Shown: positions 1 to 64,000 of the stretch, piece by piece
Layout of the letters: each line of letters starts with the position of its first letter
How positions within the stretch are numbered: the first letter of the stretch is position 1
Assembly (NCBI GenBank): GCA_017454485.1
Contig: JAFTCX010000042.1
Location: 32,178-96,177, forward strand
DNA: 64,000 bases
Direction of reading: 5' to 3'
Source of the DNA: Clostridia bacterium
Lineage (GTDB): Bacteria > Bacillota > Clostridia > Oscillospirales > Acutalibacteraceae
Notes under the pieces: generated by a model
What the model was told of the DNA's origin: nothing
Database searches by the model: none
What the model saw: the letters and a program-made list of their open reading frames with translations, nothing else
Translations under genes and position numbers: made by a program

Positions 1-2629
1 CGAAGTGGGTCGTAATCATACCCTTGTTCGCGTCGTCCGCCGGATGCTGCACGGGTGTGAAGTCCTCCGCGTCGAAGCAGTTCGGCACAACGACCATACC
101 GCCCGGATGCTGACCGGTCGTTCGTTTGATGCCGGTACAGCCAAGCGTGAGACGATCCTCTTCCGCGCGCGAAACCGTTTTTCCGCGCTCTTCAAGATAT
201 TTTTTCACAAAACCGTAGGCGGTCTTGTCTGCAACGGTCGCAATCGTGCCGGCCTTGAACACATGGGTGATGCCGAACAGCTCTTCTGTATAGCGGTGGG
301 CATAGAACTGGTATTCGCCCGAAAAGTTCAAGTCGATATCAGGGCTCTTATCGCCCTTAAAGCCGAGGAAGGTTTCAAACGGAATATCATGACCGTCGCG
401 CTCCATCATTGTGCCGCAGTCGGGGCACGCCTTCGGCGGCAGGTCATAACCGGAACCGATCTCGCCGTGCAGGAAGAATTCCGTGTGACAGCACTTCGGG
501 CAACGGTAGTGCGGCGCGAGCGGATTGACTTCGGAAATACCGGCAGCGTTCGCCACATAAGAAGAACCGACAGAACCACGCGAACCGACCAGATAGCCGT
601 GATCCTCGGAGTTTTTCACAAGTTTTTGCGCGATCATGTAAAGCACGCCGAAGCCGTGGTGGATGATGGAATCCAATTCGCGCATCAGACGTTTGGCAAC
701 ATATTCCGGCACAGGATCACCGTAAAGCCGTTTTGTTTTTTCCCAGCAAAGCCGTTTCAGCTCATCGTCTGCGCCGTCAATGCTCGGCGGGAAGTTGCCG
801 CTGGGGATGGGCTTGATGTCTTCGATCATGTCCGCAATGCGGTTCGGATTGGTGATAACGACCTCTTTAGCCGTCTCTTCGCCGAGATAATCGAACTCCG
901 CAAGCATATCCTTCGTGTTGCGGAAAAACAGCGGCGCCTGCTTGTCGGCGTCGGGGAAGCCCTGACCGGCCATCAAAATTGCGCGGTAAATTGAATCTTC
1001 CGGGTCGATAAAGTGCACGTCGCAGGTGGCAACGGTCATCTTGCCCAGCGCGTCGGCGGTGTGGATGACCTTTTTGTTCATCGCCTGAATATCGGAAATG
1101 CCCTTCACAGCCGGGAAACGGTCACTTTCAATCATATAGGCGTTGTTGCCGCAAGGCTGAATCTCAAGATAATCGTAAAACGACGCGATCTTAAGAATCT
1201 CCTCATCGCTCTTGCCACTCGCGATGGCGCGGTAAACCTCGCCTGCTTCACACGCGGAACCGATCAGCAGACCCTCGCGGTGTTTAATCAGTTCGCTCTT
1301 CGGAATGATCGGACGGCGGTGGAAGTATTGCAGGTTGGATTTTGAAATCAGGCGATAGAGATTTTTCAAACCGGTGTTGTTGCGCGCGAGCAAAATCATG
1401 TGGTAATGGCGCGCCTTCTTTTCTTTTTTCCAGCTTTCAAACGGCACTTCGGTGTCGTCGATGTAATAGTTCTCCATGCCGAGGATGACCTTGATCTTGT
1501 CACCGCCGGCCGCCACAGCTTCCGGATACGCCTGTACCACGCCGTGATCGGTGATGGCGATCGCCTTGTGACCCCAGGCAATCGCGCGTTTCACCAGCGC
1601 GGCAGGGTCGGTCATGCCGTCCATCATGGACATCTTTGTATGCAGATGCAGCTCCACGCGCTTTTCTTCGGCGTCATCCACAGGCGGAATTTTATCCACA
1701 AGGCTGATGGCGCGCGGAGAAATCACAGTTTCGCCGGAGAATTTATCATAGGTCAGATCGCCGCGCAACAGCAGCGTGACGCCGTCTTTGATTTTATCCA
1801 AAAGCTGATCGCAGTTTTCCTTGCGTTCAAAGATCTTGCAGGTAAACGCATAGGTGTTGTCGCTGATGTTGAATGTAATGATATTCGAGCGCTTGTCGCG
1901 CGTTTCACGGGCTTCAAATTTAAAGACGGTGCCCCAGACAACGCAGGAGCCGTCCTCGGGCGTGACTTCTGACAAAGGCTTCGGATCTTTTGTGATCTTG
2001 TTTCCGTAGATCGGTTTTGCAGTTTCCAGATACAGCGGCACACCCTCGATCACGCGGTGGGTCTTCGGCTTGCTCACGCGTACCTCTTCGGGATCGATCC
2101 CCTTTGCGCGCAAATTGGACTCTTCCGCGTTCTTCATCATCGCGACCACGTCTTCGTCGTCGATGTTGACCTCCTGGCCGGCAAAAAGCACCGTGACATT
2201 GCGCGAAAACCGCTGCGCTATCAGGCGTTCCATAAACGCGTCGCATTCACACTGCCGCAGCACGTCGGCGCCGCCGTGACGCAGTGTGATCACAAGATCA
2301 TTTCCCTGCAGCACACAGGAAGCGTCGTTGAAAAAGCCGTTGGACGGCGCGATTGCTTCTCTTGCTTCGGCAACGAGGGTGGAGAAGTATTCTTCGGAAA
2401 AGCACTGCGGGGGCATTGTGACGGAAAGGGTCACACTTGAAAGATCAAGCGACGTTTTCAGTGCATCCTGCGCCGCAGCTATGTCTTTTCCCGTGACAAG
2501 ACGCGGCAAAGCAAGGGCCACGTTCAGCGCCCTTGCTTCCTTTTTCAGATTCAATTCCTGAACCTCGGTTCCTGCCGGCAGCAGATTTGCCGCGTTTGGA
2601 ACTGCGGAAAATAAAGTTTGAAACTCCAT
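1..2629 (-). CDS. polC: DNA polymerase III PolC-type alpha subunit, N-terminal ~876 codons. The gene continues beyond the left edge, so it is absent from the ORF track.
   Basis: Hand translation of the reverse strand from the ATG at 2629 (MEFQTLFSAVPN...) stays open to position 1. It contains the PHP-domain signature RVELHLHTKMSMMDGMTDPAALVKRAIAWGHKA (around 1560-1660). It lies just downstream of ispG, within the frr..polC housekeeping array seen in other Firmicutes. The + ORFs 5..994, 1013..1345 and 1400..1972 are its antisense shadows. Confidence 0.85.
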   Translation of the reverse strand, partial: MEFQTLFSAVPNAANLLPAGTEVQELNLKKEARALNVALALPRLVTGKDIAAAQDALKTSLDLSSVTLSVTMPPQCFSEEYFSTLVAEAREAIAPSNGFFNDASCVLQGNDLVITLRHGGADVLRQCECDAFMERLIAQRFSRNVTVLFAGQEVNIDDEDVVAMMKNAEESNLRAKGIDPEEVRVSKPKTHRVIEGVPLYLETAKPIYGNKITKDPKPLSEVTPEDGSCVVWGTVFKFEARETRDKRSNIITFNISDNTYAFTCKIFERKENCDQLLDKIKDGVTLLLRGDLTYDKFSGETVISPRAISLVDKIPPVDDAEEKRVELHLHTKMSMMDGMTDPAALVKRAIAWGHKAIAITDHGVVQAYPEAVAAGGDKIKVILGMENYYIDDTEVPFESWKKEKKARHYHMILLARNNTGLKNLYRLISKSNLQYFHRRPIIPKSELIKHREGLLIGSACEAGEVYRAIASGKSDEEILKIASFYDYLEIQPCGNNAYMIESDRFPAVKGISDIQAMNKKVIHTADALGKMTVATCDVHFIDPEDSIYRAILMAGQGFPDADKQAPLFFRNTKDMLAEFDYLGEETAKEVVITNPNRIADMIEDIKPIPSGNFPPSIDGADDELKRLCWEKTKRLYGDPVPEYVAKRLMRELDSIIHHGFGVLYMIAQKLVKNSEDHGYLVGSRGSVGSSYVANAAGISEVNPLAPHYRCPKCCHTEFFLHGEIGSGYDLPPKACPDCGTMMERDGHDIPFETFLGFKGDKSPDIDLNFSGEYQFYAHRYTEELFGITHVFKAGTIATVADKTAYGFVKKYLEERGKTVSRAEEDRLTLGCTGIKRTTGQHPGGMVVVPNCFDAEDFTPVQHPADDANKGMITTHF

Positions 2630-2643
2630 ATAGATTCCTTTTT

Positions 2644-3696
2644 TTATAACAGCGCGATCTCATCCATCAAGGCGCCGAGCAGCTCTTCTTGCGCCACCTT
2701 TTTGATGATCTCTCCTTTTTTGAAAACAAGCCCGCAGCCGTCGCCGCCGGCGATGCCGACATCCGCCTCTTTCGCTTCGCCTGGGCCGTTGACAACGCAG
2801 CCCATGACCGCTACCGTGATCGGTTTGTGAATATCTTTCAGCCGTTCCTCCACCTGATGCGCCAAAGAAATCAGATCGATCTTTGTGCGTCCGCAGGTCG
2901 GACAGCAAATGAGGGTCGGCCGATCGTTTTTCAGTCCGGCGGCAGATAGAATGTCGAACCCGGCAGCCACTTCGCGCACCGGGTCGGCAGTCAGCGAAAC
3001 ACGAATGGTGTCGCCGATGCCTTCCATCAAAAGTGTGCCGATGCCGACCGCGGATTTCACAAGTCCCATGTGCTCCGTTCCGGATTCCGTGACGCCGAGA
3101 TGCAGCGGATATTCGCACTGCGCAGCCACAAGGCGATAGGCTTCAACCGTGGATTGCACAGACGAGGACTTGATGGAGATCACAATATCGTCAAAATCAA
3201 ATTTTTCAAGCAACCGTGCGTGATACATGGCGCTTTCCGCCATCGCTGCCGGTGTCGGGCCGCCGTATTTTGCAAGCAGCTCCTTCTCCACCGAGCCGGA
3301 ATTCACGCCGATGCGGATGGGAATGCCTCTGGCACGGCACTTGTCAGCCACAGCTTTGACATTTTCATCGCCGCCGATGTTGCCAGGATTGATACGGATT
3401 TTGTCCACACCGGCATCCGCACAGGCGAGGGCGATTTTATAATTGAAATGGATATCGGCAACGATGGGCGCTCGCACCGCTTCCTTCAACGCAGCAATCA
3501 TCGGCACTGCGTCAAGATCAGGCACGGCAGCGCGAATGATCTGACACCCTGCGGCTTCCAGCGCTTTTGCCTGCGCCACATTGCCGGGAATGTCATGCGC
3601 TTCCACGTTGAGCATGGACTGAACGGAAACGGGAGCGTCGGCGCCGATCAAAAGAGAGCCGACACGTACTTGTTTTGTTTTTCTGCGTTCTATCAT
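2644..3696 (-). CDS. ispG: 4-hydroxy-3-methylbut-2-en-1-yl diphosphate synthase (MEP pathway)
   Basis: 350 aa. N-terminus KQVRVGSLLIGADAPVSVQSMLNV and the C-terminal CPTCGRT Fe-S motif are typical of IspG/GcpE. Confidence 0.9.
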   Translation of the reverse strand: MIERRKTKQVRVGSLLIGADAPVSVQSMLNVEAHDIPGNVAQAKALEAAGCQIIRAAVPDLDAVPMIAALKEAVRAPIVADIHFNYKIALACADAGVDKIRINPGNIGGDENVKAVADKCRARGIPIRIGVNSGSVEKELLAKYGGPTPAAMAESAMYHARLLEKFDFDDIVISIKSSSVQSTVEAYRLVAAQCEYPLHLGVTESGTEHMGLVKSAVGIGTLLMEGIGDTIRVSLTADPVREVAAGFDILSAAGLKNDRPTLICCPTCGRTKIDLISLAHQVEERLKDIHKPITVAVMGCVVNGPGEAKEADVGIAGGDGCGLVFKKGEIIKKVAQEELLGALMDEIALL

Positions 3697-3723
3697 ATCG
3701 TCACCAAAAATAGTTGTTTCGGT

Positions 3724-4044
3724 TTACCATTCTTTCTCAAAGCGGTGCCCCGTGTTCGCATAGATCACGCCGCCAAAAGCGGCAACAAGAAACAGTGCGA
3801 TACCAACCCAAAGCAGCGCTTTTAAATGAAACACTTCACTGGATGCCGCAACCAGCCAGCAGGCGGCGAGCACAAACATCAGTTTTCCCATAAAGCGGCA
3901 GAGCTTTTTTTCGTCGATCGCCATTTTTTCTTCTTCGGAAGCAGTATTATAATCGGCGATCAGCGCGGTGCCTTTGCCGCGCAAAAAAACGATGCCGAGC
4001 AGGACAAACAACAGGGAAACAGCCAAATGAACCCAAAGCGCCAA
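3724..4044 (-). CDS. Small membrane protein, DUF3784-like
   Basis: 106 aa with hydrophobic ends and a central LRGKGTALIADYNTASEEEK motif. This resembles the GKG..IAGYNT..EEK signature I recall for DUF3784. Confidence 0.55.
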   Translation of the reverse strand: MALWVHLAVSLLFVLLGIVFLRGKGTALIADYNTASEEEKMAIDEKKLCRFMGKLMFVLAACWLVAASSEVFHLKALLWVGIALFLVAAFGGVIYANTGHRFEKEW

Positions 4045-4065
4045 AGGTATCCACTCTCTTTCCGC

Positions 4066-5385
4066 TTAATAGAATCCAACGCCGGAAATCCATTTCCAAA
4101 GATCGCTGGCGGAAACGACCGCCATGAAGATCAGCAGCAGCACCATGCCGGCCGCATGGATCCAGTTTTCGTATTTTGCAGGAACGGGTCGACGCGCAAC
4201 CAGCTCGATGAGCATAAAGAACAGCCGTCCGCCGTCCAGCGCGGGAATGGGAAGCAGATTGAACAGGCCGATGTTGATCGTGATCAGCGCCATGATGGAA
4301 AACAAACCTGTCAAATCAGCACTCTTGACGCTCTCCTGCGCCATATCGGCAATGACTGAAACTGTTCCGATGGGTCCGGCAAGCTCGTTCAAGCCGTAGT
4401 GGCCGCGCAGAAGATCAAACAACGACAAGTACACCATGCGGGACATGGAAAGCGCATATTTGACGCCGCCGCCAAGCACGTTGCCGACGTTCTTTTCCTT
4501 GCCGAGCAAGATAAAATCGAACACTGTCACGGTCGCCATTTTAACTTTTTCAACAGTCAAAGTCTCTTCGCCGCGACGAACGGTATAGTCGATCACACGA
4601 TCGTCGTCTTTTTGGATCGCTTTGGAAAGTGATTCATTATCCGTGACGGTTTCGCCGTTCACTTTGAGAATCACGTCGCCGTTTTTCAATCCGGCGCGCT
4701 TCATTTTTGCGCTCAGATCCGAGATCACGTTTGTCTTGTCATAGGAGAAGTTGCCTCCCGTGCGCACAGCAAAATGCACGTTGGGCAAATGCACGGTTTC
4801 TTCGCCGCGGCGCACCGTCATATCATAGACGCCGGTGTTGTTGCGCAGCATGAGAAAAGAGATATCCTCATCCGAGAATACGTGTTTGCCGTCAATTTTT
4901 AAAATGCGGTCGCCTGCCTGCAGACCGCCTTCCGCGTTGGAAACGGCGGATTCGTGGAACTGCAAAATTTCCGGCGTACCGACATATTTTTCCGTACCGA
5001 CCAGACAGGTGCAGATGAGAATGCCGAGAATAATGTTGAAGGTTGCGCCGGCAGCAACGATGATGATGCGCTGCCAGAGCTTTTTATTGCAAAACGCGCG
5101 CGCATCTTCGCTGCTTTCGTCCTCACCCTCCATTGCGCAATAGCCGCCGATGGGAAACAGGTGCAGCGCGTAAAGAGTCTCCTTGCCCTGCTTTTTTAAA
5201 AGCGTCGGGCCCATACCGAGCGCGAATTCGTTGACTTTGACGCCAAACGCCTTCGCAAAAATAAAATGACCGAACTCATGAATAAAAATAATCAGGCCGA
5301 AAAAGAGGATGGCCACAAGAAACGGCCAAACCTTTGACCAGATCGCGGCCAGTGAGACCGCAAGTGCAATGTTCAATCTGCTCAC
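4066..5385 (-). CDS. rseP: RIP zinc metalloprotease (site-2 protease) with PDZ domains
   Basis: HEFGHF zinc motif near the N-terminus, NLLPIPALDGG motif near the C-terminus, and a polytopic profile. 4-nt overlap with dxr. Confidence 0.85.
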   Translation of the reverse strand: MSRLNIALAVSLAAIWSKVWPFLVAILFFGLIIFIHEFGHFIFAKAFGVKVNEFALGMGPTLLKKQGKETLYALHLFPIGGYCAMEGEDESSEDARAFCNKKLWQRIIIVAAGATFNIILGILICTCLVGTEKYVGTPEILQFHESAVSNAEGGLQAGDRILKIDGKHVFSDEDISFLMLRNNTGVYDMTVRRGEETVHLPNVHFAVRTGGNFSYDKTNVISDLSAKMKRAGLKNGDVILKVNGETVTDNESLSKAIQKDDDRVIDYTVRRGEETLTVEKVKMATVTVFDFILLGKEKNVGNVLGGGVKYALSMSRMVYLSLFDLLRGHYGLNELAGPIGTVSVIADMAQESVKSADLTGLFSIMALITINIGLFNLLPIPALDGGRLFFMLIELVARRPVPAKYENWIHAAGMVLLLIFMAVVSASDLWKWISGVGFY

Positions 5386-6530
5386 CTCTGTTGCGCCAAA
5401 ACATAATCTCTGGCGGCTTTATCCGCGTCGAAAACATCCTGACGGGTATAAATCTGCTGACTCGGAACGTTCTCCAGCGCACCTTCAACGAGATCTGCAA
5501 TCTGCAAAAAGCCGATTTTCCCCTCCCGGAACAGCGCGTTCGCCATCTCGTTTGCACCGTTGGCAATACAGGGCGCCAGCCCGCCGCGCGCAATCGCTTT
5601 TCTGCAAAGCGGCAAACAGCGGAAGGTCTCTTCATCCGGCAAACAAAAATGCAGCGTGCCAAGTTCAGACAGCGAAAGGCGCTTCACCGGCGACGGGATG
5701 CGTGCCGGGTAGGTCAGCGCGTACTGGATCGGCACACGCATATCCGGAACACCAAGCTGCGCGATCACGGCGTTATCGCTGAATTCCACAGCGGAATGGA
5801 CAATACTTTCCCGATGGACAAGAATCTGGATCTGTTCAGGCGTAACATCAAACAGCCACACCGCTTCGATCAGCTCAAGCCCCTTGTTCATCATCGTTGC
5901 GCTGTCCACCGTGATCTTGGCGCCCATGCTCCAGTTCGGATGCTTCAGCGCCTGTGCAAGCGTCACCGTAGCAAGCGCTTCTTTACTTTTTCCGAAAAAC
6001 GGACCACCCGAAGCTGTGAGCAGGATCGATTTGAGCTCGGTTTTGTCGTGCATCCCCTGCAGACACTGGAAGATTGCGGAATGCTCGCTGTCAACGGGCA
6101 AAATCGTCACGCCGTTTTCCTTCGCGAGCCGCGTTACCAACGCACCGCCGGCAACGAGCGTTTCCTTGTTGGCGAGTGCAAGCGTTTTTTTTGCTTCAAT
6201 GGCGGCAAGTGTCGGTGCAAGTCCGGCCATGCCGACCACGCTGTTGAGCACGGTATCCGCTTTCTCATACGCGGCACACGCGCAAACGCCGTCCATGCCG
6301 GACAGCACATGAATGTCCGTATCCGCAAGGCGAACTTTCAAATCCTTTGCAGCAGTCTCATCCACAAGAGCGACAAGCGACGGATGAAACCGGCGTGCCT
6401 GTGCTTCCAAAAGTTTTGCATTGCTGTAAGCTGCCAAGCAAACAATCTCATAGCCCGCCTGCAAAACGACATCCAAACACTGCGTACCGATGGAACCGGT
6501 GGAACCAAGCAACGAAAGCTGTTTCTTCAT
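5382..6530 (-). CDS. dxr: 1-deoxy-D-xylulose 5-phosphate reductoisomerase
   Basis: 382 aa. LGSTGSIGTQ NADPH-binding N-terminus and Dxr-like sequence throughout. Confidence 0.92.
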   Translation of the reverse strand: MKKQLSLLGSTGSIGTQCLDVVLQAGYEIVCLAAYSNAKLLEAQARRFHPSLVALVDETAAKDLKVRLADTDIHVLSGMDGVCACAAYEKADTVLNSVVGMAGLAPTLAAIEAKKTLALANKETLVAGGALVTRLAKENGVTILPVDSEHSAIFQCLQGMHDKTELKSILLTASGGPFFGKSKEALATVTLAQALKHPNWSMGAKITVDSATMMNKGLELIEAVWLFDVTPEQIQILVHRESIVHSAVEFSDNAVIAQLGVPDMRVPIQYALTYPARIPSPVKRLSLSELGTLHFCLPDEETFRCLPLCRKAIARGGLAPCIANGANEMANALFREGKIGFLQIADLVEGALENVPSQQIYTRQDVFDADKAARDYVLAQQR

Positions 6531-6560
6531 GGGAATCGTTCCTTACCAATATTTTATAGT

Positions 6561-7472
6561 TTATCCATAAATCAAGCTAAAAATTCCATAGAGGGTCGGC
6601 AGCACAAACATACAACTGTCAAACCGGTCGGCAATACCGCCGTGTCCGGGAAGAAGGTTGCTGAAATCCTTGATGCCGACATTGCGTTTGAGCACCGACA
6701 ACGCGAGGTCACCGAACATACCAACCACGGAAAGTGCCACGGACAACGGCACCACATACAGGTACTTGAGCGGTGTATCCAGCCAAAAAGAGGTGCGCCC
6801 CATCAGCTTTGTTGCAACAAGCGTGTAGCCGAGCAGCACAAGTACATTGATCGCCGCTGTAATGAGCGTTCCGAAGATCGCGCCCTCCCAGCTTTTTTTC
6901 GGACTGATGCCCGGGCACATTTTGTGCTTTCCGATCTTTCGACCGACAAGGAAAGCAAAAACATCCGTCACCCAGGAGCAGGTGAACGACAGCCAGAACA
7001 GGAACAAGCCTTCCAAATGGGTAAAGCGCCCGTTAAGATACGGCAGATCGTTCAGGCGAATGAAACAAGAAAGCGCATACGGCGCACAAATGGACGCAAA
7101 GAACGCCATTGCAGCGTGGATAAACTGAATGCGCCGGTGATTCAGCACCGTCAACGCCAGCAGCAACATCACATAAAAGCTCAACAGCACCATCGGATGC
7201 GGCAGCCGAATGTGGAAGCCAACCGTCACAACATAGGCCGCCGAAACAGCGATCGATACGCCAAACAGCAGCTTGCTTTCGGCACCGACTGCATGGACAA
7301 GCTCATAAGTCACACCGGCTGAAACAAGTGCGGTAATGATGGTGTAAAGCCAGTGGATGTTTAAATGAATGGAGACCACATACACTGCTAACACAGCGAC
7401 AATGATCAATGTTGAACGCGTGCGCTCCCCTTTAAAATGAAATTTTCCTTTTTTCTTAACGGAGTCTTCCAT
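6561..7472 (-). CDS. cdsA: Phosphatidate cytidylyltransferase
   Basis: Polytopic, with the C-terminal signature SVLKRNVGIKDFSNLLPGHGGIADRFDS. Confidence 0.85.
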   Translation of the reverse strand: MEDSVKKKGKFHFKGERTRSTLIIVAVLAVYVVSIHLNIHWLYTIITALVSAGVTYELVHAVGAESKLLFGVSIAVSAAYVVTVGFHIRLPHPMVLLSFYVMLLLALTVLNHRRIQFIHAAMAFFASICAPYALSCFIRLNDLPYLNGRFTHLEGLFLFWLSFTCSWVTDVFAFLVGRKIGKHKMCPGISPKKSWEGAIFGTLITAAINVLVLLGYTLVATKLMGRTSFWLDTPLKYLYVVPLSVALSVVGMFGDLALSVLKRNVGIKDFSNLLPGHGGIADRFDSCMFVLPTLYGIFSLIYG

Positions 7473-7487
7473 GGAATATGCTCCTTC

Positions 7488-8219
7488 CTATTGTTGTTGC
7501 ACACCGCCGAATCTGCGATCGCGCCGTGCAAAGGCATTGATCGCACGATCAAGATCATCCGGCGTAAAGTCCGGCCAGAGTACATCGTCATAATAAAACT
7601 CCGCATACGCAGCCTGCCAGATCAAAAAGTTTGAAAGCCGCTGCTCTCCGCTTGGGCGGATGATCAGATCCGGGTCGGGCTGGTTCGCCGTATAAAGCAA
7701 TGCAGAGATGCTTTCCTCAGTGATGTCCTGCGGCTGCAGCGTACCGGCTTTGATCTGTTCACCGAGCAGCTTTGCCGCATGCACGATCTCAGCTCTGCCG
7801 CCGTAATTGACGGCGATATTGACATGCATGTGCGTTTTATTCGCAGAGCGCGCCTCGGCCTGATCCATGAGCTTTACAAGATCGGAAGGCAAGCCTTCCC
7901 GCGCGCCGAGAAAATGAATGCAATAGCCGCCGCTTTCGTTTTCCGCTTCGCGTTCCTCCATCTCAAAAAGATAGTTGCGAAACAGGTTCATCAGCGCAGT
8001 AACCTCCGTTTCGGAGCGCTTCCAATTTTCCGTAGAAAACGCGTAAAAGGTCATGTGTTTGATTCCGATGCGCGAAGCATAAGTGCAGATATTGCGAAAC
8101 ACTTCCGCGCCGCGCTTATGCCCTTCGGTGCGCGCAAGTCCGCGCTGCTTTGCCCAACGGCCGTTGCCATCCATAATGATCGCGATGTGTGCGGGCAAAA
8201 CGATGCCTTTATCCAGCAT
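7488..8219 (-). CDS. uppS: Undecaprenyl diphosphate synthase (isoprenyl transferase)
   Basis: HIAIIMDGNGRWA motif. The track ORF starts at 8240, but the ATG at 8219 is preceded by GAGGG at suitable spacing, so I prefer it. Confidence 0.88.
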   Translation of the reverse strand: MLDKGIVLPAHIAIIMDGNGRWAKQRGLARTEGHKRGAEVFRNICTYASRIGIKHMTFYAFSTENWKRSETEVTALMNLFRNYLFEMEEREAENESGGYCIHFLGAREGLPSDLVKLMDQAEARSANKTHMHVNIAVNYGGRAEIVHAAKLLGEQIKAGTLQPQDITEESISALLYTANQPDPDLIIRPSGEQRLSNFLIWQAAYAEFYYDDVLWPDFTPDDLDRAINAFARRDRRFGGVQQQ

Positions 8220-8284
8220 AGACTTCCCTCTTTCATGCATAACGCCGCCAAAGCAAAGCCCTGACGGCGGAATTGATTTTCAGT

Positions 8285-8839
8285 TCAGATTTCGAGAATT
8301 TCTTTTTCCTTTGCGTCGGCAATCGTGTCGATGTCTTTGATGAAGCCGTCAGTAATCTTCTGGATCTCTTTTTCGCCGTCTTTCAGATCATCTTCGGTGA
8401 TATCGCTGTTTTTCTTCATCGCCTTGAGCTTTTCAATGCAATCACGGCGAATGGAACGGATTGCGACTTTGCTGGTCTCACCGATTTTCTGCACATCCTT
8501 AGCGAGCTCTTTGCGGCGGTCTTCCGTCAGCGGCGGGAAAGTCAAACGAATGACGCTGCCGTCGTTTTGCGGATTGATGCCGATGTCGGACGCCTGAATT
8601 GCTTTTTCAATGCCCTTGAGTACGGATTTATCCCACGGCGCGATTGTCAGCACACGCGCTTCCGTTGCGGAAACAGAAGCAAGCTGACCGATCGGGGTCG
8701 GCGTGCCATAATAATCGACCGACACACGGTCAAGCACCTGCGGATTTGCGCGGCCGGCACGAATGGCGCCGTATTCGGCCTTTAATGCGTGGATGGTTTT
8801 CTCCATTTTGGTTTTGCAAGTTTCATAGACTTGTTTCAT
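8285..8839 (-). CDS. frr: Ribosome recycling factor
   Basis: 184 aa with full-length Frr-like sequence (ANPQVLDRVSVDYYGTPTPI..., DLKDGEKEIQKITD). Confidence 0.95.
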   Translation of the reverse strand: MKQVYETCKTKMEKTIHALKAEYGAIRAGRANPQVLDRVSVDYYGTPTPIGQLASVSATEARVLTIAPWDKSVLKGIEKAIQASDIGINPQNDGSVIRLTFPPLTEDRRKELAKDVQKIGETSKVAIRSIRRDCIEKLKAMKKNSDITEDDLKDGEKEIQKITDGFIKDIDTIADAKEKEILEI

Positions 8840-8886
8840 GATGTTTCCTTCTTTCGTAGCATAGTTTATGCAATTGTTCGAATATG

Positions 8887-8915
8887 ATTATAGCACATCC
8901 GTCCAAGCGTGGCAA
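8887..8915 (-). promoter_or_regulatory. SigmaA-type promoter for frr (TTGCCA-17 nt-TATAAT with TGc extended -10)
   Basis: Reverse complement of 8910..8915 is TTGCCA and of 8887..8892 is TATAAT, with a 17-nt spacer, about 45 nt upstream of the frr ATG. Confidence 0.5.
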
Positions 8916-8954
8916 GAGGTTTTGGAAGATTTTGAGCAAATTCAAAAAATGTTT

Positions 8955-9722
8955 TCAGTCTTCACCCGGAAAGAAAGAATTGAACTTCGTCTGTAAGTGT
9001 GAGACAAAGCCGCGCACAAAGGGATTGTGTCGCTCATATAAAAACAGAAGGTTCAAAATCCACAGCAGCGGAACAGTGTTGGAAATCGGCGTAACAGAAT
9101 TCACACAAGAAAGGATCATTGTTTGCGGCAGCGTGCAAAGTGCAAACAAAAATGTATGCTTCATGGTCTTCATAGCAGCTTTATCCGATGGTAATGCACC
9201 TGCGGTCGACGTGCGCATCACAAGAAAATACACAACCCAAAGCACTGCAAACAGGAAGAAAAAAAAGATCGTGTTTTTTGTATAAAAACCTTTTTCACTC
9301 TTGAAAAGACTAAACAGCATAACAACAGTTAATGCAACGCAAAACAGCCTTGCAACTGTCAGTCCGGCGACAGAAAAAAAGCCGCCTTTCTTGCCTTTTG
9401 CTGCATCAATCTGAATGACAAAGGACAGCATCGGGGGGATATAGGTCAGGATCATGAAAAAATCATACTGGTTTTCATAGCGCAAAAGGAAAGAAACTAC
9501 AAATAAAACGCCGACGCCGACAAAAGCCAACAGGCCGTTAATCGTCGGCGAAACGCCGTATAAAAACAAGCAATAGAACACAAACGGGAATATGAGTTCC
9601 ACAATCATGAGCGTTTCATCATAAATGAGATTTAGCGTCAACTGATAAAACATCCAGCATGTTGCAAAAAGAAGAAACAACGCAGTCACATTGAGAAGCC
9701 TGGCCTTCTTTTCTGTTTTCAT
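8955..9722 (-). CDS. Polytopic membrane protein, family not recognised (last gene of the envelope operon)
   Basis: 255 aa, almost entirely hydrophobic helices. Lies 38 nt downstream of the preceding gene on the same strand. Confidence 0.6.
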   Translation of the reverse strand: MKTEKKARLLNVTALFLLFATCWMFYQLTLNLIYDETLMIVELIFPFVFYCLFLYGVSPTINGLLAFVGVGVLFVVSFLLRYENQYDFFMILTYIPPMLSFVIQIDAAKGKKGGFFSVAGLTVARLFCVALTVVMLFSLFKSEKGFYTKNTIFFFFLFAVLWVVYFLVMRTSTAGALPSDKAAMKTMKHTFLFALCTLPQTMILSCVNSVTPISNTVPLLWILNLLFLYERHNPFVRGFVSHLQTKFNSFFPGED

Positions 9723-9760
9723 AGCTTTTCACCTGTTTCAAAAAAGAGTGACTATACGAA

Positions 9761-11023
9761 TTAAAAATACGCGAACACATGAATCATCGCATAGCCTAAA
9801 TAATACAATTTCACTTCCGGCCCGCCGGCAGCTTTTTTGATCTTTTCAAGTAAAAGTGCCGCCTTTTCCTTTTCATAATACATGATCAGAAGCACCGTTG
9901 TAAAGATCATCAAAAAGCCGTGTGTCAGCCAGCGGTTGACATCCACCGAAAACAATATTGCAACAAGGAATGTGAAGGGAAACTGTAGCAACATCAAAAG
10001 CGCACAAAAGCGCCCGATGCGATTGTTTGTCATGCGAAGATGCTGCAAAAGAAACTTATAAAACACGAGCAGTAACGGAAAAAGAATGACCAATCCCCCG
10101 ATAAAAGCAATAATAATATGAGAACCAATACTTTGCATCAAATCAAAATTGAAACGAACCTGATACAGTATGAGCTGCCAGATCTTATTCAGTGAAAAAT
10201 CCATGCCGGTCAGTTCCGACGGACGATAGTATTCTCCGCGGAACCAGTTATAAAAGGCATAATCGTAGTATTCAAAGAAATCGGTTCCATGTTCCTGCAG
10301 CTTTTGGTGAAAGGTTTCAATCGGGCAAATGAAACGCGGTTCATAAACCAGAAAGAACAAAAAAGACACAGCAGCCACAAGCATGGATAGTGCAAAAATC
10401 AACAAATAGATGCGACGCTCTTTCTTTTTTTGTTCAATCGAAGCACGATATAAAAGAATGATTGAAAAGAAAATAATCGCATTTAAAATTGCGGAAAAAT
10501 GGATCATGATGGAAGCGACATACAACAATGGGATCAAAAAGCGCAGCCATTTATGCTCCAAAAAAATCAAAAAGAGAAGAGAAAAAAAGAGCCAATAGAC
10601 ATCCAACATGCCAAGCTCCTTCGTATAAACGGAAAAAGTATAGGCCCCTGTAACATAAAACGCAAGCAGTCCCAAAGCGGCGCTGCGGTGTTCCGGCTGT
10701 ACACGCAACACAAATCGCTCAAGAAAGATCGATACACCCGCAAAAAAAAGAAGGATCAAAACTGTTTCATAAATCGAAGCGGTCAGTCTCGAAGCAAAAC
10801 GGCCGAAAAGCGCATTAAAAACCGCACCGGGCAACAGCTTAGTTGCTAAGCCGAGGCTGAAATCCACCGCGTGAAATGCATAGGTGATCTCCTCAACGCG
10901 CCAAGGCTGAAAACGGTTGACAACCACAACATGATACGCAACCAGAAACAGGAAAAAGAAGACGCTGTAACGGTGCTTTTTAAAAAAGGGTGACTGCCGC
11001 AGCGGCGTTTGAACTTTTGACAA
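9761..11023 (-). CDS. Large polytopic membrane protein, possible GT-C/GtrC-like glycosyltransferase (function inferred from context only)
   Basis: 420 aa with ten or more hydrophobic segments. Immediately follows a GtrB-like GT2, and the sequence is visibly A/T-richer than its neighbours. Confidence 0.6.
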   Translation of the reverse strand: MSKVQTPLRQSPFFKKHRYSVFFFLFLVAYHVVVVNRFQPWRVEEITYAFHAVDFSLGLATKLLPGAVFNALFGRFASRLTASIYETVLILLFFAGVSIFLERFVLRVQPEHRSAALGLLAFYVTGAYTFSVYTKELGMLDVYWLFFSLLFLIFLEHKWLRFLIPLLYVASIMIHFSAILNAIIFFSIILLYRASIEQKKKERRIYLLIFALSMLVAAVSFLFFLVYEPRFICPIETFHQKLQEHGTDFFEYYDYAFYNWFRGEYYRPSELTGMDFSLNKIWQLILYQVRFNFDLMQSIGSHIIIAFIGGLVILFPLLLVFYKFLLQHLRMTNNRIGRFCALLMLLQFPFTFLVAILFSVDVNRWLTHGFLMIFTTVLLIMYYEKEKAALLLEKIKKAAGGPEVKLYYLGYAMIHVFAYF

Positions 11024-11036
11024 ACGAGCACCTCCA

Positions 11037-11972
11037 TCAATAGCGAATACGCGCTTCTTCCACGATCAGCGGTTTCTCCGCAGCGTTTTTGGAAACGCCG
11101 ATTACATATTCGAACAAAACGGCAAGAAACACCAGTCCGATCAACACTGATGCCAGCAGCACACGCAGGACGAGCGCGTTCATAATGCTGCTGCCCGTGA
11201 GGGCTTTGGAAAAGAAAACGAAAAAGCAAACTGTTTCAATAAAAAGCAAAACCAGCATCACAAACGAAAAAACGATCATCCGGCGCGGTAAACGATCCGA
11301 TGCGCTGATGACACCGTTGATCGCAAAGTCATAATACTTATTCAGATTGAATTTTGTCTTCCCTCTTTCGCGTTTTTCCTGTGTATAAGTGATGCAGCTC
11401 AGATCATGCCCGTATTCCAGCACAAGGCCGCGAAGAAATGGGTGATTGTCACGTACACGCTGCAGCACACGGATAAAAGAAACGTCAAAGAGCTGAAACT
11501 CGGTAGCGTGCGGAATAAGCTTCACACCGAAAACGACATTCATCAGCCAATAATACACGGAACGAAGAAAAAACAAAATCACACTTTCTTTGCTTTTTGT
11601 CTTAACGCCCTGCACGATGCCTGCACCGTTTTCCCAAGATTCAACAAACTGCGGAATCAGCTCCGGCGGATTTTGCAGATCGGCATGAAGCAAAATGGCG
11701 CAGTCGCCCTTCGCCTGCTGCACAGCATAAAAAATGGTCTTACTATAGCCGAAATTGCGGGCATAAAGAACCGCTTTCACATGGGTATCCCGTTCACACA
11801 ATGCGCTGATACAAGCACGAGAGCCGTCAGTGGAACCGTCATCAAAAAAGACAAGTTCGTAATCGTACGCCGGCAACGATTGCATGACAGCCGTTACCCG
11901 GCGATACACATCCGGCAGATTGTCCTGTTCGTTGAACACAGGCACCACAATTGAAATAAGTTTCTTTTCCAT
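11037..11972 (-). CDS. Family 2 glycosyltransferase, polyprenyl-phosphate sugar synthase type (GtrB/ArnC/DPM1-like)
   Basis: ISIVVPVFNEQDNL and FFDDGSTDGS motifs. Two C-terminal TM helices (MIVFSFVMLVLLFIETVCFFVFF, LLASVLIGLVFLAVLFEYVIGV). Confidence 0.85.
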   Translation of the reverse strand: MEKKLISIVVPVFNEQDNLPDVYRRVTAVMQSLPAYDYELVFFDDGSTDGSRACISALCERDTHVKAVLYARNFGYSKTIFYAVQQAKGDCAILLHADLQNPPELIPQFVESWENGAGIVQGVKTKSKESVILFFLRSVYYWLMNVVFGVKLIPHATEFQLFDVSFIRVLQRVRDNHPFLRGLVLEYGHDLSCITYTQEKRERGKTKFNLNKYYDFAINGVISASDRLPRRMIVFSFVMLVLLFIETVCFFVFFSKALTGSSIMNALVLRVLLASVLIGLVFLAVLFEYVIGVSKNAAEKPLIVEEARIRY

Positions 11973-11985
11973 CGGTGTCAGCCTT

Positions 11986-13452
11986 TCATTTCAAGCCGTA
12001 TTTTTTGCGGATACCCGGATAAAAATGGGCATACCAGAACACATAAACAAATTCATAAAACGCCTTAAATCCGTCGATGAAGAAAAACAGCGGACCCTTT
12101 TGCGAGATTGCACGCAGACCGCTCAAAATGGTGTCCTTTGCAAATTCAAACGGCTTTTGATTTTCAATGGCATTTTTGTTGGCAAAGCTTTGCCAGTGCA
12201 GCCGGCTGCGTATCACGCGCAAGTCCACCGTCGGAACCGCCGAAAGATTTTGTCCGACGGATTCGGTTGCAATCACACGGGAAAGCTCTTTGAGCGAGTG
12301 CGGAACGCGATAGCGTCCGGCGGAAACAACGTCGTTATATAGCTCCGTACCGGGCAGCGGTGTAAAATGATAAACCGGCGTCAGATTTGCACTGAGCGCC
12401 TGCACGAGCGCAACAGTCTCTTTGAGCTGCGTTTCCGTCTCATCGGGATAGCCGATGATGAACGACGCAATCGTTGTCAGACCGAGATTCTGGATCTCTT
12501 CAAAGGTCGGAATGATCTTATCGTAAGGGATCGCTTTATGGATGCGACGCAGCATATCTTTTGAGCCGGATTCCACGCCGAAAAACGCACCCCGACAACC
12601 GGCGTCATACATGATTTCAAAATCTTCTTTGGTAAACAGGCCCACGCGTGTTTGGATGATCCAATGAAAATGCAGATCAGCGTCCTTCACACGTTTGCAA
12701 AAATCCAGCATCTCAGCGCGATTCGCCGCCCAAAGCTCATCGGAAAAATAGACGCCGTCCATGTTGTAGTTATCGATCAGATACTTGATCTCTTCGATCA
12801 CTACCGCGTTCGGGCGTTTGCGGTGGGTCGATTTATGAAAATAAGGGTTGGAACAGAATGCGCAGCGGCACGGACAGCCCTTGGAGGAATAAATGTACAT
12901 CAACCGCTCACAGCCGAGATAGGGCTGCAGATACTTTTCAACCTGAATGAGAGAATAATCCGTCGGCGGCAGCGTGGACAGATCAATAAACGGGCGGTCG
13001 GGCGTGCGGATGATCTTTCCGTTTTCACGAAAGGCGATGCCGGAAATGTCACTCCATTTACGTTTGCCGCTCACAACATCAAGCAGATCTCGAAAGGTAT
13101 ACTCCCCTTCACCGATGACGATGGCGTCAATATAAGGCTCCTGCAGCACAAGCTCGATCTGCATTGATGGCATTGCGCCACCCCAGACCACAGGAAACCC
13201 GAGCTTTTTTGCGCTTTTTGAAATACGGATCGCGTCCTTGAGTCCGCGCGATGACATTACGGAAACGCCGATAAGATCGGGCTGAAACCGCACAAGCAGC
13301 TTTTGAAAATTCACACGTTCCACACAGCGGTCAAGCAGACGCACTTCGTGGCCGAGGCTTTTCAGATAGGAGCCAATCGCCAAAAGACCCAAGGGGTTAA
13401 ACAGCGCTCTTGTATAATATCCGGTGGACGGATTGACCAAAAGGACTCTCAT
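11986..13452 (-). CDS. B12-binding-domain radical SAM enzyme (class B), paralog 2
   Basis: N-terminal MRVLLVNPS...LGLLAIGSYLK...DLIGVSVMSS (B12-binding-like) and radical SAM CPCRCAFC. The ATG at 13452 follows AGGTGG; the track start at 13461 is GTG. Confidence 0.85.
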   Translation of the reverse strand: MRVLLVNPSTGYYTRALFNPLGLLAIGSYLKSLGHEVRLLDRCVERVNFQKLLVRFQPDLIGVSVMSSRGLKDAIRISKSAKKLGFPVVWGGAMPSMQIELVLQEPYIDAIVIGEGEYTFRDLLDVVSGKRKWSDISGIAFRENGKIIRTPDRPFIDLSTLPPTDYSLIQVEKYLQPYLGCERLMYIYSSKGCPCRCAFCSNPYFHKSTHRKRPNAVVIEEIKYLIDNYNMDGVYFSDELWAANRAEMLDFCKRVKDADLHFHWIIQTRVGLFTKEDFEIMYDAGCRGAFFGVESGSKDMLRRIHKAIPYDKIIPTFEEIQNLGLTTIASFIIGYPDETETQLKETVALVQALSANLTPVYHFTPLPGTELYNDVVSAGRYRVPHSLKELSRVIATESVGQNLSAVPTVDLRVIRSRLHWQSFANKNAIENQKPFEFAKDTILSGLRAISQKGPLFFFIDGFKAFYEFVYVFWYAHFYPGIRKKYGLK

Positions 13453-13470
13453 TTGCACCACCTGTGTTGC

Positions 13471-14916
13471 TTATTTTTTGTGCAGCGTATGCCGCAGCAG
13501 ACGCATACCGTAGACAAAATAATGGATCAGCGCTCGCGGTTCGCGGATACACTCGCCCGCCTTGGCGATTAAATAACGAGGTCGCGTGTAAAACTGCAAT
13601 AAAAAGCGTCCTTTGAGTTCGAGCAGACGCTGCATACTGACAAAAGCGGTGCCGGTCGTGTTTGGAGTAACATAATCAAAGCCAAACGATCCACCGGACA
13701 GTGTTCCGGCATCGCGGCACAGATCATAAAGCTCCGTATCGTAAAACGGCATAGCAACGTGCAGCTCCACGAAATCGGGATCGATCCGGCGGATATGGGC
13801 AAACGTCTGCTGCAAATCTTCTTCAGTCTCCCACGGAAAACCGATCATAAAAAAGCCGAACAGCGGGATGCCTGCCGCTTTGATCATGGCAGCGGCTTCC
13901 AGATTCTTTTGTACACTCGTGCCTTTTTTCATTTTGTTCAGCGAACCATCACTGCCGCTTTCAAAGCCGATGGCAAGCATAAAACAACCGGCATCTTTCA
14001 TTTTTTGAAGCAGCTCGGTCGAAAGCGTGTCTGCGCGGCCGTTGGCGGTAAATGCGATTTTTCCGTGAAGCGGCGAGTGGATGATACGCTCACACAATGC
14101 AATCGCCCATGGCTTGTTCAGCGTAAACGTATCCGCTTTGAAAAAGAAATCGCGGATGCCGAATTTATAGTAGCATTCCATCAGTTCCTCAAAAATGTTT
14201 TCTGTAGAACGATAGCGCACATTACGCCCTGTAATATGCGGCGTCAGACAATAGATACAGTGCGACGGACAACCGCGCGCAACAGAAATCGTTGCCATCG
14301 GTGCGCCGGTGTCGGGCCGGACATAAAGCGCATTGTTCATCAGATCACGCGCAGGAAACGGCAGCGTATCGAGGTTAGGCGTTTCACAGGAAAACACCGT
14401 TTTGTGTGCGCCGGTTTCGTCAAAATAAACGATGCCGGGAATCTCCGAAAGCTTGCCTTCGCTTCGCAAGAGACAATCGACCACAGGTGCAATAACAAAT
14501 TCCACCTCGCCGCCGATCGTGCAGTCTGTTAAGGAAAAATCGAGCGACTGTAACCGTTCGAGCTTTGCGTCAAAGAAAATAGCGCCCTTCAAAACGATTT
14601 TGCAGTTGACAATTCCACGCACCTGACGGACAAAACAGAGATCATCATAGATCGTTGCATTTGTGGTGCTCAAAAACACAAGGTCCGGACAAAACGCGCG
14701 CAGATCGCGCTCTACATCGGAAAACACTTTGCGCTCTGTCTGATAATCACGCAGAAAAACTTCATAACCGCGCGCACGAAGAATGGAAGCTGCATAGCCG
14801 AGATCGTTGCAGGCGTGCACAGAGCTTGCCGTGGAGTCCTCAATGTTGCACTGTGCCCTGTCCTCGCCGCGCTGATAAAGCTTTCCTGGCGGATAGAGAA
14901 GCATGACCTTGTTCAT
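13471..14916 (-). CDS. B12-binding-domain radical SAM enzyme (class B), paralog 1
   Basis: VMLLYPPG...DLVFLSTTN N-terminal domain and radical SAM CPSHCIYC. The ATG at 14916 follows GAGGGTGA and avoids overlap with the upstream gene; the track start is 14943. Confidence 0.85.
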   Translation of the reverse strand: MNKVMLLYPPGKLYQRGEDRAQCNIEDSTASSVHACNDLGYAASILRARGYEVFLRDYQTERKVFSDVERDLRAFCPDLVFLSTTNATIYDDLCFVRQVRGIVNCKIVLKGAIFFDAKLERLQSLDFSLTDCTIGGEVEFVIAPVVDCLLRSEGKLSEIPGIVYFDETGAHKTVFSCETPNLDTLPFPARDLMNNALYVRPDTGAPMATISVARGCPSHCIYCLTPHITGRNVRYRSTENIFEELMECYYKFGIRDFFFKADTFTLNKPWAIALCERIIHSPLHGKIAFTANGRADTLSTELLQKMKDAGCFMLAIGFESGSDGSLNKMKKGTSVQKNLEAAAMIKAAGIPLFGFFMIGFPWETEEDLQQTFAHIRRIDPDFVELHVAMPFYDTELYDLCRDAGTLSGGSFGFDYVTPNTTGTAFVSMQRLLELKGRFLLQFYTRPRYLIAKAGECIREPRALIHYFVYGMRLLRHTLHKK

Positions 14917-14921
14917 CGGTC

Positions 14922-15644
14922 TCACCCTCTTTGCGTTACGCACCGCCTTGCATATTGCAAATCGGCAGGCGTGTTGATGTTAATTTCTTCGGCAGCAATC
15001 GGAAACGCGGTTCCCGTTTTGCCGTTATCGATCAGGAAATTGATAAAGTCACACAGCTCGTTCGGCTGATTGCTTTCAGCGTCATAAACTGCTTTCAGCA
15101 GCTCATAGCAGTCCTTGGAAAACAGGCAAAAACCGGTGCCTTTGCGGTCGTTAAACACCTGTTTCGGCTTTTCCGTGCAGTGCAGCAGACGGTCATTCTC
15201 ATCCGTGTCCAATGAAAAATTCTGACGGATCTTCTCTTCTGTCGATGTGGTAAAGCCAACCAGAAAGTCTGCTTTTTTAAATGCGGAAAGGAGTATTTCC
15301 GCAGAAGCCGGCTGCAAAAAGACCTCGTCGCTCAACTGCAGAACCAGATCATCTCTGATCGTTTCCTTTGCGCAAAGAATCGCGCTGACAAGACCGATCG
15401 GCTGCGCCTGAACAACATATTGCAGTTTTATGCCGCGATAGCTGTCACCGAGCGTATCAATGATCTGCCGATGATGCGAACCGATCACGATGACCGCCGA
15501 TTTCACGCCCAGCCGCACGAGATTGTCAAGGGAATAGGAGATGAGCGGCACGCCGCCGACTTCGACCAATGCCTTGCACACCTCATTCTGACCGCTCTGC
15601 GACAGTCTTGAGCCTTTCCCGGCCGCTAAAATCAAACCTACCAC
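14922..15644 (-). CDS. Sugar-phosphate nucleotidyltransferase
   Basis: VGLILAAGKGSRL N-terminal motif and ~240 aa length are typical of the NTP_transferase fold. GTG start preceded by GAGGT. Confidence 0.8.
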   Translation of the reverse strand: MVGLILAAGKGSRLSQSGQNEVCKALVEVGGVPLISYSLDNLVRLGVKSAVIVIGSHHRQIIDTLGDSYRGIKLQYVVQAQPIGLVSAILCAKETIRDDLVLQLSDEVFLQPASAEILLSAFKKADFLVGFTTSTEEKIRQNFSLDTDENDRLLHCTEKPKQVFNDRKGTGFCLFSKDCYELLKAVYDAESNQPNELCDFINFLIDNGKTGTAFPIAAEEININTPADLQYARRCVTQRG

Positions 15645-15653
15645 GTTGTTACC

Positions 15654-16826
15654 TCAATTGCTGTTTTTTTCAATCATAGAAAGCAGTGCATCCGCACTGT
15701 TCAGGCTGTGCATGTGCTCCATCAGCAGAACACCTGCATTCATAATTTTACGCTCATACTGCACGCGCTGCGCTGATTTGAGCAGATCAAATTCGGGAAT
15801 TTTCGCAATGCCAATCGTGCGACGCAAGCATTCCGCACCGGCAAACCCTGCGGTATCGGCAAAAACAGAAGCGATGAACGAATCAAGAAAGCGCTCGTTT
15901 TGCAGCACAGCATCCGTGCAGTCCATTTTGACGGCGGCACGAAACTCTTTTTCAAACGAGCGCAACATCTGCGCTGTCATTTTCCGCAGCCACAATTCAA
16001 ACAATGCGTCGCCCCCACGAACACGCACATACAACGTTTCCATCAAGAAGTGTGCCAGCAGATTGCCGAGATCGAACCCAATGGGACCAAAGAAGCAAAA
16101 TTCCGGATCGAATATTACCGGCGTATCCCCGTTTAGGAACACAGAACCAAAGTGCAGATCGCCGTGCAGCAGCGCTTGCGTCACATTCATAAATCGAAAT
16201 TTCAGTTCTGCGGCACACTGCCTAAGCTGCTTATTTTGATAGATCCGCTGCTCTAGAAATGCAGCGTTTTCCGTGCATACCCCGTTTTCCTTTGCGCCTA
16301 CAAAGGGGTCGGTCAGTACCAGCTTTTCCGTCAGATCGCACAGCTCCGGATTCGAAAATGACTGCTGCAGCTCTCGTTTTTTTGGGTGCGTAAGACAGAA
16401 GTCCGATGTGGCTGCTGTCGTTTTTGCAACGAATGCCCCAAGCTGTTCGCCGAGATGTTCGCTTTGCCGTTCGGAAAGCAGAGCTCTTCTGAGCACAGGG
16501 CAGTTTTTCATGTCCTGCATCACGATCAGATGCAGTGCTTCATCATAGGCAAACACTTGCGGCAGCATCTCCGGCAGCCGTGCGGCAAACAAATTGAAAT
16601 ATGCCGCCTCCCGTTTGCCGCGGTCTGTGTTCAGGCAGATGTCCGGCGATATGCGCGAAACATATTCCGCCTGCTTTAAAACCACCGAACGGCCGCTTTT
16701 TTGCTCTGTTGCACGGTAAATATGGTTGATGTTGCCCTCGCTGATCTCTTCAAAGCAGAGCACAGCATCCGAGGAAAATATCGTTTGCTTCAGATAAGCT
16801 TCAAACTGTTTTTCATCCTTCGGCAT
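15654..16826 (-). CDS. MtnK-family kinase (5-methylthioribose / 5-deoxyribose kinase-like)
   Basis: EGNINHIYR, FSNPELCDLTEKLVLTDPF, LLHGDLHFGSVF and DPEFCFFGPIGFDLG closely resemble B. subtilis MtnK motifs as I recall them. Confidence 0.8.
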   Translation of the reverse strand: MPKDEKQFEAYLKQTIFSSDAVLCFEEISEGNINHIYRATEQKSGRSVVLKQAEYVSRISPDICLNTDRGKREAAYFNLFAARLPEMLPQVFAYDEALHLIVMQDMKNCPVLRRALLSERQSEHLGEQLGAFVAKTTAATSDFCLTHPKKRELQQSFSNPELCDLTEKLVLTDPFVGAKENGVCTENAAFLEQRIYQNKQLRQCAAELKFRFMNVTQALLHGDLHFGSVFLNGDTPVIFDPEFCFFGPIGFDLGNLLAHFLMETLYVRVRGGDALFELWLRKMTAQMLRSFEKEFRAAVKMDCTDAVLQNERFLDSFIASVFADTAGFAGAECLRRTIGIAKIPEFDLLKSAQRVQYERKIMNAGVLLMEHMHSLNSADALLSMIEKNSN

Positions 16827-16833
16827 AGCTGGT

Positions 16834-18312
16834 TCAGCTCCAGGGATTCTCCGTCGGATAAGGCAGAGCTTTCGGCTGGTTATAGGCGATATCCTTCACA
16901 CCGAGGAAGCGGAACACTTCGAACAGCGTTTTGCCGAAATGCCCGAACGCCACAGCGCCGTGATGCGGGAAATGCTTTTCAATCAGCACATGGCGGTAGA
17001 ATCTGCCCATCTCCGGGATCGCAAACACGCCGATGCCGCCGAAGGAACCGGTAGGAACGTCGAGCACCTCGCCCTGTGCGATATAGGAGCGCAAAACGCC
17101 CTCACTGTCGCACTGTAAGCGGTAAAACGTGATGTCACCGGCGGCAATGTCGCCTTCCAGTGTACCGCGGGTGAAATCGGGCTCGCTGTCGGCGGGCTCA
17201 AGCAGACGGTGTTGGATGAGCTGATACTTGATTGCGCGGTTGGCGCACATTTTGCACGACGGCGTATTGCCGCAATGGAACGCCATAAAGGTATCCGTGA
17301 GCGCATAGGCGGATTTGCCCTGAATCTCTTTTTCGTAAAGAGACGCGGGAACAGAGTTATTGATATCAAGCAGTGTGACGGCGTCACCGGAAATACACGC
17401 GCCGATGTACTCGGAAAGTGCGCCGTAAATGTCCACTTCGCACGCCACGGGTATGCCGCGCGACGCAAGACGGGAGTTCACATAGCAGGGTTCAAAGCCG
17501 AACTGCTCCGGGAAAGCCGGCCAGCATTTATCCGCAAAGGCAACATATTTACGATCGCCCTTGTGCTGCTGAGCCCAATCGAGCAATGTCAGTTCAAACT
17601 GTGCCATACGCGGAAGAAGTGACGGATAGTTGTTGCCGGTCACACCGAGTTCATTCGCCATATCCTCGCACACGGCCGGAATGCGTTCATCGTTTGCGTG
17701 CGCTTTATAGGAGACGAGCAGGTCAAGCTCGCTGTTTTCTTCAATTTCAACGCCAAGCTCATACAGCCCTTTGATTGGTGCGTTGCAGGCAAAGAAATCC
17801 TGCGGACGCGGACCGAAGGTAATGATCTTCAGGTTTTTCACACCGATGACTGCGCGTGCGATCGGCACAAATTCAGCGATCATGGAAGCGATATCATCCG
17901 CAGTGCCGACCGGATAGGACGGAATATAGGCAGGCAGATGACGCATGGCAAGGTTATAGGAACAGTTGAGCATACCGCAGTAAGCGTCACCGCGGCCGTT
18001 GATCAGATCACCGTCACCCTCTGCGGCGGCAACAAACATACAAGGGCCGTCAAAGTATTTTGCAAGCAGCGTCTCCGGCGTTTCGGGACCGAAGTTTCCG
18101 AGGAACACGACCAGCGCGTTGCAGCCGGCGGCGTTTACATCAGCGATTGCCTTTTGCATATCCAGTTCGTTTTCCACAGTCACCGGGCATTCATAGATCG
18201 CGCCCTTGCAGGCTGCAACAATGGCCTCGCGGCGTTTGACAGAAAGCGCAATGGGGAAACAGTCGCGCGATACGGCGACAATGCCGAGCTTTACTTCAGG
18301 AATATTGTTCAT
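16834..18312 (-). CDS. L-fucose/L-arabinose isomerase family protein
   Basis: 492 aa. KLGIVAVSRDCFP N-terminus and GIPVACEVDIYGALSEYIG catalytic-region-like motif. AGGAGG RBS before the ATG. Confidence 0.72.
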   Translation of the reverse strand: MNNIPEVKLGIVAVSRDCFPIALSVKRREAIVAACKGAIYECPVTVENELDMQKAIADVNAAGCNALVVFLGNFGPETPETLLAKYFDGPCMFVAAAEGDGDLINGRGDAYCGMLNCSYNLAMRHLPAYIPSYPVGTADDIASMIAEFVPIARAVIGVKNLKIITFGPRPQDFFACNAPIKGLYELGVEIEENSELDLLVSYKAHANDERIPAVCEDMANELGVTGNNYPSLLPRMAQFELTLLDWAQQHKGDRKYVAFADKCWPAFPEQFGFEPCYVNSRLASRGIPVACEVDIYGALSEYIGACISGDAVTLLDINNSVPASLYEKEIQGKSAYALTDTFMAFHCGNTPSCKMCANRAIKYQLIQHRLLEPADSEPDFTRGTLEGDIAAGDITFYRLQCDSEGVLRSYIAQGEVLDVPTGSFGGIGVFAIPEMGRFYRHVLIEKHFPHHGAVAFGHFGKTLFEVFRFLGVKDIAYNQPKALPYPTENPWS

Positions 18313-18368
18313 GGATCTTCCTCCTTGAAATCATTGCAATTGAACACAATCATCCAATTTTTCATTTT

Positions 18369-18397
18369 ATTATAGCATTACGCCCTCAAGAAGTCAA
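18369..18397 (-). promoter_or_regulatory. SigmaA-type promoter of the nine-gene operon (TTGACT-17 nt-TATAAT)
   Basis: Reverse complement of 18392..18397 is TTGACT and of 18369..18374 is TATAAT, with a 17-nt spacer. Lies between an upstream terminator and the isomerase RBS. Confidence 0.55.
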
Positions 18398-18421
18398 CCA
18401 CTGAAACCGAATCCGGGCGAA

Positions 18422-18453
18422 ATAAAAAACGCCCGTTCGAAAATGAACGGGTC
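18422..18453 (-). terminator. Rho-independent terminator after the 76-aa gene
   Basis: On the minus strand, CCCGTTC-ATTTTC-GAACGGG hairpin, then (after C,G) TTTTTTATTT. Confidence 0.65.
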
Positions 18454-18472
18454 AAAAGAAACGATGGATTTC

Positions 18473-18703
18473 TTATTTGTTGTTCTGCCAAGCCTCTGCC
18501 TTCGCTGCGGAAATCGACTTGATGTCTTCCTTGGTGTAAGGAGACGTTTCGCCGCCGTTGACATAAAGGAAATAGTAACCCTTCGGGGTTTGATAAAGCG
18601 ACTCCTCGTAGCCATCCGGATTGCCGAACTCACCGAAGGTGCGCTTTTCGATCAGCGTAGAAACTTCCGTATCATACTCTCTTTTGCAGATGATCTTTTT
18701 CAC
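18473..18703 (-). CDS. Small hypothetical protein (76 aa), monocistronic
   Basis: GTG start 8 nt after AGGAGG. Flanked by terminators on both sides. No family recognised. Confidence 0.55.
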   Translation of the reverse strand: MKKIICKREYDTEVSTLIEKRTFGEFGNPDGYEESLYQTPKGYYFLYVNGGETSPYTKEDIKSISAAKAEAWQNNK

Positions 18704-18854
18704 GATGGAATCCTCCTTTCTTCGTTTGTTGTGTTATTTTAACACGCAAAAGGCACAAATACAATAGGCAAGTGGGATGAATTCCACATAAGAAAACAAA
18801 CGAGATTTAGATAATTTGTCTAATGCTCTTTTCTGTTTTTGTGCAGTTTTTCAC

Positions 18855-18882
18855 AAAAAAGAGACGCCCGACAGAGCGTCTC
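18855..18882 (-). terminator. Rho-independent terminator after the 507-aa secreted-protein gene
   Basis: On the minus strand, GAGACGC-8 nt loop-GCGTCTC followed by TTTTTTGTG. Confidence 0.65.
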
Positions 18883-18890
18883 AAGTTGGA

Positions 18891-20414
18891 TCACTGATCC
18901 GCCACGCGAACAAGGCCGTTAAACACGCCGACATAAGCACTGCCATTCGGACCTATAGTGATCGGTCCGTAGCTGTTGTTCCAGTTGCGCCCGCAGCCGG
19001 TGAACACTTTATACACCGTTTCGCCGGTTTCAAAATCGACTGCGGTAAAGTACCAGGCCACCGCGTTTTTCGGAATATCGTCGTTTTGTACGCGCGTATA
19101 GAGATAGACAAGACCGTTGCCGGCAGAAAGCTTCGGCACCACCGTTGCGGAGGCTTCGTCACTTTCCCAGATGACCTTGCAGCCCGTGCAGTCCGCATTC
19201 ATGTCGATGCGCGTCACGCCGGGTTCGCTGGTTGGATTACGCTCCAGAAAACCGGCGCCGGATTCAGAATAGTTGTTTTCAATGATAAACGAACGGCCGT
19301 GAGCAATCAGAGAGTTTTCGCTGACTGAGCGCCCTTTTGCAAACAGCGGCTCGGTCACGATCGCTTCGCCCGTTTCGCGGTCATAGACCACAAGGTTCAC
19401 TCGCTCATCGGCGTTATCGGTGATGGCGCAAAGCTTGCGCACACTGCCGTCGCTGCTGGGAACATCAAGCAAAGACGGCGTTGTTCCGCTGCCCTGGTTG
19501 ATCGCTCCGGGTTTTGTTTGGCTTCCGCGATCATATTCCGTGCGCCAGGTATAGGTCGGTTTGCCCTTTTGAATTTCAAAGCGGTACATTGCATGGTCGG
19601 AAACGATATACACCCCGTCCGCGCAGACCGCAAGGGTGTTTTGGATCTCCTCCCCTGCCAGCCGCATGAGCTTGACTTTGCCGGTCTTTGCGCCGATGAT
19701 GCCCACGTCGCCAGGACGCGTCACAAACCAGATGTTGCCGTTGACATCGGGAATCGCGTCGGTGATGTAGGCGCCCTCTTCCAGATACGGCGCAACGTCA
19801 ATTTCCTTTTCGATCTTCCAAACCGGCTTCTTTCCGCTCTCGTCCACATAGAAAATCTGGATCACATTGTCGGAGTTGCCGATGATCGGTCGGTCACCCT
19901 TGAGCAGATGGCAGTATGCGCCGCCGGAGGTGTCGTTGGAAATCTTATCAAAATCGAGCGTTTTGAAGAACTCGCGCGTGGACTGACGCTGCGGCAGACG
20001 CGTTTCGGCAAGGATCTCCAATGTCTGCGCGTCGAGCAGCAGCAGACGGAAGCCGACAACATTACCGGAAATGCACATAATGCGCCCCTTGGAATCAAAC
20101 ATGAGCGTTGCGACCAAACCGCCGAAGACGTTCATAGAACGGCTGGTAACCTTCGGATTCCGGCCGAGCGGGCCACTGTAATCATAGGTGCCGGAGTTGT
20201 AGGAATTGCCGTGCATACCGTTGGTGCCCTCCGGCGCAAGGAAGGGATGCTGCGGCACTTTTGTTTTTTCAAGCGGCTTGGCGGTTGCGACTGCGCCGTA
20301 AAACGGCGGACAGCGCCTTGCAATCAGCGGCTGACGGATCGCACCGCAGGGGCTCGTGAACAGCATGATGAATGCGGAAAAGAATGTCAGAACTTTCAAA
20401 AACAGGTTACGCAT
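18891..20414 (-). CDS. Secreted protein of unknown function (possibly repeat/beta-propeller-like)
   Basis: Signal-peptide-like N-terminus MRNLFLKVLTFFSAFIMLFTSPCGA. AAGGAG RBS. No catalytic motif recognised. Confidence 0.7.
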   Translation of the reverse strand: MRNLFLKVLTFFSAFIMLFTSPCGAIRQPLIARRCPPFYGAVATAKPLEKTKVPQHPFLAPEGTNGMHGNSYNSGTYDYSGPLGRNPKVTSRSMNVFGGLVATLMFDSKGRIMCISGNVVGFRLLLLDAQTLEILAETRLPQRQSTREFFKTLDFDKISNDTSGGAYCHLLKGDRPIIGNSDNVIQIFYVDESGKKPVWKIEKEIDVAPYLEEGAYITDAIPDVNGNIWFVTRPGDVGIIGAKTGKVKLMRLAGEEIQNTLAVCADGVYIVSDHAMYRFEIQKGKPTYTWRTEYDRGSQTKPGAINQGSGTTPSLLDVPSSDGSVRKLCAITDNADERVNLVVYDRETGEAIVTEPLFAKGRSVSENSLIAHGRSFIIENNYSESGAGFLERNPTSEPGVTRIDMNADCTGCKVIWESDEASATVVPKLSAGNGLVYLYTRVQNDDIPKNAVAWYFTAVDFETGETVYKVFTGCGRNWNNSYGPITIGPNGSAYVGVFNGLVRVADQ

Positions 20415-20437
20415 AAGAATCTCCTTTCAAAAGCATG

Positions 20438-20471
20438 CAGGGGCTGAATGCGCACAAAGCCTCAGCCCCTG
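20438..20471 (-). terminator. Intercistronic 10-bp hairpin, weak or partial terminator between the GPH transporter and the secreted-protein gene
   Basis: CAGGGGCTGA-14 nt-TCAGCCCCTG. Only a short, displaced U-run (CATGCTTTTG) follows on the minus strand, directly before the downstream RBS. Confidence 0.4.
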
Positions 20472-20483
20472 ATTTCAAATGGT

Positions 20484-22061
20484 TCAGTTTTCTTTTGCTG
20501 CGTTTCTTTTTTCAATCAGCGCGTCCAGCATCTCACCGTGCTGCGCATCTGTCATTGCGTATTTTCGCATCGGAACAGCAGAAAGAACCATACCGACAGC
20601 GATCGGGACAGAGATCAGGAAGAACATGGCAAGCGCGTATTTGCCGCCGTCAAGATCGAAGAAGTGCTCGCCTTGGGAAAGGCGGAAGTTGATATTATCG
20701 AGGTTTTCGCCGGAGAACTTCACAACGGCGTACACAATGCCCTGAATGAGTGCGGCAATACCGCCGGAAAGCTTTGTCAGGAAGGATTGGCCGGAGAAGA
20801 AAACGCCGTCGGGACGATACCCGTTATGATATTCCTCATAGTCCACGCAATCGGCGATCATGATGGACTGCATGACGTTGATGCCGCCCATAGAAGCGGT
20901 CGCAAGGCTGATGCAAAGTGCCGTCACGATCACGCCTGACCAGGAGAGCATGTTGCCTTTGAAAGCAAGATATGCGACAAAGATGAGCGCATACGGCACG
21001 GCGCCGGCAATGGAATAGAAGTTATAGATTTTTTTATTTTCGAACTTTTTCACAAACGCAGGCGTAATCGCCATGGCGACAAACTGCGGAATGAACACAG
21101 CAATGCCGATCAATGCAATCTTCAGCACACGCTGACCGCCGTCAAGGTTGCCCACATTGTCGAAAGAGTTATCGGTGTAATAATAGAGCATGAGCGGCAT
21201 AGCAAGGATCATCAGAAGCTGCAGCGGGCTTCTGAGCACGCCGGAGATGAGGATCTGGCGGAAGGGCAGACATTTCCACATGATTTTGAAGTTGTCAATG
21301 ATGCTTCTCTTATCTGTAGCGTCGCCGGGAACACGCTCTCTTGTTACAAGACCTGCAACCTCAAAGAGGATCGTTGCAACCACAGTGACAGCGATCACCG
21401 TGGCGATCCAGGCGGCTCGCTTGGTGTCGTTGTTCGCCATCTGCTGGGTATAGTTGATGCCGTCCACCATGGCGTTGTATTTGCCTTCAAACATTCCCTT
21501 GAGGAAGTCGGGCACAAAGGCGATGACAGTGCCGATGCCGCCGATACCGGCAGCAGTTCTTGCAAGGCCGATGATCTTGGCGCGGTCGTTTTGATCGTCC
21601 GTCATCAAAGATGTAATGCCCCAAAGCGGAATGTCGCAGACGGTGAAGAGCATGCCCCAAATGATATACGAACCGGCAGCCCAGATCACGATCAGCGCTT
21701 TGCTTGCCTTCGGATCGGTATAGATGCCGTTGACAAAGCAAAGGATGGTGAAAATGCCGATGAGAAGCGGAAAAAAGATCAGATAAGGTCTGCATTTGCC
21801 CCATTTGGTGTGCGTTCTGTCCACGATGGTGCCCATCATCGGGTCGTTCACCGCGTCCCAGATGCGCGCGACAAAAATAATTGCGCTGACGATACCGGCA
21901 GGAATATACAGCACGGTGCCGAGATAGACGCTGACAAGACCGGCCGCGATAACCTGATAAATCAGGTTCTGGCCGAACATACCGATCAGGAAACCGAACA
22001 GCTCGCCCTTTGTATAGGTATTTCGGGCGATTTTTGCTGCGGTATCTGCTTTCTTTTTCAT
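20484..22061 (-). CDS. Glycoside-pentoside-hexuronide (GPH) family cation symporter
   Basis: 525 aa, about 12 TM. Signature ARIWDAVNDPMMGTIVDRTHTKWGKCRPY. Confidence 0.85.
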   Translation of the reverse strand: MKKKADTAAKIARNTYTKGELFGFLIGMFGQNLIYQVIAAGLVSVYLGTVLYIPAGIVSAIIFVARIWDAVNDPMMGTIVDRTHTKWGKCRPYLIFFPLLIGIFTILCFVNGIYTDPKASKALIVIWAAGSYIIWGMLFTVCDIPLWGITSLMTDDQNDRAKIIGLARTAAGIGGIGTVIAFVPDFLKGMFEGKYNAMVDGINYTQQMANNDTKRAAWIATVIAVTVVATILFEVAGLVTRERVPGDATDKRSIIDNFKIMWKCLPFRQILISGVLRSPLQLLMILAMPLMLYYYTDNSFDNVGNLDGGQRVLKIALIGIAVFIPQFVAMAITPAFVKKFENKKIYNFYSIAGAVPYALIFVAYLAFKGNMLSWSGVIVTALCISLATASMGGINVMQSIMIADCVDYEEYHNGYRPDGVFFSGQSFLTKLSGGIAALIQGIVYAVVKFSGENLDNINFRLSQGEHFFDLDGGKYALAMFFLISVPIAVGMVLSAVPMRKYAMTDAQHGEMLDALIEKRNAAKEN

Positions 22062-22194
22062 GAATGAATAACCTCTCTTCCTTTATTATCAATAATCATA
22101 TCAAAAAAATGTCAAAAAGTAAAGTACTTTTTTCATTTCTTTTGTGCTAAATGCAAAAAAATTCCGTTTCTTCGTACTGCAGCAGCATGCAAGC

Positions 22195-22229
22195 CAAAGA
22201 AAGACCGCAGAGCATTGCGTTCTGCGGCC
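22195..22229 (-). terminator. Rho-independent terminator after the 271-aa membrane protein gene
   Basis: On the minus strand, GGCCGCAGA-loop-TCTGCGGTC followed by TTTCTTTGG. Confidence 0.5.
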
Positions 22230-22255
22230 TTATGATTTCTATCGTTTTGTCGTAT

Positions 22256-23071
22256 TTAACCGACACTGACCGGTTCGTTTTCCTTTGCCGTATTGAGCAG
22301 TTCAATCTTGCGGTTGATATCGTTTTTGCCGCGATGGCGGTACGGGAACGCGCAAAGGAACGCATACATCAGTAACCCGCCGATAAAGTTCAGCACAATA
22401 TCCCCCATGGTATCCATGAGTGCAAAGCGGCTGATGTCGTTCATCGGGATCATCTGGAAAATTTTGCTCGCATCTCCGCCGGCAGCATCCAGCGCCGCCT
22501 GATAATTCCAGTGCTGCGCGTCGCCGCCGAAGAACTGGTCATAGGTGAACTCAAACAGCTCCCACGCGCTTGAAAGAATGAAGCCGAAGCCGAGCGCGCC
22601 GAGATTGGCGATCTGGTGGGGACAGGTTTTTTTCAGCTTGAGCTGCGTGGCGCAAATGTATTCATAGCCGATGTAAACCGCTTCCGCTGTGCCGTAGGCG
22701 TGCAGAATCTTGTCGTATGCGGGAAGCGCATAATAAAGATTCAGATAAGCGCCGCCGAAGGAACCGAGGAAAAAGCCCAGCGCGGAGATATTCTGGAACG
22801 CATGGGAAAGCAGACGCAACCGGCTGCTTTTCGGGAAAAAGAGCTGAATGATCTCATAGGCAAACATGCCGACAAGATTTGCAACAATCTGCAGCGGCGG
22901 ATTGCTGGCCGTATAACTGCTGCCGGAAAAGAACAGCGTATCAAACAGCGCGTAGATCATCAGCAGGCGCAATATCCACCAATAGATCAGCTCAATTTTG
23001 GAAACGTCTTTCAGCATGGCTTTGAATCTTTGTTTCATAGTTTCACACATCCTTTGCAGGTATTCTATCAT
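22256..23071 (-). CDS. Polytopic membrane protein, family not recognised
   Basis: 271 aa with several hydrophobic helices. Start uncertain (alternative ATG at 23038). Confidence 0.6.
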   Translation of the reverse strand: MIEYLQRMCETMKQRFKAMLKDVSKIELIYWWILRLLMIYALFDTLFFSGSSYTASNPPLQIVANLVGMFAYEIIQLFFPKSSRLRLLSHAFQNISALGFFLGSFGGAYLNLYYALPAYDKILHAYGTAEAVYIGYEYICATQLKLKKTCPHQIANLGALGFGFILSSAWELFEFTYDQFFGGDAQHWNYQAALDAAGGDASKIFQMIPMNDISRFALMDTMGDIVLNFIGGLLMYAFLCAFPYRHRGKNDINRKIELLNTAKENEPVSVG

Positions 23072-23240
23072 GGATATCTAAATTTAAATTTCTAATTCAG
23101 AATTTATTGGTGTCATTTCTGTAACATTTTTGTGTAAATGTGCCTTTTTTCGTCATTTTTTCGTATCTGAGGTAAAAATCCTCTTGTCGTGTGTTGCAAG
23201 ATGTGATAAAATTTATTCAGATTCATTCAGGAGGGTCACT

Positions 23241-24377
23241 ATGGATTTTAATCTCTCTATTCCCGCAAAAGTGCTCAGCGGAAACGGCGTTGTTTTAAAA
23301 AACACCGCGCTGTTTTCCTCGCTCGGCAAGCGCTGTCTCATCGTCACCGGCGGAAAAAGCGCAGTCCTTTCCGGCGCGCTCGATGATGTGACCGCAGCGC
23401 TCACGCAGGAGCACATCACCTACAGCGTGTTTGACCGCATCGGACCGAATCCCCTGCTATCCGCCTGTCATGCCGCTGGTACGCTTGCGCGCGAAGAGGG
23501 TGCGGCGTTTCTCATCGGCATCGGCGGCGGCTCTGCGCTCGACGCAGCAAAAGCGGCCGCGGTATACGCTGCAAATGCTGATTTTGCGCCGGAGGACATC
23601 TATACAAAACCGCGCAAAAGCGTTTTACCATTCCTATTGATTGGCACAACGGCCGGCACCGGCAGCGAAGTCGGAAAAGTTTCGGTGCTGACAAACGACA
23701 GCACTGGCCGCAAAAAGAGCATCTCCGGCGACGATCTGTATCCGGTGCTGACCTTTGCCGATCCGCGTTACACTGCTTCGATGCCGTATGCCGTCACGGT
23801 TTCTACTGCGCTTGACGCGCTTTCGCATGCGCTTGAGGGTTATTGTTCCCCGAAATGCGGCGACATTCCCTCGCTCTTTGCGGAAAAGGCAGTCGCGCTG
23901 CTTTGGGACGGTCTGACGCGCCTTGAAGCAACGCACGCGCTGCCGGACACAAACGAACGCGAAGCGCTCTATTACGGTTCGCTTTATGCAGGCATCACGC
24001 TCGCCTATTGCGGCACGGGCTTTCCGCACCCGCTCGGTTACGTACTGACGGAAAACTTCGGCACACCGCACGGTTTTGCCTGCGCCGCGTTTTTGCCGGA
24101 ATTCATGCAGCGAGCCGCAATTTATTCGCCGAAGCGCTGTGAAAAAATCCTCTCTGCCATGGGCACCGACCTTGATTCTTTTTCCAAAACCGTTCGTGCG
24201 CTGACTGAACTCGGCGACATTTATATGACGTGCGAAGAGGTAAAAACGCAGTGTACGCGCTGGGACGCAGCGATTCCGAACAATTTTAAATTCAGTCCGG
24301 GCGGCTTTACCAAAGAACTGGCGCAGGAGCTGCTGCTCGAAATGCTGACGAACATTGACAACCCGACCTGTTTGTGA
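23241..24377 (+). CDS. Iron-containing (group III) alcohol dehydrogenase family protein
   Basis: GGGSALDAAKA nucleotide-binding motif and ~380 aa length. The ATG at 23241 follows GGAGGG; the track start at 23130 lacks an RBS. Confidence 0.85.
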   Translation: MDFNLSIPAKVLSGNGVVLKNTALFSSLGKRCLIVTGGKSAVLSGALDDVTAALTQEHITYSVFDRIGPNPLLSACHAAGTLAREEGAAFLIGIGGGSALDAAKAAAVYAANADFAPEDIYTKPRKSVLPFLLIGTTAGTGSEVGKVSVLTNDSTGRKKSISGDDLYPVLTFADPRYTASMPYAVTVSTALDALSHALEGYCSPKCGDIPSLFAEKAVALLWDGLTRLEATHALPDTNEREALYYGSLYAGITLAYCGTGFPHPLGYVLTENFGTPHGFACAAFLPEFMQRAAIYSPKRCEKILSAMGTDLDSFSKTVRALTELGDIYMTCEEVKTQCTRWDAAIPNNFKFSPGGFTKELAQELLLEMLTNIDNPTCL

Positions 24378-24439
24378 TATAGTATAGAAAGAAAGAACTG
24401 CTATCGTTTCGCCATGCGAAGCACAAGGCGGATGGACCG

Positions 24440-26047
24440 GTGATCATTATGCAGGAACCTTACCCGCTTTATTCCCTGTTGATCGAAATTACGCAAAAAT
24501 GCAACGCCGCGTGTGACCAGTGCGGCAGCAGATGCGACATTCACAGCGAAGAACGCCTTTCCAAGGCGCAGATCCTTGCTGCGCTGCGCGATATCAAGGA
24601 AAACATCGGCACCTACACCATGCTCAACATCACCGGCGGTGAACCGCTGCTGCGGCGTGATCTGTTTGAGATCATGACCGAAGCGTCGGACATGGGCTTT
24701 GACTGGGGCATGGTAACCAATGGTTCGCTCATCACGGACAGCGTGATCGAACAAATGCGGCAAAGCGGCATGAAAACCATCACCGTCAGCGTGGACGGGC
24801 TGCGCGACACACACGATTCGCTGCGCCACCTGCCCGGCTGCTGGGACAAGATCATGACCGCGCTGCATAAGCTGAAAAGCGCCGCGTTTCTCGATCATCT
24901 GCAAGTGACCTTTACGGCGAACCGCCGCAATGTTTTTGAATTTGAAGCCCTATATCGTATTTTGCGCCCCATCGGTCTTGATTCCATTCGCGTGAGCTTT
25001 ATGGATCCCATCGGCCGCGCACTGGACAACACCGAGCTGCTTTTAACGCGTGAAGAAATTCTGTATCTCACGCAGCTTGCTAACAAATTGAACAGCGATC
25101 CGCACGGCACAAAAATCATCTGGGGCTGTCCGCATTTTTTGGGAAATCAGCTTGACAACCGGCGTTTCCATTGTTTTGCCGGAATTTACAGCGCATCCAT
25201 TCTTTTCAACGGTGATATCTTCGTTTGTCCGAATGTGCCGCACAGAAACGAACTCATTCAAGGAAATATCCTCACGGATTCCTTCAGCGAGGTTTGGAAA
25301 ACGAAATTCCATTTCTTCCGCAGCCGTCCATTGCCCGCAAAATGCAAGGGATGCAAATATCAAAGCGATTGCGGCGGTGATTCGCTGCACACGCTTGATT
25401 TTGACTCCGGTGAACCGCTGTTTTGCTACCGTGATTTTTTGGAGCAGCCGGACAGTGAGGCGCTTAAAAGGGCGATATTCTCCCGCCGGAGCGACTTAAA
25501 GTTTTGTGAGATCTCTTCCGGCGAAGCAGATGCGCGGGAGGTGCTCATTGAGCCAGACGCGTTTGATTCCATCCGGCAGTATTTTCACTTCGGTCGAAAA
25601 CAGCCGCAAAATATGTTTGAACAGCAAATGGCGCTTGTCGGCTTTTCCTGCGATCACACAGATGTGGTACGCTATGTTATTCCCTGCGACGGCACACTGC
25701 GCGCCGAAGACAATGCGCTGTTTACGCGGCGGATTTTGAAAACGGTGGAAAAAGAGCTGAACATCATCAACCGCAATTACTATCAAAGTGACGACCGGGC
25801 GCTTCCCGGCAGCGAATGCAGCAACCGCCGACCGATGAAATTTCTCGGCTTCATCCACAGTCATCCCGCTCAGCACGAACTGCAATACAGCACCGGCGAC
25901 GACGAGATTCACATGCGAATGCTCAAGCGCTTCGGCAGCTATGTCGGCATTCTGGTCAACCCCGCCGATGAGACGCTGGGGGCATATTACGGAAAAGAGC
26001 TTCACCAGGCAAAGCTGATCGTTCCCGATCTTTTTCACAAAACCTGA
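24440..26047 (+). CDS. Radical SAM/SPASM-type enzyme fused to a C-terminal JAB/MPN (JAMM) metalloprotease-like domain
   Basis: CNAACDQC (CxxxCxxC) within the first 30 aa. SPASM-like CFAGIYSASILFNGDIFVC ... CKGCKYQSDCGGDS. The C-terminal ~180 aa carry FEQQMALVGF (Glu) and GFIHSHPAQHELQYSTGD (H-x-H-x8-S-x2-D). Confidence 0.85.
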   Translation: MIIMQEPYPLYSLLIEITQKCNAACDQCGSRCDIHSEERLSKAQILAALRDIKENIGTYTMLNITGGEPLLRRDLFEIMTEASDMGFDWGMVTNGSLITDSVIEQMRQSGMKTITVSVDGLRDTHDSLRHLPGCWDKIMTALHKLKSAAFLDHLQVTFTANRRNVFEFEALYRILRPIGLDSIRVSFMDPIGRALDNTELLLTREEILYLTQLANKLNSDPHGTKIIWGCPHFLGNQLDNRRFHCFAGIYSASILFNGDIFVCPNVPHRNELIQGNILTDSFSEVWKTKFHFFRSRPLPAKCKGCKYQSDCGGDSLHTLDFDSGEPLFCYRDFLEQPDSEALKRAIFSRRSDLKFCEISSGEADAREVLIEPDAFDSIRQYFHFGRKQPQNMFEQQMALVGFSCDHTDVVRYVIPCDGTLRAEDNALFTRRILKTVEKELNIINRNYYQSDDRALPGSECSNRRPMKFLGFIHSHPAQHELQYSTGDDEIHMRMLKRFGSYVGILVNPADETLGAYYGKELHQAKLIVPDLFHKT

Positions 26048-26091
26048 TCAAACACATTCCATTTAATCTTATGATAAAGGAGGTCATTCTC

Positions 26092-26334
26092 ATGCGCGCA
26101 TTTTTTGCACTGATCCTGTCCTGGGTCAAAAAGCTGCTCCACATCCGCTTCGTTGATGATCCCGCAAAGGACGATCCGACACCCGGCAATAACGAGCCGA
26201 TCGACGATCCGTCGGCGGATCCGGGTCCCGCATTTCCCGACCGTCCCGATCCCAACGAGTACGTCTGCTACTATGGATGCCCGAACAGCAAAAGAGCTCA
26301 AAGACTGCAGCTCAGCCGTAAACCGATCAAATAA
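26092..26334 (+). CDS. 80-aa peptide: hydrophobic N-terminus, Asp-Pro-rich linker, YVCYYGCP core and basic tail (candidate rSAM substrate)
   Basis: The ATG at 26092 lies 8 nt after AAGGAGG and 44 nt after the rSAM stop. Codons mostly end in G/C, like neighbouring genes. Followed by a hairpin terminator. Sequence: MRAFFALILSWVKKLLHIRFVDDPAKDDPTPGNNEPIDDPSADPGPAFPDRPDPNEYVCYYGCPNSKRAQRLQLSRKPIK. Confidence 0.6.
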   Translation: MRAFFALILSWVKKLLHIRFVDDPAKDDPTPGNNEPIDDPSADPGPAFPDRPDPNEYVCYYGCPNSKRAQRLQLSRKPIK

Positions 26335-26347
26335 ACCAATTCAGCGC

Positions 26348-26384
26348 AAAAGCACCGAGGTCACGCCCCGGTGCTTTTCTTTCT
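26348..26384. terminator. Bidirectional hairpin terminator between the convergent peptide and response-regulator genes
   Basis: AAAAGCACCG-11 nt loop-CGGTGCTTTT followed by CTTTCT. The A-run upstream serves the opposite strand. Confidence 0.65.
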
Positions 26385-26390
26385 GTAACT

Positions 26391-27194
26391 TTATTCTTTC
26401 GAGCGCAGCCGCTCCATATAGCTTTCCGTCAAGCTCGCCCAGGTGTAAGCGCTCATATATTCGCCGCGATACGCGTTGACCGCGTCGCTGTCTCCGGCAA
26501 AAAAGCGGTAAAGATCACAATCGATCATTTCCGGCTGGATGCGCAAATAGCCCTTATGCAGCTCCAAAAGGTCGCCGATGCCGTTGCGGTCGAGCGTATC
26601 GCGCAAAGAACGGATAACAACATCAAGCTGCTTTTGCATGGAGCGGTCATAATACGCGTCCTCCCACAGTGCGGCAAACGCGCTTGCGCGGGAAACAAGG
26701 CTCCCCTGCCGGTCGATCAGATAAGCCAGCAGCTCCTTTGCTCTTGCGCGTCCAAACACCACCGGCTGCCCGTTGACCAAAAGGTCAAACTCGCCGAACG
26801 TGTGCGCTTCGATGGTTGCTTTTTTTTGCATCGGCCGACGATTGGACATGGCGTAGCTGACTTCGTCGGCAAGGCGCTGGGCGCTGACCGGTTTCAGCAG
26901 ATAGCCGGACGCGTGCAGGCCGAACGCGTCCACAGCATATTGCGTGTGCCCGGTCAAAAAGATGATGGCTGTAGAAGGGCGCAGCTCCTTGATCTTTGCC
27001 GCAAGTGTGATGCCATCCATGTCGGGCATATTGATGTCAAGGATCGCAATGTCCGCTTCATGGGTTTTCAGCCATTCGAGCGCGTCACTCGCTTTTTGAA
27101 AGCCCTCGGCCAGCGGCTTTTGCGGCAGCTCCTTGCAAAGCGACACCGTAAGGCCCAGCACAAGCGCTTCATCGTCCACACAGATAATCTGCAT
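26391..27194 (-). CDS. Response regulator: REC domain plus SARP/OmpR-type winged helix with partial BTAD
   Basis: MQIICVDDE..ILDINMPDMDG..IIFLTGH..YLLKP, then FGEFDLLVNGQPVVF..AKELLAYLIDRQG..LWED. The ATG at 27194 follows GGAGGG; the track start at 27308 would overlap the kinase gene. Confidence 0.85.
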   Translation of the reverse strand: MQIICVDDEALVLGLTVSLCKELPQKPLAEGFQKASDALEWLKTHEADIAILDINMPDMDGITLAAKIKELRPSTAIIFLTGHTQYAVDAFGLHASGYLLKPVSAQRLADEVSYAMSNRRPMQKKATIEAHTFGEFDLLVNGQPVVFGRARAKELLAYLIDRQGSLVSRASAFAALWEDAYYDRSMQKQLDVVIRSLRDTLDRNGIGDLLELHKGYLRIQPEMIDCDLYRFFAGDSDAVNAYRGEYMSAYTWASLTESYMERLRSKE

Positions 27195-27208
27195 TTTTCC
27201 CTCCAGCG

Positions 27209-28504
27209 TTATCTTGAATGATCCGTCTCGTTCGGTATGTTCGGAATATAAATGGTAACAGTCGTACCCGCATTGGGGCTGCTTTCCACTGTCAAGGTGC
27301 CGCCGCAAAGCTGTTCGAGCCGTGCGCGCACATTGCGGATGCCGATGTGCGTTTCGTCCATTTCCTGCATTGCGGCAACGTCAAAACCCTTGCCGTTATC
27401 CTGCACAACAATTTTATGCCGCCCGGGCAGGCTTTGCGTAGAAACGGTCACAAGCCCCGTGTCACGGATGCGCACACCGTGCCGAATCGCATTTTCCACA
27501 AGCGGCTGGATTGTCAGCGCCGGAATGCGGAAATCAAGATCCGGCGTATCGTAGGTCACATGCACTGACGGAAAACGGATCTGCTCAATCTCCGCGTAAA
27601 TGCGCACATGTTCAAGCTCCTTTTGCACGGAAATGATGCTCGGTTGACGGAGAGAATCAATGTTTTGCCGCAGGTAGGTGCCGAACTTTTCGGTTGTATC
27701 AAACGCCTTGTCCGGATCGATCTTGCAAAGCGCCTGAATGGTGGAAAGCGTATTATACAAAAAGTGCGGTTGAATCTGGCTCATCATGATTTGGATCTGC
27801 TGCTCCGCCATCAGCGCCTTTTCATGCGCGCGGACGAATTGCAGGTGCAGCCAAATATAATAGAACACACTGCTTGTTACTACAGCGATCGTCAAAAATG
27901 TGACCGGGAACGCTTCAAAGCTGACGAACGTGTCCGCAAGCACTGCCGCGACGATCAGAATCACATTGCAGGCCGGGATCAAAACTTCCCGTTTCCGAAT
28001 CACGGTAAAGGATTTTGCCGTGATCCAAAGCAGCCAAAGCAGCAAAATTCCGCTGACAATGTGGCAACTGTAGCCAAGCGGTCCGCGATAAAAATGGTTG
28101 TTTTCGTCAAAGGCAAAGCAAACGTCGGAAAACAGCGCCGTCAGGTGGATCAAAGCGTTGATGCCGATCAGCACCCAGGCCGGCCAGTAAGAGCGATGAC
28201 CGCCGACGATATAGAAAAACAGCACAAGAACGATCGGTCGCACACAGTAGCCGTAGATGCTGATCAACGTTCGCAAAAAGGCCATAGAGCCCGAAGCGTC
28301 AAGCAAAAAATTCAAATGATTCTGCACAAGCAGACTGAAACCGACCGCGATGTTCAAAAGCATGATCCTTCGGTGCTTTTTTTGAATGTAGGGATCCAGA
28401 AGGATCGCGAAGGTCAGCCCGATGAGCTGCAGCAACAGCGTGAGCTCGACGAGCATTCCCGAAGTCATCAAATTTTGCAGCACGCGATCACACTCCCTAC
28501 CCAA
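27209..28504 (-). CDS. Sensor histidine kinase, LytS/YesM type (His_kinase plus HATPase_c) with a multi-TM sensor
   Basis: Six or so N-terminal TM helices. QIQPHFLYNTLSTI phosphoacceptor region. LVENAIRHG, DNGKGF and GIGIRNV ATPase boxes. Confidence 0.85.
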   Translation of the reverse strand: MGRECDRVLQNLMTSGMLVELTLLLQLIGLTFAILLDPYIQKKHRRIMLLNIAVGFSLLVQNHLNFLLDASGSMAFLRTLISIYGYCVRPIVLVLFFYIVGGHRSYWPAWVLIGINALIHLTALFSDVCFAFDENNHFYRGPLGYSCHIVSGILLLWLLWITAKSFTVIRKREVLIPACNVILIVAAVLADTFVSFEAFPVTFLTIAVVTSSVFYYIWLHLQFVRAHEKALMAEQQIQIMMSQIQPHFLYNTLSTIQALCKIDPDKAFDTTEKFGTYLRQNIDSLRQPSIISVQKELEHVRIYAEIEQIRFPSVHVTYDTPDLDFRIPALTIQPLVENAIRHGVRIRDTGLVTVSTQSLPGRHKIVVQDNGKGFDVAAMQEMDETHIGIRNVRARLEQLCGGTLTVESSPNAGTTVTIYIPNIPNETDHSR

Positions 28505-28516
28505 TATGCCCTCTTA

Positions 28517-30022
28517 TTAAGAAATGAGAAAACTCAAAATCGAATTGGCATTCGAAAGCAGCAGCGAAAACACGACCAGAAGCACCAGCATGAGAAGATG
28601 CAGTTTCCAGTTTCGCACCAAGAGCCCGACAAATTCACGAATCTGCGCGTTCGGCCAGAAATACCATTTGGTTTTGCCTGCGATGCCGTCCGTTTTCAGT
28701 CCGACGTCACCGGCAAGAATGCCGCTGCGGAACACATGGTAGTTTGTGGTGGAAAAAATCACGTTTGCGTTTGGCGTGCGCGCGTCAATGAGCGCTTTGG
28801 AAAAGCGCATATTTTCCAGTGTGTTGGCGGATTTCGTTTCCGCAAGGATGTCGGACTCCGGGATCCCCTGCGAGAGAAGATAACGCCGGACTGCTTCGCC
28901 TTCCGCCATCACCTCGTCGCTCCCTTGCCCGCCGGACGGCACAAGCACCGGCGCAACGCCTGTGGATTCCTTCTGTCGATGATAAAACTCGATCGCTTTA
29001 TCCGCACGGCCTTTGATCAGCGGATACAACGAACCGTCTTTTTTGATCGCGCAGCCGAGGATCAGTACATAGTCCTGCTGCAGCGGCGGATTGCGGTGCG
29101 CGGCAATGACACAGCAGTACTGCGTTGCAAGCAGCACACACGCAAAATATAGGAAAACAGCGGAAATCACTGTGCGCGCTGAGGAGATCCACACAGAACG
29201 CGGATCGAATGCAAAGAGCTGCGTGTTTACAAAGCCCGCCAACAAACACACGCCGACGCCGCCGGTCAGAAGCACAGCAAGAAATAGAGCCAAAAGATTT
29301 GTTTTGCGCAGCCCTTCGTGACGGATCAGCCAAACATTGCTGATCGCCATGCTGACGGCAAGCAGCAGCACCAGCGGAAACGCAACGAGAACCATGGCAG
29401 TCATTGCGTATTCCATAGCGAAAAAGAGCAAGCGACCTGTCGCTTCATCCGGCCGAAGACGGCAAAAGATATCCACGCCGAAAAAGATCATTGCATGCAG
29501 CAAAAAAAGTAAAGACAAGCCGAGATTCAACACGGTTTCATACGAGAAGATGGCAAGCTTTTTTCGGCGGCGATACTGCAAAAACAAATAGACACCCGCA
29601 AACAGGAAAAGCAGCAGAAAACCGACGCACATAATATGAAACCCGTTAAAGTCAAGCTCGCTCGGCTGCAGAATCGTTCCAAAGCGCGTGACATACATAG
29701 CAGTATGATAAGCATCGGTCAGATCTTGATATTCCATATTCTTATGGCTGAACAGAACAGAAACTGACGTTTCACCCCTTTTAAGTGCGCGAAACGTCAC
29801 AACCCAAACATCGCCCTGCTTTTTTGCATCAATCATTTCCACGATGCCCGGCTCGGAATATTCGGCTTTCACATCGCTATAGCCGTCGGCGCTCTCGCGC
29901 ATATAAATGTTAAACGTGCGTGCCGAAAAAAGCAAAAGCACAAATACAACGACACCGACGCACACGCCGAACAGCGCAATAATCAGCAGACTGCGATTCA
30001 AACTGTTTTTCTTCATTGACAC
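28517..30022 (-). CDS. Membrane protein with C-terminal DUF218 (YdcF/SanA/ElyC-like) domain
   Basis: N-terminal signal anchor, extracytoplasmic segment and several TM helices. The C-terminal part carries YVLILGCAIKKDG...VPSGGQG...ANTLENMRFS...TTNYHVFRS. GTG start. 12 nt upstream of the kinase gene. Confidence 0.8.
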   Translation of the reverse strand: MSMKKNSLNRSLLIIALFGVCVGVVVFVLLLFSARTFNIYMRESADGYSDVKAEYSEPGIVEMIDAKKQGDVWVVTFRALKRGETSVSVLFSHKNMEYQDLTDAYHTAMYVTRFGTILQPSELDFNGFHIMCVGFLLLFLFAGVYLFLQYRRRKKLAIFSYETVLNLGLSLLFLLHAMIFFGVDIFCRLRPDEATGRLLFFAMEYAMTAMVLVAFPLVLLLAVSMAISNVWLIRHEGLRKTNLLALFLAVLLTGGVGVCLLAGFVNTQLFAFDPRSVWISSARTVISAVFLYFACVLLATQYCCVIAAHRNPPLQQDYVLILGCAIKKDGSLYPLIKGRADKAIEFYHRQKESTGVAPVLVPSGGQGSDEVMAEGEAVRRYLLSQGIPESDILAETKSANTLENMRFSKALIDARTPNANVIFSTTNYHVFRSGILAGDVGLKTDGIAGKTKWYFWPNAQIREFVGLLVRNWKLHLLMLVLLVVFSLLLSNANSILSFLIS

Positions 30023-30044
30023 TTCTCCCCTCTGATTCCCGTTT

Positions 30045-30053
30045 ATTATAGCA
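30045..30053 (-). promoter_or_regulatory. Extended -10 element (TGcTATAAT) for the DUF218-kinase-regulator operon
   Basis: Reverse complement of 30045..30053 is TGCTATAAT, about 25 nt upstream of the GTG start. The -35 is poor. Confidence 0.4.
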
Positions 30054-30103
30054 CAAGTTCATTCATTGTGAGAAAATATACTTGTGAATATTTTGTAAAC
30101 TAT

Positions 30104-30140
30104 AAAAATGACTGCAGCATTTGAACGCCGCAGTCATTTT
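30104..30140 (-). terminator. Rho-independent terminator after the giant surface-protein gene
   Basis: ATGACTGC-14 nt-GCAGTCAT hairpin flanked by A5 and T4 runs, 14 nt past the stop codon. Confidence 0.6.
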
Positions 30141-30153
30141 CAGAAATGATTTA

Positions 30154-33100
30154 TTAACGGACCACAAAATTGCGGAAGCTTTGGAACGCGTGGACAAACA
30201 GGTGCACGACGGTGTAAACAAATTTCACAAAACCGTTGTTGCTGCTTGCCTGCATTTTCGCGTTGCTGTTGCACATAGAGCAGCGGAAGCCGGTGTCAAT
30301 CGTCTGGCCGCAATCGTCGCAGACATTGTCGAAATCACTGTCGCTGTGATGATGCTTGCCAAGCGTTCTGCCGCAAACGTCACACTTGTCGTCGTTATTT
30401 ACATCCACGTGATCGATCATCGGGATCACTTCGGTTTGAACGTGCGCAGCATCGTTGGCACAAGTGCGCGTTCTGCTGCCCGCCGCAGTACACGTTGCCG
30501 CTTTGGTCACTGTCCAGTCACTCCATGCGTGACCGATTGCGGAACCTGCGACTGTACGAGTATCGGTTGCTTCGCAGCGTTCGCACTTTGCCGTCTCTGT
30601 GCCGTCTTCTTCGCACGTTGCATCATTGTTGGACACATAGTTTACAAAGCTGTGGCCGAGCGAAGGCGTGGTATGCGGTGTGCTGCTGAGTGTAACGCAG
30701 CATTCGCAGATCACAACTTCATCATAGCTGCCGCCCGCTTCACAGCTTGCCGGAATCACATTTGCCTGACTTGTCGAGTTGTTGCCGGTATGGTTTTCCG
30801 GATCAATCGCAAGCGTTTTCACATTCGTCGCACCGCAGGCGCAGGACTGATTCTGTGCGCCTTCTTCCATGCAGGTCGCCTGTTTCGTCACAGTACCGTC
30901 CACCCAGGTATGGGGCTCGTCAATATAGGAGCCGGTGATTGTTACATCGGCAGAAACGTTCGTGTAATTGCCGATCCAACCGGAAAAGCGTTGATGCGTC
31001 TCGCCGTTATTGATCAGCGCCTGCTGTGTCGGCGCTGTGGCGCTTTCACCGGAAATGACAGGTTCTTCCTTTATGATTTCATCATCAAGCTTGAATGTTA
31101 CCGTGAAATACTGCAACTCTTCAATCGTCTCAAGCAGTGCGGCAAGCTCGTTCAAAGCGGTATTCACCGCCGCTTCATTGTCATCAATCGAAAGTGCAGT
31201 GTTGAGTGCGCCGAGCTTTTCATCCAGCGCTTCTATGTCGCTTTCCTTATACTTCATCGGATCTTCTTCGGCTGCGCTTTTGATTGTTTGCGCATTGGTA
31301 TACACAGCATTCTCATTGATGTTCAGCCTGTCACGCACGATGCCTTCGGAAACCAAATGATCACACGCCACGCAGTAGGTGTCGCCGGTGTAGCCGGTGC
31401 AGGTGTAACCGGCGTCTTTCTGATTCTTCAGTTTTGTTTCGTTCGTGGAATGATTGTGATAATCAAAGTCGCCGTAAGAAGCGTTGCAGATTGTGCAAAT
31501 CGCCTTGGCTGTGCAGGTCGCGGTACCGCCGCTATGTGCAGCCTTTCCATCGAACTCGCCGCAGCCGTTGGCACATTCATACCAGTGCTCGTTCTCGTCC
31601 GATTGCAGAACGCTGAAATTATGCGGACCGCGCGTATTATCGCTCAAAGACGCCAGTTCGGTTTCGCCCGATTCGTCAGCGTAGTCTTTACCGCAAACGC
31701 TGCAATGGTAATGCGCAACGGTGCCGAAGCTCATGCAATTTACGGCAGGGACAGCACCAACAAACGTCATGCTGTGTCCAGGGGCAGGAATGGTGTCGGT
31801 TTTTGTGTCGGTAAAGGTCTGCGTTCCGATGGTTGCAGTTGCGGTAAAGGTTTTATAACCGTCCACAAGGTGCTGCACCGGAACGTCGGCGGTCTTTTCC
31901 ACGCTTGCCGTCAGCGTTTTCGTGTCGTCGCCCTTGACGCACTGAACCGTCACAGTCACATTGTAGCTCTCGCCGTTTACCGTCCATGTCCAGTCCGCCT
32001 TTGCAGGCTCGCCGTAAGTGTGACCCGTGGCAGCCTCGCCGGGAACGGTCTGCGTGATTGCGTTGGTGTAGGTTGTGCCGCCGAAAGTCACCGTGGCGGT
32101 ATAGACCGTGTAGCCGGCCGCTGTGCACGTCGCTTCATGCGCATCGGGCGACACGGTCACTTCCGGTTGGACGGTATAGGCGCAGTCGTCGCATTGGAAG
32201 GTGACAGTGGTTTTGTGGTCTTCCGTCCATTCGCTCCAGGAAGGCGGAGCAGAAAAGCTGTGCGCAGCTAAGCCTGTGGTTTCGTTACAATTGGCGCACT
32301 TTTTCCAGTGATTCGTCTCATCGTATAGCGCAACGCTGAAAATGTGCGGTCCGGGTGTGCCGTCGCTCAAGTCGCTCAGCTCATTTTGCGCAGCATCGTC
32401 GCTGAAATGCTTTTCGCAGACCGTGCAGGTATAATACGCCACTGTGCCGGTCTCGGTGCATTTTGTTGCTGCCACAGCCGCCGTCTGTGCGCCAAGCTGA
32501 TGCGCACCGAAGGTGTCGTCGGAAAGCTCGGTCAGCTCTGTTTTGCCCTGCTCGTCAGCAAAGTTTTTATTACAGCCGCTGCAGTGGTAATAGGCGACCG
32601 TGCCGTAATGTTCGCAGTCGACGCCCGAAACCGCAGCAAAAAACTGCATACTGTGTCCTTCGGCGTTGATGGTGTCGGTTCTTGTTGCGGTAAAGGTCTG
32701 ATCGCCAATCGTGGCAGTCGCTTTGAAAGTTTTATGACCGTTCTCAAGGTGCTGCGCCGGAACATCGGCGGTCTTTTCCATGCTCGCGGTCAAAGTCTGC
32801 GTGTCGTCGCCCTTGACGCAGGAGACAGAGACCGAAACATTATAACTGTCACCGTTCGGCGTCCATGTCCAGTCGGTTGCAGCGGGTTCGGCATAGGTAT
32901 GACCCGTGGCGGGAATTTCAACATAAGTCGAATAATCGCAGCGTGTGCAGGTTTGATAAGCCGCCCAGCCGACAGCCGTACAGGTCGGTTCCTGCGCAGC
33001 ATGATTCACATAATTATGGTCAAGCGGTTCGCCGCTTTCAAAGGTTTCGGTGCCCTTGTAGCCGCAGACGCAGGATTTGAAGTAGCTCGCCTTTTCGGTG

Positions 33101-35823
33101 CAGGTCGCAGCCTTTTTCAGATATTTCGCGTCAACAACTTCCTGATCGAACACATGCGCCGCAGGGGTAAAGGTCGCGCGGATGGTGTTGTTGGCGGTAA
33201 TGTTTGTGTAGCCGCTCCAGCCGTCAAAGGTGTAATGGTTGGCGGCGTCGGTGTAGTTTTCCTGCGCTGCAGGCGGCGTAGCGTCAGAGCCGTGCACAAC
33301 GTTTTCACGCTTCAGCTCGTTGCCGTCTTTATCCTCGAAAATGACGGTGTAGCTGTTGAGCGCTGCCGCGCCGAGGGAGATAGTGGTGTCGCCGGTCACA
33401 TTCGGCACGGTGTAGGTAATCACGTTGCCGGATTTTGACGTTGTCACCGCTGCGGCATTCGTTGCCGTGCAAGTTGGCGCAGCGCTGTTCGTGTAGCCGT
33501 CAGCGAGTGTAATTGCAAAGGTGACGCTGCCGCCGTGGTTGACCGTCGCTGCCGGAGCCGTCGACACTGTGTAGCCGGTGCCGTTAAAGTCTTGGGCCAC
33601 AGTGTAGCTGTTGAGCGCTGCCGCGCCGAGGGAGATGGTGGTGTCGCCGTTCACGTTCGGCACAGTGTAGGTAATCACATTGCCGGATTTTGACGTTGTC
33701 ACCGCTGCGGCATTCGTTGCCGTGCAGGACGGCACAGCGCTGTTCGTGTAGCCGTCGGCAAGTGTAATTGCAAACGTGACGGTGCCGCCGTGGTTGACAG
33801 TAGACGCCGGTTGGGTTGTCACGGTGTAGCCGGTTTGGTCAGGGTTAAAGGTGACGTCGTAGGTGTTGATGGCAAACGTCAAATTGACCGAAACGTCGTT
33901 GTCAATGATGGTGCCTTCGAGCGCTCCATCAGCGCTGACATAATGATAGCCGTCCATCGGCGTCGGAACAATCCGGTAGGTCGAATGCGAAAGATGAGTT
34001 TCATTGTAGGTATACATGTCATCCGCAACGTTTTCGTTGTTGACGTAAACGCTGAACATGCCCATGCCACTGGCAACATCGACTTTCAGCGTGTGCGAAT
34101 CCTGCGACCATCTTGCCCACAGCGTTGAAGCCGCCGCCTTGTCCCAGGCGCGGGCGGAGGAGCCGTCGGCATTGTAATACTTTGTGCCGCCCGTTTGCGC
34201 GCTCGTATCATAATAGCCCGCAAAGGTATAGCCGGCTCTGGTCGGCATGGTTGTCGACGGCATTGCCGCATCATACGTCGCAGTTACAGAAGTTGTACCG
34301 CCCGTGCCGTCGTTCTTGTTGAGGGTGACTTCATATGTGTTCGGCGTCCAGTTCAGATCATATGTCACGGAGCTGACCGGACCGGACTCGCCCTCTGTAA
34401 CCACATACGCGTTCATCGGCGCAGTGACACCCGCCGTGTAGCTGTCGCCCGGAGCAAGCTGGCCGGAGCTGCCAGTCCAGTTGCCGTTGCGCGTATAGCC
34501 GGTTTTGCTTGGGTTCGGGGTCGTGAAAGCATTATTATAAGTTTTGGTAATGGTTTGATTCGTACCGGAATCCATGTCAACAAATTTGGATTCAAAGGTG
34601 AACATGTTGCGATACCAGGAGTGAATCGGATATTTATAAGTGGTGCTGCCGATTTTCACGCCCCAGGTGTTGGTGACAAGCTGGGCAGAGGAAATGGTTG
34701 CCGCGCCGTTTTGCATTTGCGCAGAAGACCACTGGGTTGCCTGTGCGCGGTTGTTTGAGGACGAGATCGTACCGCAGTTATAGCTGCCCGAATAAGAAGT
34801 GGTTGAACTCCAGCCGATATCATAGGCATAACCGGAACCCGCACTGATGGTACCGGCGTTATAAAGATTATTGAAATATCCTCCATAAGCTTTATTGACA
34901 TCGACATCACCAATTCCGGAAAAAATGCCGCCGGACATATAGTTGGACGAAACACTGCCCCAGTTGAAGCACTGGTCAAACTCGGAGTTGCCTGATTCTG
35001 TAATATAGCCGATGATGCCTCCGTCATAGTTGCCACCGCTGACCGCGCCGGCGTTCCAGCACTGCTTGAACCACACCCAGTCGGCGGTTGTTCCGCTGTT
35101 TCCAACAAAGTAACCGAACAGTCCCCCGGCTGTGCCGCTGTTGTTCGAAGTAACAGCACCAACATTATAACAATGGACAAACGTTTCGCCAACCTTTGAT
35201 TCGGAATAGCCAACAAGTCCACCGCTGTATCTACCGCTGACACTTGCCGCGTTCGAGCAGTCGTTCATGTTCAGTGCTCCGCTGCTGAGCTCTCTATATT
35301 GACCGACAAGGCCGCCGACGTGTGAGCTGCCTGAAACAGAGCCGCTGCGGATATGGACATTATTCATCGTCAGAGTGCCGCTGACGTAACCGACTACAGC
35401 GGCAATATCATCGGCAGAGACGCTCACATTCACATTGTCCATATTCAAATTTTGAATCACGGCACTGCCGGTGACATAGCGAAACAGACCCTGATACTGC
35501 CCGCTGCCGGTCAAGGTAAAGTTTTTTATGGTATGTCCCTTGCCGTCAAAGGTACCGCAAAAGCCATTGTTTGCGTTATTCTGCACACCGTTCATGTTTT
35601 GCCCGCTAAGGTCAATGTCCGCACTCAGCTCAACGGTTTTTCCGCTGTAGCTGTTGCCGCCCGCAACATTTTGCAAAAAGGTTTTGAGCTGCGCCGCCGT
35701 TGAAATCGTCAAATCCGCCGCGCTCGCCGTCGGCGCAACAAACACCCACGCGCTCAGCAGCATGAGCACGCTCAAAAGCACCGACAAAGAGCGCTTTCCT
35801 GTTCGTTTCATTCGTTTCATCAT
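30154..35823 (-). CDS. Giant secreted/surface protein (~1890 aa): GLUG-like repeats, Listeria/Bacteroides-type (Flg_new) repeats, Ig-like tandem repeats and a long Cys/His-rich C-terminal half
   Basis: AAGGAGG RBS 6 nt before the ATG at 35823. Signal peptide MMKRMKRTGKRSLSVLLSVLMLLSAWVFVAPTASA. GGLVG/GGLFG/GGIIG repeats. TYEVTLNKNDGTGG...AGYTFAGYY...LWARW. Thirteen CxxC pairs. Own promoter and terminator. Confidence 0.85.
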   Translation of the reverse strand: MMKRMKRTGKRSLSVLLSVLMLLSAWVFVAPTASAADLTISTAAQLKTFLQNVAGGNSYSGKTVELSADIDLSGQNMNGVQNNANNGFCGTFDGKGHTIKNFTLTGSGQYQGLFRYVTGSAVIQNLNMDNVNVSVSADDIAAVVGYVSGTLTMNNVHIRSGSVSGSSHVGGLVGQYRELSSGALNMNDCSNAASVSGRYSGGLVGYSESKVGETFVHCYNVGAVTSNNSGTAGGLFGYFVGNSGTTADWVWFKQCWNAGAVSGGNYDGGIIGYITESGNSEFDQCFNWGSVSSNYMSGGIFSGIGDVDVNKAYGGYFNNLYNAGTISAGSGYAYDIGWSSTTSYSGSYNCGTISSSNNRAQATQWSSAQMQNGAATISSAQLVTNTWGVKIGSTTYKYPIHSWYRNMFTFESKFVDMDSGTNQTITKTYNNAFTTPNPSKTGYTRNGNWTGSSGQLAPGDSYTAGVTAPMNAYVVTEGESGPVSSVTYDLNWTPNTYEVTLNKNDGTGGTTSVTATYDAAMPSTTMPTRAGYTFAGYYDTSAQTGGTKYYNADGSSARAWDKAAASTLWARWSQDSHTLKVDVASGMGMFSVYVNNENVADDMYTYNETHLSHSTYRIVPTPMDGYHYVSADGALEGTIIDNDVSVNLTFAINTYDVTFNPDQTGYTVTTQPASTVNHGGTVTFAITLADGYTNSAVPSCTATNAAAVTTSKSGNVITYTVPNVNGDTTISLGAAALNSYTVAQDFNGTGYTVSTAPAATVNHGGSVTFAITLADGYTNSAAPTCTATNAAAVTTSKSGNVITYTVPNVTGDTTISLGAAALNSYTVIFEDKDGNELKRENVVHGSDATPPAAQENYTDAANHYTFDGWSGYTNITANNTIRATFTPAAHVFDQEVVDAKYLKKAATCTEKASYFKSCVCGYKGTETFESGEPLDHNYVNHAAQEPTCTAVGWAAYQTCTRCDYSTYVEIPATGHTYAEPAATDWTWTPNGDSYNVSVSVSCVKGDDTQTLTASMEKTADVPAQHLENGHKTFKATATIGDQTFTATRTDTINAEGHSMQFFAAVSGVDCEHYGTVAYYHCSGCNKNFADEQGKTELTELSDDTFGAHQLGAQTAAVAATKCTETGTVAYYTCTVCEKHFSDDAAQNELSDLSDGTPGPHIFSVALYDETNHWKKCANCNETTGLAAHSFSAPPSWSEWTEDHKTTVTFQCDDCAYTVQPEVTVSPDAHEATCTAAGYTVYTATVTFGGTTYTNAITQTVPGEAATGHTYGEPAKADWTWTVNGESYNVTVTVQCVKGDDTKTLTASVEKTADVPVQHLVDGYKTFTATATIGTQTFTDTKTDTIPAPGHSMTFVGAVPAVNCMSFGTVAHYHCSVCGKDYADESGETELASLSDNTRGPHNFSVLQSDENEHWYECANGCGEFDGKAAHSGGTATCTAKAICTICNASYGDFDYHNHSTNETKLKNQKDAGYTCTGYTGDTYCVACDHLVSEGIVRDRLNINENAVYTNAQTIKSAAEEDPMKYKESDIEALDEKLGALNTALSIDDNEAAVNTALNELAALLETIEELQYFTVTFKLDDEIIKEEPVISGESATAPTQQALINNGETHQRFSGWIGNYTNVSADVTITGSYIDEPHTWVDGTVTKQATCMEEGAQNQSCACGATNVKTLAIDPENHTGNNSTSQANVIPASCEAGGSYDEVVICECCVTLSSTPHTTPSLGHSFVNYVSNNDATCEEDGTETAKCERCEATDTRTVAGSAIGHAWSDWTVTKAATCTAAGSRTRTCANDAAHVQTEVIPMIDHVDVNNDDKCDVCGRTLGKHHHSDSDFDNVCDDCGQTIDTGFRCSMCNSNAKMQASSNNGFVKFVYTVVHLFVHAFQSFRNFVVR
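31620..32025 (-). repeat. Intragenic duplicated ~135-codon module, copy 2 (GHTYGEPAKADWTWTVNGESYNVTVTVQCVKGDDTKTLTAS...HYHCSVCGKDY...GPH)
   Basis: Collinear with copy 1 at the protein level, with many identical residues by eye. The DNA has diverged. Confidence 0.75.
32500..32905 (-). repeat. Intragenic duplicated ~135-codon module, copy 1 (GHTYAEPAATDWTWTPNGDSYNVSVSVSCVKGDDTQTLTAS...YYHCSGCNKNF...GAH)
   Basis: See copy 2. The offset between the copies is about 880 bp. Confidence 0.75.
33347..33856 (-). repeat. Two tandem 255-bp (85-codon) repeats inside the giant gene
   Basis: GTGTAGCTGTTGAGCGCTGCCGCGCCGAGGGAGAT... recurs at 33347 and 33602. There are about a dozen substitutions in the first ~190 bp. 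Encodes ...GYTV.T.PA.TVNHGG.VTFAITLADGYTNSA.P.CTATNAAAVTTSKSGNVITYTVPNV.GDTTISLGAAAL. Confidence 0.9.
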
Positions 35824-35855
35824 AAGTATCCTCCTTACCATATGAATACAGTCTA

Positions 35856-35884
35856 ATTTTACCACCTGTTTTTGCAAATGTCAA
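35856..35884 (-). promoter_or_regulatory. SigmaA-type promoter of the giant gene (TTGACA-17 nt-TAAAAT with TGg extended -10)
   Basis: Reverse complement of 35879..35884 is TTGACA and of 35856..35861 is TAAAAT. Lies between the upstream terminator and the RBS. Confidence 0.55.
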
Positions 35885-35926
35885 CAAAACATTTTCAAAA
35901 TCACTGATTTTTCTTGTAAAAAGCGC

Positions 35927-35960
35927 AAAAACGGGAACCGTTCGTTTGAACCGTTCCCGT
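35927..35960 (-). terminator. Rho-independent terminator after the alpha/beta hydrolase gene
   Basis: 13-bp stem (ACGGGAACGGTTC / GAACCGTTCCCGT, one mismatch) with a 4-nt loop, followed on the minus strand by TTTTGCGCTTTTT. Confidence 0.7.
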
Positions 35961-35980
35961 TGGGATGCTTTCCGAAATTA

Positions 35981-36781
35981 TTATTGAAAAAACCGCAGCA
36001 GTCTTGTCTTGTAATCCGGCGCGGTGTCGTATGCCGCGTGGCCGCAGCCCTCATACATGTGCAGCTCCACATCTCCGCGTTCTTCCAACGCCTGCGCAAT
36101 TTCGACGGAAGCGTCACCGCCGAGCACAGCGTCGTCCTTTGCGCCGAGCACCAGCACGGGACAGCGGATTTCGCGCAGCCGCGCGGTGAAATCAAAGCCG
36201 TTCATCGCGCCGGCAAGAACTGCAAAGCGGTCAAATTCGTCATCCGATACGCCTTTTCCGGCGCTCAAAAGCTGATCGCGGACAGCTTGAAACACCGCCG
36301 CGGGATACACAAGCTCACCAAAGGAAAGATAAAGCTTTTCGCCGTCCTTTTCCCTTGCCGCCTGCACCCAGGGCGCCAAACGCTGCGCGTGGTCGGGCGT
36401 GATGCGTGCGGCCGTGGAGCCGAGCGCAAGTTTTTTTACAAGAAGCGGATACTGCGCGGCAAGCACCATAGCGATCATGCCGCCCTGCGACGCGCCGAAC
36501 AGACAAACGTCTTTCAACCCAAGCGCCGCCATCACTTTTGCCGTGTCGTGCGCCATGTCGTAAACGGAATACGTCTGCGGCAGCGTCTGACGCCGATCAA
36601 AAACATAGATCGTAAACGCCTCGGTCAGCGGCGCATAAGCCGCAGCTACGTCGTCGGCAAAAAGCATCACGCTTTGCACGCTCAGCCCGGGCAGAATGAC
36701 AAGCGTCTGTTTGCCGCGCCCGAACGAGAAAAAGCGCATGGTGATCTCATCGACGCAGACTTGCTCCACTTGCGTTTTCAT
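35981..36781 (-). CDS. Alpha/beta-fold hydrolase
   Basis: 266 aa. Nucleophile elbow GASQGG, C-terminal GCGHAAY (catalytic His region), LVILPG oxyanion region. Confidence 0.8.
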   Translation of the reverse strand: MKTQVEQVCVDEITMRFFSFGRGKQTLVILPGLSVQSVMLFADDVAAAYAPLTEAFTIYVFDRRQTLPQTYSVYDMAHDTAKVMAALGLKDVCLFGASQGGMIAMVLAAQYPLLVKKLALGSTAARITPDHAQRLAPWVQAAREKDGEKLYLSFGELVYPAAVFQAVRDQLLSAGKGVSDDEFDRFAVLAGAMNGFDFTARLREIRCPVLVLGAKDDAVLGGDASVEIAQALEERGDVELHMYEGCGHAAYDTAPDYKTRLLRFFQ

Positions 36782-36796
36782 TCTTTCGCTCCCCTG

Positions 36797-37258
36797 TCAG
36801 ACGTTCCAAGTTTTGCGCATCGACAAAATATTCTTCCCGTTTTCGCGCCGGTAGCTGACCGCGTCCATGGTTTTCTTTACCAGAAAAACGCCAAGGCCGC
36901 CGATTTGACGCGATTCGGCGTCGAGCGTAGTATCGGGGTCGGCTTTTGCGAGCGGGTCGTAAGCTTGTCCCTCATCGGAAAACACAAGCGTTACCTCGCC
37001 GTTTTTGCCGCTCAGTTCAATTTGCGCCGTTCCTGTCTTGTCGCCGTAAGCATAGCTTGCAATGTTGACAAATACCTCTTCCACGCAAAGATCAATTTGC
37101 ATTTGCGTTTTCATCGGGCAGTCGTGCGCTTCAAGAAAGCTGTCCACAAAATCGTTGACAAGCAAGAGTGCATCGCGTTTTGCGTCCACCGTCAGACTCT
37201 TATAATCTTCCGCATTCGATACATCGCCTGCAGATGCATTCATTTTATCCCAGAGCAT
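36797..37258 (-). CDS. Anti-sigma-factor-type serine kinase (RsbW/SpoIIAB-like HATPase)
   Basis: EEVFVNIASYAY (N box), SDEGQAYDP and IGGLGVFLVKK (G boxes). The ATG at 37258 lies 8 nt after AGGAGA; the track start at 37312 has no RBS. Confidence 0.75.
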   Translation of the reverse strand: MLWDKMNASAGDVSNAEDYKSLTVDAKRDALLLVNDFVDSFLEAHDCPMKTQMQIDLCVEEVFVNIASYAYGDKTGTAQIELSGKNGEVTLVFSDEGQAYDPLAKADPDTTLDAESRQIGGLGVFLVKKTMDAVSYRRENGKNILSMRKTWNV

Positions 37259-37330
37259 ATCCAAACTCTCCTGCGGTTTACCGCTGCCGCTGCAAAAGCA
37301 GCAGCATTCCATGGTTGCATATTTACAAAA

Positions 37331-38515
37331 TCAGAACGAAAGGCTGTCAAGCTTCGGCACCAGTTCGCAAAGCGTCTTTTTGCAATGTTCAACCAGCTTT
37401 GCCTTATAAGCTTCGTCTTCCTTCGCCTTGCGGTAGGTGCGGCGCAGCAAACGCGCAAAGCAAATGACCGCAGATTTTTCCTCAATTCCGCGCAGGAACG
37501 CTTCGTCTTCGGTGTCGAAATAATACTTGAGCGTCGCCTTCCAGAACTGCTGCGCCTGGTCATACGGGATGCCGAGGAATGTTAAGACGTTGTTTTTGTC
37601 AATGCAGGAAAAGCCTACGTAAGCCGCATAGATCGCCGAAAACTCAAAGATTGGGTGACCCATGGCGAGGGTATCCATGTCGATGAGCAGATTTTCGCCG
37701 TTTTGCTGCATGATGTTTTTGATGTGATAATCGCCGTGCAGCATATTGTTGGTTTCGGGCACGGCTTTTACAAGCGCAACCAGCTTTTCGCCCACCTCCT
37801 GCGGAAGATGATCGCGGCAATATTCCGCCCAAACGAGCGCTTCTGCTTTTTTATCGGGCAGCTCGCCGGGTTTGAGCATTGTGCTGTGCATGGTTTTCAA
37901 AATATCCACACTCGCCTTTGCAAGCTCGTCCGTTTTGGAGGGATCGGCGATCATCAGCTTGGCAAAGGATTTTGCGTTGAGCAGCTCAAAGACAGAGCCG
38001 TAAAGGTCGCCGACCTGCACAACGTCATACGGAATCGCGGTCGGAACACCCATCACAAACGCCTTGCGCGCAAGTTCGCGTTCGTTGTGGATTTCTTCGA
38101 GCGCATCATGGTTTTTATACACCTTCACAATGGTGTCAGCGTCAATGCGGTATACCTTGCCGTTGGCGCCTTCGCCGATGACCTCACAGCCGTCCACAGA
38201 CAGCTTACGGTAGGCTTTGGCGATGTCCATCATCTCGGTAAAACCGGTCATGTCAAAGATCTCATAGACGTCGGAAGAAACGTTGATGATTTTGGTGTCC
38301 TTGTTGGCCTTTTTCAAACGCAAGACCACGCGAAGACCTGCGCTGGAAATGTATTCAAGCTTTTCGGCGTCAAGAATGACCGCACCGGTATAGCCGTCTG
38401 TATGTGCCCTGATCTGCGCTTCGGCGTCGGCGGCGTTGTTCGAATCAATGCGTCCCGCAATGAAGACGGTGAGCGCATCCGGCTGTTGCTTTGCTGTGAT
38501 TTGAATCATAATCAT
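37331..38515 (-). CDS. Fusion protein: N-terminal STAS (anti-sigma antagonist) domain plus C-terminal APH/choline-kinase-like phosphotransferase domain
   Basis: STAS part: LTVFIAGRIDSNNA...LDAEKLEYISSAGLRVVL...VYEIFDMTGF. Kinase part: GEGANGKVYRI, VKVYK, HGDYHIKNIM, IDMDTL. Confidence 0.8.
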   Translation of the reverse strand: MIMIQITAKQQPDALTVFIAGRIDSNNAADAEAQIRAHTDGYTGAVILDAEKLEYISSAGLRVVLRLKKANKDTKIINVSSDVYEIFDMTGFTEMMDIAKAYRKLSVDGCEVIGEGANGKVYRIDADTIVKVYKNHDALEEIHNERELARKAFVMGVPTAIPYDVVQVGDLYGSVFELLNAKSFAKLMIADPSKTDELAKASVDILKTMHSTMLKPGELPDKKAEALVWAEYCRDHLPQEVGEKLVALVKAVPETNNMLHGDYHIKNIMQQNGENLLIDMDTLAMGHPIFEFSAIYAAYVGFSCIDKNNVLTFLGIPYDQAQQFWKATLKYYFDTEDEAFLRGIEEKSAVICFARLLRRTYRKAKEDEAYKAKLVEHCKKTLCELVPKLDSLSF

Positions 38516-39087
38516 TCTCCTTCATAGCCGTCAAACACGGCGTGATAAAGTGCATTGTATTCCTGATAAGCCGCCGTGTCCGCAAGCGGAGAAAGCAGCT
38601 CCAGAATTGTTTTATAGTACCATTTCTGATCGAGCGGGTCCTTGTTGTTGAACCGGTCAAACACCTTGACGCCCAAACGGTCGTGGTCACGCTTGAGTGC
38701 GCGCATGTTGGCGAGCTTGTCCCCCAGCCAGAGCATCAGGGCTGCGGGGTCATTCGCGTTTTTAAGCAGCTCAAGCGACTCCTCCTTGCGCACGCGCCAT
38801 GTATCCTTCGGCGAAAGCGCCGGCCGTTTGTTTTCGGTCTCATGCATCACCAGCGTATGTACACGCGGTCCGAACGTTTGCAGAATGTCCGCCTCAGTGG
38901 TGTCCGTGTCTTCCACAGTATCGTGCAGCACCGCGGCGGCAAGAATTTCAAGATCGCCGGTCAGCGTGCTGACGATGGACGCATCCTCCAAAGGATGCAG
39001 GATAAACGGTGAGCCGTCTTTGCGCGTTTGACCCGCATGTGCGTCCACCGCAAAGCGGATTGCCCGCTCCAAAACAGTATATTGCAA
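38512..39087 (-). CDS. HD-domain small alarmone ((p)ppGpp) hydrolase-like protein
   Basis: AHAGQTRKDGSPFILHPLE...AAVLHDTVEDT is typical of the RelA/SpoT hydrolase domain, at 191 aa. TTG start 9 nt after AAGGAG. 4-nt overlap with the next gene. Confidence 0.78.
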   Translation of the reverse strand: MQYTVLERAIRFAVDAHAGQTRKDGSPFILHPLEDASIVSTLTGDLEILAAAVLHDTVEDTDTTEADILQTFGPRVHTLVMHETENKRPALSPKDTWRVRKEESLELLKNANDPAALMLWLGDKLANMRALKRDHDRLGVKVFDRFNNKDPLDQKWYYKTILELLSPLADTAAYQEYNALYHAVFDGYEGE

Positions 39088-39160
39088 GTATATCAGCTCC
39101 TTTAAAATGTATTATAACATAGTTCAAGCAGAATATCAACACTTTAATTCGTCCTTCCTC

Positions 39161-39188
39161 TTGTATTTTTTTGCGCAATGGTTATAAT
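39161..39188 (+). promoter_or_regulatory. Candidate promoter for the M16 peptidase-proBA unit (TTGTAT-16 nt-TATAAT)
   Basis: Motifs at 39161..39166 and 39183..39188. Confidence 0.45.
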
Positions 39189-39221
39189 AGAAAGCGAATG
39201 AATCATCATGGAGAAATGCGC

Positions 39222-40481
39222 ATGGAACAATGGACATTACAAAACGGGCTGCGCGTGCTGTTTGACGAGCAAAGCCACCTGCATTCCGCAACGGTCGGCT
39301 TATGGGTCGCATCGGGCAGCGTCAACGAAACGGCACAGACCAACGGCATCTCGCACTTCATTGAGCATATCGTGTTCAAAGGCACCGACGGGCTTTCCGC
39401 CTTTGACATCGCGCGCGCAATGGACGCCATCGGCGCTTCGGTCAATGCCTACACCACAAAGGAATACACCTTTTTCTATGTGCGCGCACTCTCCCACCGC
39501 ATTCATGACGCTGCGGAACTTCTTTTTGACATGGTGCTGCATCCGAAGCTTGATGAAAATGACATCGACACCGAGCGCGGCGTAATATTAGAAGAGATCG
39601 CCATGTGCGAGGATGACCCGGCAGACGTCTGCTATGAAGCGAACGAAAGCGCCGTTTTCGCCTGCTCGCCTCTCTCGCTGCAAATACTCGGCACGAAAGA
39701 GAGTGTCAGTCGGCTGGAAAAAAGCGATTTTCTCGCCCACCGCGCCGCATTTTACACGCCGGAGCGAATGGTCATCGGCATCGGCGGCAAATTTGACAAA
39801 GCCGAAATGCAAACGCTGATCGAAACGGCGTTCGGCGCTCTTTCCTGCAAAAACAATCCGCTGACGCCCTGCATCCCGCAGTTTCATCGGCACATCACGC
39901 TGCTGAAACGCTCGTTTGAGCAAACGCATCTGATGCTCTGCTTTCCGGGCGTTCCCCTGCGGCACAGCGATCTTTACACATTGCAGGTGCTGATGTTTTT
40001 GCTCGGCACAGGCTCGTCCTCACAGCTTTGGCAGTGTCTGCGCGAAGAACGCGGTCTTGTCTATAATGTCGACGCCTGGCTGGGCCGCTTCCTTTCCGCT
40101 GGGTATATCGCCGTTTCCATGTCCCTTTCCCCGGACACACAGCAGCAGGCGCTTGAAGAGACAAAGTGCATCATCTGCACGCTTGGCGAAACCATAGACG
40201 AGGCTGCGCTTTGCGCCGCAAAGGAAAAACTCACGTCATCGCTGATCATGCATCGGGAGCAGCCGCATTCCAAGCTTTCCTCCCTCGGACACGACCTTTT
40301 GATGTTCGGCGATTGCACCGAGGACGAAGAGATCATCGCCGCCATCCGTGCGGTGACGCTGTCCGATGTGCAGCGTGCGGCAAAAGATTATTTACGGCTT
40401 TCATCCGCCGCACTCACCGCAGTCGGCACAACAAAAGAGGAAGCTTTTTACCGCGAAATCCTACAAATACAGGAGAAGTAA
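39222..40481 (+). CDS. M16 (pitrilysin/insulinase) family zinc peptidase
   Basis: Inverted zinc motif HFIEH followed by FKGT. The ATG at 39222 follows GGAGA. Confidence 0.8.
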   Translation: MEQWTLQNGLRVLFDEQSHLHSATVGLWVASGSVNETAQTNGISHFIEHIVFKGTDGLSAFDIARAMDAIGASVNAYTTKEYTFFYVRALSHRIHDAAELLFDMVLHPKLDENDIDTERGVILEEIAMCEDDPADVCYEANESAVFACSPLSLQILGTKESVSRLEKSDFLAHRAAFYTPERMVIGIGGKFDKAEMQTLIETAFGALSCKNNPLTPCIPQFHRHITLLKRSFEQTHLMLCFPGVPLRHSDLYTLQVLMFLLGTGSSSQLWQCLREERGLVYNVDAWLGRFLSAGYIAVSMSLSPDTQQQALEETKCIICTLGETIDEAALCAAKEKLTSSLIMHREQPHSKLSSLGHDLLMFGDCTEDEEIIAAIRAVTLSDVQRAAKDYLRLSSAALTAVGTTKEEAFYREILQIQEK

Positions 40482-40482
40482 C

Positions 40483-41274
40483 ATGCAACACTTTCAACGC
40501 ATCGTGGTGAAGGTCGGCACCTCTACCCTCACCTATGAAACAGGAAAAACCAACATCCGCCGCATGATGAAACTTTGCGCCGTACTTGCAGACCTGCATA
40601 ACGCCGGACATGACGTAGCGCTTGTCACATCGGGCGCGATCGGCGTCGGCGTCGGCAAGCTCGGTCTTGCGCAAAAGCCGCATGACATTCCGGGCAGACA
40701 GGCCGCCGCCTGCGTCGGGCAGTGTGAGCTGATGTTCATGTATGATAAGTTTTTCGGCGAATATGGGCAAAAGATCGGGCAGATGCTCGTTACCAAGGCC
40801 GACTTTGAAAACGCAGAACGCTGTGAAAACTTGAGCAACACCTTTGAAAAGCTCTTTGAATACGGCGCAATCCCGATCATCAACGAAAACGACAGCGTCG
40901 CCACGGAAGAGATCGTTTACGGCGACAACGACAGTCTTTCCGCTGTGGTCGCGTCACTTGTCGGCGCTGATTTACTTGTGATCCTCACGGATATCGACGG
41001 GCTGTTTGATGACAACCCGAACGAGAACCCCGACGCACGGCTGATCCCCGTGGTGGACGAGATCACAGACGAGCTGTTAGCGCTTGCCGGGGGCGCAGGA
41101 AGCAGCCGCGGCACCGGCGGCATGGTCACAAAGCTGTTTGCCGCGCGCATTGCGACAAAGCAAGGCATCCCCGTGATCGTGATGAACGGCAGTGAACCGC
41201 AGGACCTTTACCGTGTGATCGACGGACATAAAATCGGAACATATTTTGAAGCGAGGGATACATATGCTGACTGA
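40483..41274 (+). CDS. proB: Glutamate 5-kinase (short form without PUA domain)
   Basis: RIVVKVGTSTLT N-terminus and GDNDSLSA motif. The ATG at 40483 follows AGGAGA. Confidence 0.9.
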   Translation: MQHFQRIVVKVGTSTLTYETGKTNIRRMMKLCAVLADLHNAGHDVALVTSGAIGVGVGKLGLAQKPHDIPGRQAAACVGQCELMFMYDKFFGEYGQKIGQMLVTKADFENAERCENLSNTFEKLFEYGAIPIINENDSVATEEIVYGDNDSLSAVVASLVGADLLVILTDIDGLFDDNPNENPDARLIPVVDEITDELLALAGGAGSSRGTGGMVTKLFAARIATKQGIPVIVMNGSEPQDLYRVIDGHKIGTYFEARDTYAD

Positions 41275-42502
41275 ACTCGGAAAAAAAGCCAAAGAAGCTT
41301 CGCGTGTGCTGATGAACACCGACAGCGCACGCAAAAACGCGGCGCTGGAAGCCATTGCAAAGGCGTTTGAACAAAACGCGGCACTGCTGCTGGAAGAAAA
41401 TGAAAAAGACCTTGCCGCTGCAAAGGAAAACGGCATGGCCAAAGCAATGCTTGACCGTCTGGCGCTGAATCCGGATCGCATTGCCGCTCTTTCCAAAGCG
41501 GCGCGGGAACTGATCGCGCTGGAGGATCCTGTGGGCAAAGTGATCTCCGGCACCACGCGCCCGAACGGACTGTTCATTGAAAAAGTGACCGTGCCCTTCG
41601 GTGTGATCGCCGTCATTTATGAAGCGCGTCCGAATGTCACGGCGGAAGCGGCAACGCTTTGCTTGAAATCCGGCAACTGTGTGATCCTGCGCGGCGGCAA
41701 AGAGGCGTTTTGCTCCAATAAGGCGATCGCCGAACTCATGCGGGGCGCACTGGAAAGCGTCGGCCTACCGCAGGACTGCATTCAGCTTGTGGAGGACACA
41801 ACGCGCGAGAGTGCAAACGAATTGATGAAGCTCAACGATTATGTGGATGTACTGATCCCGCGCGGCGGCGCCGGACTGATCCGCGCCTGTGTGGAAAACG
41901 CGACCGTGCCGCTGATCGAAACGGGCACAGGCAACTGCCATGTCTATGTGGACAAAGACGCGGATCTTGCGATGGCTGCGGATATCATTTTCAACGCAAA
42001 AACGTCGCGTCCCTCCGTCTGTAACGCCTGTGAAAGCCTTGTCATCCACAAGGAAGTGGCCGAAAAAGCGCTGGAACTGATTGCAGAAAAGCTGCAGCAG
42101 GCAAACGTGCTCATTCACGGCGACGAGACCGTCTGCGCGCTGGTGCCGCAGGCTGTTCCTGCCACAGAAGAGGATTACGGTAAGGAGTATCTCGGCTATG
42201 AGATCAGCGTGTGTGTGGTCGGTTCTATCGAAAGCGCGATCTCGCATATCATGAAATACACCACCGGCCACAGTGAATGCATCGTCACGCAGAACTATGC
42301 AGCAGCGCAGAAATTCACCCGCGAAGTAGACGCAGCCGCGGTTTATGTCAACGCGTCCACACGCTTCACAGACGGCGGTGAATTCGGCTTCGGCGCCGAG
42401 ATCGGTATCTCCACACAGAAGCTCCACGCCAGAGGACCGCTCGGCCTGCAGCAGCTCACGAGCGAAAAATACATCATCAGCGGCAACGGACAGGTGCGCT
42501 GA
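41264..42502 (+). CDS. proA: Gamma-glutamyl phosphate reductase
   Basis: Full-length ProA-like sequence (IYEARPNVT, GNCHVYVD, CNACESL). The start overlaps the proB stop. Confidence 0.92.
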   Translation: MLTELGKKAKEASRVLMNTDSARKNAALEAIAKAFEQNAALLLEENEKDLAAAKENGMAKAMLDRLALNPDRIAALSKAARELIALEDPVGKVISGTTRPNGLFIEKVTVPFGVIAVIYEARPNVTAEAATLCLKSGNCVILRGGKEAFCSNKAIAELMRGALESVGLPQDCIQLVEDTTRESANELMKLNDYVDVLIPRGGAGLIRACVENATVPLIETGTGNCHVYVDKDADLAMAADIIFNAKTSRPSVCNACESLVIHKEVAEKALELIAEKLQQANVLIHGDETVCALVPQAVPATEEDYGKEYLGYEISVCVVGSIESAISHIMKYTTGHSECIVTQNYAAAQKFTREVDAAAVYVNASTRFTDGGEFGFGAEIGISTQKLHARGPLGLQQLTSEKYIISGNGQVR

Positions 42503-42516
42503 GAAAGGCGGCTTTC

Positions 42517-43182
42517 ATGAAACAATCACCGGCACGTAAAACCGCAAACATGGTGCTCGGACTGCTCATTCTCACTTTCACGGTGATTGGCATCATCGCC
42601 ACCGTGCGTTTTGCCGGCGGAAAGATGCGGGATATCACCGGCGATACGGCGCGGCTGCAGGAATATCAAAAATTCTTGAGTCCAGTTGTGATGAACGATC
42701 CCGATACATTTGACGATATCACCGGCGCGGATCAAAGCCAGCTTATCAGCATTGCGATCTGGGAGATTTTGCAAAACGACCCGAACCCCGACGATTACGG
42801 TTATTTTGAAGGCGATATGCTGCTGCCGCAAAGTGAGGTGGAGGAAAGCTTTGCCGCCCTGTTCGGAACAGAGCTGACCGTACATCACAAAGATGTGGAC
42901 GGCGGCGGGATCGGATTTCGTTACAGTGAGAGCGAGAAAGGCTATCTCATCCCTATCACCGGTGTGACGCCGATCTACACCCCGCGCATCATTTCCGCTG
43001 AAGAAAAGCGCGATCTTGTCACCCTCATTGTCGGCTATCTTGCAGGCGAAGACTTTCAGCAGGACAGCGACGGAAACATCGTTGCACCCGAACCGGCAAA
43101 GTATATGAAAATCACTCTGCGCACCGCGCCGGACGGCAGCTACTTTGTCAGTGCGCTGCAAAACGCGCAGCAGCCTGATTAA
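42517..43182 (+). CDS. Membrane-anchored hypothetical protein
   Basis: Single N-terminal TM (MVLGLLILTFTVIGIIATV) and an acidic extracytoplasmic domain. No family recognised. Confidence 0.6.
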   Translation: MKQSPARKTANMVLGLLILTFTVIGIIATVRFAGGKMRDITGDTARLQEYQKFLSPVVMNDPDTFDDITGADQSQLISIAIWEILQNDPNPDDYGYFEGDMLLPQSEVEESFAALFGTELTVHHKDVDGGGIGFRYSESEKGYLIPITGVTPIYTPRIISAEEKRDLVTLIVGYLAGEDFQQDSDGNIVAPEPAKYMKITLRTAPDGSYFVSALQNAQQPD

Positions 43183-43219
43183 GATTGCATTAAGATTTCT
43201 TAGAATCGCCTTAATGTGA

Positions 43220-43248
43220 TTGACATTTTTTTCCCTAACTGGTAAAAT
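43220..43248 (+). promoter_or_regulatory. SigmaA-type promoter (TTGACA-17 nt-TAAAAT, TGg extended -10) for the 51-aa sORF
   Basis: Exact -35 consensus at 43220..43225 and -10 at 43243..43248. Confidence 0.55.
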
Positions 43249-43269
43249 TTTCGCCATGGAGGTGGAAAA

Positions 43270-43425
43270 ATGGACATCATGACATTGCTCAGCAACACGA
43301 TCGAGCTGCTGAAATTCGCGTTCAATCTCGGAGAGTTCCTCGACATCGTTTTCGGCTCCCTGAAAGAACATTATCCGTTCCTGTTCGAGCAGGACGAAAA
43401 GGCAGAAGCTGACGTTACAGAATAA
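43270..43425 (+). CDS. Unannotated 51-aa acidic small protein (below the ORF-track length cut-off)
   Basis: GGAGGTGG RBS 4 nt before the ATG. MDIMTLLSNTIELLKFAFNLGEFLDIVFGSLKEHYPFLFEQDEKAEADVTE. Has its own promoter and terminator. Confidence 0.5.
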   Translation: MDIMTLLSNTIELLKFAFNLGEFLDIVFGSLKEHYPFLFEQDEKAEADVTE

Positions 43426-43448
43426 CAAACTGAAAAACGGACTTCATT

Positions 43449-43493
43449 GGGGCGCTTTCCGTAAGGTAGTAACTTCCTTGCGAAAAGCGCCCC
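43449..43493 (+). terminator. Hairpin terminator after the sORF
   Basis: GGGGCGCTTT ... AAAGCGCCCC (10 bp) followed by TTTAAAAGCTCCTTTTTT. Confidence 0.6.
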
Positions 43494-43512
43494 TTTAAAA
43501 GCTCCTTTTTTC

Positions 43513-43547
43513 AAAAAAAATCAGCCGGAGCGTATACACGCCCCGGC
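43513..43547 (-). terminator. Rho-independent terminator after the YhhN-family gene
   Basis: On the minus strand, GCCGGGGCG-TGTATA-CGCTCCGGC followed by TGATTTTTTTTG. Confidence 0.7.
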
Positions 43548-43560
43548 CATTGTTGTTTTA

Positions 43561-44292
43561 TCAGCCGCGAGCCGGCATAGCATAAATGGAATATGCCAGC
43601 AGGAACTGTGCGATGTAATAGGTCAGATGGTTGACAAAGAAATTCGGGAAATTGTTCTTTTCCTTCGGGCCAAAGTACATCGGGGAAAGAATGAGATCGG
43701 AGATCAGGAACATCACACCGCCGACGCCGCAAAGGATGAACGGCAACTGCTTCGTCACGATCGCAGCAAGGATGCTCGTGCCCGCCATGCCGGCAACGAC
43801 CATGCCGTAAATTGCAACAATCGGACGGAACTTGCCGAAGTTTTGCTTTGTCGGTTTTTCTGTGAGCAGAACAAACCCGCAGACAACAGCGGCAAAAACA
43901 ACCGGAATCCATGCCAACGAATAAGACAGACCGAACTTGTGCGCAAAGTAGTAGATTGCGGGGATGTAAAACAGGTGGCCAAAACCAAAGCTGGTAAAGC
44001 CGGCGTAAAGATATTTATCCGCGTCATCGGGATAGACCCATTTTTGATCAAGATAAATATCGCCGAGCATTCCGAGAACCAGACCGAGCAGAATCATCAC
44101 ACCGTATTCATACACAGTAGGGTTCTTTAAAAGAGCGATGCCGGCTGTTCCCACAAAGAGAAGACTCACTGCGTTCTTTGTGAAAACGCCCTGCACGCTG
44201 CGTCCGTTTTTACATCGAACAACAAACAGGATATACGCGATTACACCCAATGCCATGGTCAGATAGATAGTCATGCTGAAAACTCCTTTCAT
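43561..44292 (-). CDS. YhhN-family membrane protein (lysoplasmalogenase-like)
   Basis: 243 aa, about 8 TM. GMLGDIYLD and LISDLILS motifs resemble YhhN/TMEM86. Confidence 0.6.
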   Translation of the reverse strand: MKGVFSMTIYLTMALGVIAYILFVVRCKNGRSVQGVFTKNAVSLLFVGTAGIALLKNPTVYEYGVMILLGLVLGMLGDIYLDQKWVYPDDADKYLYAGFTSFGFGHLFYIPAIYYFAHKFGLSYSLAWIPVVFAAVVCGFVLLTEKPTKQNFGKFRPIVAIYGMVVAGMAGTSILAAIVTKQLPFILCGVGGVMFLISDLILSPMYFGPKEKNNFPNFFVNHLTYYIAQFLLAYSIYAMPARG

Positions 44293-44325
44293 GTGATTGA
44301 TTTATTATTGGTTCCGATTGGAACA

Positions 44326-45798
44326 TCAATCCGAAATTTCAATACCGCGCTCCTTACGCATCACGGCAAGCTCAGCCGTGATCTTCTTTTTCTTGTCGCC
44401 GACAATGTCATAGAAGAACAGCGGAATCGCGCAAAGCAGCAGGCTGATGCCCGGAACGATGGAGACCAGCGCATACATGCCGAAGTTCTGTCCGACGCTC
44501 ATGGACTGTGCAATAGAGAGCGCAGCAGCCGGATCGGCAGCGTTGAGGTTCTTCGGATCGATCCGGACGATCAGGTACATGGCAATGATCATCACGGTAG
44601 CGAACGCGTTGCCGAGCTTATTGACAAAGGACTGGCAGGCAGAACCGAGCGCGTTGTCGCGGTGACCGGTCTGCCATTCCATATAGTCGATACAGTCGAA
44701 CACCATTGCGCCCGAGACATTGTTGATAACGCCGAGCGGGATCGCGGCAATGATCATAAACGGGATGCAAAGCAGCAGATTCTTGGTGAACCAGCCGACC
44801 AGCAAGCTCAGCACAGACGCTCCGAAACCGCCAAGGCAAGAGGCGATCATCAGCGTGCGATACTCAAACTTTTTGAACAGCTTCGGCAAGAAGATCATGG
44901 CGCCGAACATACCGACAGCGGCACAGATCTGAATGATCATCTGAATTTTGCTCATGTTTGCACTGAACGCTTCCGCGGTCGTCGGCTGCTGGCCGATATA
45001 AAAACCGGCGTAGCGGGCAACATGCGGCGCAGCAGACTGCAGCATGTAACGGCCGAAGGAAAGCGAGCCGGAAAGCACAACAAGCATGAGCGGCTTGCAT
45101 TTGAAGATGCGCGAAAGTGTGGAGGGTTCGCCCGGAGCGCGTTTTTTCGCGTTCGGATGAACGATGCGCTCTTTAATATTGAACGAGGAAAGAACAAACA
45201 GCGGCATACCGATCACGGACATGGAGATCGCCATGATCGCATATTTCGTTGCGGAATCGCTGATGAAGAAGCCGACAATGATCGGCAGCGCCACCGTCAC
45301 GGCGGAACCGATGCCGCCGACGGTACGGCCGTAGGAGATGATGACGCCGCGCTCCGCCGGATTCGGCGTCATCACGTTCGGCATGCTCCAGAACGGGACG
45401 TCGGACGAGGTGTAGATCATGCCCCAAAGCACATAGACCACAGCGACATACACATACAGCAGCTTGCTCTGACTGCCCGGATCGAAGCCGATCGGACGTG
45501 TGAACATCAGAATGGTCAGTGCGGCGATGGGAATTGCCGTAAACAGCGGGTACGGGCGCATACGACCCCATTTGGTGGTGTGGCGGTCAACGATCATACC
45601 CATGAGCGGGTCATTGATCGCGTCCCAGACACGGGCGAGCAGCATGAGCATGATGACGAACCACGGGGTCAGCATCAGCACGTTCATGTAGAAATCCGTG
45701 ATATAACTGCTCATGCAGCTATAGACAAGACCCTGGCCGAGCGCCGCAATGGCGTAGGTCACGGATTCTTTTTTGGTTACATACTTTCTTTCTTCCAT
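44326..45798 (-). CDS. GPH-family cation symporter (paralog of 20484..22061)
   Basis: ARVWDAINDPLMGMIVDRHTTKWGRMRPY. The ATG at 45798 lies 6 nt after AAGGAGG; the track start is 45837. Confidence 0.85.
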   Translation of the reverse strand: MEERKYVTKKESVTYAIAALGQGLVYSCMSSYITDFYMNVLMLTPWFVIMLMLLARVWDAINDPLMGMIVDRHTTKWGRMRPYPLFTAIPIAALTILMFTRPIGFDPGSQSKLLYVYVAVVYVLWGMIYTSSDVPFWSMPNVMTPNPAERGVIISYGRTVGGIGSAVTVALPIIVGFFISDSATKYAIMAISMSVIGMPLFVLSSFNIKERIVHPNAKKRAPGEPSTLSRIFKCKPLMLVVLSGSLSFGRYMLQSAAPHVARYAGFYIGQQPTTAEAFSANMSKIQMIIQICAAVGMFGAMIFLPKLFKKFEYRTLMIASCLGGFGASVLSLLVGWFTKNLLLCIPFMIIAAIPLGVINNVSGAMVFDCIDYMEWQTGHRDNALGSACQSFVNKLGNAFATVMIIAMYLIVRIDPKNLNAADPAAALSIAQSMSVGQNFGMYALVSIVPGISLLLCAIPLFFYDIVGDKKKKITAELAVMRKERGIEISD

Positions 45799-47276
45799 GA
45801 GAGCCTCCTTTTCATTGCGCCCAGACTCCCCTTCCATGTATGCGGACTGAAGAGAATGAGCATTGGGAACAGTTCCAGCCGTCCGGCAAGCATATCAAAG
45901 ATCAAGACCAGCTTGCTCAGCGGCGAAAACGCTGCATAGTTACCTGCCGGGCCGACAAGATCAAAGCCGGGACCGATGTTGTTGAGCGTGGCGGCGACCG
46001 CAGAAAGCGACGTTGTGAAGTCAAAGCCGTCAAAGCTGACGATGAACACCGAAACAACATAAATGAGGATGCAGAGAATAAAATAGGAGATCGTTCCCTT
46101 GATTACGTCCTCGCTCACGCGTTTTTTGTCGAGCTTGACCACATTGACGCCGCGCGGATGCACGATTGACATGATTTCCCGCAGCGAGCTTTTGACTAAA
46201 AGTATGATCCGGGAAACCTTGATACCGCCGCCGGTACTGCCGGCGCTTGCGCCGATGAACATCAGCGTGAACAGAATCACACGCGACACCGTCGGCCAGC
46301 GTGAAAAATCGGTGGTTGCAAAGCCGGTGGTCGAAATCACGGATGAGACGGAGAACGCCGCGTGATGCAGCGCTTCAAGCGCATTGCCGCCGTAAAACTG
46401 ACGGTAGATATTCAACGTGATGCACAGGATCGAAAAAGCGACGATGCCGATATACCAGCGAAGTTCTTCGCTTTTCAGCGCCTTTTTGATATTCTTGGAT
46501 AGTAAAAGATAATAAACGGAAAAGTTCACACCGAAAAGCAGCATGAACACCGTCACGACCGTTTGCAGATAATGCGCGTGCACATAGGGGAAGCCCATGC
46601 TCGCGTTGCGGATCGCAAAGCCGCCGGTGCCGGCGGTGCCGAAGGCTGTTGTGATCGCGTCGAACCACGGCATGCCGCCCGCAAGCAGCAGCATGGATTC
46701 GAGCACGGTCAGAGCAAAGTAGATCGAATACAGAATAAACGCCGTCTGCCGCACACGCGGAACGAATTTTTCCACCGAAGGCCCGGGGCTTTCCGCTTTC
46801 ATCAGCGACATGATGTGTCCGCCGGTCAGCGGAACGATCGCAATGAGGAACACCAGCACGCCCATGCCGCCGATCCAATGGGAAAAGCTGCGCCAGAACA
46901 GCGCACAGTGCGACAACGCTTCCACGTTTCGCAGGATGCTTGCGCCCGTGGTCGTATAGCCCGACGCCATTTCAAACAGCGCGTCTAAAAAGTGCGGTAT
47001 TTCTTTGGATAGATAAAACGGCAGCGCGCCTGTCAGACTCATCAGCAGCCACGAGAGCGCGACCGTGACAAAGCCTTCTTTTGTATAAAACACCGTGCGC
47101 TTCGGCTTTTTCAGGATCAGAAGCACGCCAAGCACAAGACAGATCAGCGTCATCAGTGCGTAGGACTGCCACTGCGCTTCGCCGTAAAACAGCCCGACCG
47201 CCACCGGCAAGAGAAAGCATAAGCCCTGAATATTCAGCACCCAGCCGAGCAGATACAGAATCATTCGATAATTCAT
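45777..47276 (-). CDS. trkH: TrkH/KtrB-type potassium uptake membrane subunit
   Basis: 499 aa, polytopic, with repeated pore-loop-like TTGF/GTGG/STGG motifs. Adjacent to trkA. Confidence 0.88.
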   Translation of the reverse strand: MNYRMILYLLGWVLNIQGLCFLLPVAVGLFYGEAQWQSYALMTLICLVLGVLLILKKPKRTVFYTKEGFVTVALSWLLMSLTGALPFYLSKEIPHFLDALFEMASGYTTTGASILRNVEALSHCALFWRSFSHWIGGMGVLVFLIAIVPLTGGHIMSLMKAESPGPSVEKFVPRVRQTAFILYSIYFALTVLESMLLLAGGMPWFDAITTAFGTAGTGGFAIRNASMGFPYVHAHYLQTVVTVFMLLFGVNFSVYYLLLSKNIKKALKSEELRWYIGIVAFSILCITLNIYRQFYGGNALEALHHAAFSVSSVISTTGFATTDFSRWPTVSRVILFTLMFIGASAGSTGGGIKVSRIILLVKSSLREIMSIVHPRGVNVVKLDKKRVSEDVIKGTISYFILCILIYVVSVFIVSFDGFDFTTSLSAVAATLNNIGPGFDLVGPAGNYAAFSPLSKLVLIFDMLAGRLELFPMLILFSPHTWKGSLGAMKRRLSWKKESM

Positions 47277-47287
47277 AACGCCACCTG

Positions 47288-48646
47288 CTATGCCAAGATG
47301 TCTTTAAAATCGGCAAGGGAGCGATCCGTTGTTACAACGACCACCGTATCACCGAGCTGCACGCTGTCGCGGCCGGAGGGAACGATGATTTTTCCGTGGC
47401 GGCTGATGCAGCACAGCAGCAAATTCTTTTTCAGCTGCAGCTCCATCAGCGGCTTTCCGACTGCCGCACTTTGGGAACGAACGTTGAATTCAAGCGCCTG
47501 TGCTTTGCCGCCGACGATGTTGTAAAGCGTCTGCACATTGCTGCCGGTGGAGTTTTCCAGCGCGCGCACATAACTGAGGATCATTTCCGAAGTGATGAAT
47601 TTCGGATAGACCACCGAGCCGACCGACAGCCGTTCAATAATCCCTTCAAAATTCATCTTATTCACTTTTGTCACGGTTTTTGCACGGAAATGCGAACGTA
47701 CAAACAGCGAGAGCATCAAATTTTCTTCGTCGATGTCCGTCAGCGCCGCAAAACCGTCCGCATCTTCGATTCCCTCTTCCAGCAGCAGATTCTGATCGCT
47801 GCCGTCGCCGTTGATGATTACAACGCTGTCGGGCAGCGCAGCGTTGAGAAATACGCAACGCTCCTGATCTTTTTCAATGAGCTTGACGCGAAACCCGTAT
47901 TCCGAGAGCCGCCTTGCAAGATAAAAGCCGATTTTGCTGCCGCCGACGATGAGGATGGATTTAATGTGCCCTTTTGAAAATCCGGCTTTTTTGAAGAACT
48001 GGCCCGCTTCCCGCCGCGCAGCGACAAAGGAGATTGCGTCGCCGGGCTGCAGAATATCGTCGCCGGAAGGAATGATGACTTCGTTTCCGCGTTCGATGGC
48101 ACAGATGAGGATCTTGCCGGAGAGCTTTCCGAGCGCGTTTTTCAGCGGCACGCCGAGCAGCGGCGAATCGGACGGGAGCATCGTCTTGAGCAGTTCGATA
48201 CGTCCGCGTGCAAAGGTGTCCACTTCCATGGCGGACGGAATGGAGAACAGACGTGTGATCTCGGCCGCGGTTTCAAGCTCCGGGTTGACGATCATGGAGA
48301 TGCCGAGCTTTTCTTTGATGAATCCGCGCTCGTTAATATAATCTGGATTGCGCACACGCGCGATCGTAATACAGTTTGACGCTTTTTTTGCGATCAGACA
48401 GCACAGCAGGTTTTGTTCGTCCGAGCCGGTCATGGCGATCAGCATATCGGCATATTCGATGCCGGCGTCTTTCTGAATGCTGTGGGAAACGCCGTTGCCG
48501 ATCACGCCCATCACATCGCAGCGGTTCGTGACCGCCGTCACCTGCTTGGGATCCTGATCCACAACGGTGATGTCGTGCCCCTCGGCGATAAGTTGTTCCG
48601 CCAAAGCCGCACCGACTTTACCGCAGCCGACAATGATAATGTTCAT
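47288..48646 (-). CDS. trkA: Trk system NAD-binding subunit (tandem RCK domains)
   Basis: MNIIIVGCGKVGAAL and a second ILIVGGSKIG Rossmann motif. Confidence 0.9.
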   Translation of the reverse strand: MNIIIVGCGKVGAALAEQLIAEGHDITVVDQDPKQVTAVTNRCDVMGVIGNGVSHSIQKDAGIEYADMLIAMTGSDEQNLLCCLIAKKASNCITIARVRNPDYINERGFIKEKLGISMIVNPELETAAEITRLFSIPSAMEVDTFARGRIELLKTMLPSDSPLLGVPLKNALGKLSGKILICAIERGNEVIIPSGDDILQPGDAISFVAARREAGQFFKKAGFSKGHIKSILIVGGSKIGFYLARRLSEYGFRVKLIEKDQERCVFLNAALPDSVVIINGDGSDQNLLLEEGIEDADGFAALTDIDEENLMLSLFVRSHFRAKTVTKVNKMNFEGIIERLSVGSVVYPKFITSEMILSYVRALENSTGSNVQTLYNIVGGKAQALEFNVRSQSAAVGKPLMELQLKKNLLLCCISRHGKIIVPSGRDSVQLGDTVVVVTTDRSLADFKDILA

Positions 48647-48875
48647 AGAATTTCCTCTCGATTAAGTGCCCACTGTTAAAAAGAAGCTTTCTCAATTATT
48701 TATATTAACATATATTTGATATTTTTTCCATAACTTTTTCAAGTTTTCGACCCCTCCGAGGCATAGTTGGATGTAGAAAAAAAGGGAAGAATTTTGTTTG
48801 TTTTTGCCGAAAGATTCAAAACACAAGAAAATTTCAGCAATCCGAGCATTTTGACTTTCATTCTTTTTAAAAGTA

Positions 48876-48884
48876 TGGTATAAT
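48876..48884 (+). promoter_or_regulatory. Extended -10 promoter element (TGgTATAAT) upstream of the flavodiiron gene
   Basis: TGGTATAAT at 48876..48884. A TTGACT at 48851 is 22 nt away, which is too far for a canonical -35. Confidence 0.4.
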
Positions 48885-48915
48885 ACCTGCAAATTAAGCA
48901 GAAAGGTTGAAAACT

Positions 48916-50706
48916 ATGGAAATTACCAAGGATATCCGCTATATCGGCGTGAACGATCATCAGATCGACTTGTTTGAGGGACAGTATATCGTTCCCAACG
49001 GCATGGCATACAACTCCTATGTCATCCTTGACGAACAAATCGCCGTAATGGATACGGTTGACAAAAACTTTACACATCAGTGGCTCGACAACCTCGACAA
49101 AGCACTTGAAGGCCGCAAGCCCGACTATTTGATCGTGCAGCACATGGAGCCGGATCATTCCGCGAATATCGTCAACTTTATGAATACCTACCCAAACGCA
49201 ACGATCGTTTCCTCCGCAAAAGCGTTCACGATGATGAACAACTTCTTCGGCAAGGATTTTTCCGAGCGCCGCATTGTGATCAAAGAGGGCGATATGTTGC
49301 CGCTCGGTTTGCATGAGCTGCACTTTGTTGCTGCGCCGATGGTCCACTGGCCGGAGGTTATGGTCACCTATGACGCCACGGACAAGGTGCTGTTCAGCGC
49401 AGACGGTTTCGGAAAATTCGGCGCGTTGGATGTGGAGGAAGACTGGGCGTGTGAAGCGCGCCGCTACTATATCGGCATCGTCGGCAAATACGGCGCACAG
49501 GTGCAAGCCCTGCTCAAAAAAGCCGCCGCGCTGGACATTCAGATCATCTGCCCGCTGCACGGTCCTGTCCTCAAAGAGAACCTCGGCTACTATCTCGGCC
49601 TTTACAACACCTGGTCCTCCTACGGCGTGGAAAGCGACGGCATCCTGATCAGCTATACATCCGTTTACGGCAATACGAAAAAGGCGGTCGAACTGCTGGC
49701 GCAGAAGCTGAAGGAAAAAGGCTGCCCGAAGGTGGTTGTCAACGATCTTGCGCGCGAAGATATGGCGGAGTGTGTGGAGGATGCGTTCCGCTACGGCCGT
49801 CTTGTGTTTGCAACAACGACGTATAACGCCGACATTTTCCCGTTTATGCGCGAATTCATCGACCATCTGACCGAGCGCAATTTCCAAAACAAGACCGTTG
49901 CGTTCATTGAAAACGGCTCCTGGGCGCCGATGGCCACCAAGACGATGAAGAAAATGCTGGAGGGCTGCAAGAACTTGAGCTATGCCGAAACCGATGTGCG
50001 CATCACCTCGGCGCTCAATGACGCGAGCAAGGAACAGATTGAAAAGCTTGCGGATGAGTTGTGCAAGGATTATCTCGCCCAGCACGACGAGACTGCAAAC
50101 AAGAACGACCTCTCTGCCCTGTTCAGCATCGGCTACGGTCTGTATGTTGTCACGTCCAATGACGGCAAAAAAGACAATGGTCTGATCGTCAATACCGTCA
50201 CACAGGTGACGAATACACCCAACCGTATCGCTGTGACGATCAACAAGGAAAACTATTCCCACCATGTGATCAAGCAGACCGGGAAGATGAATGTCAATGT
50301 GCTCAGTGAGGAAGCGCCGTTCAAGGTGTTTGAAACCTTCGGGTTCCAAAGCGGCCGCGGCGTGGACAAGTTCAAGGACTGCACGCCTCTGCGTTCCGAC
50401 AACGGTCTGGTCTTTTTGCCGAAATACATCAACGCCATGCTTTCGCTGAAGGTAGAGGATTATGTGGATCTTGACACCCACGGCATGTTTATCTGCACAG
50501 TGACGGAAGCGCGTGTGATCTCTGACAAGCCGACCATGACTTATACCTATTATCAAAACAACGTCAAGCCGAAACCGAAGACCGAAGGCAAGAAAGGCTT
50601 TGTCTGCAAGATCTGCGGCTATGTCTATGAAGGCGATGAGCTGCCCGATGATTACATCTGTCCGCTGTGCAAACACGGCGTTGCCGATTTTGAACCGATC
50701 GAATAA
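48916..50706 (+). CDS. Multidomain flavodiiron protein: metallo-beta-lactamase-like diiron, flavodoxin-like, flavin-reductase-like and rubredoxin domains
   Basis: HMEPDH diiron ligand motif, a central flavodoxin-like segment, a flavin reductase-like segment (GLYVVTSNDGKKDNGLIVNT) and a C-terminal CKICGYVY...CPLC. The ATG at 48916 is preferred; the track start at 48907 is TTG. Confidence 0.85.
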   Translation: MEITKDIRYIGVNDHQIDLFEGQYIVPNGMAYNSYVILDEQIAVMDTVDKNFTHQWLDNLDKALEGRKPDYLIVQHMEPDHSANIVNFMNTYPNATIVSSAKAFTMMNNFFGKDFSERRIVIKEGDMLPLGLHELHFVAAPMVHWPEVMVTYDATDKVLFSADGFGKFGALDVEEDWACEARRYYIGIVGKYGAQVQALLKKAAALDIQIICPLHGPVLKENLGYYLGLYNTWSSYGVESDGILISYTSVYGNTKKAVELLAQKLKEKGCPKVVVNDLAREDMAECVEDAFRYGRLVFATTTYNADIFPFMREFIDHLTERNFQNKTVAFIENGSWAPMATKTMKKMLEGCKNLSYAETDVRITSALNDASKEQIEKLADELCKDYLAQHDETANKNDLSALFSIGYGLYVVTSNDGKKDNGLIVNTVTQVTNTPNRIAVTINKENYSHHVIKQTGKMNVNVLSEEAPFKVFETFGFQSGRGVDKFKDCTPLRSDNGLVFLPKYINAMLSLKVEDYVDLDTHGMFICTVTEARVISDKPTMTYTYYQNNVKPKPKTEGKKGFVCKICGYVYEGDELPDDYICPLCKHGVADFEPIE

Positions 50707-50735
50707 TTAAAAAATATTAAAACGTGTGCAATGTA

Positions 50736-50764
50736 TTGACTTTAGGTGTTTAAAGTGATAAAAT
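50736..50764 (+). promoter_or_regulatory. SigmaA-type promoter of the aromatic amino-acid operon (TTGACT-17 nt-TAAAAT with TGa extended -10)
   Basis: Motifs at 50736..50741 and 50759..50764. Confidence 0.55.
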
Positions 50765-50792
50765 ACACCCAACATTTACAGGAGGAATCCGA

Positions 50793-50852
50793 ATGATGAC
50801 CAGAACTTTTACAGCTGCTTACTATTATTTTACCTTTATTAACAAAAGTTAA
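50793..50852 (+). CDS. 19-codon leader peptide MMTRTFTAAYYYFTFINKS (3 Tyr and 3 Phe)
   Basis: AGGAGG lies 7 nt upstream of the ATG. Double stop TAATAG. Located between the promoter and an intrinsic terminator upstream of aroF. Confidence 0.55.
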   Translation: MMTRTFTAAYYYFTFINKS

Positions 50853-50896
50853 TAGAGGCGTTCACGCATGCTGTAAAAGAGGACAATGTACACGAT

Positions 50897-50932
50897 CCCC
50901 GCAGTGAACGAACGCTGCGGGGTTTTCTTTTT
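50897..50932 (+). terminator. Intrinsic terminator (attenuator) in the aro operon leader
   Basis: CCCCGCAG-10 nt-CTGCGGGG followed by TTTTCTTTTT. It ends 17 nt before the aroF ATG. Confidence 0.7.
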
Positions 50933-50949
50933 CAAGGAGGTTTTTTATC

Positions 50950-51957
50950 ATGGTCGTAGTTGTAAAAAAAGGAACAGATGAACATCAGCTCTCCACCCTT
51001 GTGGAATGGCTGCATTCCATGGACATCACCGTCAACCGAAGCGAAGGCGCATATGACACCGTACTCGGACTGATCGGTGACACCAGCCGGATCGATATCG
51101 ACCTGATCGAAGGCTTGGGCATTGTGGATTCCGTAACCCGCATTTCGGAGCCTTACAAAAGCGCAAACCGCAAGTTTCACCCCGACGACACCGTCATCGA
51201 TGTCGGCGGAATCAAAATCGGCGGCGGCACGCTGCAATTCATTGCAGGCCCCTGCTCGGTTGAATCGCCCGAACAGATTACATCCATCGCCGAAGACGTC
51301 AAAGCAGCGGGCGCGGCATTTTTACGCGGCGGCGCATTCAAGCCGCGCACCTCGCCCTACGCTTTTCAAGGTATGCGTGCCGAGGGACTGGAACTGTTGA
51401 AGATAGCCAAAGAGAAAACGGGAATGCCGATCGTGACCGAGATCATGGATCTTTCCCATCTTGATCTTTTCGCAGATGTGGACATCATTCAAGTCGGCGC
51501 GCGCAATATGCAGAACTTTGAACTGCTCAAAGAGCTCGGTCACTGTGACAAGCCGATTTTGCTCAAGCGCGGCCTTTCCGCAACGATGGAAGAGCTGCTC
51601 ATGAGCGCGGAATACATCATGGCCGGCGGCAACAGCAAGGTCATTCTCTGCGAGCGCGGCATCCGCACCTTTGAAAAATACACACGCAACACCTTTGACG
51701 TTTCTGCCATTCCATTGCTGAAAGAAAAGACCCACCTTCCCGTCATCGCCGACCCGAGCCACGCCGGCGGCATTGCACGACTGGTGGAGCCGCTTGCGCT
51801 TTCTGCGGTTGCTGCAGGCGCGGACGGTATCATGATCGAAGTCCACAACGACCCGGCACACGCCCTTTGCGACGGTCCGCAGGCGCTTACACCGCCGCAG
51901 TTCGCACAAGTGGTCAAGCGCGCCAACGAGATTTGGAAGGTGATGGCCAATGACTGA
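50950..51957 (+). CDS. aroF: DAHP synthase, type I-beta, with N-terminal ferredoxin/ACT-like regulatory domain
   Basis: The ~70-aa N-terminal extension (VVVVKKGTDEHQL...VTRISEPYK) precedes a KDSA/AroF-like barrel (IAGPCSVES, LKRG, ADPSH). Confidence 0.9.
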   Translation: MVVVVKKGTDEHQLSTLVEWLHSMDITVNRSEGAYDTVLGLIGDTSRIDIDLIEGLGIVDSVTRISEPYKSANRKFHPDDTVIDVGGIKIGGGTLQFIAGPCSVESPEQITSIAEDVKAAGAAFLRGGAFKPRTSPYAFQGMRAEGLELLKIAKEKTGMPIVTEIMDLSHLDLFADVDIIQVGARNMQNFELLKELGHCDKPILLKRGLSATMEELLMSAEYIMAGGNSKVILCERGIRTFEKYTRNTFDVSAIPLLKEKTHLPVIADPSHAGGIARLVEPLALSAVAAGADGIMIEVHNDPAHALCDGPQALTPPQFAQVVKRANEIWKVMAND

Positions 51958-52804
51958 GCAAACTCTGACCGTCGGCATCGTCGGTTTGGGACTGATCGGC
52001 GGTTCGTTTGCAAAAGCGCTCAAGACGCATACAGCGCACCGTGTGCTCGCGCACGACAAAGATCAGACCACCCTGCTCGCCGCGCAGATGACCGGCGACA
52101 TTGACGGCGCGTTGACGGACGAAACACTTGGACAATGCAACGTGCTGCTGCTCTCGCTCTACCCTCAGGCGACCGTGGACTTTTTGAGCACGCACGCGCC
52201 GGCGATTGCAAAAGGCTGCCTTGTGTTTGACTGCTGCGGCGTCAAGCGTTTCGTTTGCGAACGCATAGAACCGCTTGCACAGCAATTCGGTTTTCGCTTT
52301 TTCGGCGGACATCCGATGGCGGGCGCACAGTTTTCCGGTTTTTCCCATGCGCGCGATAATCTTTTTAAAGGCGCGTACATGATCCTTGCCGCCGGAGAGA
52401 TCAACGATATTGTATTGCTCGAACAGATCAAGCGTTTTTTCACCTCACTCGGCTTTGAAAAACTGACGATCACCACACCGCAGGAGCACGACCGCATCAT
52501 CGCCTATACGTCGCAGCTCGCACATGTGGTTTCCAACGCATACATCAAAAGTCCGACCGCACAGCGCCGCAGCGGTTTCTCCGCCGGCTCGTTCCGTGAC
52601 ATGACCCGTGTGGCGCGGCTGAATGTGCCGATGTGGACGGAGCTGTTTTTGGAAAACGGCGACTACCTTTCCGATGAAATCGACCTTTTGATCGAACATC
52701 TGCAGGCGTTTTCAAATGCCATCAAAACGCAGGATTCCGAAACGCTGTCCGCGCTTTTACAAGACGGCGCCACACAAAAGAAAAAGACACTCACCAACCG
52801 CTGA
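51950..52804 (+). CDS. tyrA: Prephenate dehydrogenase
   Basis: VGIVGLGLIGGSFAKAL Rossmann motif and GGHPMAG motif. Overlaps the aroF stop. Confidence 0.88.
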   Translation: MTEQTLTVGIVGLGLIGGSFAKALKTHTAHRVLAHDKDQTTLLAAQMTGDIDGALTDETLGQCNVLLLSLYPQATVDFLSTHAPAIAKGCLVFDCCGVKRFVCERIEPLAQQFGFRFFGGHPMAGAQFSGFSHARDNLFKGAYMILAAGEINDIVLLEQIKRFFTSLGFEKLTITTPQEHDRIIAYTSQLAHVVSNAYIKSPTAQRRSGFSAGSFRDMTRVARLNVPMWTELFLENGDYLSDEIDLLIEHLQAFSNAIKTQDSETLSALLQDGATQKKKTLTNR

Positions 52805-52818
52805 AAAAGGAGCTCAGT

Positions 52819-53871
52819 ATGGAACAACTCACCGTCAACGCTTCGCGCGTGTATGACATCTTTATCGGGCACGGCGTGCGCGATCTGCTTTCCGAAAAGC
52901 TTTCGGCGCTGTTTGGGAAAGTGAAGGTCTGCTTGGTTTGTGACAGCAATGTTGCTCCCTTGCACGCAAAGGAAGCGCTGTCCGCGCTGGAAGCTAATGG
53001 CTTTTCCGTGGAAAACTATATTTTTCCCGCAGGAGAGCAGAGCAAAAGCCCCGACACGCTTTTTTCGCTGCTGGAATTTCTCGCGGAAAAGCAATTTTCA
53101 AGAAAAGATGTGCTCGTCGCGCTCGGCGGCGGCGTAACAGGCGATCTGACCGGCCTTGCATCGGCACTGTTCATGCGCGGGATGCATCTTGTACAGATGC
53201 CGACGTCGCTGCTGGCGATGGTGGATTCCTCCGTCGGCGGAAAAACCGCTGTCAATTTAAAGGCCGGAAAAAACCTTGCCGGTGTATTCTGCCAGCCGGA
53301 GCTGGTGCTTTGCGACCTCGATTATCTGTCCACCCTGCCGCAAAAGGACTTTGCCGACGGCATGGCCGAGGTCATCAAATACGGCGTGATCGCCGACAGC
53401 GCGTTGTTCGACCTTGTCAAAGACGGCGACGTGCAAAAGAACCTGGAAGAGATTGTCACCGCCTGTGTGCGCATCAAGCGCGATGTGGTGGCGCAGGATG
53501 AATTTGACACCGGCGAGCGCGCAAAGCTGAATTTCGGCCATACGCTTGCGCACGCCATTGAAAAGAAGAGCGGCTTTGCCGTTTCGCACGGCGCGGCGGT
53601 CGCCATGGGCATGGTTGCCGTCTGCGCCATTGCGGACGCTAACGGGCTCAGCGACGCGCTGACGCTTCCGGCGGTCAAGGCGGCGGTGGAAGCCAACGGG
53701 CTGAGCGTCACGTCGCCCTTTTCACTGCCGACGCTGTATGAGGCTTCCATCGGCGACAAAAAACGCAGCGGCAACACACTGACACTTGTGCTGCCGAATG
53801 AAATCGGGCGCTGCTATCTGAAAACGGTTTCGCTCGATGCGTGGAAGGAGCTGCTCGCCACATGGACGTAA
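52819..53871 (+). CDS. aroB: 3-dehydroquinate synthase
   Basis: GGGVTGDLTG...MPTSLLAMVDSSVGGKTAVN and FGHTLAHAIE motifs. Confidence 0.9.
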   Translation: MEQLTVNASRVYDIFIGHGVRDLLSEKLSALFGKVKVCLVCDSNVAPLHAKEALSALEANGFSVENYIFPAGEQSKSPDTLFSLLEFLAEKQFSRKDVLVALGGGVTGDLTGLASALFMRGMHLVQMPTSLLAMVDSSVGGKTAVNLKAGKNLAGVFCQPELVLCDLDYLSTLPQKDFADGMAEVIKYGVIADSALFDLVKDGDVQKNLEEIVTACVRIKRDVVAQDEFDTGERAKLNFGHTLAHAIEKKSGFAVSHGAAVAMGMVAVCAIADANGLSDALTLPAVKAAVEANGLSVTSPFSLPTLYEASIGDKKRSGNTLTLVLPNEIGRCYLKTVSLDAWKELLATWT

Positions 53872-55094
53872 GTTTTTCAGCGTTTTCTCCCAAAGGCATT
53901 GCCGACGCACCGGCTTCCAAATCGGCCGGGCACCGTATGCTGATCCTTGCCGCGCTCTCAGACGGTGAAAGCGAAATTCGAATGAAAACATCCAACGAAG
54001 ACATTGACGCAACGGTGCGCTGTTTGCAGCAGCTCGGAGCGACCATCACGCGCACAGACAGCGGATGGTCGGTCAATCCGATTTCAGCGCCGCCCGCTTC
54101 GGCAGTGCTCGACTGCGGCGAAAGCGGCTCCACACTGCGCTTTCTGGTGCCTATAGCCGCAGCGCTCGGTGTGAACGCAACTTTCACCGGGCACGGCAGA
54201 CTGCCGTTTCGCCCGATGGACCCGCTGAAAGAAGCGCTGAAAAAAAACGGCGTTGCAGTCAGCGAGGGGTTTCCGCTTGAGATCAGCGGCAAGCTGCAAA
54301 GCGGCAACTTCACTTTGCCGGGCAATGTCAGCTCGCAGTTTTTCACCGGATTGATGTTAGCGCTCACACGCACGAGCGAAAAGAGCGTTGTTCAAGTCAC
54401 GCCGCCGGTCGAATCCGCTTCCTATATGCGCCTGACACTGGAAACGCTGCGCCGATTCGGCGTTTCGGTCGACGAAAACCATGATGTCTACGCAATAACG
54501 CCCACCGTTCCGAAAAGCGGGGTTTACACAGTGGAAGGCGACTGGTCAAATGCCGCCGCCCTACTCTGCCTCGGTGCTGTGGTACGCGGACTTCATAAAA
54601 ACAGCGCACAGGGCGATTGCAAGGTGCTAAGTGTTCTGCAAGCGTTCGGCGCTGAAATTCACACAGAAAATGACGTTGTACAAGCAAAGCTTTCCGCGCT
54701 GCACGGAATCAACTTTGACGCGTCAGACATTCCCGACCTTGTGCCCGTGCTCGCCGCCGTTGCAGCAACAGCCAAAGGCACAACGCACATCAACAGTGCA
54801 GCGCGGCTGCGGCTCAAGGAAAGCGACCGCATCGAAAGCACCTGCGCGCTGATCAATACGCTCGGCGGCTTTGCACAAGCAACCGATGACGGAATCATCA
54901 TCCACGGAAAAACAGAACTTGCCGGCGGCACGGTTTCTTCCTTTGGCGATCATCGCATCGTCATGGCTGCCGCCGTTCTCGCACAAAATTGCAAAGCGCC
55001 TGTGATCGTAAAAGACGCGCAGGCGATCAACAAATCCTATCCGACTTTTTTTGAAACGCTGAAATCCATCGGAGGTGCACTTCATGTCCTGTAG
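53862..55094 (+). CDS. aroA: 3-phosphoshikimate 1-carboxyvinyltransferase (EPSP synthase)
   Basis: KSAGHRMLILAAL and LRLKESDRI motifs. The ATG at 53862 overlaps the aroB stop. Confidence 0.9.
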   Translation: MDVSFSAFSPKGIADAPASKSAGHRMLILAALSDGESEIRMKTSNEDIDATVRCLQQLGATITRTDSGWSVNPISAPPASAVLDCGESGSTLRFLVPIAAALGVNATFTGHGRLPFRPMDPLKEALKKNGVAVSEGFPLEISGKLQSGNFTLPGNVSSQFFTGLMLALTRTSEKSVVQVTPPVESASYMRLTLETLRRFGVSVDENHDVYAITPTVPKSGVYTVEGDWSNAAALLCLGAVVRGLHKNSAQGDCKVLSVLQAFGAEIHTENDVVQAKLSALHGINFDASDIPDLVPVLAAVAATAKGTTHINSAARLRLKESDRIESTCALINTLGGFAQATDDGIIIHGKTELAGGTVSSFGDHRIVMAAAVLAQNCKAPVIVKDAQAINKSYPTFFETLKSIGGALHVL

Positions 55095-56154
55095 TTTCGG
55101 TTCCAAATTTAAAATCACCGTGTTCGGCCAATCCCACAGTGACTGCATCGGCGTTGTCATCGACGGCGTTCCGGCAGGACTTCATCCGGATTTGGACGCG
55201 ATTTCGGCCTTTTTGCGCCGCCGCGCACCGGGCAAAGGTGCGCACACAACAGCACGCAAGGAGACGGACGCACCGCAGATCCTTTCCGGTATTGTGGACG
55301 GCGTCACCTGCGGCGCACCGCTGTGCGCGGTCATTCAAAACGAAAACCGCCGCTCCGGCGACTATGACGCGCTTAAAAACCTGCCGCGTCCGGGACACGC
55401 GGATTTTACCGCGTTTGAAAAATTTGACGGCTACGCGGACACACGCGGCGGCGGCAATTTTTCCGGCCGTATGACAGCGCCGCTTTGCTTTGCCGGCGCA
55501 ATCGCAAAGCAGATTTTGGCAGAAAGCGGCATTACCATCGGCGCACACATTTCACGGCTGGCGAAAATCGACGACGCGCCGTTTGATCCGATCGGCATAG
55601 ACGCGAAAACACTCAAACAGATTGCCGAAAAAGACTTTCCGGTGCTCAGAGACGATGTAAAGGACGCCATGCTCGCTGCGATTGCCGCCGCAAAAGAAGA
55701 CGGCGATTCCGTAGGCGGTGTGATCGAATGCGCGGCAGTCGGTCTGCCGGTCGGCTGGGGCGAACCGATCTTCGACGGCGCGGAAAGCATTATTTCGCAT
55801 CTGGTATTCGGCATTCCGGCGGTCAAGGGCATTGAGTTCGGTAGCGGCTTTGCAGGCGCAGATCTGCGCGGCAGCGAAAACAACGACGCGTTTACCGTAA
55901 AAAACGGCGAAATCACCACAAAAACGAACTGTCACGGCGGCATTCTCGGCGGCATCACAAGCGGACAACCCTTGATTTTCCGCGCGGCGATCAAACCGAC
56001 CCCGTCGATCGCCAAAGCGCAGACAACGGTCCATTTACAGACGCTGCAGGAAGAAACCATCACCATCGGCGGCAGACACGACCCGTGTATCGTGCCGCGT
56101 GCCGTTCCGTGTATGGAAGCGGCGATGGCGATTGCACTGTTGAATTTAGATTAA
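55084..56154 (+). CDS. aroC: Chorismate synthase
   Basis: FGQSHSDCIGVVIDG, RPGHADF and GGRHDPC motifs. Confidence 0.9.
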   Translation: MSCSFGSKFKITVFGQSHSDCIGVVIDGVPAGLHPDLDAISAFLRRRAPGKGAHTTARKETDAPQILSGIVDGVTCGAPLCAVIQNENRRSGDYDALKNLPRPGHADFTAFEKFDGYADTRGGGNFSGRMTAPLCFAGAIAKQILAESGITIGAHISRLAKIDDAPFDPIGIDAKTLKQIAEKDFPVLRDDVKDAMLAAIAAAKEDGDSVGGVIECAAVGLPVGWGEPIFDGAESIISHLVFGIPAVKGIEFGSGFAGADLRGSENNDAFTVKNGEITTKTNCHGGILGGITSGQPLIFRAAIKPTPSIAKAQTTVHLQTLQEETITIGGRHDPCIVPRAVPCMEAAMAIALLNLD

Positions 56155-56165
56155 GGAGGCAAAGC

Positions 56166-57302
56166 ATGGATTTAAAGGAACTCAGAAACGATATCGACAA
56201 CATCGACGACCAGATCACAAAGTTGTTTGTGCGGCGTATGGAAGACGCGGCACAAATTGCAAGCTGGAAAAAAGAGCATGAGACCGCTGTTACAGACACG
56301 TCGCGTGAACGGGAGATCATCAATAAGCAAACCGGCAATGTGCCCCCTGCACTAGCCGGTTACACCAAAGTGCTCTATCAGACGCTCTTTGACGTCAGCC
56401 GTTCCTATCAGCACAGCAAAAATCACGCCCTGTCCGCACTTTGCGCACAGATGGACCGTGTGATCGAAACCACGCCGAAAGAGCGGCCGGAACGCGCTGT
56501 TGTTGCCTGTCAGGGTGTGGAGGGCGCCTACTCTCAGCACGCCGCCGATAAAATGTTTAAATATCCTTCCATCCTCTATTTTTCCGGCTTTGAAGAGGTG
56601 TTCAAGGCAGTGGACAGCGGACTTTGCCGCTATGGCGTTTTGCCGGTGGAAAACAGCACCGCAGGTTCGGTGAATGAGGTGTATGACCTCATGCGCAAAT
56701 ACCGCTTTTATATCACGCACAGCTTGAAGCTGTTCATCGGTCACGCCCTGCTTGCTCCGGATGGCGCTTGTTTAAAGGATATCAAAGAGGTCTATTCCCA
56801 TCCGCAGGCGCTCGCGCAGTGTTCGGAATTCATTGCCAAGAACCAGTGGAAGGTGCACGCCTGTAAGAACACAGCAGAAGCCGCCAAACTCGTTGCCGAA
56901 AGCGGTCGCAAAGATATTGCCGCCATCGGCTCCAAGGACAACGCGGAGCTTTACGATTTGAACGTGCTCTCCACCGCTGTGCAGAACACGCAGAACAACT
57001 ACACGCGCTTCATTTGTATCTCCAAGGATCTCGAAATCTATCCCGGCGCGAACAAAACCAGCATCATGCTCACGCTGGCACACCGTCCCGGCTCGCTTTA
57101 CCACACGATCTCGCGCTTTGCTGCGTTGGATCTGAACCTGACAAAGCTGGAAAGCCGACCGATCGCGGGTTCCAACTTTGAGTTTATGTTTTATTTTGAC
57201 GTGGAAGCCTCGGTATACTCCCCTGCGCTGCGCACGCTCATCACAGAGCTGGAAGCGGAGTCGCAGCTTTTCACCTACCTCGGCTCCTACACGGAGGATT
57301 GA
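56166..57302 (+). CDS. pheA: Bifunctional chorismate mutase / prephenate dehydratase with ACT domain
   Basis: CM helix LRNDIDNIDDQITKLFVRRM. PDT VACQGVEGAYS...TRF...LESRP. AAGGAGG RBS. Confidence 0.9.
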   Translation: MDLKELRNDIDNIDDQITKLFVRRMEDAAQIASWKKEHETAVTDTSREREIINKQTGNVPPALAGYTKVLYQTLFDVSRSYQHSKNHALSALCAQMDRVIETTPKERPERAVVACQGVEGAYSQHAADKMFKYPSILYFSGFEEVFKAVDSGLCRYGVLPVENSTAGSVNEVYDLMRKYRFYITHSLKLFIGHALLAPDGACLKDIKEVYSHPQALAQCSEFIAKNQWKVHACKNTAEAAKLVAESGRKDIAAIGSKDNAELYDLNVLSTAVQNTQNNYTRFICISKDLEIYPGANKTSIMLTLAHRPGSLYHTISRFAALDLNLTKLESRPIAGSNFEFMFYFDVEASVYSPALRTLITELEAESQLFTYLGSYTED

Positions 57303-57304
57303 CC

Positions 57305-58537
57305 ATGAAGCAGCGTTTCGGCCTGCTCGGCCGCAAGCTATCTCATTCGCTTTCCCCGCAAATTCACGCGCTGTTCGGCGATTACAGCTATGAGCTGTTT
57401 GAGTGTGAGCCGGACGAACTTGACGCTTTCTTTGCTGATACGTCGCTCACGGGGTTTAATGTGACGATTCCCTATAAGCTCGAGGCCTTGCGGCGCTGTG
57501 ATGCACTGTCGGAAACGGCACAGCGTATCGGCGCAGTCAACACCGTGATCCGGCGCGCAGACGGCACACTGTTCGGCGACAACACCGACGCCTTCGGGTT
57601 TTCCTTCATGGCAGCGCAGTGCGGCGTGAGCTTTGAGGGCAAGAAGGTGCTCATTCTCGGCACCGGCGGCGCAAGCAGAACTGTGCAGACGGCAGCAGTC
57701 GACGGCGGTGCAAAAGAGATCGTTCTGATCAGCCGCAGCGGAGAAAACAACTATCAAAACCTCTCTTGCCACGCAGATGCAGATGTGCTCGTCAACACAA
57801 CGCCGGTCGGCATGTTCCCGAACAACTTGGAAGCGCCGCTCGATCTTACGCTGTTTCAAAACCGCCCGGCTGTGCTCGATCTGATCTATAACCCGCGCCG
57901 CACGGCATTGCTGTTGCAGGCACAGGCACTCGGCCTTCCCAACGCCAACGGTATGGCGATGCTGGTGGCGCAGGGAAAACGCAGTGCCGAGCTGTTTTTG
58001 GGTCAGCCGCTCGATGACAGCATCATTTCGCGCGCCACAAAAACGATGTTGCAAACACAATCAAATCTGGTGCTCATCGGTATGCCCGGCTGCGGAAAAT
58101 CCACCGTTGCCGCGCTGCTCGGAAAACGGCTCGGCCAAACGGTACTGGATACGGATGCAGAAGTGGAAGCGCAGGCAGGAAAAAGCATCCCGCAGATCTT
58201 TGCCGCGCAAGGCGAAGCTGCCTTTCGAAACGCGGAGACCGCCGCGTGTGAAGCGCTCGGCAAGCAGCTCGGCGCAGTCATCGCCACAGGCGGCGGCGCG
58301 ATCTTGCGCAAACGGAACCGCGATGCGCTGCGGCAAAACGGCGTGATCGTTTATTTACGCCGAAGCATTGACGCACTTGCGCGCGACGGGCGTCCGCTTT
58401 CCAAAGACAGGGCTGCGCTGCAGGCGATCTATCACGAACGCAAGGACATTTATGAAAGCTTTGCCGATTTCACGGTCGATGTGGACGACGACGCAAACGA
58501 AACGGCGGAAAGGATCCTCTCATGCATATTCTCGTAA
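57305..58537 (+). CDS. aroE/aroK: Shikimate dehydrogenase fused to shikimate kinase
   Basis: N-terminal SLSPQIHA...NVTIPYK...GTGGASR. C-terminal LIGMPGCGKSTV P-loop...GGG. Confidence 0.88.
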   Translation: MKQRFGLLGRKLSHSLSPQIHALFGDYSYELFECEPDELDAFFADTSLTGFNVTIPYKLEALRRCDALSETAQRIGAVNTVIRRADGTLFGDNTDAFGFSFMAAQCGVSFEGKKVLILGTGGASRTVQTAAVDGGAKEIVLISRSGENNYQNLSCHADADVLVNTTPVGMFPNNLEAPLDLTLFQNRPAVLDLIYNPRRTALLLQAQALGLPNANGMAMLVAQGKRSAELFLGQPLDDSIISRATKTMLQTQSNLVLIGMPGCGKSTVAALLGKRLGQTVLDTDAEVEAQAGKSIPQIFAAQGEAAFRNAETAACEALGKQLGAVIATGGGAILRKRNRDALRQNGVIVYLRRSIDALARDGRPLSKDRAALQAIYHERKDIYESFADFTVDVDDDANETAERILSCIFS

Positions 58538-58950
58538 TCAACGGACCGAACCTCAATATGCTCGGCATCCGTGAACCTGCTATCTACGGCAGCGGCACCT
58601 ATGCCTCGCTTTGTGAAATGATTCAAAAAAAAGCCGATGCGCTCGGCATCAGCGTAGAGTGTTTTCAATCGAACCACGAAGGCGCGCTGATCGACAAGAT
58701 TCAGGCAGCCTACGGCACAGCGGACGGAATCGTCATCAATCCCGGCGGCTATACGCATACCAGCGTTGCGATCCTTGACGCGCTCAAAGCGGTCGCGCTG
58801 CCGACGGTGGAGGTCCATATTTCCGATGTGGACAATCGCGAAGCGTTCCGGCAGATCTCTTACGTCGGGCTTTATGCCGAGCAGCGTTTCGCAGGCTTCG
58901 GTTTTGAAGGGTACTGCATGGCGCTGGAGTATCTCGTCAGCCGCGCATGA
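58522..58950 (+). CDS. aroQ: Type II 3-dehydroquinate dehydratase
   Basis: ILVINGPNLNMLGIREPAIYG...NPGGYTHTS...EVHISD. Confidence 0.9.
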   Translation: MHILVINGPNLNMLGIREPAIYGSGTYASLCEMIQKKADALGISVECFQSNHEGALIDKIQAAYGTADGIVINPGGYTHTSVAILDALKAVALPTVEVHISDVDNREAFRQISYVGLYAEQRFAGFGFEGYCMALEYLVSRA

Positions 58951-58968
58951 AAACTTGGAAAGAACAGC

Positions 58969-59008
58969 AAAGGCACCCGCCGGAAAAGCGGATGCCTTTT
59001 TGTTTTTA
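58969..59008. terminator. Hairpin terminator at the end of the aro operon (possibly shared with the convergent GH3 gene)
   Basis: AAGGCACCCGC-7 nt-GCGGATGCCTT (one mismatch) followed by TTTGTTTTTAT. Confidence 0.6.
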
Positions 59009-59066
59009 TATCTCTCGGCCTTCTGAATCCGGACCGTCAAGCTTGACGGACAGCCGAAAAAAATAA

Positions 59067-61520
59067 TTATTTCAGAATCTGTAAGCAGCAGGAACGATCG
59101 TCCGGCAGATGGCCGTCGGCAAATACGCGGTAGGCGCCTGGATACACACGGCGAACGCCGTCTGCACCGAACAGGGAAAAGCTTTCGTCATCGAGTGGGA
59201 AGCTGACGGTTTGCGCCTGTCCGGGTTTTAAATGAATGCGCTTGAAGCCTTTGAGCCGCACGCGCGGCTGGTTTTCCAGCCCGGCGGAATCGATATAGAG
59301 CTGCACAACCTCGTCCGAGGCGCACTCGCCGATATTTTTCACAGTGACAGCAACGCCGATGTCCGTTTGATGCAAATCGGAATAGGCAAAGCGTGTATAG
59401 GAAAGTCCGAAGCCGAAGTCATAGAGCGGTTTGATCTTTCGATACATATAAGTCCTGCCGTGTTCCATTTCATAATCGTCAAACGGCGGCAGATCCTCTG
59501 TTTTCACCGGGAAGGCCAGCGGCAGCCTTCCTGCGGGCGATTCTTTTCCAAACAGCAGATCGGCGATCGCCGTGCCGCCGCGTTCGCCCGGATACCAGAC
59601 TTCCAAAATCGCCGCAGCGTGCTCCGCGACCCAGGGAATCGACATCGCGCTGCCGTTTTCGAGCACCACGATCAGGTTTTCGTTGACTGCGTGCAGCTTT
59701 TTCAGCAGTGCGATCTGCTCTTTTGGCAAAGAAAGATCCAGCTTATCACGGCCCTCGCGCTCATATTGTATGCCGAGTCCGACCACAGCGATCACCGCAT
59801 CAGCGTTCGCCGCGGCAGCAGCCTCGGCGGAGAACGCGTCGTTCACATCTTCATCCGGGGTGATCTGCCAAAGCAGCGCGCAGGCGGGCTTATCGGTGTT
59901 CTTGACAAAGCGCAGCGTAAAGCTGATGTGCTCGCCGCGCTGAAGACGGATTCCTTCGCCGCTTTTGAGTGCGCCGTGATCGAGGGTAAGCTCCGGCGGC
60001 GAACATTTTGCGCTGCCGGACGCACGCACGTCAAAGCGGTAGGAGCCGGTATAGGGCGCTTCGATTTCACCGCGCCAAAGGATGGAAAAGAATTCTGTTG
60101 TGATCAGCGGATCGGGCATCTGATCGTCCCATTTGAATTCCAGAACGGCATCGCTGCGCTTTTTCGGCAGACCCGTGAACACATCGTTGTCGTAATAGCT
60201 GCCCTCCACGCCGCTTTCGCCGTCATGGAACAGGAACGCGGCCGGAACCGTTTGAAAATCTGCGCCCGTCTCAGTGTAGTTCCACGGTGTAAAACGCACG
60301 TTGACATTTTCATAGGCGCGAATACCCGCCAGCGGCGTGACCGGCGTGTGCACAGGTATGCCGCTGTAATCGCCAAACTGTGCAAGATCGGCATTGTTGC
60401 CGCAAAGCGCCACGGTGATGTCCGTTTGCCGCAGCGGAAGAATGCCGTTGTTTTTGAGCAGAACAGCGGATTTGACCGCCGCTTCATAGGCAAGTCGGCC
60501 GTGCGCTTCGCAGGCAATCACCGAAAACGGCGTCTGATACCAAGGCAGCGTTTTCGGGTCGTCAAACTGACCGGCTTTGATACGTGCAATCAACACGCGC
60601 GTCACAGCTTCGTTGATCCGATCTTCTGTGACACTGCCGTTTTCCAGCGCTTCCTTCAGATACATTTTAAAAAAATCCTCTCCGCATTCCAGATCAATGC
60701 CGGCGTTCAGCGCCGCAGCAGCGGCGGCGACTTCGTTCGGTTCTTTGTGGTGGGCATCCCACAGGCAGCTTACACCGCCGCAGTCGGACACAACATAGCC
60801 GTCAAAGCCCCATTCATCGCGCAGAATCTCCGTGAGCAAACGGTGATTTTCGTGGCAGGGCACACCGTTGATGCCGTTATAAGCCGCCATGACCGCTTCC
60901 GGTTGTCCCTCCTGCACCGCCATGCGAAACGGCTCAAGGTGGTATTCGCGCAGCGTTTTTTCGCTCATTTTCGCGTTGCAGGACAATCGGTTATGCTCTT
61001 CGTTATTGGCGGTAAAATGCTTCGGCGTTGCGATCGCTTTCAGATAGGTTTCATCATAGCCCTGAATGCCGCGCACAAATGCCGCGCCGCTTTTTCCGGC
61101 GAGGAACGGGTCTTCACCGTAGGTTTCCGCTGTTCTGCCCCAACGCGGGTCGCGCGCAAGATTCAGATCCGGCGACCAGAAGGTCAAAAGTCCGTTATAG
61201 CGACCCTCATAGGGTTTTCCGCCGTTTTCTTCACGTTCACCGTGAAAATACTTTGCACGCGCTTCCGTTGAGACAGCGTCTGCAATTTTTTCAAGAAAAG
61301 CGTCGTCAAACATTGCGCCGAACGCGATTGCCTGCGGAAACACTGTAAACTTTCCGGGGCGCACAACGCCATGCAGCGCCTCGTTACCGTGGTAATATTT
61401 CGGGATGCCCAACCGTTCAACAGCTTCGGCAGTCTCCACAATCAGGCTCAGCTTTTCTTCGAGCGTGAGCAGCGCAGTGAGCTTGCAGGCACGCGCACGC
61501 ACTTCGGGTGTTGTTTTCAT
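59067..61520 (-). CDS. Glycoside hydrolase family 3 beta-glycosidase with inserted PA14 domain
   Basis: GFDGYVVSDCGG nucleophile region and RDPRWGR. PA14-like insert (EGSYYDNDVF...FSILWRGEIEAPYTGSYRF). No signal peptide. Confidence 0.88.
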   Translation of the reverse strand: MKTTPEVRARACKLTALLTLEEKLSLIVETAEAVERLGIPKYYHGNEALHGVVRPGKFTVFPQAIAFGAMFDDAFLEKIADAVSTEARAKYFHGEREENGGKPYEGRYNGLLTFWSPDLNLARDPRWGRTAETYGEDPFLAGKSGAAFVRGIQGYDETYLKAIATPKHFTANNEEHNRLSCNAKMSEKTLREYHLEPFRMAVQEGQPEAVMAAYNGINGVPCHENHRLLTEILRDEWGFDGYVVSDCGGVSCLWDAHHKEPNEVAAAAAALNAGIDLECGEDFFKMYLKEALENGSVTEDRINEAVTRVLIARIKAGQFDDPKTLPWYQTPFSVIACEAHGRLAYEAAVKSAVLLKNNGILPLRQTDITVALCGNNADLAQFGDYSGIPVHTPVTPLAGIRAYENVNVRFTPWNYTETGADFQTVPAAFLFHDGESGVEGSYYDNDVFTGLPKKRSDAVLEFKWDDQMPDPLITTEFFSILWRGEIEAPYTGSYRFDVRASGSAKCSPPELTLDHGALKSGEGIRLQRGEHISFTLRFVKNTDKPACALLWQITPDEDVNDAFSAEAAAAANADAVIAVVGLGIQYEREGRDKLDLSLPKEQIALLKKLHAVNENLIVVLENGSAMSIPWVAEHAAAILEVWYPGERGGTAIADLLFGKESPAGRLPLAFPVKTEDLPPFDDYEMEHGRTYMYRKIKPLYDFGFGLSYTRFAYSDLHQTDIGVAVTVKNIGECASDEVVQLYIDSAGLENQPRVRLKGFKRIHLKPGQAQTVSFPLDDESFSLFGADGVRRVYPGAYRVFADGHLPDDRSCCLQILK

Positions 61521-61645
61521 AGAAGGACCTCGCTTTGTGTTCCGTCAACTCAGACGATTGTTTCTGTCAATCTCTCGCTTGTATTCTATTTCGGCTTGTC
61601 CAACAAATGTCCAACAAATCACCAAAATATATGTTAATAATTTGT

Positions 61646-61688
61646 AAAAAAAGATCCGCCGCTTTAACCGTTCAGCATCCGCGGCGGA
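61646..61688 (-). terminator. Terminator after the HAD lipoprotein gene
   Basis: On the minus strand, TCCGCCGC-18 nt-GCGGCGGA followed by TCTTTTTTT. Confidence 0.5.
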
Positions 61689-61716
61689 CCATGGATTTTA
61701 AAAGAATGTTCTTTCT

Positions 61717-62835
61717 TTACTTCGCTTCGGCGATCTTTGTCACACCGTCGCCGTAGATCGTTGTCCAGTCGTTTTTCATCGAAACAGGCACCCAGTCGAA
61801 CTCTTCGCAAAGACCGAACATCTTTTGTGCCTTTTCTTCATTGCCGTTTTCACGCTCGGTGTCATCGCAGCAAAGCATAATAGCCAGACTCTTATACGGG
61901 TTGTTGCTCGTGCAATATTCCGCCATGCTCGCGTCGCCGGTCGAGTTACCGAAGGAAAGCACCGGCTGCACGCCGATCTCCTGCATGATGACCGTGACCT
62001 TGTTCATCTTGAGGTTCTTCACAATAAAGTCACCGCCGAGCACCAGCTTGTCGTCGTCATCATAGACGTAGTTCAAACCGTCGGTATCACCCTGATCCGG
62101 CGCAACGAGCGTTTCATCGGAACCGATGATCTGGCTGTTCGGAAGATTCAGCGGAGAATTGTCGACGATGCCGCGGACGATGAAACGGTCTGTGCCGCTG
62201 ACAACATACACGGTGAAATCATTCGCCTGCAGATAGTCGATCACCTGCAGCATCGGCTGATACCAGCCTTCGCCGCGCGTCATGCCCGTAAAGCTCGGCA
62301 TGGGCTGCTTTTTGAATTCCTGGATGTAGGCGTTGAATTCGTCCACAGTCAGGCCGGAGAATGCAGAGGCAACCGCCTTGCCGTGATCGACTTCCAGTCC
62401 TTCAAACGAAGCGCCGGTCTCATTTTGTTCCTTGATCTTGTTTGCAACTTCCTTTTCAAAATCGCTTGCCTTGTCCTTGTAGTCGGGATCGTCAAGCACA
62501 CGGTATTTTAACAGGCAGTAATCAAAATAGTTCGGGTCGGTCTCGCAGAAGAGCGTGCCGTCAAGATCGAACACAGCGATGCGCTTTTCTACCGGAATAA
62601 AGTCCGCGCTGCCCTCTTTGGTGATCGCGTCCATATAGTCGATCAACGCTTTTTTTGCGGCGGCGTCCTGCGTCCAAAGCGAGAGGATCGATTCGCCGTC
62701 AACGGCGGACTGTGCGGCTTCAGGTGCTTGCGGCTGATTCTTCCAGCCGACACCGAAGCCATACAGGCAGCTCACAACGATCAGCAGGCACAGCAAAACG
62801 GCTGTAAGGGCTTTCCATGTTTTAATGTTTTTCAT
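61717..62835 (-). CDS. Secreted/lipoprotein HAD-superfamily hydrolase
   Basis: Signal peptide with Cys (LLIVVSC). HAD motif I FDLDGTLF. Later SGTDRF and GNSTGD motifs. Confidence 0.7.
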   Translation of the reverse strand: MKNIKTWKALTAVLLCLLIVVSCLYGFGVGWKNQPQAPEAAQSAVDGESILSLWTQDAAAKKALIDYMDAITKEGSADFIPVEKRIAVFDLDGTLFCETDPNYFDYCLLKYRVLDDPDYKDKASDFEKEVANKIKEQNETGASFEGLEVDHGKAVASAFSGLTVDEFNAYIQEFKKQPMPSFTGMTRGEGWYQPMLQVIDYLQANDFTVYVVSGTDRFIVRGIVDNSPLNLPNSQIIGSDETLVAPDQGDTDGLNYVYDDDDKLVLGGDFIVKNLKMNKVTVIMQEIGVQPVLSFGNSTGDASMAEYCTSNNPYKSLAIMLCCDDTERENGNEEKAQKMFGLCEEFDWVPVSMKNDWTTIYGDGVTKIAEAK

Positions 62836-62881
62836 AAGTGTAATTCATCCTTTCTAAATCTTATGAAAATGATGCGAGGGT

Positions 62882-63727
62882 TCAGCCTTCTTCGGAAGCG
62901 GCAGAAACCAGGTCCTTTGCGGCAGTCAGCGCAGCGGCAACGTCGGATGCAGCAATCTGCAGTTCTTGAGCTGTGGTGGTGCTGCTTGCAAGGAGCGCTT
63001 CCGCACGCTGCAGTCTGGTGTCAAGGTCGTCGGCAAATTCCGCAAACGACGCGTTATCTTTGATCTCATCATAATAGCTTCTCGCACCGGCAATCGCTTC
63101 GGAAAGCGCTGCTCTCGCTTCATCGGCAGCAGTTGCGGCAGCCGTTGAAACAGCCGTTGAAACAGCGGTGGAAACCGCTTCGCTCACACCGCTTTCGCTG
63201 ACGGCTTCACTTGCGGCGTCATCGCTGACCGGTTCGTTTTCGCCGGCGATTGCATCGCCTTCCACGGGAACAAGGGTGAACACCGTGCCGATCAGTTTGT
63301 CGGCTTCCTGCTCATCCTGCCATTCCAGTGTGCCGTTCTCATGGAACACAACGCGTCCGACGCCGTCGGTGTACTCCACGGTCTCCTGCGCAACCTCGCC
63401 GTTTTCGTCATAAACAACGTATTTCTTTTCGCCGTTGCTGTAATTGACGCGCAGCGTGTCAATGTCAAACAGGCCGCTCATGTTGTATTCATACGTTTCG
63501 GTTGCGCTCTGGCCCCAGGATGCGGTGATTTTCGCGTCGTTTTCGCCGTCGGCTGCCACAGTGATGGTGCAGCGGTCAGCGGCATAAACGCCGATAAAAT
63601 TCATCACGGGGTTTTGTCCATCTTTGACTTCCGGTTCGGGTTCTGTCTTTTTCCCGCAGGCTGCGAAAGCAAGAACAATGGCTGCGACCGCCAAAAGTGC
63701 GATCATGATTTTGAGTGTTTTTTTCAT
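62882..63727 (-). CDS. Lipoprotein of unknown function
   Basis: Lipobox LAFAAC. Ala/Ser/Glu-rich C-terminal half containing an AVST x3 repeat. Confidence 0.65.
   Translation of the reverse strand: MKKTLKIMIALLAVAAIVLAFAACGKKTEPEPEVKDGQNPVMNFIGVYAADRCTITVAADGENDAKITASWGQSATETYEYNMSGLFDIDTLRVNYSNGEKKYVVYDENGEVAQETVEYTDGVGRVVFHENGTLEWQDEQEADKLIGTVFTLVPVEGDAIAGENEPVSDDAASEAVSESGVSEAVSTAVSTAVSTAAATAADEARAALSEAIAGARSYYDEIKDNASFAEFADDLDTRLQRAEALLASSTTTAQELQIAASDVAAALTAAKDLVSAASEEG
63141..63176 (-). repeat. 12-bp tandem repeat x3 (GCCGTTGAAACA x2 plus a degenerate third copy) inside the lipoprotein gene
   Basis: Direct inspection. Encodes AVSTAVSTAVST. Confidence 0.85.
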
Positions 63728-63757
63728 CTGAGATGACCTCCTTAAAAGAATTACAAA

Positions 63758-64000
63758 TTAAATACCGAGCAATGCGCAGATTTTGACATAAAAACGCACG
63801 ATCGGCTCGAGGATCTTCTTTTCAAAACTCCAGATATCCTCGCAGTTGCGTTTCAGCGCAGAGGTAGTTGGATCCGTCTCCATTTCCGACGCGCTCGCCG
63901 GATGGATTCTTTGCACCTCGTTTTGACAAAGCAGACCGTCCTCGCTGTATTTCAGGAAGACAAACTTGTTTTCAAAGAAGCGGATCGCGCCGAGGGTGAG
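63758..64000 (-). CDS. C-terminal part of an unidentified protein. The gene starts beyond the right edge and is absent from the ORF track.
   Basis: The reverse-strand frame is open from 64000 to the TAA at 63758..63760 (...ALKRNCEDIWSFEKKILEPIVRFYVKICALLGI*). No family recognised. Confidence 0.4.
   Translation of the reverse strand, partial: LTLGAIRFFENKFVFLKYSEDGLLCQNEVQRIHPASASEMETDPTTSALKRNCEDIWSFEKKILEPIVRFYVKICALLGI

Follow-up and report, generated by a model that had tools for sequence, protein, structure and literature searches.

Results

Organization of the operon

Within the window (the whole 64,000-nt stretch analyzed here), eight co-directional genes occupy positions 18312..8955 of the minus strand, according to both the ORF listing and independent gene calls taken from public contigs of identical sequence. 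An earlier note on this DNA had counted nine genes, which neither source bears out; its own title names eight functions. The transcript begins with a FucI-like isomerase gene (492 aa; 16834..18312), followed by genes for a kinase of the MtnK clade (390 aa; 15654..16826), a sugar-1-phosphate nucleotidylyltransferase (NTase; 240 aa; 14922..15644; PF00483) with the motif LAAGKGSRL, and two radical SAM proteins, rSAM_A (481 aa; 13471..14916; CPSHCIYC; PF04055) and rSAM_B (488 aa; 11986..13452; CPCRCAFC; PF02310 and PF04055). Further downstream lie the genes for a GtrB/ArnC-type GT2 glycosyltransferase with a C-terminal membrane hairpin (311 aa; 11037..11972; PF00535) and for two membrane proteins without an assigned family, the 13-helix TM420 (9761..11023) and the small, roughly 8-helix TM255 (8955..9722). 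The recomputed intergenic gaps (7, 9, 5, 18 or 9, 13, 13 and 38 nt, in gene order) agree with the tight spacing of 5-38 nt reported earlier, and every peptide motif quoted there was found in the translations. The GC content drops to 40-42% across the TM420 and TM255 genes. The host is an uncultured MAG of rumen Clostridia.

The sigma-70-type promoter described upstream of the operon (TTGACT-17-TATAAT with an extended TG; 18369..18397, minus strand; 11/12 matches) was recovered as the top scorer among 16 promoter-like sites in our scan. The total number of such sites is not above chance (13.2 expected); this one is intergenic, and its -35/-10 block is kept upstream of xylB in the related locus L005 despite differing flank sequence. 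Beyond it, the terminator proposed earlier was also found, as an intrinsic-terminator-like hairpin with a T-run (18422..18451, minus strand; stem 18451..18432, 7 pairs; tail CGTTTTTTAT) that follows an upstream 76-aa ORF.

The isomerase gene and the divergent cassette

As judged by comparison with relatives, the operon splits in two: an isomerase gene of flank type and a divergent, low-GC cassette of seven genes. Identity between relatives is 88-95% in the flanks and runs from 85% down to 27% among the cassette proteins, while rSAM_B is present, absent or swapped. The conserved flanks, divergent proteins, GC drop and rSAM_B turnover together indicate that the cassette evolves in the manner of surface antigens.

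Profile searches matched only the C-domain of the isomerase (PF02952), and no match was obtained among PDB sequences. The counterparts in L005, L010 and L055 show 91% identity for the isomerase but only 61-62% for the kinase. A xylulokinase gene (XylB equivalog) lies directly upstream of the FucI-like gene in L005 and L055, the two are translationally coupled in relatives, and the homologous promoter there precedes xylB-fucI. Moreover, in L056 the FucI-like gene is 5'-truncated with the rest of the cassette intact, and it is missing from every other lineage examined. Since the gene is truncated beside an intact cassette, conserved with the flank and coupled to XylB, it is dispensable to the pathway, and the earlier view of the isomerase as a pathway step does not hold; on this comparative evidence it is a catabolic hitch-hiker, a remnant of a xylB-fucI pair in the conserved flank. 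The promoter of that catabolic pair would now drive the whole downstream cassette.

The cassette genes, by contrast with the isomerase, travel together: kinase, NTase, rSAM_A, GT2 and, in some cases, rSAM_B recur in unrelated contexts, with ribosomal genes and the gene of a giant surface protein as neighbors (L007), at the end of a Bac_transf/GT2/Wzx/Wzy polysaccharide cluster (L009) or next to a GtrII-family protein (L011). In about 24 loci the NTase accompanies rSAM_A as its core partner, and in L041 it is fused to the GT2. The recurrent linkage, the Wzx/Wzy context and this fusion all favor the route suggested earlier, from kinase to sugar-1-phosphate, NDP-sugar, polyprenyl-phosphate sugar and extracytoplasmic transfer. 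From these loci, the conserved core is seen to comprise the NTase, rSAM_A, the GtrB-like GT2 and the unclassified, putatively GT-C-like 13-helix membrane protein.

The kinase and the origin of the sugar

The kinase scored 333.5 bits against the NCBIfam MtnK equivalog TIGR01767 (cutoff 275) and matched Bacillus subtilis MtnK (2OLC; E 8.5e-64), retaining the HGD, DxE and RR motifs, and its earlier placement in the MtnK family therefore stands. The NTase-linked kinases nevertheless form a clade of their own, apart from canonical MtnK; since this clade shares only 30-35% identity with characterized MtnK and the Bacillus-type W-loop is missing, its specificity may differ from that of MtnK. L016 carries, in place of the kinase, a DeoD-type purine-nucleoside phosphorylase (288.6 bits, cutoff 230) and an MtaD/DadD-family deaminase. 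By family assignment, this pair constitutes the second known route by which 5'-modified adenosines yield a sugar-1-phosphate, and the swap lends independent support to the earlier suggestion of a sugar derived from by-products of SAM. Characterized MtnK/DrdK members accept only MTR and 5-deoxyribose and reject ribose (PMC6079011). We consider the kinase most likely to be an accessory entry step yielding a 5-substituted ribose-1-phosphate. Three independent lines, namely the MtnK-like kinase, its replacement in L016 and the UbiA-linked rSAM_A orthologues described below, point to a ribofuranose-type sugar, and the predicted product of the cassette is probably a lipid-linked pentofuranose of the 5-deoxy or 5-methylthio type.

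The kinase is absent from most NTase-type loci that were found without the kinase as query, and in seven NTase-type loci no kinase is present although 4 kb or more of upstream sequence is available; among the independently found loci, the kinase occurs in L019 only and the phosphorylase route in L016 only. Because the kinase is missing from most loci, the sugar-1-phosphate could be an ordinary metabolite, e.g., ribose-1-phosphate. The same architecture would then handle plain D-ribofuranose or an epimer (D-arabinofuranose or D-xylofuranose), with the kinase clade an evolved ribose 1-kinase: ribose-1-phosphate from a nucleoside phosphorylase or phosphopentomutase would be converted to the NDP form, loaded onto undecaprenyl phosphate and epimerized by rSAM_A. 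Consistent with this, in loci where a UbiA enzyme accompanies the rSAM_A orthologue, synthesis begins with PRPP and thus with ordinary ribose, the DeoD-type phosphorylase of L016 belongs to a generic purine nucleoside phosphorylase family, and the W-loop that the kinase lacks is said to tune MTR specificity. However, the rejection of ribose by the characterized enzymes argues against it, as does the L016 deaminase, which is of the MtaD/DadD type rather than an adenosine deaminase. Plain ribose could also take the simpler PRPP/UbiA route that relatives have, and a separate NDP route would make most sense for a sugar without a 5-hydroxyl. We therefore regard a plain-ribose product as possible but unlikely.

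The usual job of MtnK/DrdK enzymes is salvage or disposal (PMC6079011), the two radical SAM enzymes of the operon generate 5'-deoxyadenosine, and the isomerase gene adjoins the kinase gene. The earlier note had offered the alternative that isomerase and kinase dispose of the 5'-deoxyadenosine-derived sugar made by the two radical SAM enzymes; in such a unit 5-deoxyribose or MTR would be detoxified, and the glycosylation genes would be unrelated neighbors. The comparison of loci makes this very improbable. Neither an MtnA/DrdI-type isomerase nor an aldolase was found in any of the loci, and the isomerase that is present is FucI-like, coupled to xylulokinase and truncated in L056. Moreover, the NTase lies directly downstream of the separate-clade kinase in every lineage examined, and the L009 module sits inside a Wzx/Wzy cluster. 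In contrast to MtnK/DrdK salvage, the product is here proposed to be channeled to a glycan and not to central metabolism.

The radical SAM enzymes

The earlier note described twin B12-radical SAM enzymes, which is only half right. rSAM_B matched the B12-binding family PF02310 with 72.5 bits (cutoff 32.1), whereas rSAM_A scored 25.7 bits for B12 binding, under the same cutoff, and 87 bits for PF04055. The closest PDB match of rSAM_B is the glutamine C-methyltransferase 9CCB (PMC11796369; PMC12931638), and rSAM_B, a class-B cobalamin-dependent radical SAM enzyme, is a probable C-methyltransferase acting in optional tailoring. Its occurrence varies: L056 has none, in L016 and L025 it is duplicated, and in L007, L015, L027 and L029 a B12-radical SAM protein of 640-655 aa takes its place.

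For rSAM_A, the closest PDB match is AprD4 (6FD2; 2e-23), although against the AprD4 family model it reached 92 bits (cutoff 500) over about half of the protein; its top NCBIfam similarity is to HpnJ (155 bits), and every such match lies far under its cutoff. AprD4, the radical SAM diol dehydratase that acts with the reductase AprD3 in C3' deoxygenation of apramycin, has a B12-like domain yet falls outside the B12-dependent enzymes (PMC12931638). The substrate class differs from that expected here, and the window lacks an SDR. rSAM_A is the most conserved protein of the cassette; its orthologues are 45-78% identical, and they always adjoin a polyprenyl-phosphate sugar synthase of the GT2 or UbiA/PPPRS type, often with a DprE2-like SDR. 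Those at 45-52% identity adjoin UbiA enzymes matching decaprenyl-phosphate phosphoribosyltransferase models (213.9 bits for L036, cutoff 207), in loci that additionally encode DprE2-like SDRs, an HAD phosphatase and a GtrA-like protein. The SDR immediately follows rSAM_A in L016, L036, L038, L039 and L041, and in L040 a UbiA-like ORF lies between the two.

The decaprenyl-phospho-arabinose pathway comprises the UbiA enzyme Rv3806c, a phosphatase, the oxidase DprE1 and the reductase DprE2. Relatives pair rSAM_A with all of these parts but DprE1, of which no homologue was found among the L039 genes scanned, and this suggests that rSAM_A fills the DprE1 slot, albeit as a radical SAM and not an FAD enzyme. 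The window encodes neither a UbiA enzyme nor a DprE2-like reductase, and L056 has rSAM_A without an SDR and without rSAM_B; hence, simple oxidize-then-reduce epimerization is not the whole story here. We propose rSAM_A, AprD4-like and with a degenerate B12-like N-domain, as a candidate ring-remodeling enzyme of a (possibly lipid-linked) pentofuranose.

The glycosyltransferase and the membrane proteins

Residues 6-303 of the GT2 align with GtrB (5EKP; E 2.5e-36) over the full length, including the C-terminal membrane helices, which corroborates its assignment to the polyprenyl-phosphate type; ArnC matched at 1e-25, and the best NCBIfam match, to PgfS, reached 174 bits without passing the cutoff of that model.

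TM420 gave no match in Pfam or NCBIfam. Its AF2 model (pLDDT 93.5) has 13 helices, in keeping with the ten or more TM segments noted earlier; the GT-C assignment made there remains tentative, since the top four Foldseek matches in the PDB are all GT-C enzymes but at E values of 0.19-0.95. Neither a significant structural or sequence match to GT-C enzymes nor profile similarity to GtrII was found. D54, in the loop following TM1, is invariant, the family comprises 758 representative clusters, and homologues occur in almost all NTase-type loci, lying downstream of the GT2 in L014, L015, L016, L029 and L049. TM420 is thus a candidate GT-C-type transferase that would use the lipid-linked sugar outside the membrane. 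TM255, which had no family match in Pfam or NCBIfam, evolves very fast (only 3 clusters among 5.8 billion proteins), and its AF2 model (pLDDT 52) is unusable, with no assignable fold. Weak homologues adjoin TM420 homologues in L005, L014 and L029; by position only, TM255 is a candidate flippase or accessory subunit.

Alternatively, the cassette might yield some other product, lipid-linked or soluble, with TM420 and TM255 serving as transporters or polymerases; examples are an HpnJ-like ring-contracted hexose-derived or cyclitol unit and a LicA/LicC-style phospho-alcohol head group. Pairs of APH-kinase and NTase also activate choline or MurNAc. The best partial matches of the NTase are of the AglF, RmlA and GlmU types, and MurU and LicC structures are among its weak matches. 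The HpnJ similarity of rSAM_A and the lack of a significant GT-C match for TM420 fit such a product as well. We nevertheless find it distinctly unlikely, given that the kinase exceeds the MtnK equivalog cutoff with its ribose-binding motifs retained, that the UbiA enzymes beside rSAM_A orthologues resemble phosphoribosyltransferases, and that the only structural neighbors of TM420 with a probability above 0.4 are GT-C enzymes.

Discussion

The data presented here show that the genes are linked, that the cassette has evolved as a mosaic and that the isomerase is dispensable, and they underlie the assignment of families. Our preferred reading, to which we give slightly better than an even chance, is that of a variable cassette of seven genes for a surface glycan, built on the three-component plan of extracytoplasmic glycosylation, which handles a 5-substituted pentofuranose remodeled by rSAM_A. 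The kinase would phosphorylate a 5-substituted D-ribofuranose (5-deoxyribose or 5-methylthioribose, from 5'-deoxyadenosine or methylthioadenosine) at its anomeric position, the NTase would make the NDP-sugar, and the GtrB-like GT2 would load the sugar onto undecaprenyl phosphate. rSAM_A, acting on either the NDP-linked or the lipid-linked form, would then remodel the pentofuranose ring at C2/C3, either via a keto intermediate or in a direct radical epimerization or deoxygenation, in the role of DprE1 or SDR epimerases in aerobic pentofuranose systems, and rSAM_B could add an optional C-methyl group. Finally, the lipid-linked sugar would be flipped, possibly by TM255, and transferred by TM420 to a wall polymer or surface protein. 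What we infer in this scheme is which sugar is used, in what order and by what chemistry the radical SAM enzymes act, which proteins serve as flippase and transferase, and what the acceptor is.

By analogy, the cassette is a variant of three-component and MTX-type glycosylation systems. MTX is a pentofuranose made from the SAM by-product MTA and carried on a GT2-made decaprenyl-phosphate donor; MtxS (Rv0539) is the GT2 polyprenyl-phosphate-MTX synthase, and MtxT (Rv0541c) is the polytopic GT-C enzyme of extracytoplasmic transfer (PMC11127046; PMC8780516). The MTX precedent named earlier is apt (PMC11127046): the window shares the logic of the Mycobacterium tuberculosis pathway, as judged from published descriptions, and in addition encodes a dedicated enzyme for sugar entry, a member of the MTR-kinase family. 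It differs in its route of entry (an MtnK-type kinase with an NTase, for which L016 has phosphorylase and deaminase), in tailoring by two radical SAM enzymes, in a putative transferase of unclassified family and in its host, a Gram-positive anaerobe.

The system of Citrobacter youngae O1/O2 consists of PPPRS-PRP, a MATE flippase, a GT136 GT-C enzyme and an auxiliary SDR epimerase (Kelly et al., 2024; PMC11127046). Its parts list matches that proposed here (lipid-linked pentofuranose donor, flippase, GT-C enzyme and sugar-changing auxiliary enzymes), and L036, L038 and L039, with UbiA phosphoribosyltransferase, HAD phosphatase, GtrA-like protein and SDR, match a system of this type. In the window, however, an NTase and a GtrB-type GT2 replace the PRPP-dependent UbiA synthase, a radical SAM enzyme takes the auxiliary epimerase slot, and no recognizable MATE/GtrA flippase or GT136 member is encoded. 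The order of a GtrB/ArnC-like GT2 followed by polytopic membrane proteins also recalls the Gtr (GtrA/GtrB/GtrC) and the Gram-positive CsbB-GtcA-YfhO/PgfS-type systems, which, unlike the window, use common UDP-hexoses and have no kinase, NTase or radical SAM genes of their own. In AmgK/MurU sugar salvage an APH-fold anomeric kinase is paired with an NTase, and the pairing in the window mirrors it. A pathway that makes a lipid-linked donor for the cell surface from a ribose-type remnant of SAM chemistry would have its only precedent known so far in the tuberculosis bacillus.

Results

Gene unit and surroundings

Eight tightly packed minus-strand genes occupy positions 18312-8955, with gaps of 5-38 nt according to the ORF listing and to gene calls on identical public contigs. 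In order, they encode a FucI-like isomerase of 492 aa (16834-18312, minus strand), an MtnK-like kinase (390 aa), a nucleotidyltransferase (NTase, 240 aa), two radical SAM proteins, rSAM_A (481 aa) and rSAM_B (488 aa), a GT2 glycosyltransferase (311 aa) and two polytopic membrane proteins, TM420 and then TM255; the seven genes downstream of the isomerase are referred to as the cassette. An earlier note, made from the sequence alone, had described a candidate envelope-glycan operon of nine genes; its gap lengths are correct and every peptide motif that it quoted occurs in the translations, while the number of genes has to be lowered to eight, no ninth being present among ORFs down to 25 aa. The promoter that it had proposed, TTGACT-17-TATAAT (18397..18369, with a TG extension), proved to be the top-scoring site of a region in which promoter-like sites are overall no more numerous than expected by chance; it lies between genes, and a relative retains its -35/-10 block. 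A terminator-like hairpin (18451..18432), likewise expected, lies just upstream of it.

Downstream of the eight genes lies frr-uppS-cdsA-dxr. On the same strand upstream (18473-22061, minus strand), there is a conserved unit comprising an MFS_2 transporter, a secreted 507-aa protein with a signal peptide, which has only a weak PQQ_2/beta-propeller match, and a 76-aa ORF (91-92% identical in relatives); this unit may serve glycoside uptake alongside xylB-fucI. Further away, a radical SAM protein with a SPASM domain (24440-26047, plus strand) adjoins an ORF of ~87 aa (493-756 in locus L001) and a two-component system, and may form with this ORF a peptide-maturase pair bearing no relation to the glycan cassette. 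An unusual architecture, a STAS domain fused to an APH-type phosphotransferase domain, is encoded at 37331-38515 (minus strand).

Isomerase and mosaic divergence

The isomerase (91%) and the other flanking proteins are 88-95% identical to those of the window in its closest relatives (loci L005, L055 and L010, the last from a rumen Ruminococcaceae MAG), the exception being the MFS_2 transporter of L055 (45%). Divergence is far greater within the cassette, where identities across the same relatives are 61-62% for the kinase, 64-67% for the NTase, 74-78% for rSAM_A, 85% for rSAM_B, 77-81% for GT2, 49-56% for TM420 and 27-30% for TM255. This mosaic pattern suggests that the cassette may set strain-level surface variation. 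Moreover, GC content is 40-42% over TM420 and TM255 (9000-11000) vs. 50-55% in the flanks, which is typical of exchangeable serotype genes and is compatible with an exchange of the membrane components by horizontal transfer.

The same comparison bears on the sugar isomerisation step of the earlier note, which we abandon, since the isomerase is found in one lineage only and is not co-inherited with the cassette. In the three relatives, the start of the isomerase gene is overlapped by a gene for a XylB xylulokinase equivalog (515.8 bits, cutoff 380), and the promoter region of the window is homologous to the stretch upstream of the relatives' xylB; hence, the window has lost xylB cleanly. In a further locus, L056, xylB and the first 80 isomerase codons are missing while kinase-NTase-rSAM_A-GT2-TM-TM is intact, and no isomerase was found near the module in any other lineage examined. 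Synteny, the identity gradient and this truncation thus rule out the isomerase as a step of the pathway, and it is predicted to be the remnant of a neighbouring pentose-catabolic pair that has lent its promoter to the cassette. The FucI-like protein has no sequence match in the PDB and carries the C-terminal Pfam domain only; since it is translationally coupled to the XylB equivalog in relatives (L005 7124-9993; truncated form L056 4514-5752), it may be a non-canonical pentose isomerase that supplies xylulokinase.

Enzymes of the cassette

The kinase had been assigned to the MtnK family, and it indeed exceeds the cutoff of the NCBIfam equivalog TIGR01767 (MtnK, S-methyl-5-thioribose kinase; 333.5 bits vs. 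275) and aligns to Bacillus subtilis MtnK (2OLC, E 8.5e-64). Its HGDLH (residue 221), DPE (240) and LRRT (334) align with D233, D250/E252 and R340/R341 of 2OLC, preserving what we take, from the B. subtilis structure, to be the catalytic HGD, the Mg-binding DxE and the twin-arginine substrate motif. The W-loop (GESWP), a semi-conserved element linked to specificity for 5-methylthioribose (MTR), is absent from the window kinase, which has SPDICL instead, and its Trp is also missing in the whole NTase-linked clade. Since many ordinary clostridial MtnK-like proteins likewise lack the W-loop, it does not discriminate, and we dropped it as a marker of the glycan-linked kinases. Eight kinases with protein identifiers (the window kinase, P0003, P0007, P0008, P0010, P0013, P0022 and P0027) define a clade of 34 sequences without canonical MtnK. 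The NTase gene lies directly downstream of the kinase gene in every lineage examined (kinases at 40-66% identity), and no MtnA/DrdI-type isomerase or aldolase partner was found in the loci examined. Family searches bear out the nucleotidyltransferase assignment, the protein being a generic sugar-1-phosphate nucleotidylyltransferase.

GT2, previously described as GtrB-like with two C-terminal transmembrane helices, matches PF00535 (86.8 bits), GtrB (5EKP, E 2.5e-36 over residues 6-303 of 311) and ArnC (1e-25), and two hydrophobic segments are visible at the C-terminus of its translation; it is thus predicted to be a full-length GtrB/ArnC-type polyprenyl-phosphate glycosyltransferase. It does not reach the PgfS equivalog NF047588 (174.2 bits vs. 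cutoff 500).

For TM420, at least ten transmembrane segments had been expected; the AlphaFold2 model (pLDDT 93.5) has 13 long helices. The protein has no Pfam or NCBIfam match, and hhalign against the GtrII-family protein of locus L011 returned nothing. Its top four Foldseek neighbours in the PDB are all GT-C enzymes (PglB twice, GPI mannosyltransferase I and STT3; E 0.19-0.95) and ArnT ranks 15th, none of the GT-C matches being significant (E 0.19-5, TM-score 0.31-0.42). D54, invariant in 43 sequences, lies in the loop after the first helix (18-35), where GT-C enzymes carry the catalytic acid, and the K/R-rich N-terminus would place it outside the membrane. The TM420 family comprises at least 758 representative clusters at 50% identity and has no Pfam model; Pfam scans of its distant members yielded CotH fusions only, namely P0245 and P0251 (~900 aa), which carry an N-terminal CotH kinase domain. 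TM255 matches no Pfam or NCBIfam model, has just three homologous clusters, which makes it nearly an orphan, and gave an unusable AlphaFold2 model (pLDDT 52); by position, one might guess that it is a flippase.

The two radical SAM proteins had been taken for twin B12-dependent enzymes, which applies to rSAM_B and does not extend to rSAM_A. With PF02310 at 72.5 bits (cutoff 32.1), PF04055 at 67.6 bits and a CX3CX2C motif (CPCRCAFC), rSAM_B is predicted to be a bona fide class B (cobalamin-dependent) radical SAM enzyme, and its nearest solved structure is 9CCB, a glutamine C-methyltransferase (PMC11796369, PMC12931638). It is absent in L056, doubled in L016 and L025, and elsewhere swapped for a larger B12-radical SAM protein. 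Always divergent beside this 640-655-aa replacement, there is a 246-251-aa protein with no Pfam match (L007 13368-14123, L015 12079-12837, L027 6608-7348, L029 11438-12178). In rSAM_A (CPSHCIYC), PF02310 scores 25.7 bits, below the cutoff of 32.1, and the closest relative with a solved structure is AprD4, a radical SAM diol dehydratase, which a review sets apart from the cobalamin-dependent enzymes as "unrelated" (PMC12931638). rSAM_A is the best-conserved protein of the cassette, with orthologues 45-78% identical.

Distribution of the cassette

Using TM420 homologues and an rSAM_A alignment as queries, we recovered ~40 further loci, in which rSAM_A always adjoins a polyprenyl-phosphate sugar synthase. 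About 24 loci are of the NTase type, consisting of a kinase, a phosphorylase with a deaminase, or neither, followed by NTase, rSAM_A, either rSAM_B or the 640-655-aa protein, GT2 and a TM420-family protein; these loci often also encode a small membrane protein with weak similarity to TM255. In L041 (179-1654), the NTP_transferase and GT2 domains are fused in one 491-aa protein; downstream of it, an rSAM_A orthologue, an SDR and a membrane protein of 587 aa are encoded. In the UbiA-type loci (L028 and L035-L040), the rSAM_A orthologue stands beside a UbiA protein matching decaprenyl-phosphate phosphoribosyltransferase models (213.9 bits vs. cutoff 207 in L036). A DprE2-like SDR follows rSAM_A in L036, L038, L039 and L040; L038 and L039 additionally contain a GtrA-like ORF together with genes for a HAD-IB phosphatase and for a membrane protein of 514 aa, and the surroundings of L039 include Wzx, GT4 and aminotransferase genes.

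The kinase-NTase module is found at the end of a Bac_transf/GT2/Wzx/Wzy polysaccharide cluster in L009, beside the GtrII-family protein in L011 and before a 2382-aa surface protein in L007. Giant proteins are encoded directly after the cassette (L007 17500-21182, L015 15172-21215, L029 17922-21410), their sizes ranging from 1163 aa (running off the locus end) to 6903 aa; these neighbours hint that surface proteins could be glycan acceptors. The window also encodes, 12 kb from the cassette, a 1907-aa protein with a Listeria-Bacteroides repeat (30154-35877, minus strand).

Discussion

Three independent lines indicate that the sugar would be of the ribofuranose type, namely the MtnK-family kinase, the phosphorylase and deaminase of L016, and the phosphoribosyltransferase partners of distant rSAM_A orthologues. 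Phosphorylase and deaminase together form an alternative route from methylthioadenosine (MTA) or 5'-deoxyadenosine to a sugar-1-phosphate, as in the pathways of Pseudomonas aeruginosa and Methanocaldococcus jannaschii. In L016, a DeoD-type phosphorylase (above cutoff) and an MtaD/DadD-family deaminase replace the kinase within one tight operon. The kinase family and the L016 enzymes thus point towards an MTA-derived sugar, although the kinase is missing at many loci. Since seven of these, each with 4 kb or more of DNA upstream, were found without the kinase as query, a sugar-1-phosphate that is plain ribose-1-phosphate is a serious rival, against which it speaks that the MtnK/DrdK enzymes characterised so far act on MTR and 5-deoxyribose only and not on ribose, phosphorylation at C1 being known for DrdK (PMC6079011). 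A sugar that lacks the 5-hydroxyl could not pass via PRPP, which would explain a separate NDP/GT2 route.

The pathway chemistry, all of which we infer for an uncultured organism, would start with the kinase forming a sugar-1-phosphate, which the NTase would convert to an NDP-sugar and GT2 would load to give undecaprenyl-P-sugar. rSAM_A would then remodel the sugar ring and rSAM_B could, as an optional step, C-methylate it, before the lipid-linked donor is flipped across the membrane and TM420 moves the sugar onto a wall polymer or surface protein.

The known systems that most resemble this pathway are the mycobacterial methylthioxylose (MTX) cap and the pentofuranose systems of the three-component type (Kelly et al., 2024; PMC11127046). 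The PRPP-dependent UbiA synthase and the phosphatase of the latter are absent from the window, which has NTase and GT2 instead. For their epimerase, an ORF13-type SDR or DprE1/DprE2, we propose rSAM_A as the functional substitute in the window. Their dedicated flippase (MATE, SMR or GtrA) likewise has no corresponding domain in the window, unlike in L038 and L039 with their GtrA-like ORF. The UbiA-type loci reproduce the parts list of the three-component system and the DPA pathway (PMC11127046), with rSAM_A in the DprE1/SDR-epimerase slot. Since the 64-kb window encodes no DprE2-like SDR and rSAM_A stands alone in L056, it may complete the epimerisation or rearrangement unaided, or borrow a reductase encoded elsewhere.

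Our furthest-reaching proposal, which we hold tentatively and which may well be wrong, is that the rSAM_A family is an oxygen-independent counterpart of DprE1/SDR epimerases and would oxidise, epimerise or deoxygenate pentofuranoses carried on polyprenyl phosphate at their C2/C3 positions. The window enzyme would act within a pathway in which 5-deoxyribose or methylthioribose, by-products of radical SAM and polyamine chemistry, is recycled into a 5-deoxy or 5-thiomethyl pentofuranose that may be C-methylated. A new family of GT-C-like transferases would expose this sugar on the surface of rumen Clostridia, as the first MTX-like glycosylation outside mycobacteria. Our literature search retrieved no description of this gene set, of a radical SAM analogue of DprE1, of a radical SAM enzyme partnering polyprenyl-phosphate pentofuranose synthases or of MTR-derived glycans.

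Kelly et al. (2024; PMC11127046) consider it unclear whether pentofuranoses derived from MTA are used for glycosylation in processes other than lipoarabinomannan assembly, and the cassette is a concrete, testable candidate for such a use. If the proposed pathway is correct, a nucleotide-sugar route (kinase, NTase and GtrB-type GT2) would join the known PRPP route to lipid-linked pentofuranoses, the conserved rSAM_A family would gain its first function, perhaps as the anaerobic equivalent of DprE1, a drug target, and TM420, for which Pfam has no model, would represent a new transferase family. Moreover, anaerobic gut and rumen Firmicutes would turn toxic SAM by-products into surface antigens. 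Strain-level surface variation set by the cassette would be relevant to interactions with phages and with the host in the rumen.

Follow-up and report, generated by a model that had tools for sequence, protein, structure and literature searches.

The window (the whole 64-kb stretch of DNA that was analysed) carries on its plus strand two adjacent genes. The ORF at 24440..26047 is a radical SAM (rSAM) and SPASM enzyme fused to a JAB/MPN+ metalloprotease domain; it encodes 535 aa when read from GTG 24440, and comparison with homologs, which open with MQE..., places the probable true start at ATG 24449. Downstream lies a substrate (precursor) ORF of 80 aa at 26092..26334. A ribosome-binding site AAGGAGG (26077..26083, plus strand) is read from the sequence 8 nt before the ATG of this ORF, and an intrinsic-terminator hairpin (26349..26378, plus strand; -19.3 kcal/mol), then a U-rich run (UUUUCUUUCU), follows it; 0 of 200 shuffled sequences are as stable as the hairpin (z -4.09). 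An initial annotation of this DNA had described an 80-codon ORF that follows AAGGAGG and ends at a hairpin terminator; both elements, and likewise all other sequence features that it gave for the enzyme and the peptide ORF, are found where it placed them.

The best promoter-like site in the interval 22900–26700 is TTGACA-17 nt-TATAGT with a TG extension (24355..24383, plus strand). It is a consensus match only, agreeing at 11 of 12 positions, and overlaps the stop codon of the upstream Fe-ADH gene. Co-transcription of Fe-ADH with the fusion gene, suggested earlier, is disfavoured by this site, which separates Fe-ADH from the cassette, and by the lack of conservation of Fe-ADH beside homologs; Fe-ADH is outside the cassette. 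All-vs-all ORF clustering of 79 loci reveals no other conserved neighbours (transporter, second protease, Fe-ADH, or the two-component system at 26391–28504), and the genes flanking the cassette in the window are ordinary sugar-metabolism, transport, and two-component-system genes. A defence system was also considered and rejected: PADLOC matches only the rSAM part, to generic viperin-type entries, and leaves the JAB part and the peptide without a match.

Domains and distribution of the fusion enzyme

The radical SAM core spans aa ~15–230 (24482..25129, plus strand). PF04055 matches aa 15–152 with E 7.8e-20 and 72.1 bits (cut-off 29.5), which places the enzyme in the radical SAM superfamily; the best Foldseek matches of the core are SkfB, CteB, SuiB, and anSME. 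The motif CNAACDQC (CxxxCxxC) occupies aa 21–28 (24500–24523), and its residues C21, C25, and C28 are invariant in the alignment of the fusion family. Since this motif begins at residue 21, the enzyme has no N-terminal RRE, in agreement with the initial annotation. The SPASM auxiliary-cluster region (aa 245–332; 25172..25435, plus strand; PF13186 E 1e-8, 35.7 bits, cut-off 21.5) has the layout C245...C263...C302-x2-C305-x5-C311-x3-S315...C329, with all Cys residues and S315 invariant across the family. The exchange of the fourth CX2CX5CX3C Cys for Ser, pointed out already in that annotation, is common to stand-alone relatives of the enzyme and is not seen in PlpX, the splicease used for comparison below. 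Because an invariant Ser thus occupies one position of the seven-Cys SPASM pattern, one auxiliary cluster may have a non-Cys or open ligand, and for the same reason the auxiliary-cluster chemistry may differ from that of PlpX.

The JAB/MPN+ (JAMM) metalloprotease domain occupies aa ~365–530 (25532..26029, plus strand). It contains E394 in FEQQM (aa 393–397), H473, H475, S484, and D487 in HSHPAQHELQYSTGD (aa 473–487), and H491. All six are invariant in A1 and A2, the first five in alignments of 31 close and 20 distant members, and the catalytic set is kept from Clostridia to Methanocorpusculum, in members down to 20–26% identity. Pfam gathering scores are not reached by this domain (PF01398, 13.9 bits, cut-off 25; PF14464, 13.2 bits, cut-off 22.5); Prok-JAB is matched by 12 of 20 family members, with best E 2.5e-4. 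A PDB profile search with the domain returns JAMM deubiquitinases only (AMSH-LP, E 8.5e-6, plus Sst2, STAMBP, Rpn11-like, and BRCC36), and E/HxH/S/D aligns to the HTHP...S..D motif of AMSH-LP, metal ligands included. In a Foldseek search of the PDB with the AF2 model of the domain (pLDDT 88.6), all top 50 matches are MPN proteins (E down to 7.8e-8, prob 1.0, target-normalised TM up to 0.76), among them the Rpn11 homolog, BRCC36, and CSN5. The HxH-to-Ser spacing is x8 throughout the fusion family versus the canonical x7. The invariant residues, the AMSH-LP match, and the MPN folds together uphold the JAMM-like domain that had been recognised by its E...HxH-x8-S-x2-D set.

A complete E/HxH/S/D set is the hallmark of active MPN+ enzymes, whereas scaffolding MPN- domains lose those residues. 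The JAB domain of the fusion is likely an active peptidase acting on the precursor. Its subfamily is divergent, with only 46 clusters at 50% identity among 1.84e9 representatives, and its nearest non-fusion relatives lie within a Ubl/E2-type operon. Candidate stand-alone forms were rejected, as the ~200-aa matches look like truncated pieces on short contigs, P0188 (1-kb contig) being one.

More than 120 full-length fusion homologs are found at 50–97% identity, and the full-length fusion is present in 59 genome loci; the hosts of the 61 fusion loci examined for substrates are Clostridia, Lachnospiraceae, Ruminococcus, and Methanocorpusculum. The AF2 model of the full-length enzyme has pLDDT 88.4 and pTM 0.86. 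The initial annotation knew of no described rSAM/SPASM-JAB fusion, and the searchable literature likewise yields no description of one; together with its substrate, the fusion looks like a previously undescribed self-contained system.

Substrate genes and the Y-G-C-P tag

Tblastn and ORF scans reveal homologous ORFs beside the fusion. At 60 of 61 loci, the fusion has 1–6 tag-bearing ORFs next to it, always on its own strand (90 such ORFs altogether), so that a small ORF does accompany the enzyme among homologs, as the initial annotation had proposed to check. In 668 kb of fusion loci, the pattern [YLHMFW]YG[CA]P is found 90 times, each time on the strand of the enzyme and never on the other; a six-frame scan of the 64-kb window finds it once. 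The pairing of enzyme and substrate genes is obligate, and the 80-codon ORF is a genuine partner of the fusion enzyme.

The precursor in the window consists of an N-terminal amphipathic helix, a variable Pro/Asp linker, the Y-G-C-P tag, and a basic follower (NSKRAQRLQLSRKPIK); the Asp-Pro-rich stretch is the linker, variable in length. The tag (aa 61–64; 26272..26283, plus strand) is the predicted site of modification and cleavage, and Y60 represents the variable X of X-Y-G. Among the 90 substrate ORFs, Tyr, Gly, and Pro of the tag are each found in 90/90 and Cys in 87/90; three substrates, including both copies in L077, have Ala for the tag Cys (YYGAP). Position X before the tag Tyr is occupied by Tyr (57), Leu (26), His (5), Phe (1), or Met (1), and the position two residues before the invariant Tyr is Cys in 48/90. 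Of the C-Y-Y-G-C-P core proposed earlier, Y-G-C-P is conserved; the first Cys and X are variable. As a point against the splicing model given below, the near-invariance of the tag Cys could reflect Cys-based chemistry.

The follower after the tag, ~16–30 aa long, is conserved inside each enzyme clade and different between clades. Even tandem paralogs, of which up to six copies are seen, have hypervariable N-terminal halves. In the window this part is an amphipathic helix; other clades have a soluble domain, a peptide with a TM anchor, or a lipoprotein, the last of these in Lachnospiraceae that carry the fusion. The conserved element is the C-terminal tag with its follower, contrary to a view of the precursor as a leader-core peptide. 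The carriers are diverse: amphipathic peptides in up to six variable copies, lipoproteins, and proteins of 100–190 aa. For none of the substrate classes is there a named family in NCBIfam or Pfam, the searches giving only lipoprotein signal-peptide noise. A Ubl N-terminal domain was considered for the ~145-aa substrates of gut Clostridia, in which RSLEELGIKExSxIxI resembles ubiquitin, but is not supported: the PDB profile search is empty, and hhalign of these substrates with ubiquitin gives E 0.077 over 19 columns.

Relation to known enzyme and peptide families

The best-scoring family model for the window protein is TIGR04133 ('rSAM_w_lipo'; 215.3 bits, aa 8–332), an uncharacterised, hypothetical equivalog radical SAM/SPASM family for which we found no account in the searchable literature. 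Its cut-off of 425 bits is reached neither by the window protein nor by other fusion members (248–275) or stand-alone relatives of the rSAM part (303–330). The stand-alone relatives (L060–L078) show 43–46% identity to the rSAM part, lack JAB, and have an extra ~35-aa N-terminal segment compared with the fusion. Shared with the fusion are the CX2CX5CX3-Ser SPASM variant and neighbouring x-Y-G-x-P substrates; these are proteins with 1–4 repeats of ...N[VI]PQxVYG[IVPT]P, often several. A further likeness to the 'rSAM_w_lipo' family is that fusion loci of Lachnospiraceae have substrates of lipoprotein type. Cys after Gly is found in 0 of about 35 repeat motifs of this JAB-less clade versus 87/90 fusion-clade substrates. 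This co-occurrence of the tag Cys with JAB suggests that the Cys fits better as part of a cleavage site. Because the motifs of the JAB-less clade lack Cys, the first Cys is variable, and some substrates have Ala for the tag Cys, the shared target of the rSAM enzymes would be Y-G, and such a target would in turn indicate splicease-like chemistry.

Spliceases are rSAM-SPASM enzymes acting at XYG in hundreds of binary enzyme-precursor pathways, and splicing can proceed independently of a leader (PMC11414181, PMC10849128); their substrates are peptides or whole proteins (PMC11414181, PMC9811515, PMC10849128). The splice tags of PlpA are AVAAMYGVVFP and PIRPGYGLPI (PMC10533398 supplement). As in the spliceotide pathways of the tyramine spliceases PlpX/PcpX/RhaX, with their PlpA-type precursors, the cassette combines an rSAM and SPASM enzyme with an adjacent precursor. 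Its tag is similar to the spliceotide motif, in which a variable X and invariant Y-G are often followed by an aliphatic residue or x-Pro. The arrangement that marks a splicease system, rSAM-SPASM beside an X-Y-G precursor, is present in 60/61 loci, with Tyr and Gly in 90/90 substrates. Splicease types have reportedly been catalogued by Scott et al. in 2022; the comparison here is confined to the PlpX type (TIGR04103/IPR026482, type I), whose model gives 114 bits for the window protein against a cut-off of 725, which places the protein outside type I.

PlpX, its sequence obtained via the locus of its precursor, can be aligned along the whole rSAM/SPASM part, with 27% identity across 358 aa (E 5e-32). 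Among models of characterised peptide maturases, TIGR04103 scores highest for the window protein; TIGR04133 ranks above it, and so, by a small margin, do the models of the heme enzymes AhbD and NirJ2. When PlpX is the query, TIGR04133 takes fifth place. Judged from these profiles, the resemblance to PlpX does not go beyond that expected within the AhbD/NirJ-like SPASM subgroup. The PDB holds no solved splicease structure, and the top matches there are generic SPASM RiPP maturases. The failure of the fusion to reach the TIGR04103 and TIGR04133 cut-offs, and of JAB to reach the Pfam thresholds, was counted against the best explanation, as was the HxH-to-Ser spacing of 8. Unlike spliceotide systems, the cassette has a fused C-terminal JAB/MPN+ domain; the fourth SPASM Cys is missing, although PlpX has it; Cys-Pro follows Gly in the substrates (Cys in 87/90); and the tag lies near the C-terminus, with a follower, whereas spliceotides lie behind a Nif11/NHLP leader. 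The cassette is most likely related to tyramine-splicing (spliceotide) systems.

The fold and the E/HxH/S/D zinc site of the fusion JAB are those of prokaryotic JAMM peptidases (Mec+/CysO, QbsD/QbsE, archaeal Rpn11 homolog, HvJAMM1). Of these, Mec+ (CysO-Gly-Gly/Cys, the slash marking the cleaved bond) and QbsD (Gly-Gly/Cys-Phe) are JAMM enzymes that cut Gly/Cys bonds, and the candidate Gly/Cys site of the cassette mirrors CysO-GG/Cys and QbsE-GG/CF. The fusion JAB differs in being fused to rSAM, in having Tyr (or a spliced ketoamide) rather than Gly at P2, and in the spacing of 8 rather than 7. Compared with sulfur-carrier JAMM systems, the cassette has no E1 or sulfur-carrier genes, and its substrates are not demonstrably beta-grasp.

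Bottromycin-type follower-dependent RiPPs resemble the cassette in having the recognition sequence C-terminal to the variable part and a metal-dependent hydrolase for follower removal, a predicted role in the cassette and that of a metallo-amidohydrolase in bottromycin; the two share neither enzyme families nor chemistry, and in the cassette hydrolase and modifier form one protein. Assignment to sactipeptides or ranthipeptides is not supported, as there is no RRE and the substrates have one conserved Cys, replaced by Ala in three of them; the StsB and PapB models give 79 bits for the window protein versus cut-offs of 625 and 340.

Candidate mechanism and alternatives

The gene pair very probably forms a RiPP-like cassette of the modify-and-cut kind, with the YGCP tag as its target. 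The fuller reading, that it is a self-contained two-gene cassette for peptide or protein maturation, with splicing at Y-G followed by removal of the follower by JAB, has about an even chance. The type of reaction, where the cut falls, which step comes first, and what the product does are inferred as follows. The substrate at 26092–26334 would carry a C-terminal recognition module composed of the x-Y-G-C-P tag and the clade-specific follower. The rSAM/SPASM domain would bind this module without an RRE and modify Tyr-Gly, most likely by tyramine excision to give an alpha-ketoamide; by analogy with spliceases, tyramine splicing comes close to an even chance as the rSAM chemistry, while falling a little short of it. 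The fused JAB/MPN+ zinc peptidase would then cut the processed precursor and remove the follower. Its most probable target is the Gly/Cys bond, proposed tentatively because the JAMM analogues cut after a C-terminal Gly. Cutting at G62/C63 is predicted to give the 18-mer fragment CPNSKRAQRLQLSRKPIK, and the released N-terminal part would end in ketoamide-Gly. Loss of the bulky Tyr side chain may let the site enter the narrow JAB groove. A stricter version makes the enzyme a splice-then-cut bifunctional maturase: radical excision of the Tyr side chain and backbone unit would leave a Gly-Gly-like ketoamide segment free of side chains, only this segment would fit the deubiquitinase-type JAB site, the cut would be at Gly/Cys, and the products would be membrane-targeted peptides, lipoproteins, or small proteins with an electrophilic ketoamide-Gly end. 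It also has the cassette spread among rumen and gut Clostridia and transferred to methanogenic archaea. As a whole, this version is unlikely.

In the majority of rSAM-RiPP systems, the protease is not linked to the modifying enzyme, and one can only guess which it is. In the cassette, the modifier and a dedicated protease are in one polypeptide with the substrate adjoining, and because of this the pathway should be reconstitutable from two genes and its product read directly. If splicing is true, the cassette would be a compact, RRE-free "tag + follower" module that installs ketoamides and has tag removal built in; with any other chemistry, the rSAM domain would carry out a new reaction at Tyr-Gly-Cys-Pro. 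The stricter splice-then-cut version would provide the first native maturation route and product end for any spliceotide, and would link a radical SAM enzyme functionally to the ubiquitin-protease fold for the first time. The known partners of JAB/MPN+ domains, ubiquitin-like and sulfur-carrier systems, are joined here by an rSAM enzyme. Members of the family are common among rumen and gut anaerobes and gut methanogens, and their diverse carriers suggest a general means of attaching a reactive group to proteins bound for the surface or the membrane.

The initial annotation had favoured an intramolecular thioether or aryl cross-link. In this model, a thioether from Cys of the sactionine/ranthionine type, a Tyr-Cys/Tyr C-C cyclophane, or a Y-G-C ring of three residues is formed within C-x-Y-G-C-P, and JAB then trims the precursor. 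It agrees with Cys after Gly in 87/90 substrates and the upstream Cys in 48/90, and with the nearest solved folds, those of the cross-linking RiPP maturases SkfB, CteB, and SuiB. The missing fourth SPASM Cys could moreover leave an open iron site on the auxiliary cluster, and in CteB such a site binds the substrate Cys. However, the upstream Cys is variable, and three substrates have YYGAP. The JAB-less clade has the same Ser-for-Cys SPASM variant beside substrates with Y-G-[I/V/P/T]-P and no Cys; neither the Cys nor an open site can therefore be linked to a Cys chemistry common to both clades. The invariant Gly next to Tyr is also foreign to known cross-link motifs, as we know of none with an invariant Gly adjoining Tyr. 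The cross-link model is, on balance, doubtful.

The remaining explanations depart further from splicing with JAB cleavage. A cofactor pathway like that of mycofactocin or PQQ, in which Y-G-C(-P) is converted into a redox molecule and excised by JAB, possibly for the adjacent Fe-ADH, would fit the invariance of the modified residues, as in PqqA and MftA, and the Fe-ADH gene immediately upstream in the window. The MftC model (TIGR03962; cut-off 265) is among the matches, giving the window protein 102.7 bits and the archaeal member 140. Yet Fe-ADH is beside no other fusion locus and a promoter-like site intervenes; up to six hypervariable paralogs, lipoprotein signals, and large N-terminal domains are unexpected for a cofactor precursor; the tag is not C-terminal, the precursors ending 16–35 residues past Tyr, unlike the Val-Tyr end of the MftA type; and tailoring or transport genes are not conserved. 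This makes a cofactor pathway very improbable. Alternatively, JAB could be a docking or activating module rather than a peptidase, replacing an RRE or a PlpY-type helper, with any cleavage of the precursor left to unlinked host proteases or signal peptidases. Eukaryotic MPN- domains do act as scaffolds, and the cassette has neither an RRE nor a gene for a Y-protein; a helper helix is required for splicease activity (PMC11414181). A docking role is nonetheless improbable, as the full E, HxH, S, D set is invariant down to 20–26% identity.

Domain composition of the fusion enzyme

The fusion ORF (24440–26047, + strand) encodes 535 aa; since homologs begin at MQE..., ATG 24449 is the probable start. 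Every sequence feature listed in the initial annotation is present: CNAACDQC at residues 21–28 (ORF list and raw sequence) and, in the raw sequence, the SPASM region C245...C263...C302KGC305KYQSDC311GGDS315...C329, FEQQM at residues 393–397, and HSHPAQHELQYSTGD at residues 473–487. Pfam identifies Radical_SAM (E 7.8e-20) and SPASM (E 1e-8); among NCBIfam models, the uncharacterised TIGR04133 ("rSAM_w_lipo") scores best, with a full-length match at 215 bits, under its cut-off of 425. The full-length structural model is confident (pLDDT 88.4, pTM 0.86), and its radical SAM half resembles the RiPP maturases SkfB, CteB, SuiB, anSME, ChlB, and PqqE. In the fusion enzyme of an Oribacterium MAG (L077, 5737–7749), this half contains long insertions, including DRDAQI(A/S)QI repeats.

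The C-terminal domain belongs to the JAB/MPN+ type, as settled by three independent lines: conservation, profile, and structure. Single-sequence matches are weak (Prok-JAB, E 0.04–0.05; AfJAMM, E 0.4). Residues E394, H473, H475, S484, and D487 show no variation among 31 close homologs, nor in a wider, 20-member set that extends to Ruminococcus and Methanocorpusculum members at merely 20–26% identity; the H-x-H-x8-S-x2-D spacing is uniform across the aligned sets. The profile of the JAB alignment retrieves from PDB essentially JAMM deubiquitinases alone (AMSH-LP at 8.5e-6, Sst2, STAMBP, Rpn11-like, BRCC36), and the alignment passes through the metal-binding motif, which bears out the JAB identity proposed earlier. 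For the AF2 domain model (pLDDT 88.6), the top Foldseek matches are all MPN folds (Caldiarchaeum Rpn11 homolog, BRCC36, CSN5, Rpn11; E ~1e-7, prob 1.0).

The JAB subfamily is small: a search across 1.84 billion representatives gives only 46 clusters at 50% identity with E ≤ 1e-3, mostly ~520–560-aa fusions or fragments. The nearest non-fusion relatives (E ~1e-6) are 364–462-aa proteins with the domain at the N-terminus, and retain the EQQ and HxH-x8-S-xx-D motifs. In a metagenome contig with one protein from the JAB search, P0212 (L080, 946–3503), the adjacent gene, upstream of the JAB gene, encodes a single protein in which two Ubl-like repeats are joined to an E2-like domain with an HxN...C motif (HINVWETGTICISDW). 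The locus seems to be a bacterial operon for ubiquitin-like conjugation, and such relatives fit descent of the fusion JAB from tail-processing JABs.

Substrates paired with the enzyme

The fusion has more than 120 full-length homologs (50–97% identity), none annotated beyond "radical SAM protein." With one genome scanned per species, the full-length fusion is present at 59 loci, in rumen and gut Clostridia, Lachnospiraceae, Ruminococcus, Oribacterium, and two Methanocorpusculum MAGs, and a stand-alone radical SAM/SPASM relative at ~18 further loci. By tblastn (query, the 80-aa peptide) and ORF scanning, small ORFs with a common C-terminal module lie beside the fusion gene: downstream of it in close relatives, and directly upstream in Lachnospiraceae and more distant clades. 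At least one is seen at 60/61 fusion loci (90 ORFs in total, up to six in tandem), confirming the small downstream ORF of the initial annotation as a conserved partner. The motif regex has 90 matches on the enzyme strand vs. none on the opposite strand in 668 kb of fusion loci, and matches once in the entire 64-kb window. The substrate is thus an obligate partner of the fusion. All-vs-all clustering of neighbouring ORFs shows no further conserved gene near the fusion loci, hence, the cassette consists of the enzyme and its substrate(s).

The sole fusion locus lacking a Y-G-C-P ORF (6 kb, both strands) is L028, with an enzyme 72% identical (6001–7584); its precursor may have been lost or may lie at another genomic site. 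Two Methanocorpusculum MAGs from gut samples (L058, L059) carry the full cassette, i.e., the fusion and two upstream CLYGCP substrates, one of which has an N-terminal TM segment; a complete cassette in methanogenic archaea implies inter-domain transfer.

All 90 substrates have the tag Tyr and Gly, and Pro two residues after Gly. The residue following Gly is Cys in 87 and Ala in 3; X, preceding Tyr, is Tyr (57), Leu (26), His (5), Phe (1), or Met (1); the residue preceding X is Cys in 48 and otherwise variable. By these counts, the conserved core is x-Y-G-C-P, not C-Y-Y-G-C-P: from the core first proposed, the Y-G-C-P part stands, while the first Cys is variable. The Asp-Pro-rich stretch, also pointed out originally, is no conserved element, being a linker variable in length and sequence. 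Both lipoprotein-type substrates next to the L077 enzyme (4533–5452) have YYGAP in place of YYGCP.

Each enzyme clade has its own conserved tail behind the tag, here called the follower, which other clades do not share: rumen Clostridia have PNSKKAxKLQLxxKxYR, Lachnospiraceae PNSKRVKKLNLKKR, gut Clostridia PMAxSVEEAINQAEKYS..., Ruminococcus PVSSEIEKxY..., and Methanocorpusculum PNPxELSxVTL.... The N-terminal parts show no relationship from clade to clade: Trp/Phe-rich amphipathic helices, hypervariable even between tandem paralogs, in the class of the window peptide; lipoprotein signal peptides with a lipobox in Lachnospiraceae; a ~100-aa soluble domain in gut Clostridia; a zinc ribbon and one more domain in Ruminococcus; and a TM segment in Methanocorpusculum. 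The pattern is that of a C-terminal recognition tag and follower on diverse cargo, not of a leader–core peptide. In the ~145-aa gut Clostridia substrates (L033–L048, L057; about 5520–5990), the N-terminal domain has a beta-beta-alpha-beta-beta-beta-like pattern, and a RSLEELGIKExSxIxIxxG stretch is reminiscent of the ubiquitin C-terminal part; a ubiquitin-like domain is unsupported by a PDB profile search and by hhalign against ubiquitin (E 0.077).

Radical SAM chemistry and the role of the JAB domain

The stand-alone relatives are 43–46% identical to the radical SAM part, share its Ser-for-Cys SPASM variant, also fall below the TIGR04133 cut-off, and are likewise flanked by Y-G proteins. At several loci in Bacilli, Tenericutes, Bacteroidales, and Methanobacteriaceae MAGs, the stand-alone, TIGR04133-like gene is accompanied by a protein with 1–4 repeats of KYD[VI]xPE[DE]N[VI]PQxVYG[IVPT]P[DN] (following the gene in L065, 7007–9118; L070, ~7019–9919; L073, ~7019–9913; L074, 1727–3799; also present in L060–L064, L066, L069). 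These proteins look like a substrate family with several sites per protein, the repeats possibly being splice sites. In Patescibacteria (L067, 2171–2545; L072, 5063–5963; L078, 5414–5938), 1–3 tandem small proteins with a signal peptide, a YG(P) motif, a C-terminal TM segment, and a basic tail are encoded upstream of the radical SAM gene. Both clades therefore share a variable X before an invariant Y-G, in most cases with Pro two residues on, and this is the signature by which tyramine spliceases recognise their sites; cf. the splice tags AVAAMYGVVFP and PIRPGYGLPI of PlpA, the precursor of the splicease PlpX (PMC10533398 supplement). Hundreds of binary splicease enzyme–precursor pathways are known from 189 genera, splicing is possible independently of the leader, and protein-sized substrates exist (PMC11414181, PMC9811515, PMC10849128).

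PlpX, its sequence taken from the genomic locus, aligns across the whole radical SAM/SPASM part of the fusion (27% identity, E 5e-32). Profile scores of the fusion are 215 bits for TIGR04133, 124 for AhbD, 123 for NirJ2, and 114 for the PlpX family TIGR04103; those of PlpX are 824 for TIGR04103, 395 for TIGR03913, 168 for AhbD, 152 for TIGR04053, and 148 for TIGR04133. The rankings are reciprocal, not exclusive, placing the fusion in the SPASM subgroup of spliceases, yet outside the PlpX family. From these motif and profile comparisons, tyramine splicing is, tentatively, the best-supported chemistry. The Cys/Tyr cross-link suggested in the initial annotation is a less likely alternative, since some substrates carry YYGAP and the motifs of the stand-alone sister clade have no Cys. 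A mycofactocin/PQQ-like cofactor pathway is very unlikely, as the precursors are hypervariable and occur in several copies, and the ADH is not conserved.

Cys after Gly is seen in 87/90 substrates of the JAB-containing clade vs. 0/~35 repeat motifs of the JAB-less clade; hence, this Cys tracks with the JAB domain, not with the radical SAM chemistry. With its complete catalytic set invariant, the domain is probably an active zinc peptidase; the same invariance makes a purely scaffolding role improbable. JAMM enzymes cut after a slim C-terminal Gly, and the prokaryotic JAMM proteins Mec+ and QbsD cut the Gly|Cys bond of CysO-GG|Cys and QbsE-GG|CF, respectively. By this analogy, the JAB domain would cut the precursor at G62|C63, removing the follower. 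Splicing before cleavage would eliminate the bulky Tyr at P2 and leave a Gly-Gly-like backbone, which could gate JAB cleavage.

On present evidence, this is a radical SAM/SPASM peptide-maturation cassette, known in kind; its novelty lies in the JAB peptidase fused to the enzyme, in the C-terminal Y-G-C-P tag and follower, and in the very diverse cargo. The searched literature contains no link of radical SAM/SPASM enzymes to JAB/JAMM domains and no mention of TIGR04133, and the splicease/spliceotide papers (PMC11414181, PMC11626197, PMC9811515, PMC10849128, PMC11002830, PMC10533398 supplement) describe no protease fusion; possibly, the fusion clade is already listed bioinformatically in the splicease catalogue of Scott et al. 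(2022).

Gene context in the window

The 80-codon peptide ORF (26092–26334, + strand) starts 8 nt after the RBS AAGGAGG (26077–26083), and is followed by a hairpin (26349–26378; -19.3 kcal/mol, z -4.1) and then a U-rich run. A near-consensus sigma-70-type site (11/12), TTGACA-17 nt-TATAGT with a TG extension (24355–24383, + strand), straddles the Fe-ADH stop codon between the Fe-ADH and fusion genes; from this match, the cassette probably has its own promoter. The Fe-ADH gene lies outside the cassette; the earlier suggestion that it may be co-transcribed is not supported, given this site and the absence of conserved Fe-ADH at the homologs' loci.

Convergent to the cassette are genes of a response regulator (receiver and Trans_reg_C) and a LytS-type histidine kinase (26391–28504, - strand), a pair not conserved beside homologous cassettes. 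Further on, 30154–35877 (- strand) encodes a 1907-aa secreted protein, unrelated to the cassette, with Listeria–Bacteroides repeats and many repeated Cys-rich (CxxC...) modules.

Follow-up and report, generated by a model that had tools for sequence, protein, structure and literature searches.

The window analysed here is a stretch of 64,000 nt from a rumen Clostridia bacterium (Acutalibacteraceae; assembly GCA_017454485.1, contig JAFTCX010000042.1, forward positions 32,178-96,177). On its minus strand, positions 35981-39087 hold a four-gene unit bounded by one promoter and one terminator, which encodes, from 5' to 3', an HD_4 protein, a fusion of a STAS domain with an APH-type kinase domain, an RsbW-like HATPase_c_2 protein and an alpha/beta hydrolase, with intergenic gaps of -4 or +2, approximately 72, and 15 nt. 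The four co-directional genes lie where the initial annotation had placed them, and each of the motifs it had quoted was found in the translations (EYISSAGLRVVL, GEGANGKVYRI, VKVYK, HGDYHIKNIM, IDMDTL, and GASQGG with His248). The promoter (39111..39139, minus strand) is of the sigma-70 type, with TTGATA and TATAAT separated by 17 nt, a TG extension and 11 of 12 consensus matches; it is graded strong, sigma-70-like, and is followed by a leader of approximately 17 nt before the HD_4 start codon. A search of the region against Rfam found no element. In the intrinsic terminator (35927..35960, minus strand), a T-run comes after a GC-rich stem of 10 bp that contains one mismatch. Its hairpin has a folding energy of -26.6 kcal/mol (z = -4.69), and none of 200 shuffles was equally stable, which supports the strong terminator previously proposed to close the operon; a simple consensus terminator scan gave no match at these positions because the stem holds one G.G mismatch. 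The flanks of the cassette are not conserved, even within the genus.

The first gene (38512..39087, minus strand, TTG start) encodes a single-domain hydrolase of the RelA/SpoT type with 191 aa (Pfam HD_4, 6.5e-21; hydrolase part of TIGR00691, 1.3e-26). Its matches in the PDB are Lmo0812 (4yf1, 1.3e-20), the small alarmone hydrolase (SAH) 7qoe, Rel/SpoT hydrolase domains and MESH1. Judged by sequence, the SAH build is present, namely a single HD_4 domain of approximately 190 aa with the motifs RK...HP, LHD..ED and DKL.N.R, and the key residues are R22 and K23, H31, H55 and D56, E59 and D60, and the D123-K-L-A-N-M-R motif. These catalytic motifs are conserved at 95% or more among 31 cassette-linked orthologues. 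Rel (735 aa) is encoded in the same genome, as is a small alarmone synthetase of 210 aa. The 4-nt ATGA overlap reported earlier between the HD_4 and STAS-kinase genes does exist if the latter starts at ATG 38515 (394 aa), but a second ATG at 38509 has a better-spaced GGAG and yields 392 aa, the length found in nearly all homologues. With either start (4-nt overlap or 2-nt gap) the two genes are tightly coupled.

Read from the ATG at 38509, the fusion gene (37331..38509, minus strand) encodes 392 aa, and the AlphaFold2 model of its product has a pLDDT of 94.3 and a pTM of 0.81. The STAS domain (38210..38509, minus strand; approximately residues 1-100) is of the SpoIIAA/RsbV type (Pfam STAS, 3.1e-12); it scores above the cut-off of the anti-sigma-factor antagonist model TIGR00377 (4.4e-15), and against SpoIIAA structures its family profile gives 4e-11 to 1.5e-9. 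The predicted phospho-acceptor Ser56 (codon 38342..38344, minus strand), in the context LEYIS-S56-AGLR, falls, when aligned to 1th8_B by HMMER, on the first Ser of DSSGL in SpoIIAA, the serine that is phosphorylated in that protein (Ser58). The APH/choline-kinase-fold domain (37334..38197, minus strand; residues 105-392) reaches 56.5 bits against a cut-off of 23.2 for Pfam APH (PF01636; 4.5e-15) and carries a G-loop (G112-G117), Lys129 (38123-38125, minus strand), Glu143, H258-G-D260-x4-N265 (37715-37738, minus strand) and I276-D277. Ser56, K129, E143, H258, G259, D260, N265, I276 and D277 (HGDxxxxN, IDxD) are invariant in 79 homologues sharing 35-79% identity, so that both the SpoIIAA/RsbV-like acceptor loop (Ser56 in 79 of 79) and the intact kinase catalytic set described earlier hold across the family. 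In terms of structure, the best Foldseek matches of the APH domain are APH(2''), APH(3'), APH(4), capreomycin/viomycin kinase, MTR kinase and choline-kinase-family proteins; the probability is 1.00 for APH(2''), APH(3') and APH(4), yet identity across the best hits is only 12-17%. The nearest curated model, TIGR02172 (the Fibrobacter paralogous APH-like family), gave 115 bits against a cut-off of 228.2, indicating a related protein that is not a member of that family. We know of no description of an N-terminal STAS domain on the APH/choline-kinase fold.

The third gene (36797..37258, minus strand) encodes the RsbW-like protein, a GHKL serine kinase by family (Pfam HATPase_c_2, PF13581, 4.2e-25; 88.6 bits against a cut-off of 27.4), of 153 aa from ATG 37258, which is most likely the start, rather than position 37312, as far as which the reading frame is open. 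Its matches to the RsbW and SpoIIAB models (1.9e-9 and 1.7e-6, respectively) stay below the cut-offs of both. An N box (E60-x5-N), a G1-like motif at D95 and a G2 motif (GGLG) at residue 120 can be recognized, and these motifs are conserved in 14 free-standing orthologues. The N and G boxes of RsbW/SpoIIAB type noted initially therefore stand as regards N and G2, but the G1 box is degenerate (DEGQAYD), for which reason kinase activity is only predicted and mere binding is possible. The protein is 53% identical to the C-terminal HATPase tail of an 844-aa dCache-HAMP-PP2C-HATPase protein encoded at a related locus (L013).

The last gene (35981..36781, minus strand) begins 15 nt past the HATPase stop codon, has its own GGGGAG, and encodes an alpha/beta hydrolase of 266 aa (Pfam Abhydrolase_1, 9.8e-17). 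Its triad is conserved and comprises Ser98 in GASQGG (36488-36490), an Asp at approximately residues 216-217, and His248 (36038-36040), all on the minus strand, the last being the catalytic His that the initial annotation had mentioned. Among solved structures it is closest to Est1, RutD, MCP hydrolases and macrolide esterases. RsbQ was not among the 60 best PDB sequence matches (E <= 0.01), and an RsbP-type partner or an adjacent PP2C is lacking, so the RsbQ-like assignment is not retained; the two proteins have only the generic Ser-Asp-His alpha/beta fold in common. Orthologues with 35-49% identity occur in 8 of the 79 related cassettes, which makes it a recurrent accessory gene; its own genome has a single copy.

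The domain-architecture search recommended with the initial annotation shows that the fusion is widespread and that its neighbours recur. It is represented by more than 8000 homologue clusters and by at least 572 species genomes, mostly of gut and rumen Bacillota, with a patchy distribution (16 of 399 genomes of the class). A search of the literature found no paper on the STAS-APH fusion or the cassette. Linkage was counted on the same strand and within 5 kb at 79 related loci from named genomes. A HATPase_c_2 domain of any kind is found near the fusion at 58 loci (73%), a free STAS protein at 44 (56%), a PP2C phosphatase at 40 (51%) and HD_4 at 33 (42%), while 9 loci have none of these partners. 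HD_4 lies immediately upstream of the fusion in 29 of the 79, in agreement with the tie to an alarmone-hydrolase-type enzyme proposed earlier. Of the 42 loci flanked by 4 kb or more on each side, HATPase_c_2 is present in 36, and 10 of those are without a free STAS, which means that there the fused STAS is the sole STAS in cis. The fusion is alone in approximately 12% of well-flanked loci and can therefore work without linked partners.

Natural fusions join the same components. STAS-APH carries HATPase_c_2 at its C-terminus in a triple fusion at 20 loci, PP2C is fused to HATPase_c_2 at 25 loci, and STAS is fused to HD_4 in three diverged cassettes and to a HAD phosphatase in one. The triple-fusion clade is without HD_4 and has a PHP phosphoesterase, whose best model is 3',5'-nucleoside bisphosphate phosphatase (7e-30), immediately downstream in 13 loci; since the replacement of HD_4 by PHP is confined to one clade, it represents approximately one evolutionary event rather than 13. 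Additionally, MatE efflux proteins (11 loci), VanX-like M15 dipeptidases (4 loci) and DUF218 proteins (5 loci) recur near related cassettes. Taken as a partner-switching-like module, as the initial annotation had it, the unit is conserved and sigma-less: the linkage of HD_4, STAS-APH and HATPase_c_2 extends over at least 79 diverse genomes, and at 20 loci STAS-APH and HATPase_c_2 are joined in one protein.

The absence of a sigma factor and of PP2C near the operon holds for the entire 105-kb contig (C11), where neither a sigma-70-family gene (Sigma70_r2) nor a PP2C gene was found. A sigma-70-family gene lies within 10 kb at only 3 of the 79 related loci and never inside the operon; the genome itself has 11 such genes, several without a known regulator. 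As to PP2C, its absence is local: it occurs in cis in 40 of the 79 relatives, and an orthologue is encoded elsewhere in this genome, on contig C52, as a dCache-HAMP-PP2C protein that shares 76% identity with the cassette-linked L013 sensor over 701 aa. The C52 protein is without the HATPase tail of the L013 protein, the homologue of which is the RsbW-like gene of the window, and we assign it to the cassette as a putative partner by orthology only. The window holds a reduced form of the cassette, with the free STAS missing and PP2C unlinked; since both are absent in cis, the unit is at most a kinase/phosphatase switch, with no demonstrable partner switch.

Operon structure, domain identities, residue invariance, fold, linkage, fusions and the lack of a sigma partner were established by computation. 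We consider it probable, with some reserve, that the operon is a reduced copy of a widespread, sigma-independent cassette of partner-switching type whose regulated outputs are enzymes, and that this cassette works as follows. As to who phosphorylates whom, we infer that the RsbW-like GHKL kinase (36797-37258) binds the N-terminal STAS of STAS-APH and phosphorylates Ser56, and that a sensor PP2C, here the unlinked protein on C52, reverses this. The phosphorylation state of the STAS domain would set, in one direction or the other, the activity of the attached APH-fold kinase, whose presumed substrate is a small-molecule hydroxyl. The co-translated HD_4 protein, an SAH-type and predicted Mn-dependent phosphohydrolase, may be the functional counterpart of the kinase, either stripping the phosphate that the kinase adds or hydrolysing (p)ppGpp-like nucleotides in the same response, and the alpha/beta hydrolase would be an optional accessory enzyme of the same pathway. 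The occurrence of HD_4 in only 42% of related loci counts against this reading. The initial annotation had cast the STAS-kinase as the antagonist of the switch. Because a separate free STAS is present in most relatives, and because in rare relatives an HD_4 hydrolase or a HAD phosphatase also carries a STAS domain, it looks like a regulated output enzyme instead, and from domain composition the kinase and its partner hydrolase both look like outputs. A more specific version is a speculative possibility, with the odds against it: the product of the APH-fold kinase would be a phosphorylated messenger or metabolite, with a nucleotide bearing a ribose 2'/3'-phosphate as the most plausible candidate, the HD_4, PHP or HAD enzyme would destroy it, and kinase and hydrolase would be switched reciprocally via STAS by one PP2C/GHKL pair answering an extracellular ligand that the Cache domain senses. 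To our knowledge, the known relatives of the HD_4 and PHP partners all act on nucleotide 2'/3'-(pyro)phosphates. If true, gut and rumen Bacillota would possess in such a phosphorylation cycle an alarmone-like signalling system of a new kind.

Other explanations of the same genes are less probable. The STAS score above the cut-off of the antagonist superfamily model, the RsbW and SpoIIAB matches of the HATPase_c_2 protein, and the 11 sigma-70-family genes, several of them lacking a known regulator, are all consistent with a classical partner switch, in which STAS-APH would be an anti-anti-sigma antagonist, the RsbW-like protein the anti-sigma of an unlinked sigma factor, and the APH domain a ligand-sensing or self-regulating input module like the N-terminal domains of RsbR. 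This is improbable, as no sigma gene is found on the contig or in the operon of the 79 related loci, the RsbW/SpoIIAB matches are far below equivalog cut-offs, most cassettes already have a separate free STAS, and cassettes of this kind include STAS fusions to HD_4 and to HAD hydrolases; the invariant catalytic residues moreover argue for catalysis and not sensing alone. Slightly less probable still is a stress-inducible island modifying xenobiotics or antibiotics, where the APH domain would phosphorylate an antibiotic-like compound (aminoglycoside, peptide or macrolide type), the hydrolase would be an esterase or lactonase for the same class, and STAS and HATPase would merely gate. The structural neighbours APH(2''), APH(3'), APH(4) and capreomycin/viomycin kinases, the weak matches of the hydrolase to the macrolide esterases EstX and EstT, the nearby MatE, M15 and DUF218 genes, and the patchy, accessory spread (16 of 399 genomes) favour it. 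However, identity to resistance kinases is 12-17%, all matches to named enzyme models, of equivalog and other types, are far below curated cut-offs, the hydrolase is found in only 10% of loci, the steadiest enzymatic partner is an alarmone-type HD_4 or PHP nucleotide phosphatase rather than an efflux or esterase gene, and conservation across families (approximately 50% or more) is unusually high for a resistance gene.

Protein kinases with the APH fold exist, and we give the same low probability to an APH-fold domain of YihE/SrkA or CotS type that would phosphorylate HD_4, the free STAS or an unlinked protein in a two-kinase cascade; the catalytic loop weakly matches the PRK11768 Ser/Thr protein kinase model (0.0015) and CotS (7e-4). 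Against this, every strong structural neighbour is a small-molecule kinase, and the STAS serine already has a PP2C protein phosphatase to act on it. The recurrent partners belong to three unrelated small-molecule-type phosphohydrolase families (HD_4, PHP and HAD), a pattern that suits a metabolite cycle better than a protein substrate. That the four genes are merely adjacent and functionally unlinked is very improbable and largely refuted by synteny and fusions: the fusion does stand alone in some genomes and the flanks vary within the genus, but linkage to the same partners recurs in many families, in an order that varies, with natural fusions between every component pair, and the conservation of the cassette where its flanks are not conserved argues for selection on the unit.

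The enzyme-output cassette favoured here shares a STAS with a SpoIIAA-aligned Ser, a HATPase_c_2 GHKL serine kinase, PP2C and the operon style with the RsbV-RsbW-RsbU/RsbP and SpoIIAA-SpoIIAB-SpoIIE systems of Bacillus. It differs in having no sigma target and a STAS fused to a kinase, and many relatives fuse HATPase_c_2 to the PP2C sensor or to STAS-APH; the operon of the window itself has neither PP2C nor free STAS. The stressosome (RsbR-RsbS-RsbT(-RsbX)) has a similar make-up, combining a multidomain STAS protein with a STAS-only protein, a HATPase_c_2 kinase and a PP2C; RsbR, however, has a C-terminal STAS and a sensor domain, whereas the cassette has an N-terminal STAS, an intact kinase and no downstream target of RsbU type. 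With APH(2''), APH(4)-Ia, Cph, MtnK and ChoK the fusion shares the fold, the Brenner motif HGDxxxxN, the metal-binding Asp, the G-loop and the Lys-Glu pair, but it is 12-17% identical to them and carries the N-terminal STAS domain. In its size, its single domain and its full complement of metal-binding and catalytic motifs, the HD_4 protein resembles Mesh1, RelH and XccSAH. SAHs described so far either are orphan enzymes or act as antitoxins to toxic alarmone synthetases (PMC9765508, PMC9293644), and none is known from an operon that contains partner-switching parts or from a fusion to them. Models of defence systems gave no match to the cassette. CapK, a GHKL protein like anti-sigma-factor kinases, phosphorylates the STAS of the fusion protein CapS and alters its output domain, a wHTH DNA-binding domain controlling immune operons (PMC13373217), unlike the catalytic output here. 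By analogy, the closest precedent is the module of All4160, a STAS-carrying glycosyltransferase of Anabaena sp. PCC 7120, with HenR and Alr3423: genetics and in vitro assays indicate that the RsbW-type kinase inhibits it via STAS phosphorylation, not yet directly shown in vivo, and that a SpoIIE/PP2C phosphatase activates it (PMC13555669). Its output is a sugar transferase of polysaccharide synthesis, and according to the authors the architecture is nearly confined to cyanobacteria (PMC13555669). Both modules combine a STAS-bearing enzyme, an RsbW-type kinase and PP2C without a sigma factor; the corresponding gene content (a STAS-catalytic fusion, an adjacent HATPase_c_2, and PP2C in the genome and in the cassettes of relatives) is known here from sequence data. 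The cassette differs in its APH-fold kinase output, its occurrence in Bacillota, a dedicated phosphohydrolase, in many cases an additional free STAS, and a phosphatase equipped with membrane Cache/HAMP sensors. Components that usually turn a sigma factor on and off appear in this operon to control a small-molecule-type kinase paired with a "magic-spot"-type hydrolase.

Four minus-strand ORFs occupy positions 35981-39087 of the window; the four-gene arrangement described in the initial annotation is borne out by ORF calling, family searches, and promoter and terminator analysis. The HD_4 gene (38512-39087, 191 aa; HD_4, 6.5e-21) encodes a small alarmone-hydrolase-like protein that matches the hydrolase half of RelA/SpoT models and retains the full set of small-alarmone-hydrolase catalytic motifs. 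Next come the STAS-APH gene (37331-38509, 392 aa; STAS, 3.1e-12; APH, 4.5e-15), the RsbW-like gene (36797-37258, 153 aa; HATPase_c_2, 4.2e-25, with weak matches to the RsbW and SpoIIAB models) and an alpha/beta hydrolase gene (35981-36781, 266 aa; Abhydrolase_1, 9.8e-17). A sequence motif scan places a near-consensus promoter with an extended -10 element at 39139-39111, and the hairpin at 35927-35960, previously called a strong terminator, scores well as an intrinsic terminator (-26.6 kcal/mol, z -4.7). From the first gene to the last, the spacings are -4 or +2, about 72 and 15 nt, and from these signals we infer that the four genes are co-transcribed. The 4-nt ATGA overlap that had been reported between the HD_4 and fusion genes is possible, but the second ATG (38509) is the likelier fusion start, since it has a better-spaced GGAG and yields the 392-aa length of the homologues. 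Riboswitch or leader control was rejected, as Rfam gave no match at E <= 0.1 over 35700-39400 and the mRNA has a leader of just about 17 nt. The RsbW-like ORF stays open for 18 codons further upstream (37259-37312, MECCCFCSGSGKPQESLD), a Cys-rich stretch that is probably untranslated, because homologues are 132-145 aa long and a GGAG precedes the ATG at 37258.

STAS-APH proteins form a large and highly conserved family that is as yet unstudied. A word-indexed search gave at least 8000 significant candidates (8000 of 8000 scored); all 120 matches listed contain STAS plus APH at 75-95% identity, come from Clostridia MAGs and are named at source only as "anti-sigma factor antagonist" or "phosphotransferase". 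When one genome per species was scanned, at least 572 genomes encoded a relative, chiefly rumen and gut MAGs of Oscillospiraceae, Lachnospiraceae, Erysipelotrichaceae, Christensenellales and others. The fusion was present in 16 of 399 genomes (12 of 217 genera) drawn evenly across the class, and 9 of 25 genomes of the window's own genus carry a full-length copy; this is a patchy accessory system. Across 79 aligned homologues (35-79% identity) the invariant residues are Ser56 (LEYISSAGLR), Gly114, Gly117, Lys129, Glu143, His258-Gly-Asp260, Asn265 and Ile276-Asp277. In alignment, Ser56 falls on the first Ser in the DSSGL motif of SpoIIAA, the phosphorylated Ser58. The fusion has a confident AlphaFold2 model (pLDDT 94.3, pTM 0.81), whose kinase part is nearest, at 12-17% identity, to structures of APH(2''), APH(3'), APH(4), capreomycin/viomycin kinase, methylthioribose kinase and the choline-kinase family; these neighbors represent the small-molecule kinase branch of the fold. 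For the curated APH-like model TIGR02172 the fusion reaches 115 bits, short of the 228-bit cut-off. In two MAGs the frame is broken into two ORFs (L068:10004-11200 and L090:9977-11150), whether through a frameshift, pseudogene formation or faulty assembly.

ORFs around the fusion were called in 79 named loci, and in nine more taken from genomes related to that of the window, and were classified with the window's proteins and with parts of the 844-aa dCache-HAMP-PP2C-HATPase sensor of a related locus, L013. Within 5 kb of the fusion and on the same strand, HATPase_c_2 occurs in 58 of the 79 loci: joined to a PP2C sensor in 25, to the C-terminus of STAS-APH in 20 (a triple fusion verified with Pfam) and free-standing in 15, these forms summing to 60 as some loci contain more than one. 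Free STAS proteins (~98 aa) were found in 44 loci, PP2C in 40 and HD_4 in 33, in 29 of which it lies directly upstream of the fusion; nine loci have none of these four. Of the 42 loci flanked on both sides by at least 4 kb, 36 have HATPase_c_2; free STAS is missing from ten of these, and six of the ten also lack PP2C, the composition seen in the window.

Unbiased clustering of every neighboring ORF revealed further partner families. A 291-aa PHP phosphoesterase lies directly downstream of the fusion in 13 loci and never alongside HD_4; among curated models it fits 3',5'-nucleoside bisphosphate phosphatase best (7e-30) and RNase RNM next. In the fusion-protein tree the loci with a PHP partner group with the triple fusions in a single, well-supported clade (SH-aLRT 98); HD_4 partners are scattered across the remaining tree. 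This indicates about one exchange of HD_4 for PHP, and the 13 PHP loci were accordingly discarded as independent support. Smaller families are DUF218 and an SDF symporter with an N-terminal extension (five loci each), and GH3 and a VanX-like M15 dipeptidase (four each). The symporter, of the sodium:dicarboxylate family (L100:8331-9977 and four other loci), has an extension of ~145 aa without a Pfam match that by eye resembles a degenerate HATPase_c_2. A MatE transporter with a C-terminal HATPase_c_2 (584 aa at L099:15555-17309) lies beside STAS-APH cassettes in 11 loci, which suggests that STAS proteins may act on a transporter too. In L013 (189-12095), from an 82%-identical relative, the cassette ends a long same-strand run with an FGGY kinase, a WbsX glycosyltransferase, two Metallophos proteins, a type I phosphodiesterase and DUF218, which hints at a role around phosphoesters or the cell envelope.

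Besides the kinase, its phosphohydrolase partners now and then carry a STAS switch domain of their own. An N-terminal STAS precedes the HD_4 hydrolase in L113:9106-10014, L122:5239-6153 and L123:4066-4959 (297-304 aa; the latter two 49-50% identical to the first), and on all three contigs this gene lies between the sensor-PP2C-HATPase gene and the STAS-APH gene. At L092:6182-7276, inside a STAS / PP2C-HATPase / HD_4 / STAS-APH cassette, STAS is joined to a Cof-type HAD phosphatase (Hydrolase_3, 8.6e-54). This attachment to both enzyme types is the strongest argument that kinase and phosphohydrolases are the outputs of the switch.

The window's cassette is a natural minimal version, with four genes and neither free STAS nor PP2C in cis. 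In two same-genus relatives the order is HD_4, STAS-APH, free STAS and free HATPase. DNA similarity to same-genus relatives is about 75% over HD_4 and the fusion and 69-75% over the HATPase gene, and is absent from the alpha/beta hydrolase and the window's flanks. This homology breaks off after the fusion and resumes at the HATPase gene, indicating a clean absence of free STAS; a remnant was rejected, as only about 72 nt separate the two genes. The C-terminal tail of the L013 sensor shares 53% identity with the window's HATPase, and residues 1-701 of that sensor have a 76% identical counterpart on another contig of the window's genome, a 714-aa dCache-HAMP-PP2C protein without the HATPase tail (C52:21302-23446, minus strand; locus L031, G000:C52:19832-23404). 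A 290-aa gene (C52:20433-21305) starts with a 4-nt overlap of its stop, and on visual inspection the product resembles a glycerophosphodiester phosphodiesterase. A free STAS on contig C5 is only 43-59% identical to cassette-linked ones; an orthologous one could be unassembled, as the assembly is 87% complete. Elsewhere the genome encodes the SpoIIAB-SigF pair (contig C53), Rel, a small alarmone synthetase and a third small HD_4 protein. A second STAS/HATPase/PP2C set lies on contig C69 (17835-27934; L036, L030), where STAS (98 aa) and HATPase_c_2 (138 aa) are upstream of two ~730-aa ABC exporters and a 618-aa PP2C, all on the same strand; it has the look of a further switch without a sigma factor and may be connected with peptide export.

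The alpha/beta hydrolase, present in one copy in this genome, is a recurrent accessory gene, and we retain it as such because full-length orthologues (35-49% identity, E 1e-44 to 1e-86) occur in eight of the 79 cassettes, no more than 5 kb away on the same strand and at varying positions. Its presence requires six changes on the fusion tree, and the triad Ser98, Asp and His248 is conserved. Among solved structures it comes closest to Est1, RutD, MCP hydrolases, phthalate monoester hydrolases and macrolide esterases; the 60 best matches do not include RsbQ, to which it had been likened, and that analogy was dropped on similarity.

Two systems serve as models for the mechanism: the experimentally tested All4160/HenR/Alr3423 module (PMC13555669) and CapK/CapS (PMC13373217). 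By analogy, the RsbW-like kinase would phosphorylate Ser56 in the fused STAS, a sensor PP2C would remove the phosphate, and the STAS state would then govern the APH-fold kinase joined to it. The kinase's functional counterpart would be the HD_4 enzyme, either reversing the kinase reaction or acting on (p)ppGpp. We consider this general scheme, an RsbW-like/PP2C switch on STAS-APH with an HD_4 counterpart, to be probable, if not strongly so. None of the four cassette proteins matches PADLOC, and a CapK/CapS-like link to anti-phage defence was rejected.

Alternatively, STAS-APH could be a classical antagonist of an unlinked sigma factor. The fusion exceeds the cut-off of the anti-sigma-factor-antagonist superfamily model. 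Sigma-70-family genes are all but missing from the surroundings of the cassette: the absence of a nearby sigma factor, remarked on earlier, extends to the whole 105-kb contig, and such a gene lies within 10 kb in three of the 79 related loci and in the operon in none. We regard this reading as unlikely. An antibiotic- or xenobiotic-modifying island is a rather improbable reading of the cassette, and a protein-kinase role for the APH fold is equally improbable. That the genes are adjacent by chance seems highly implausible: in related loci the members recur as a set, with highly variable gene order.

The family offers clean predictions, namely Ser56 phosphorylation, a kinase substrate and a hydrolase substrate, and its natural fusion proteins make biochemical reconstitution simple. 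The cassette may connect an extracellular Cache-type signal with alarmone-type nucleotide chemistry in at least 572 gut and rumen Bacillota species genomes. A full-text literature search found no paper on the STAS-APH fusion or its cassette. Partner switching is the textbook control of sigma factors. Direct switching of STAS-fused effectors was first shown in 2026, for the Anabaena glycosyltransferase (PMC13555669) and the CapS repressor (PMC13373217). That a GHKL/PP2C pair can control a STAS-fused effector in the absence of a sigma factor is now a known principle, and the cassette described here would carry it over to a kinase/phosphohydrolase enzyme pair.
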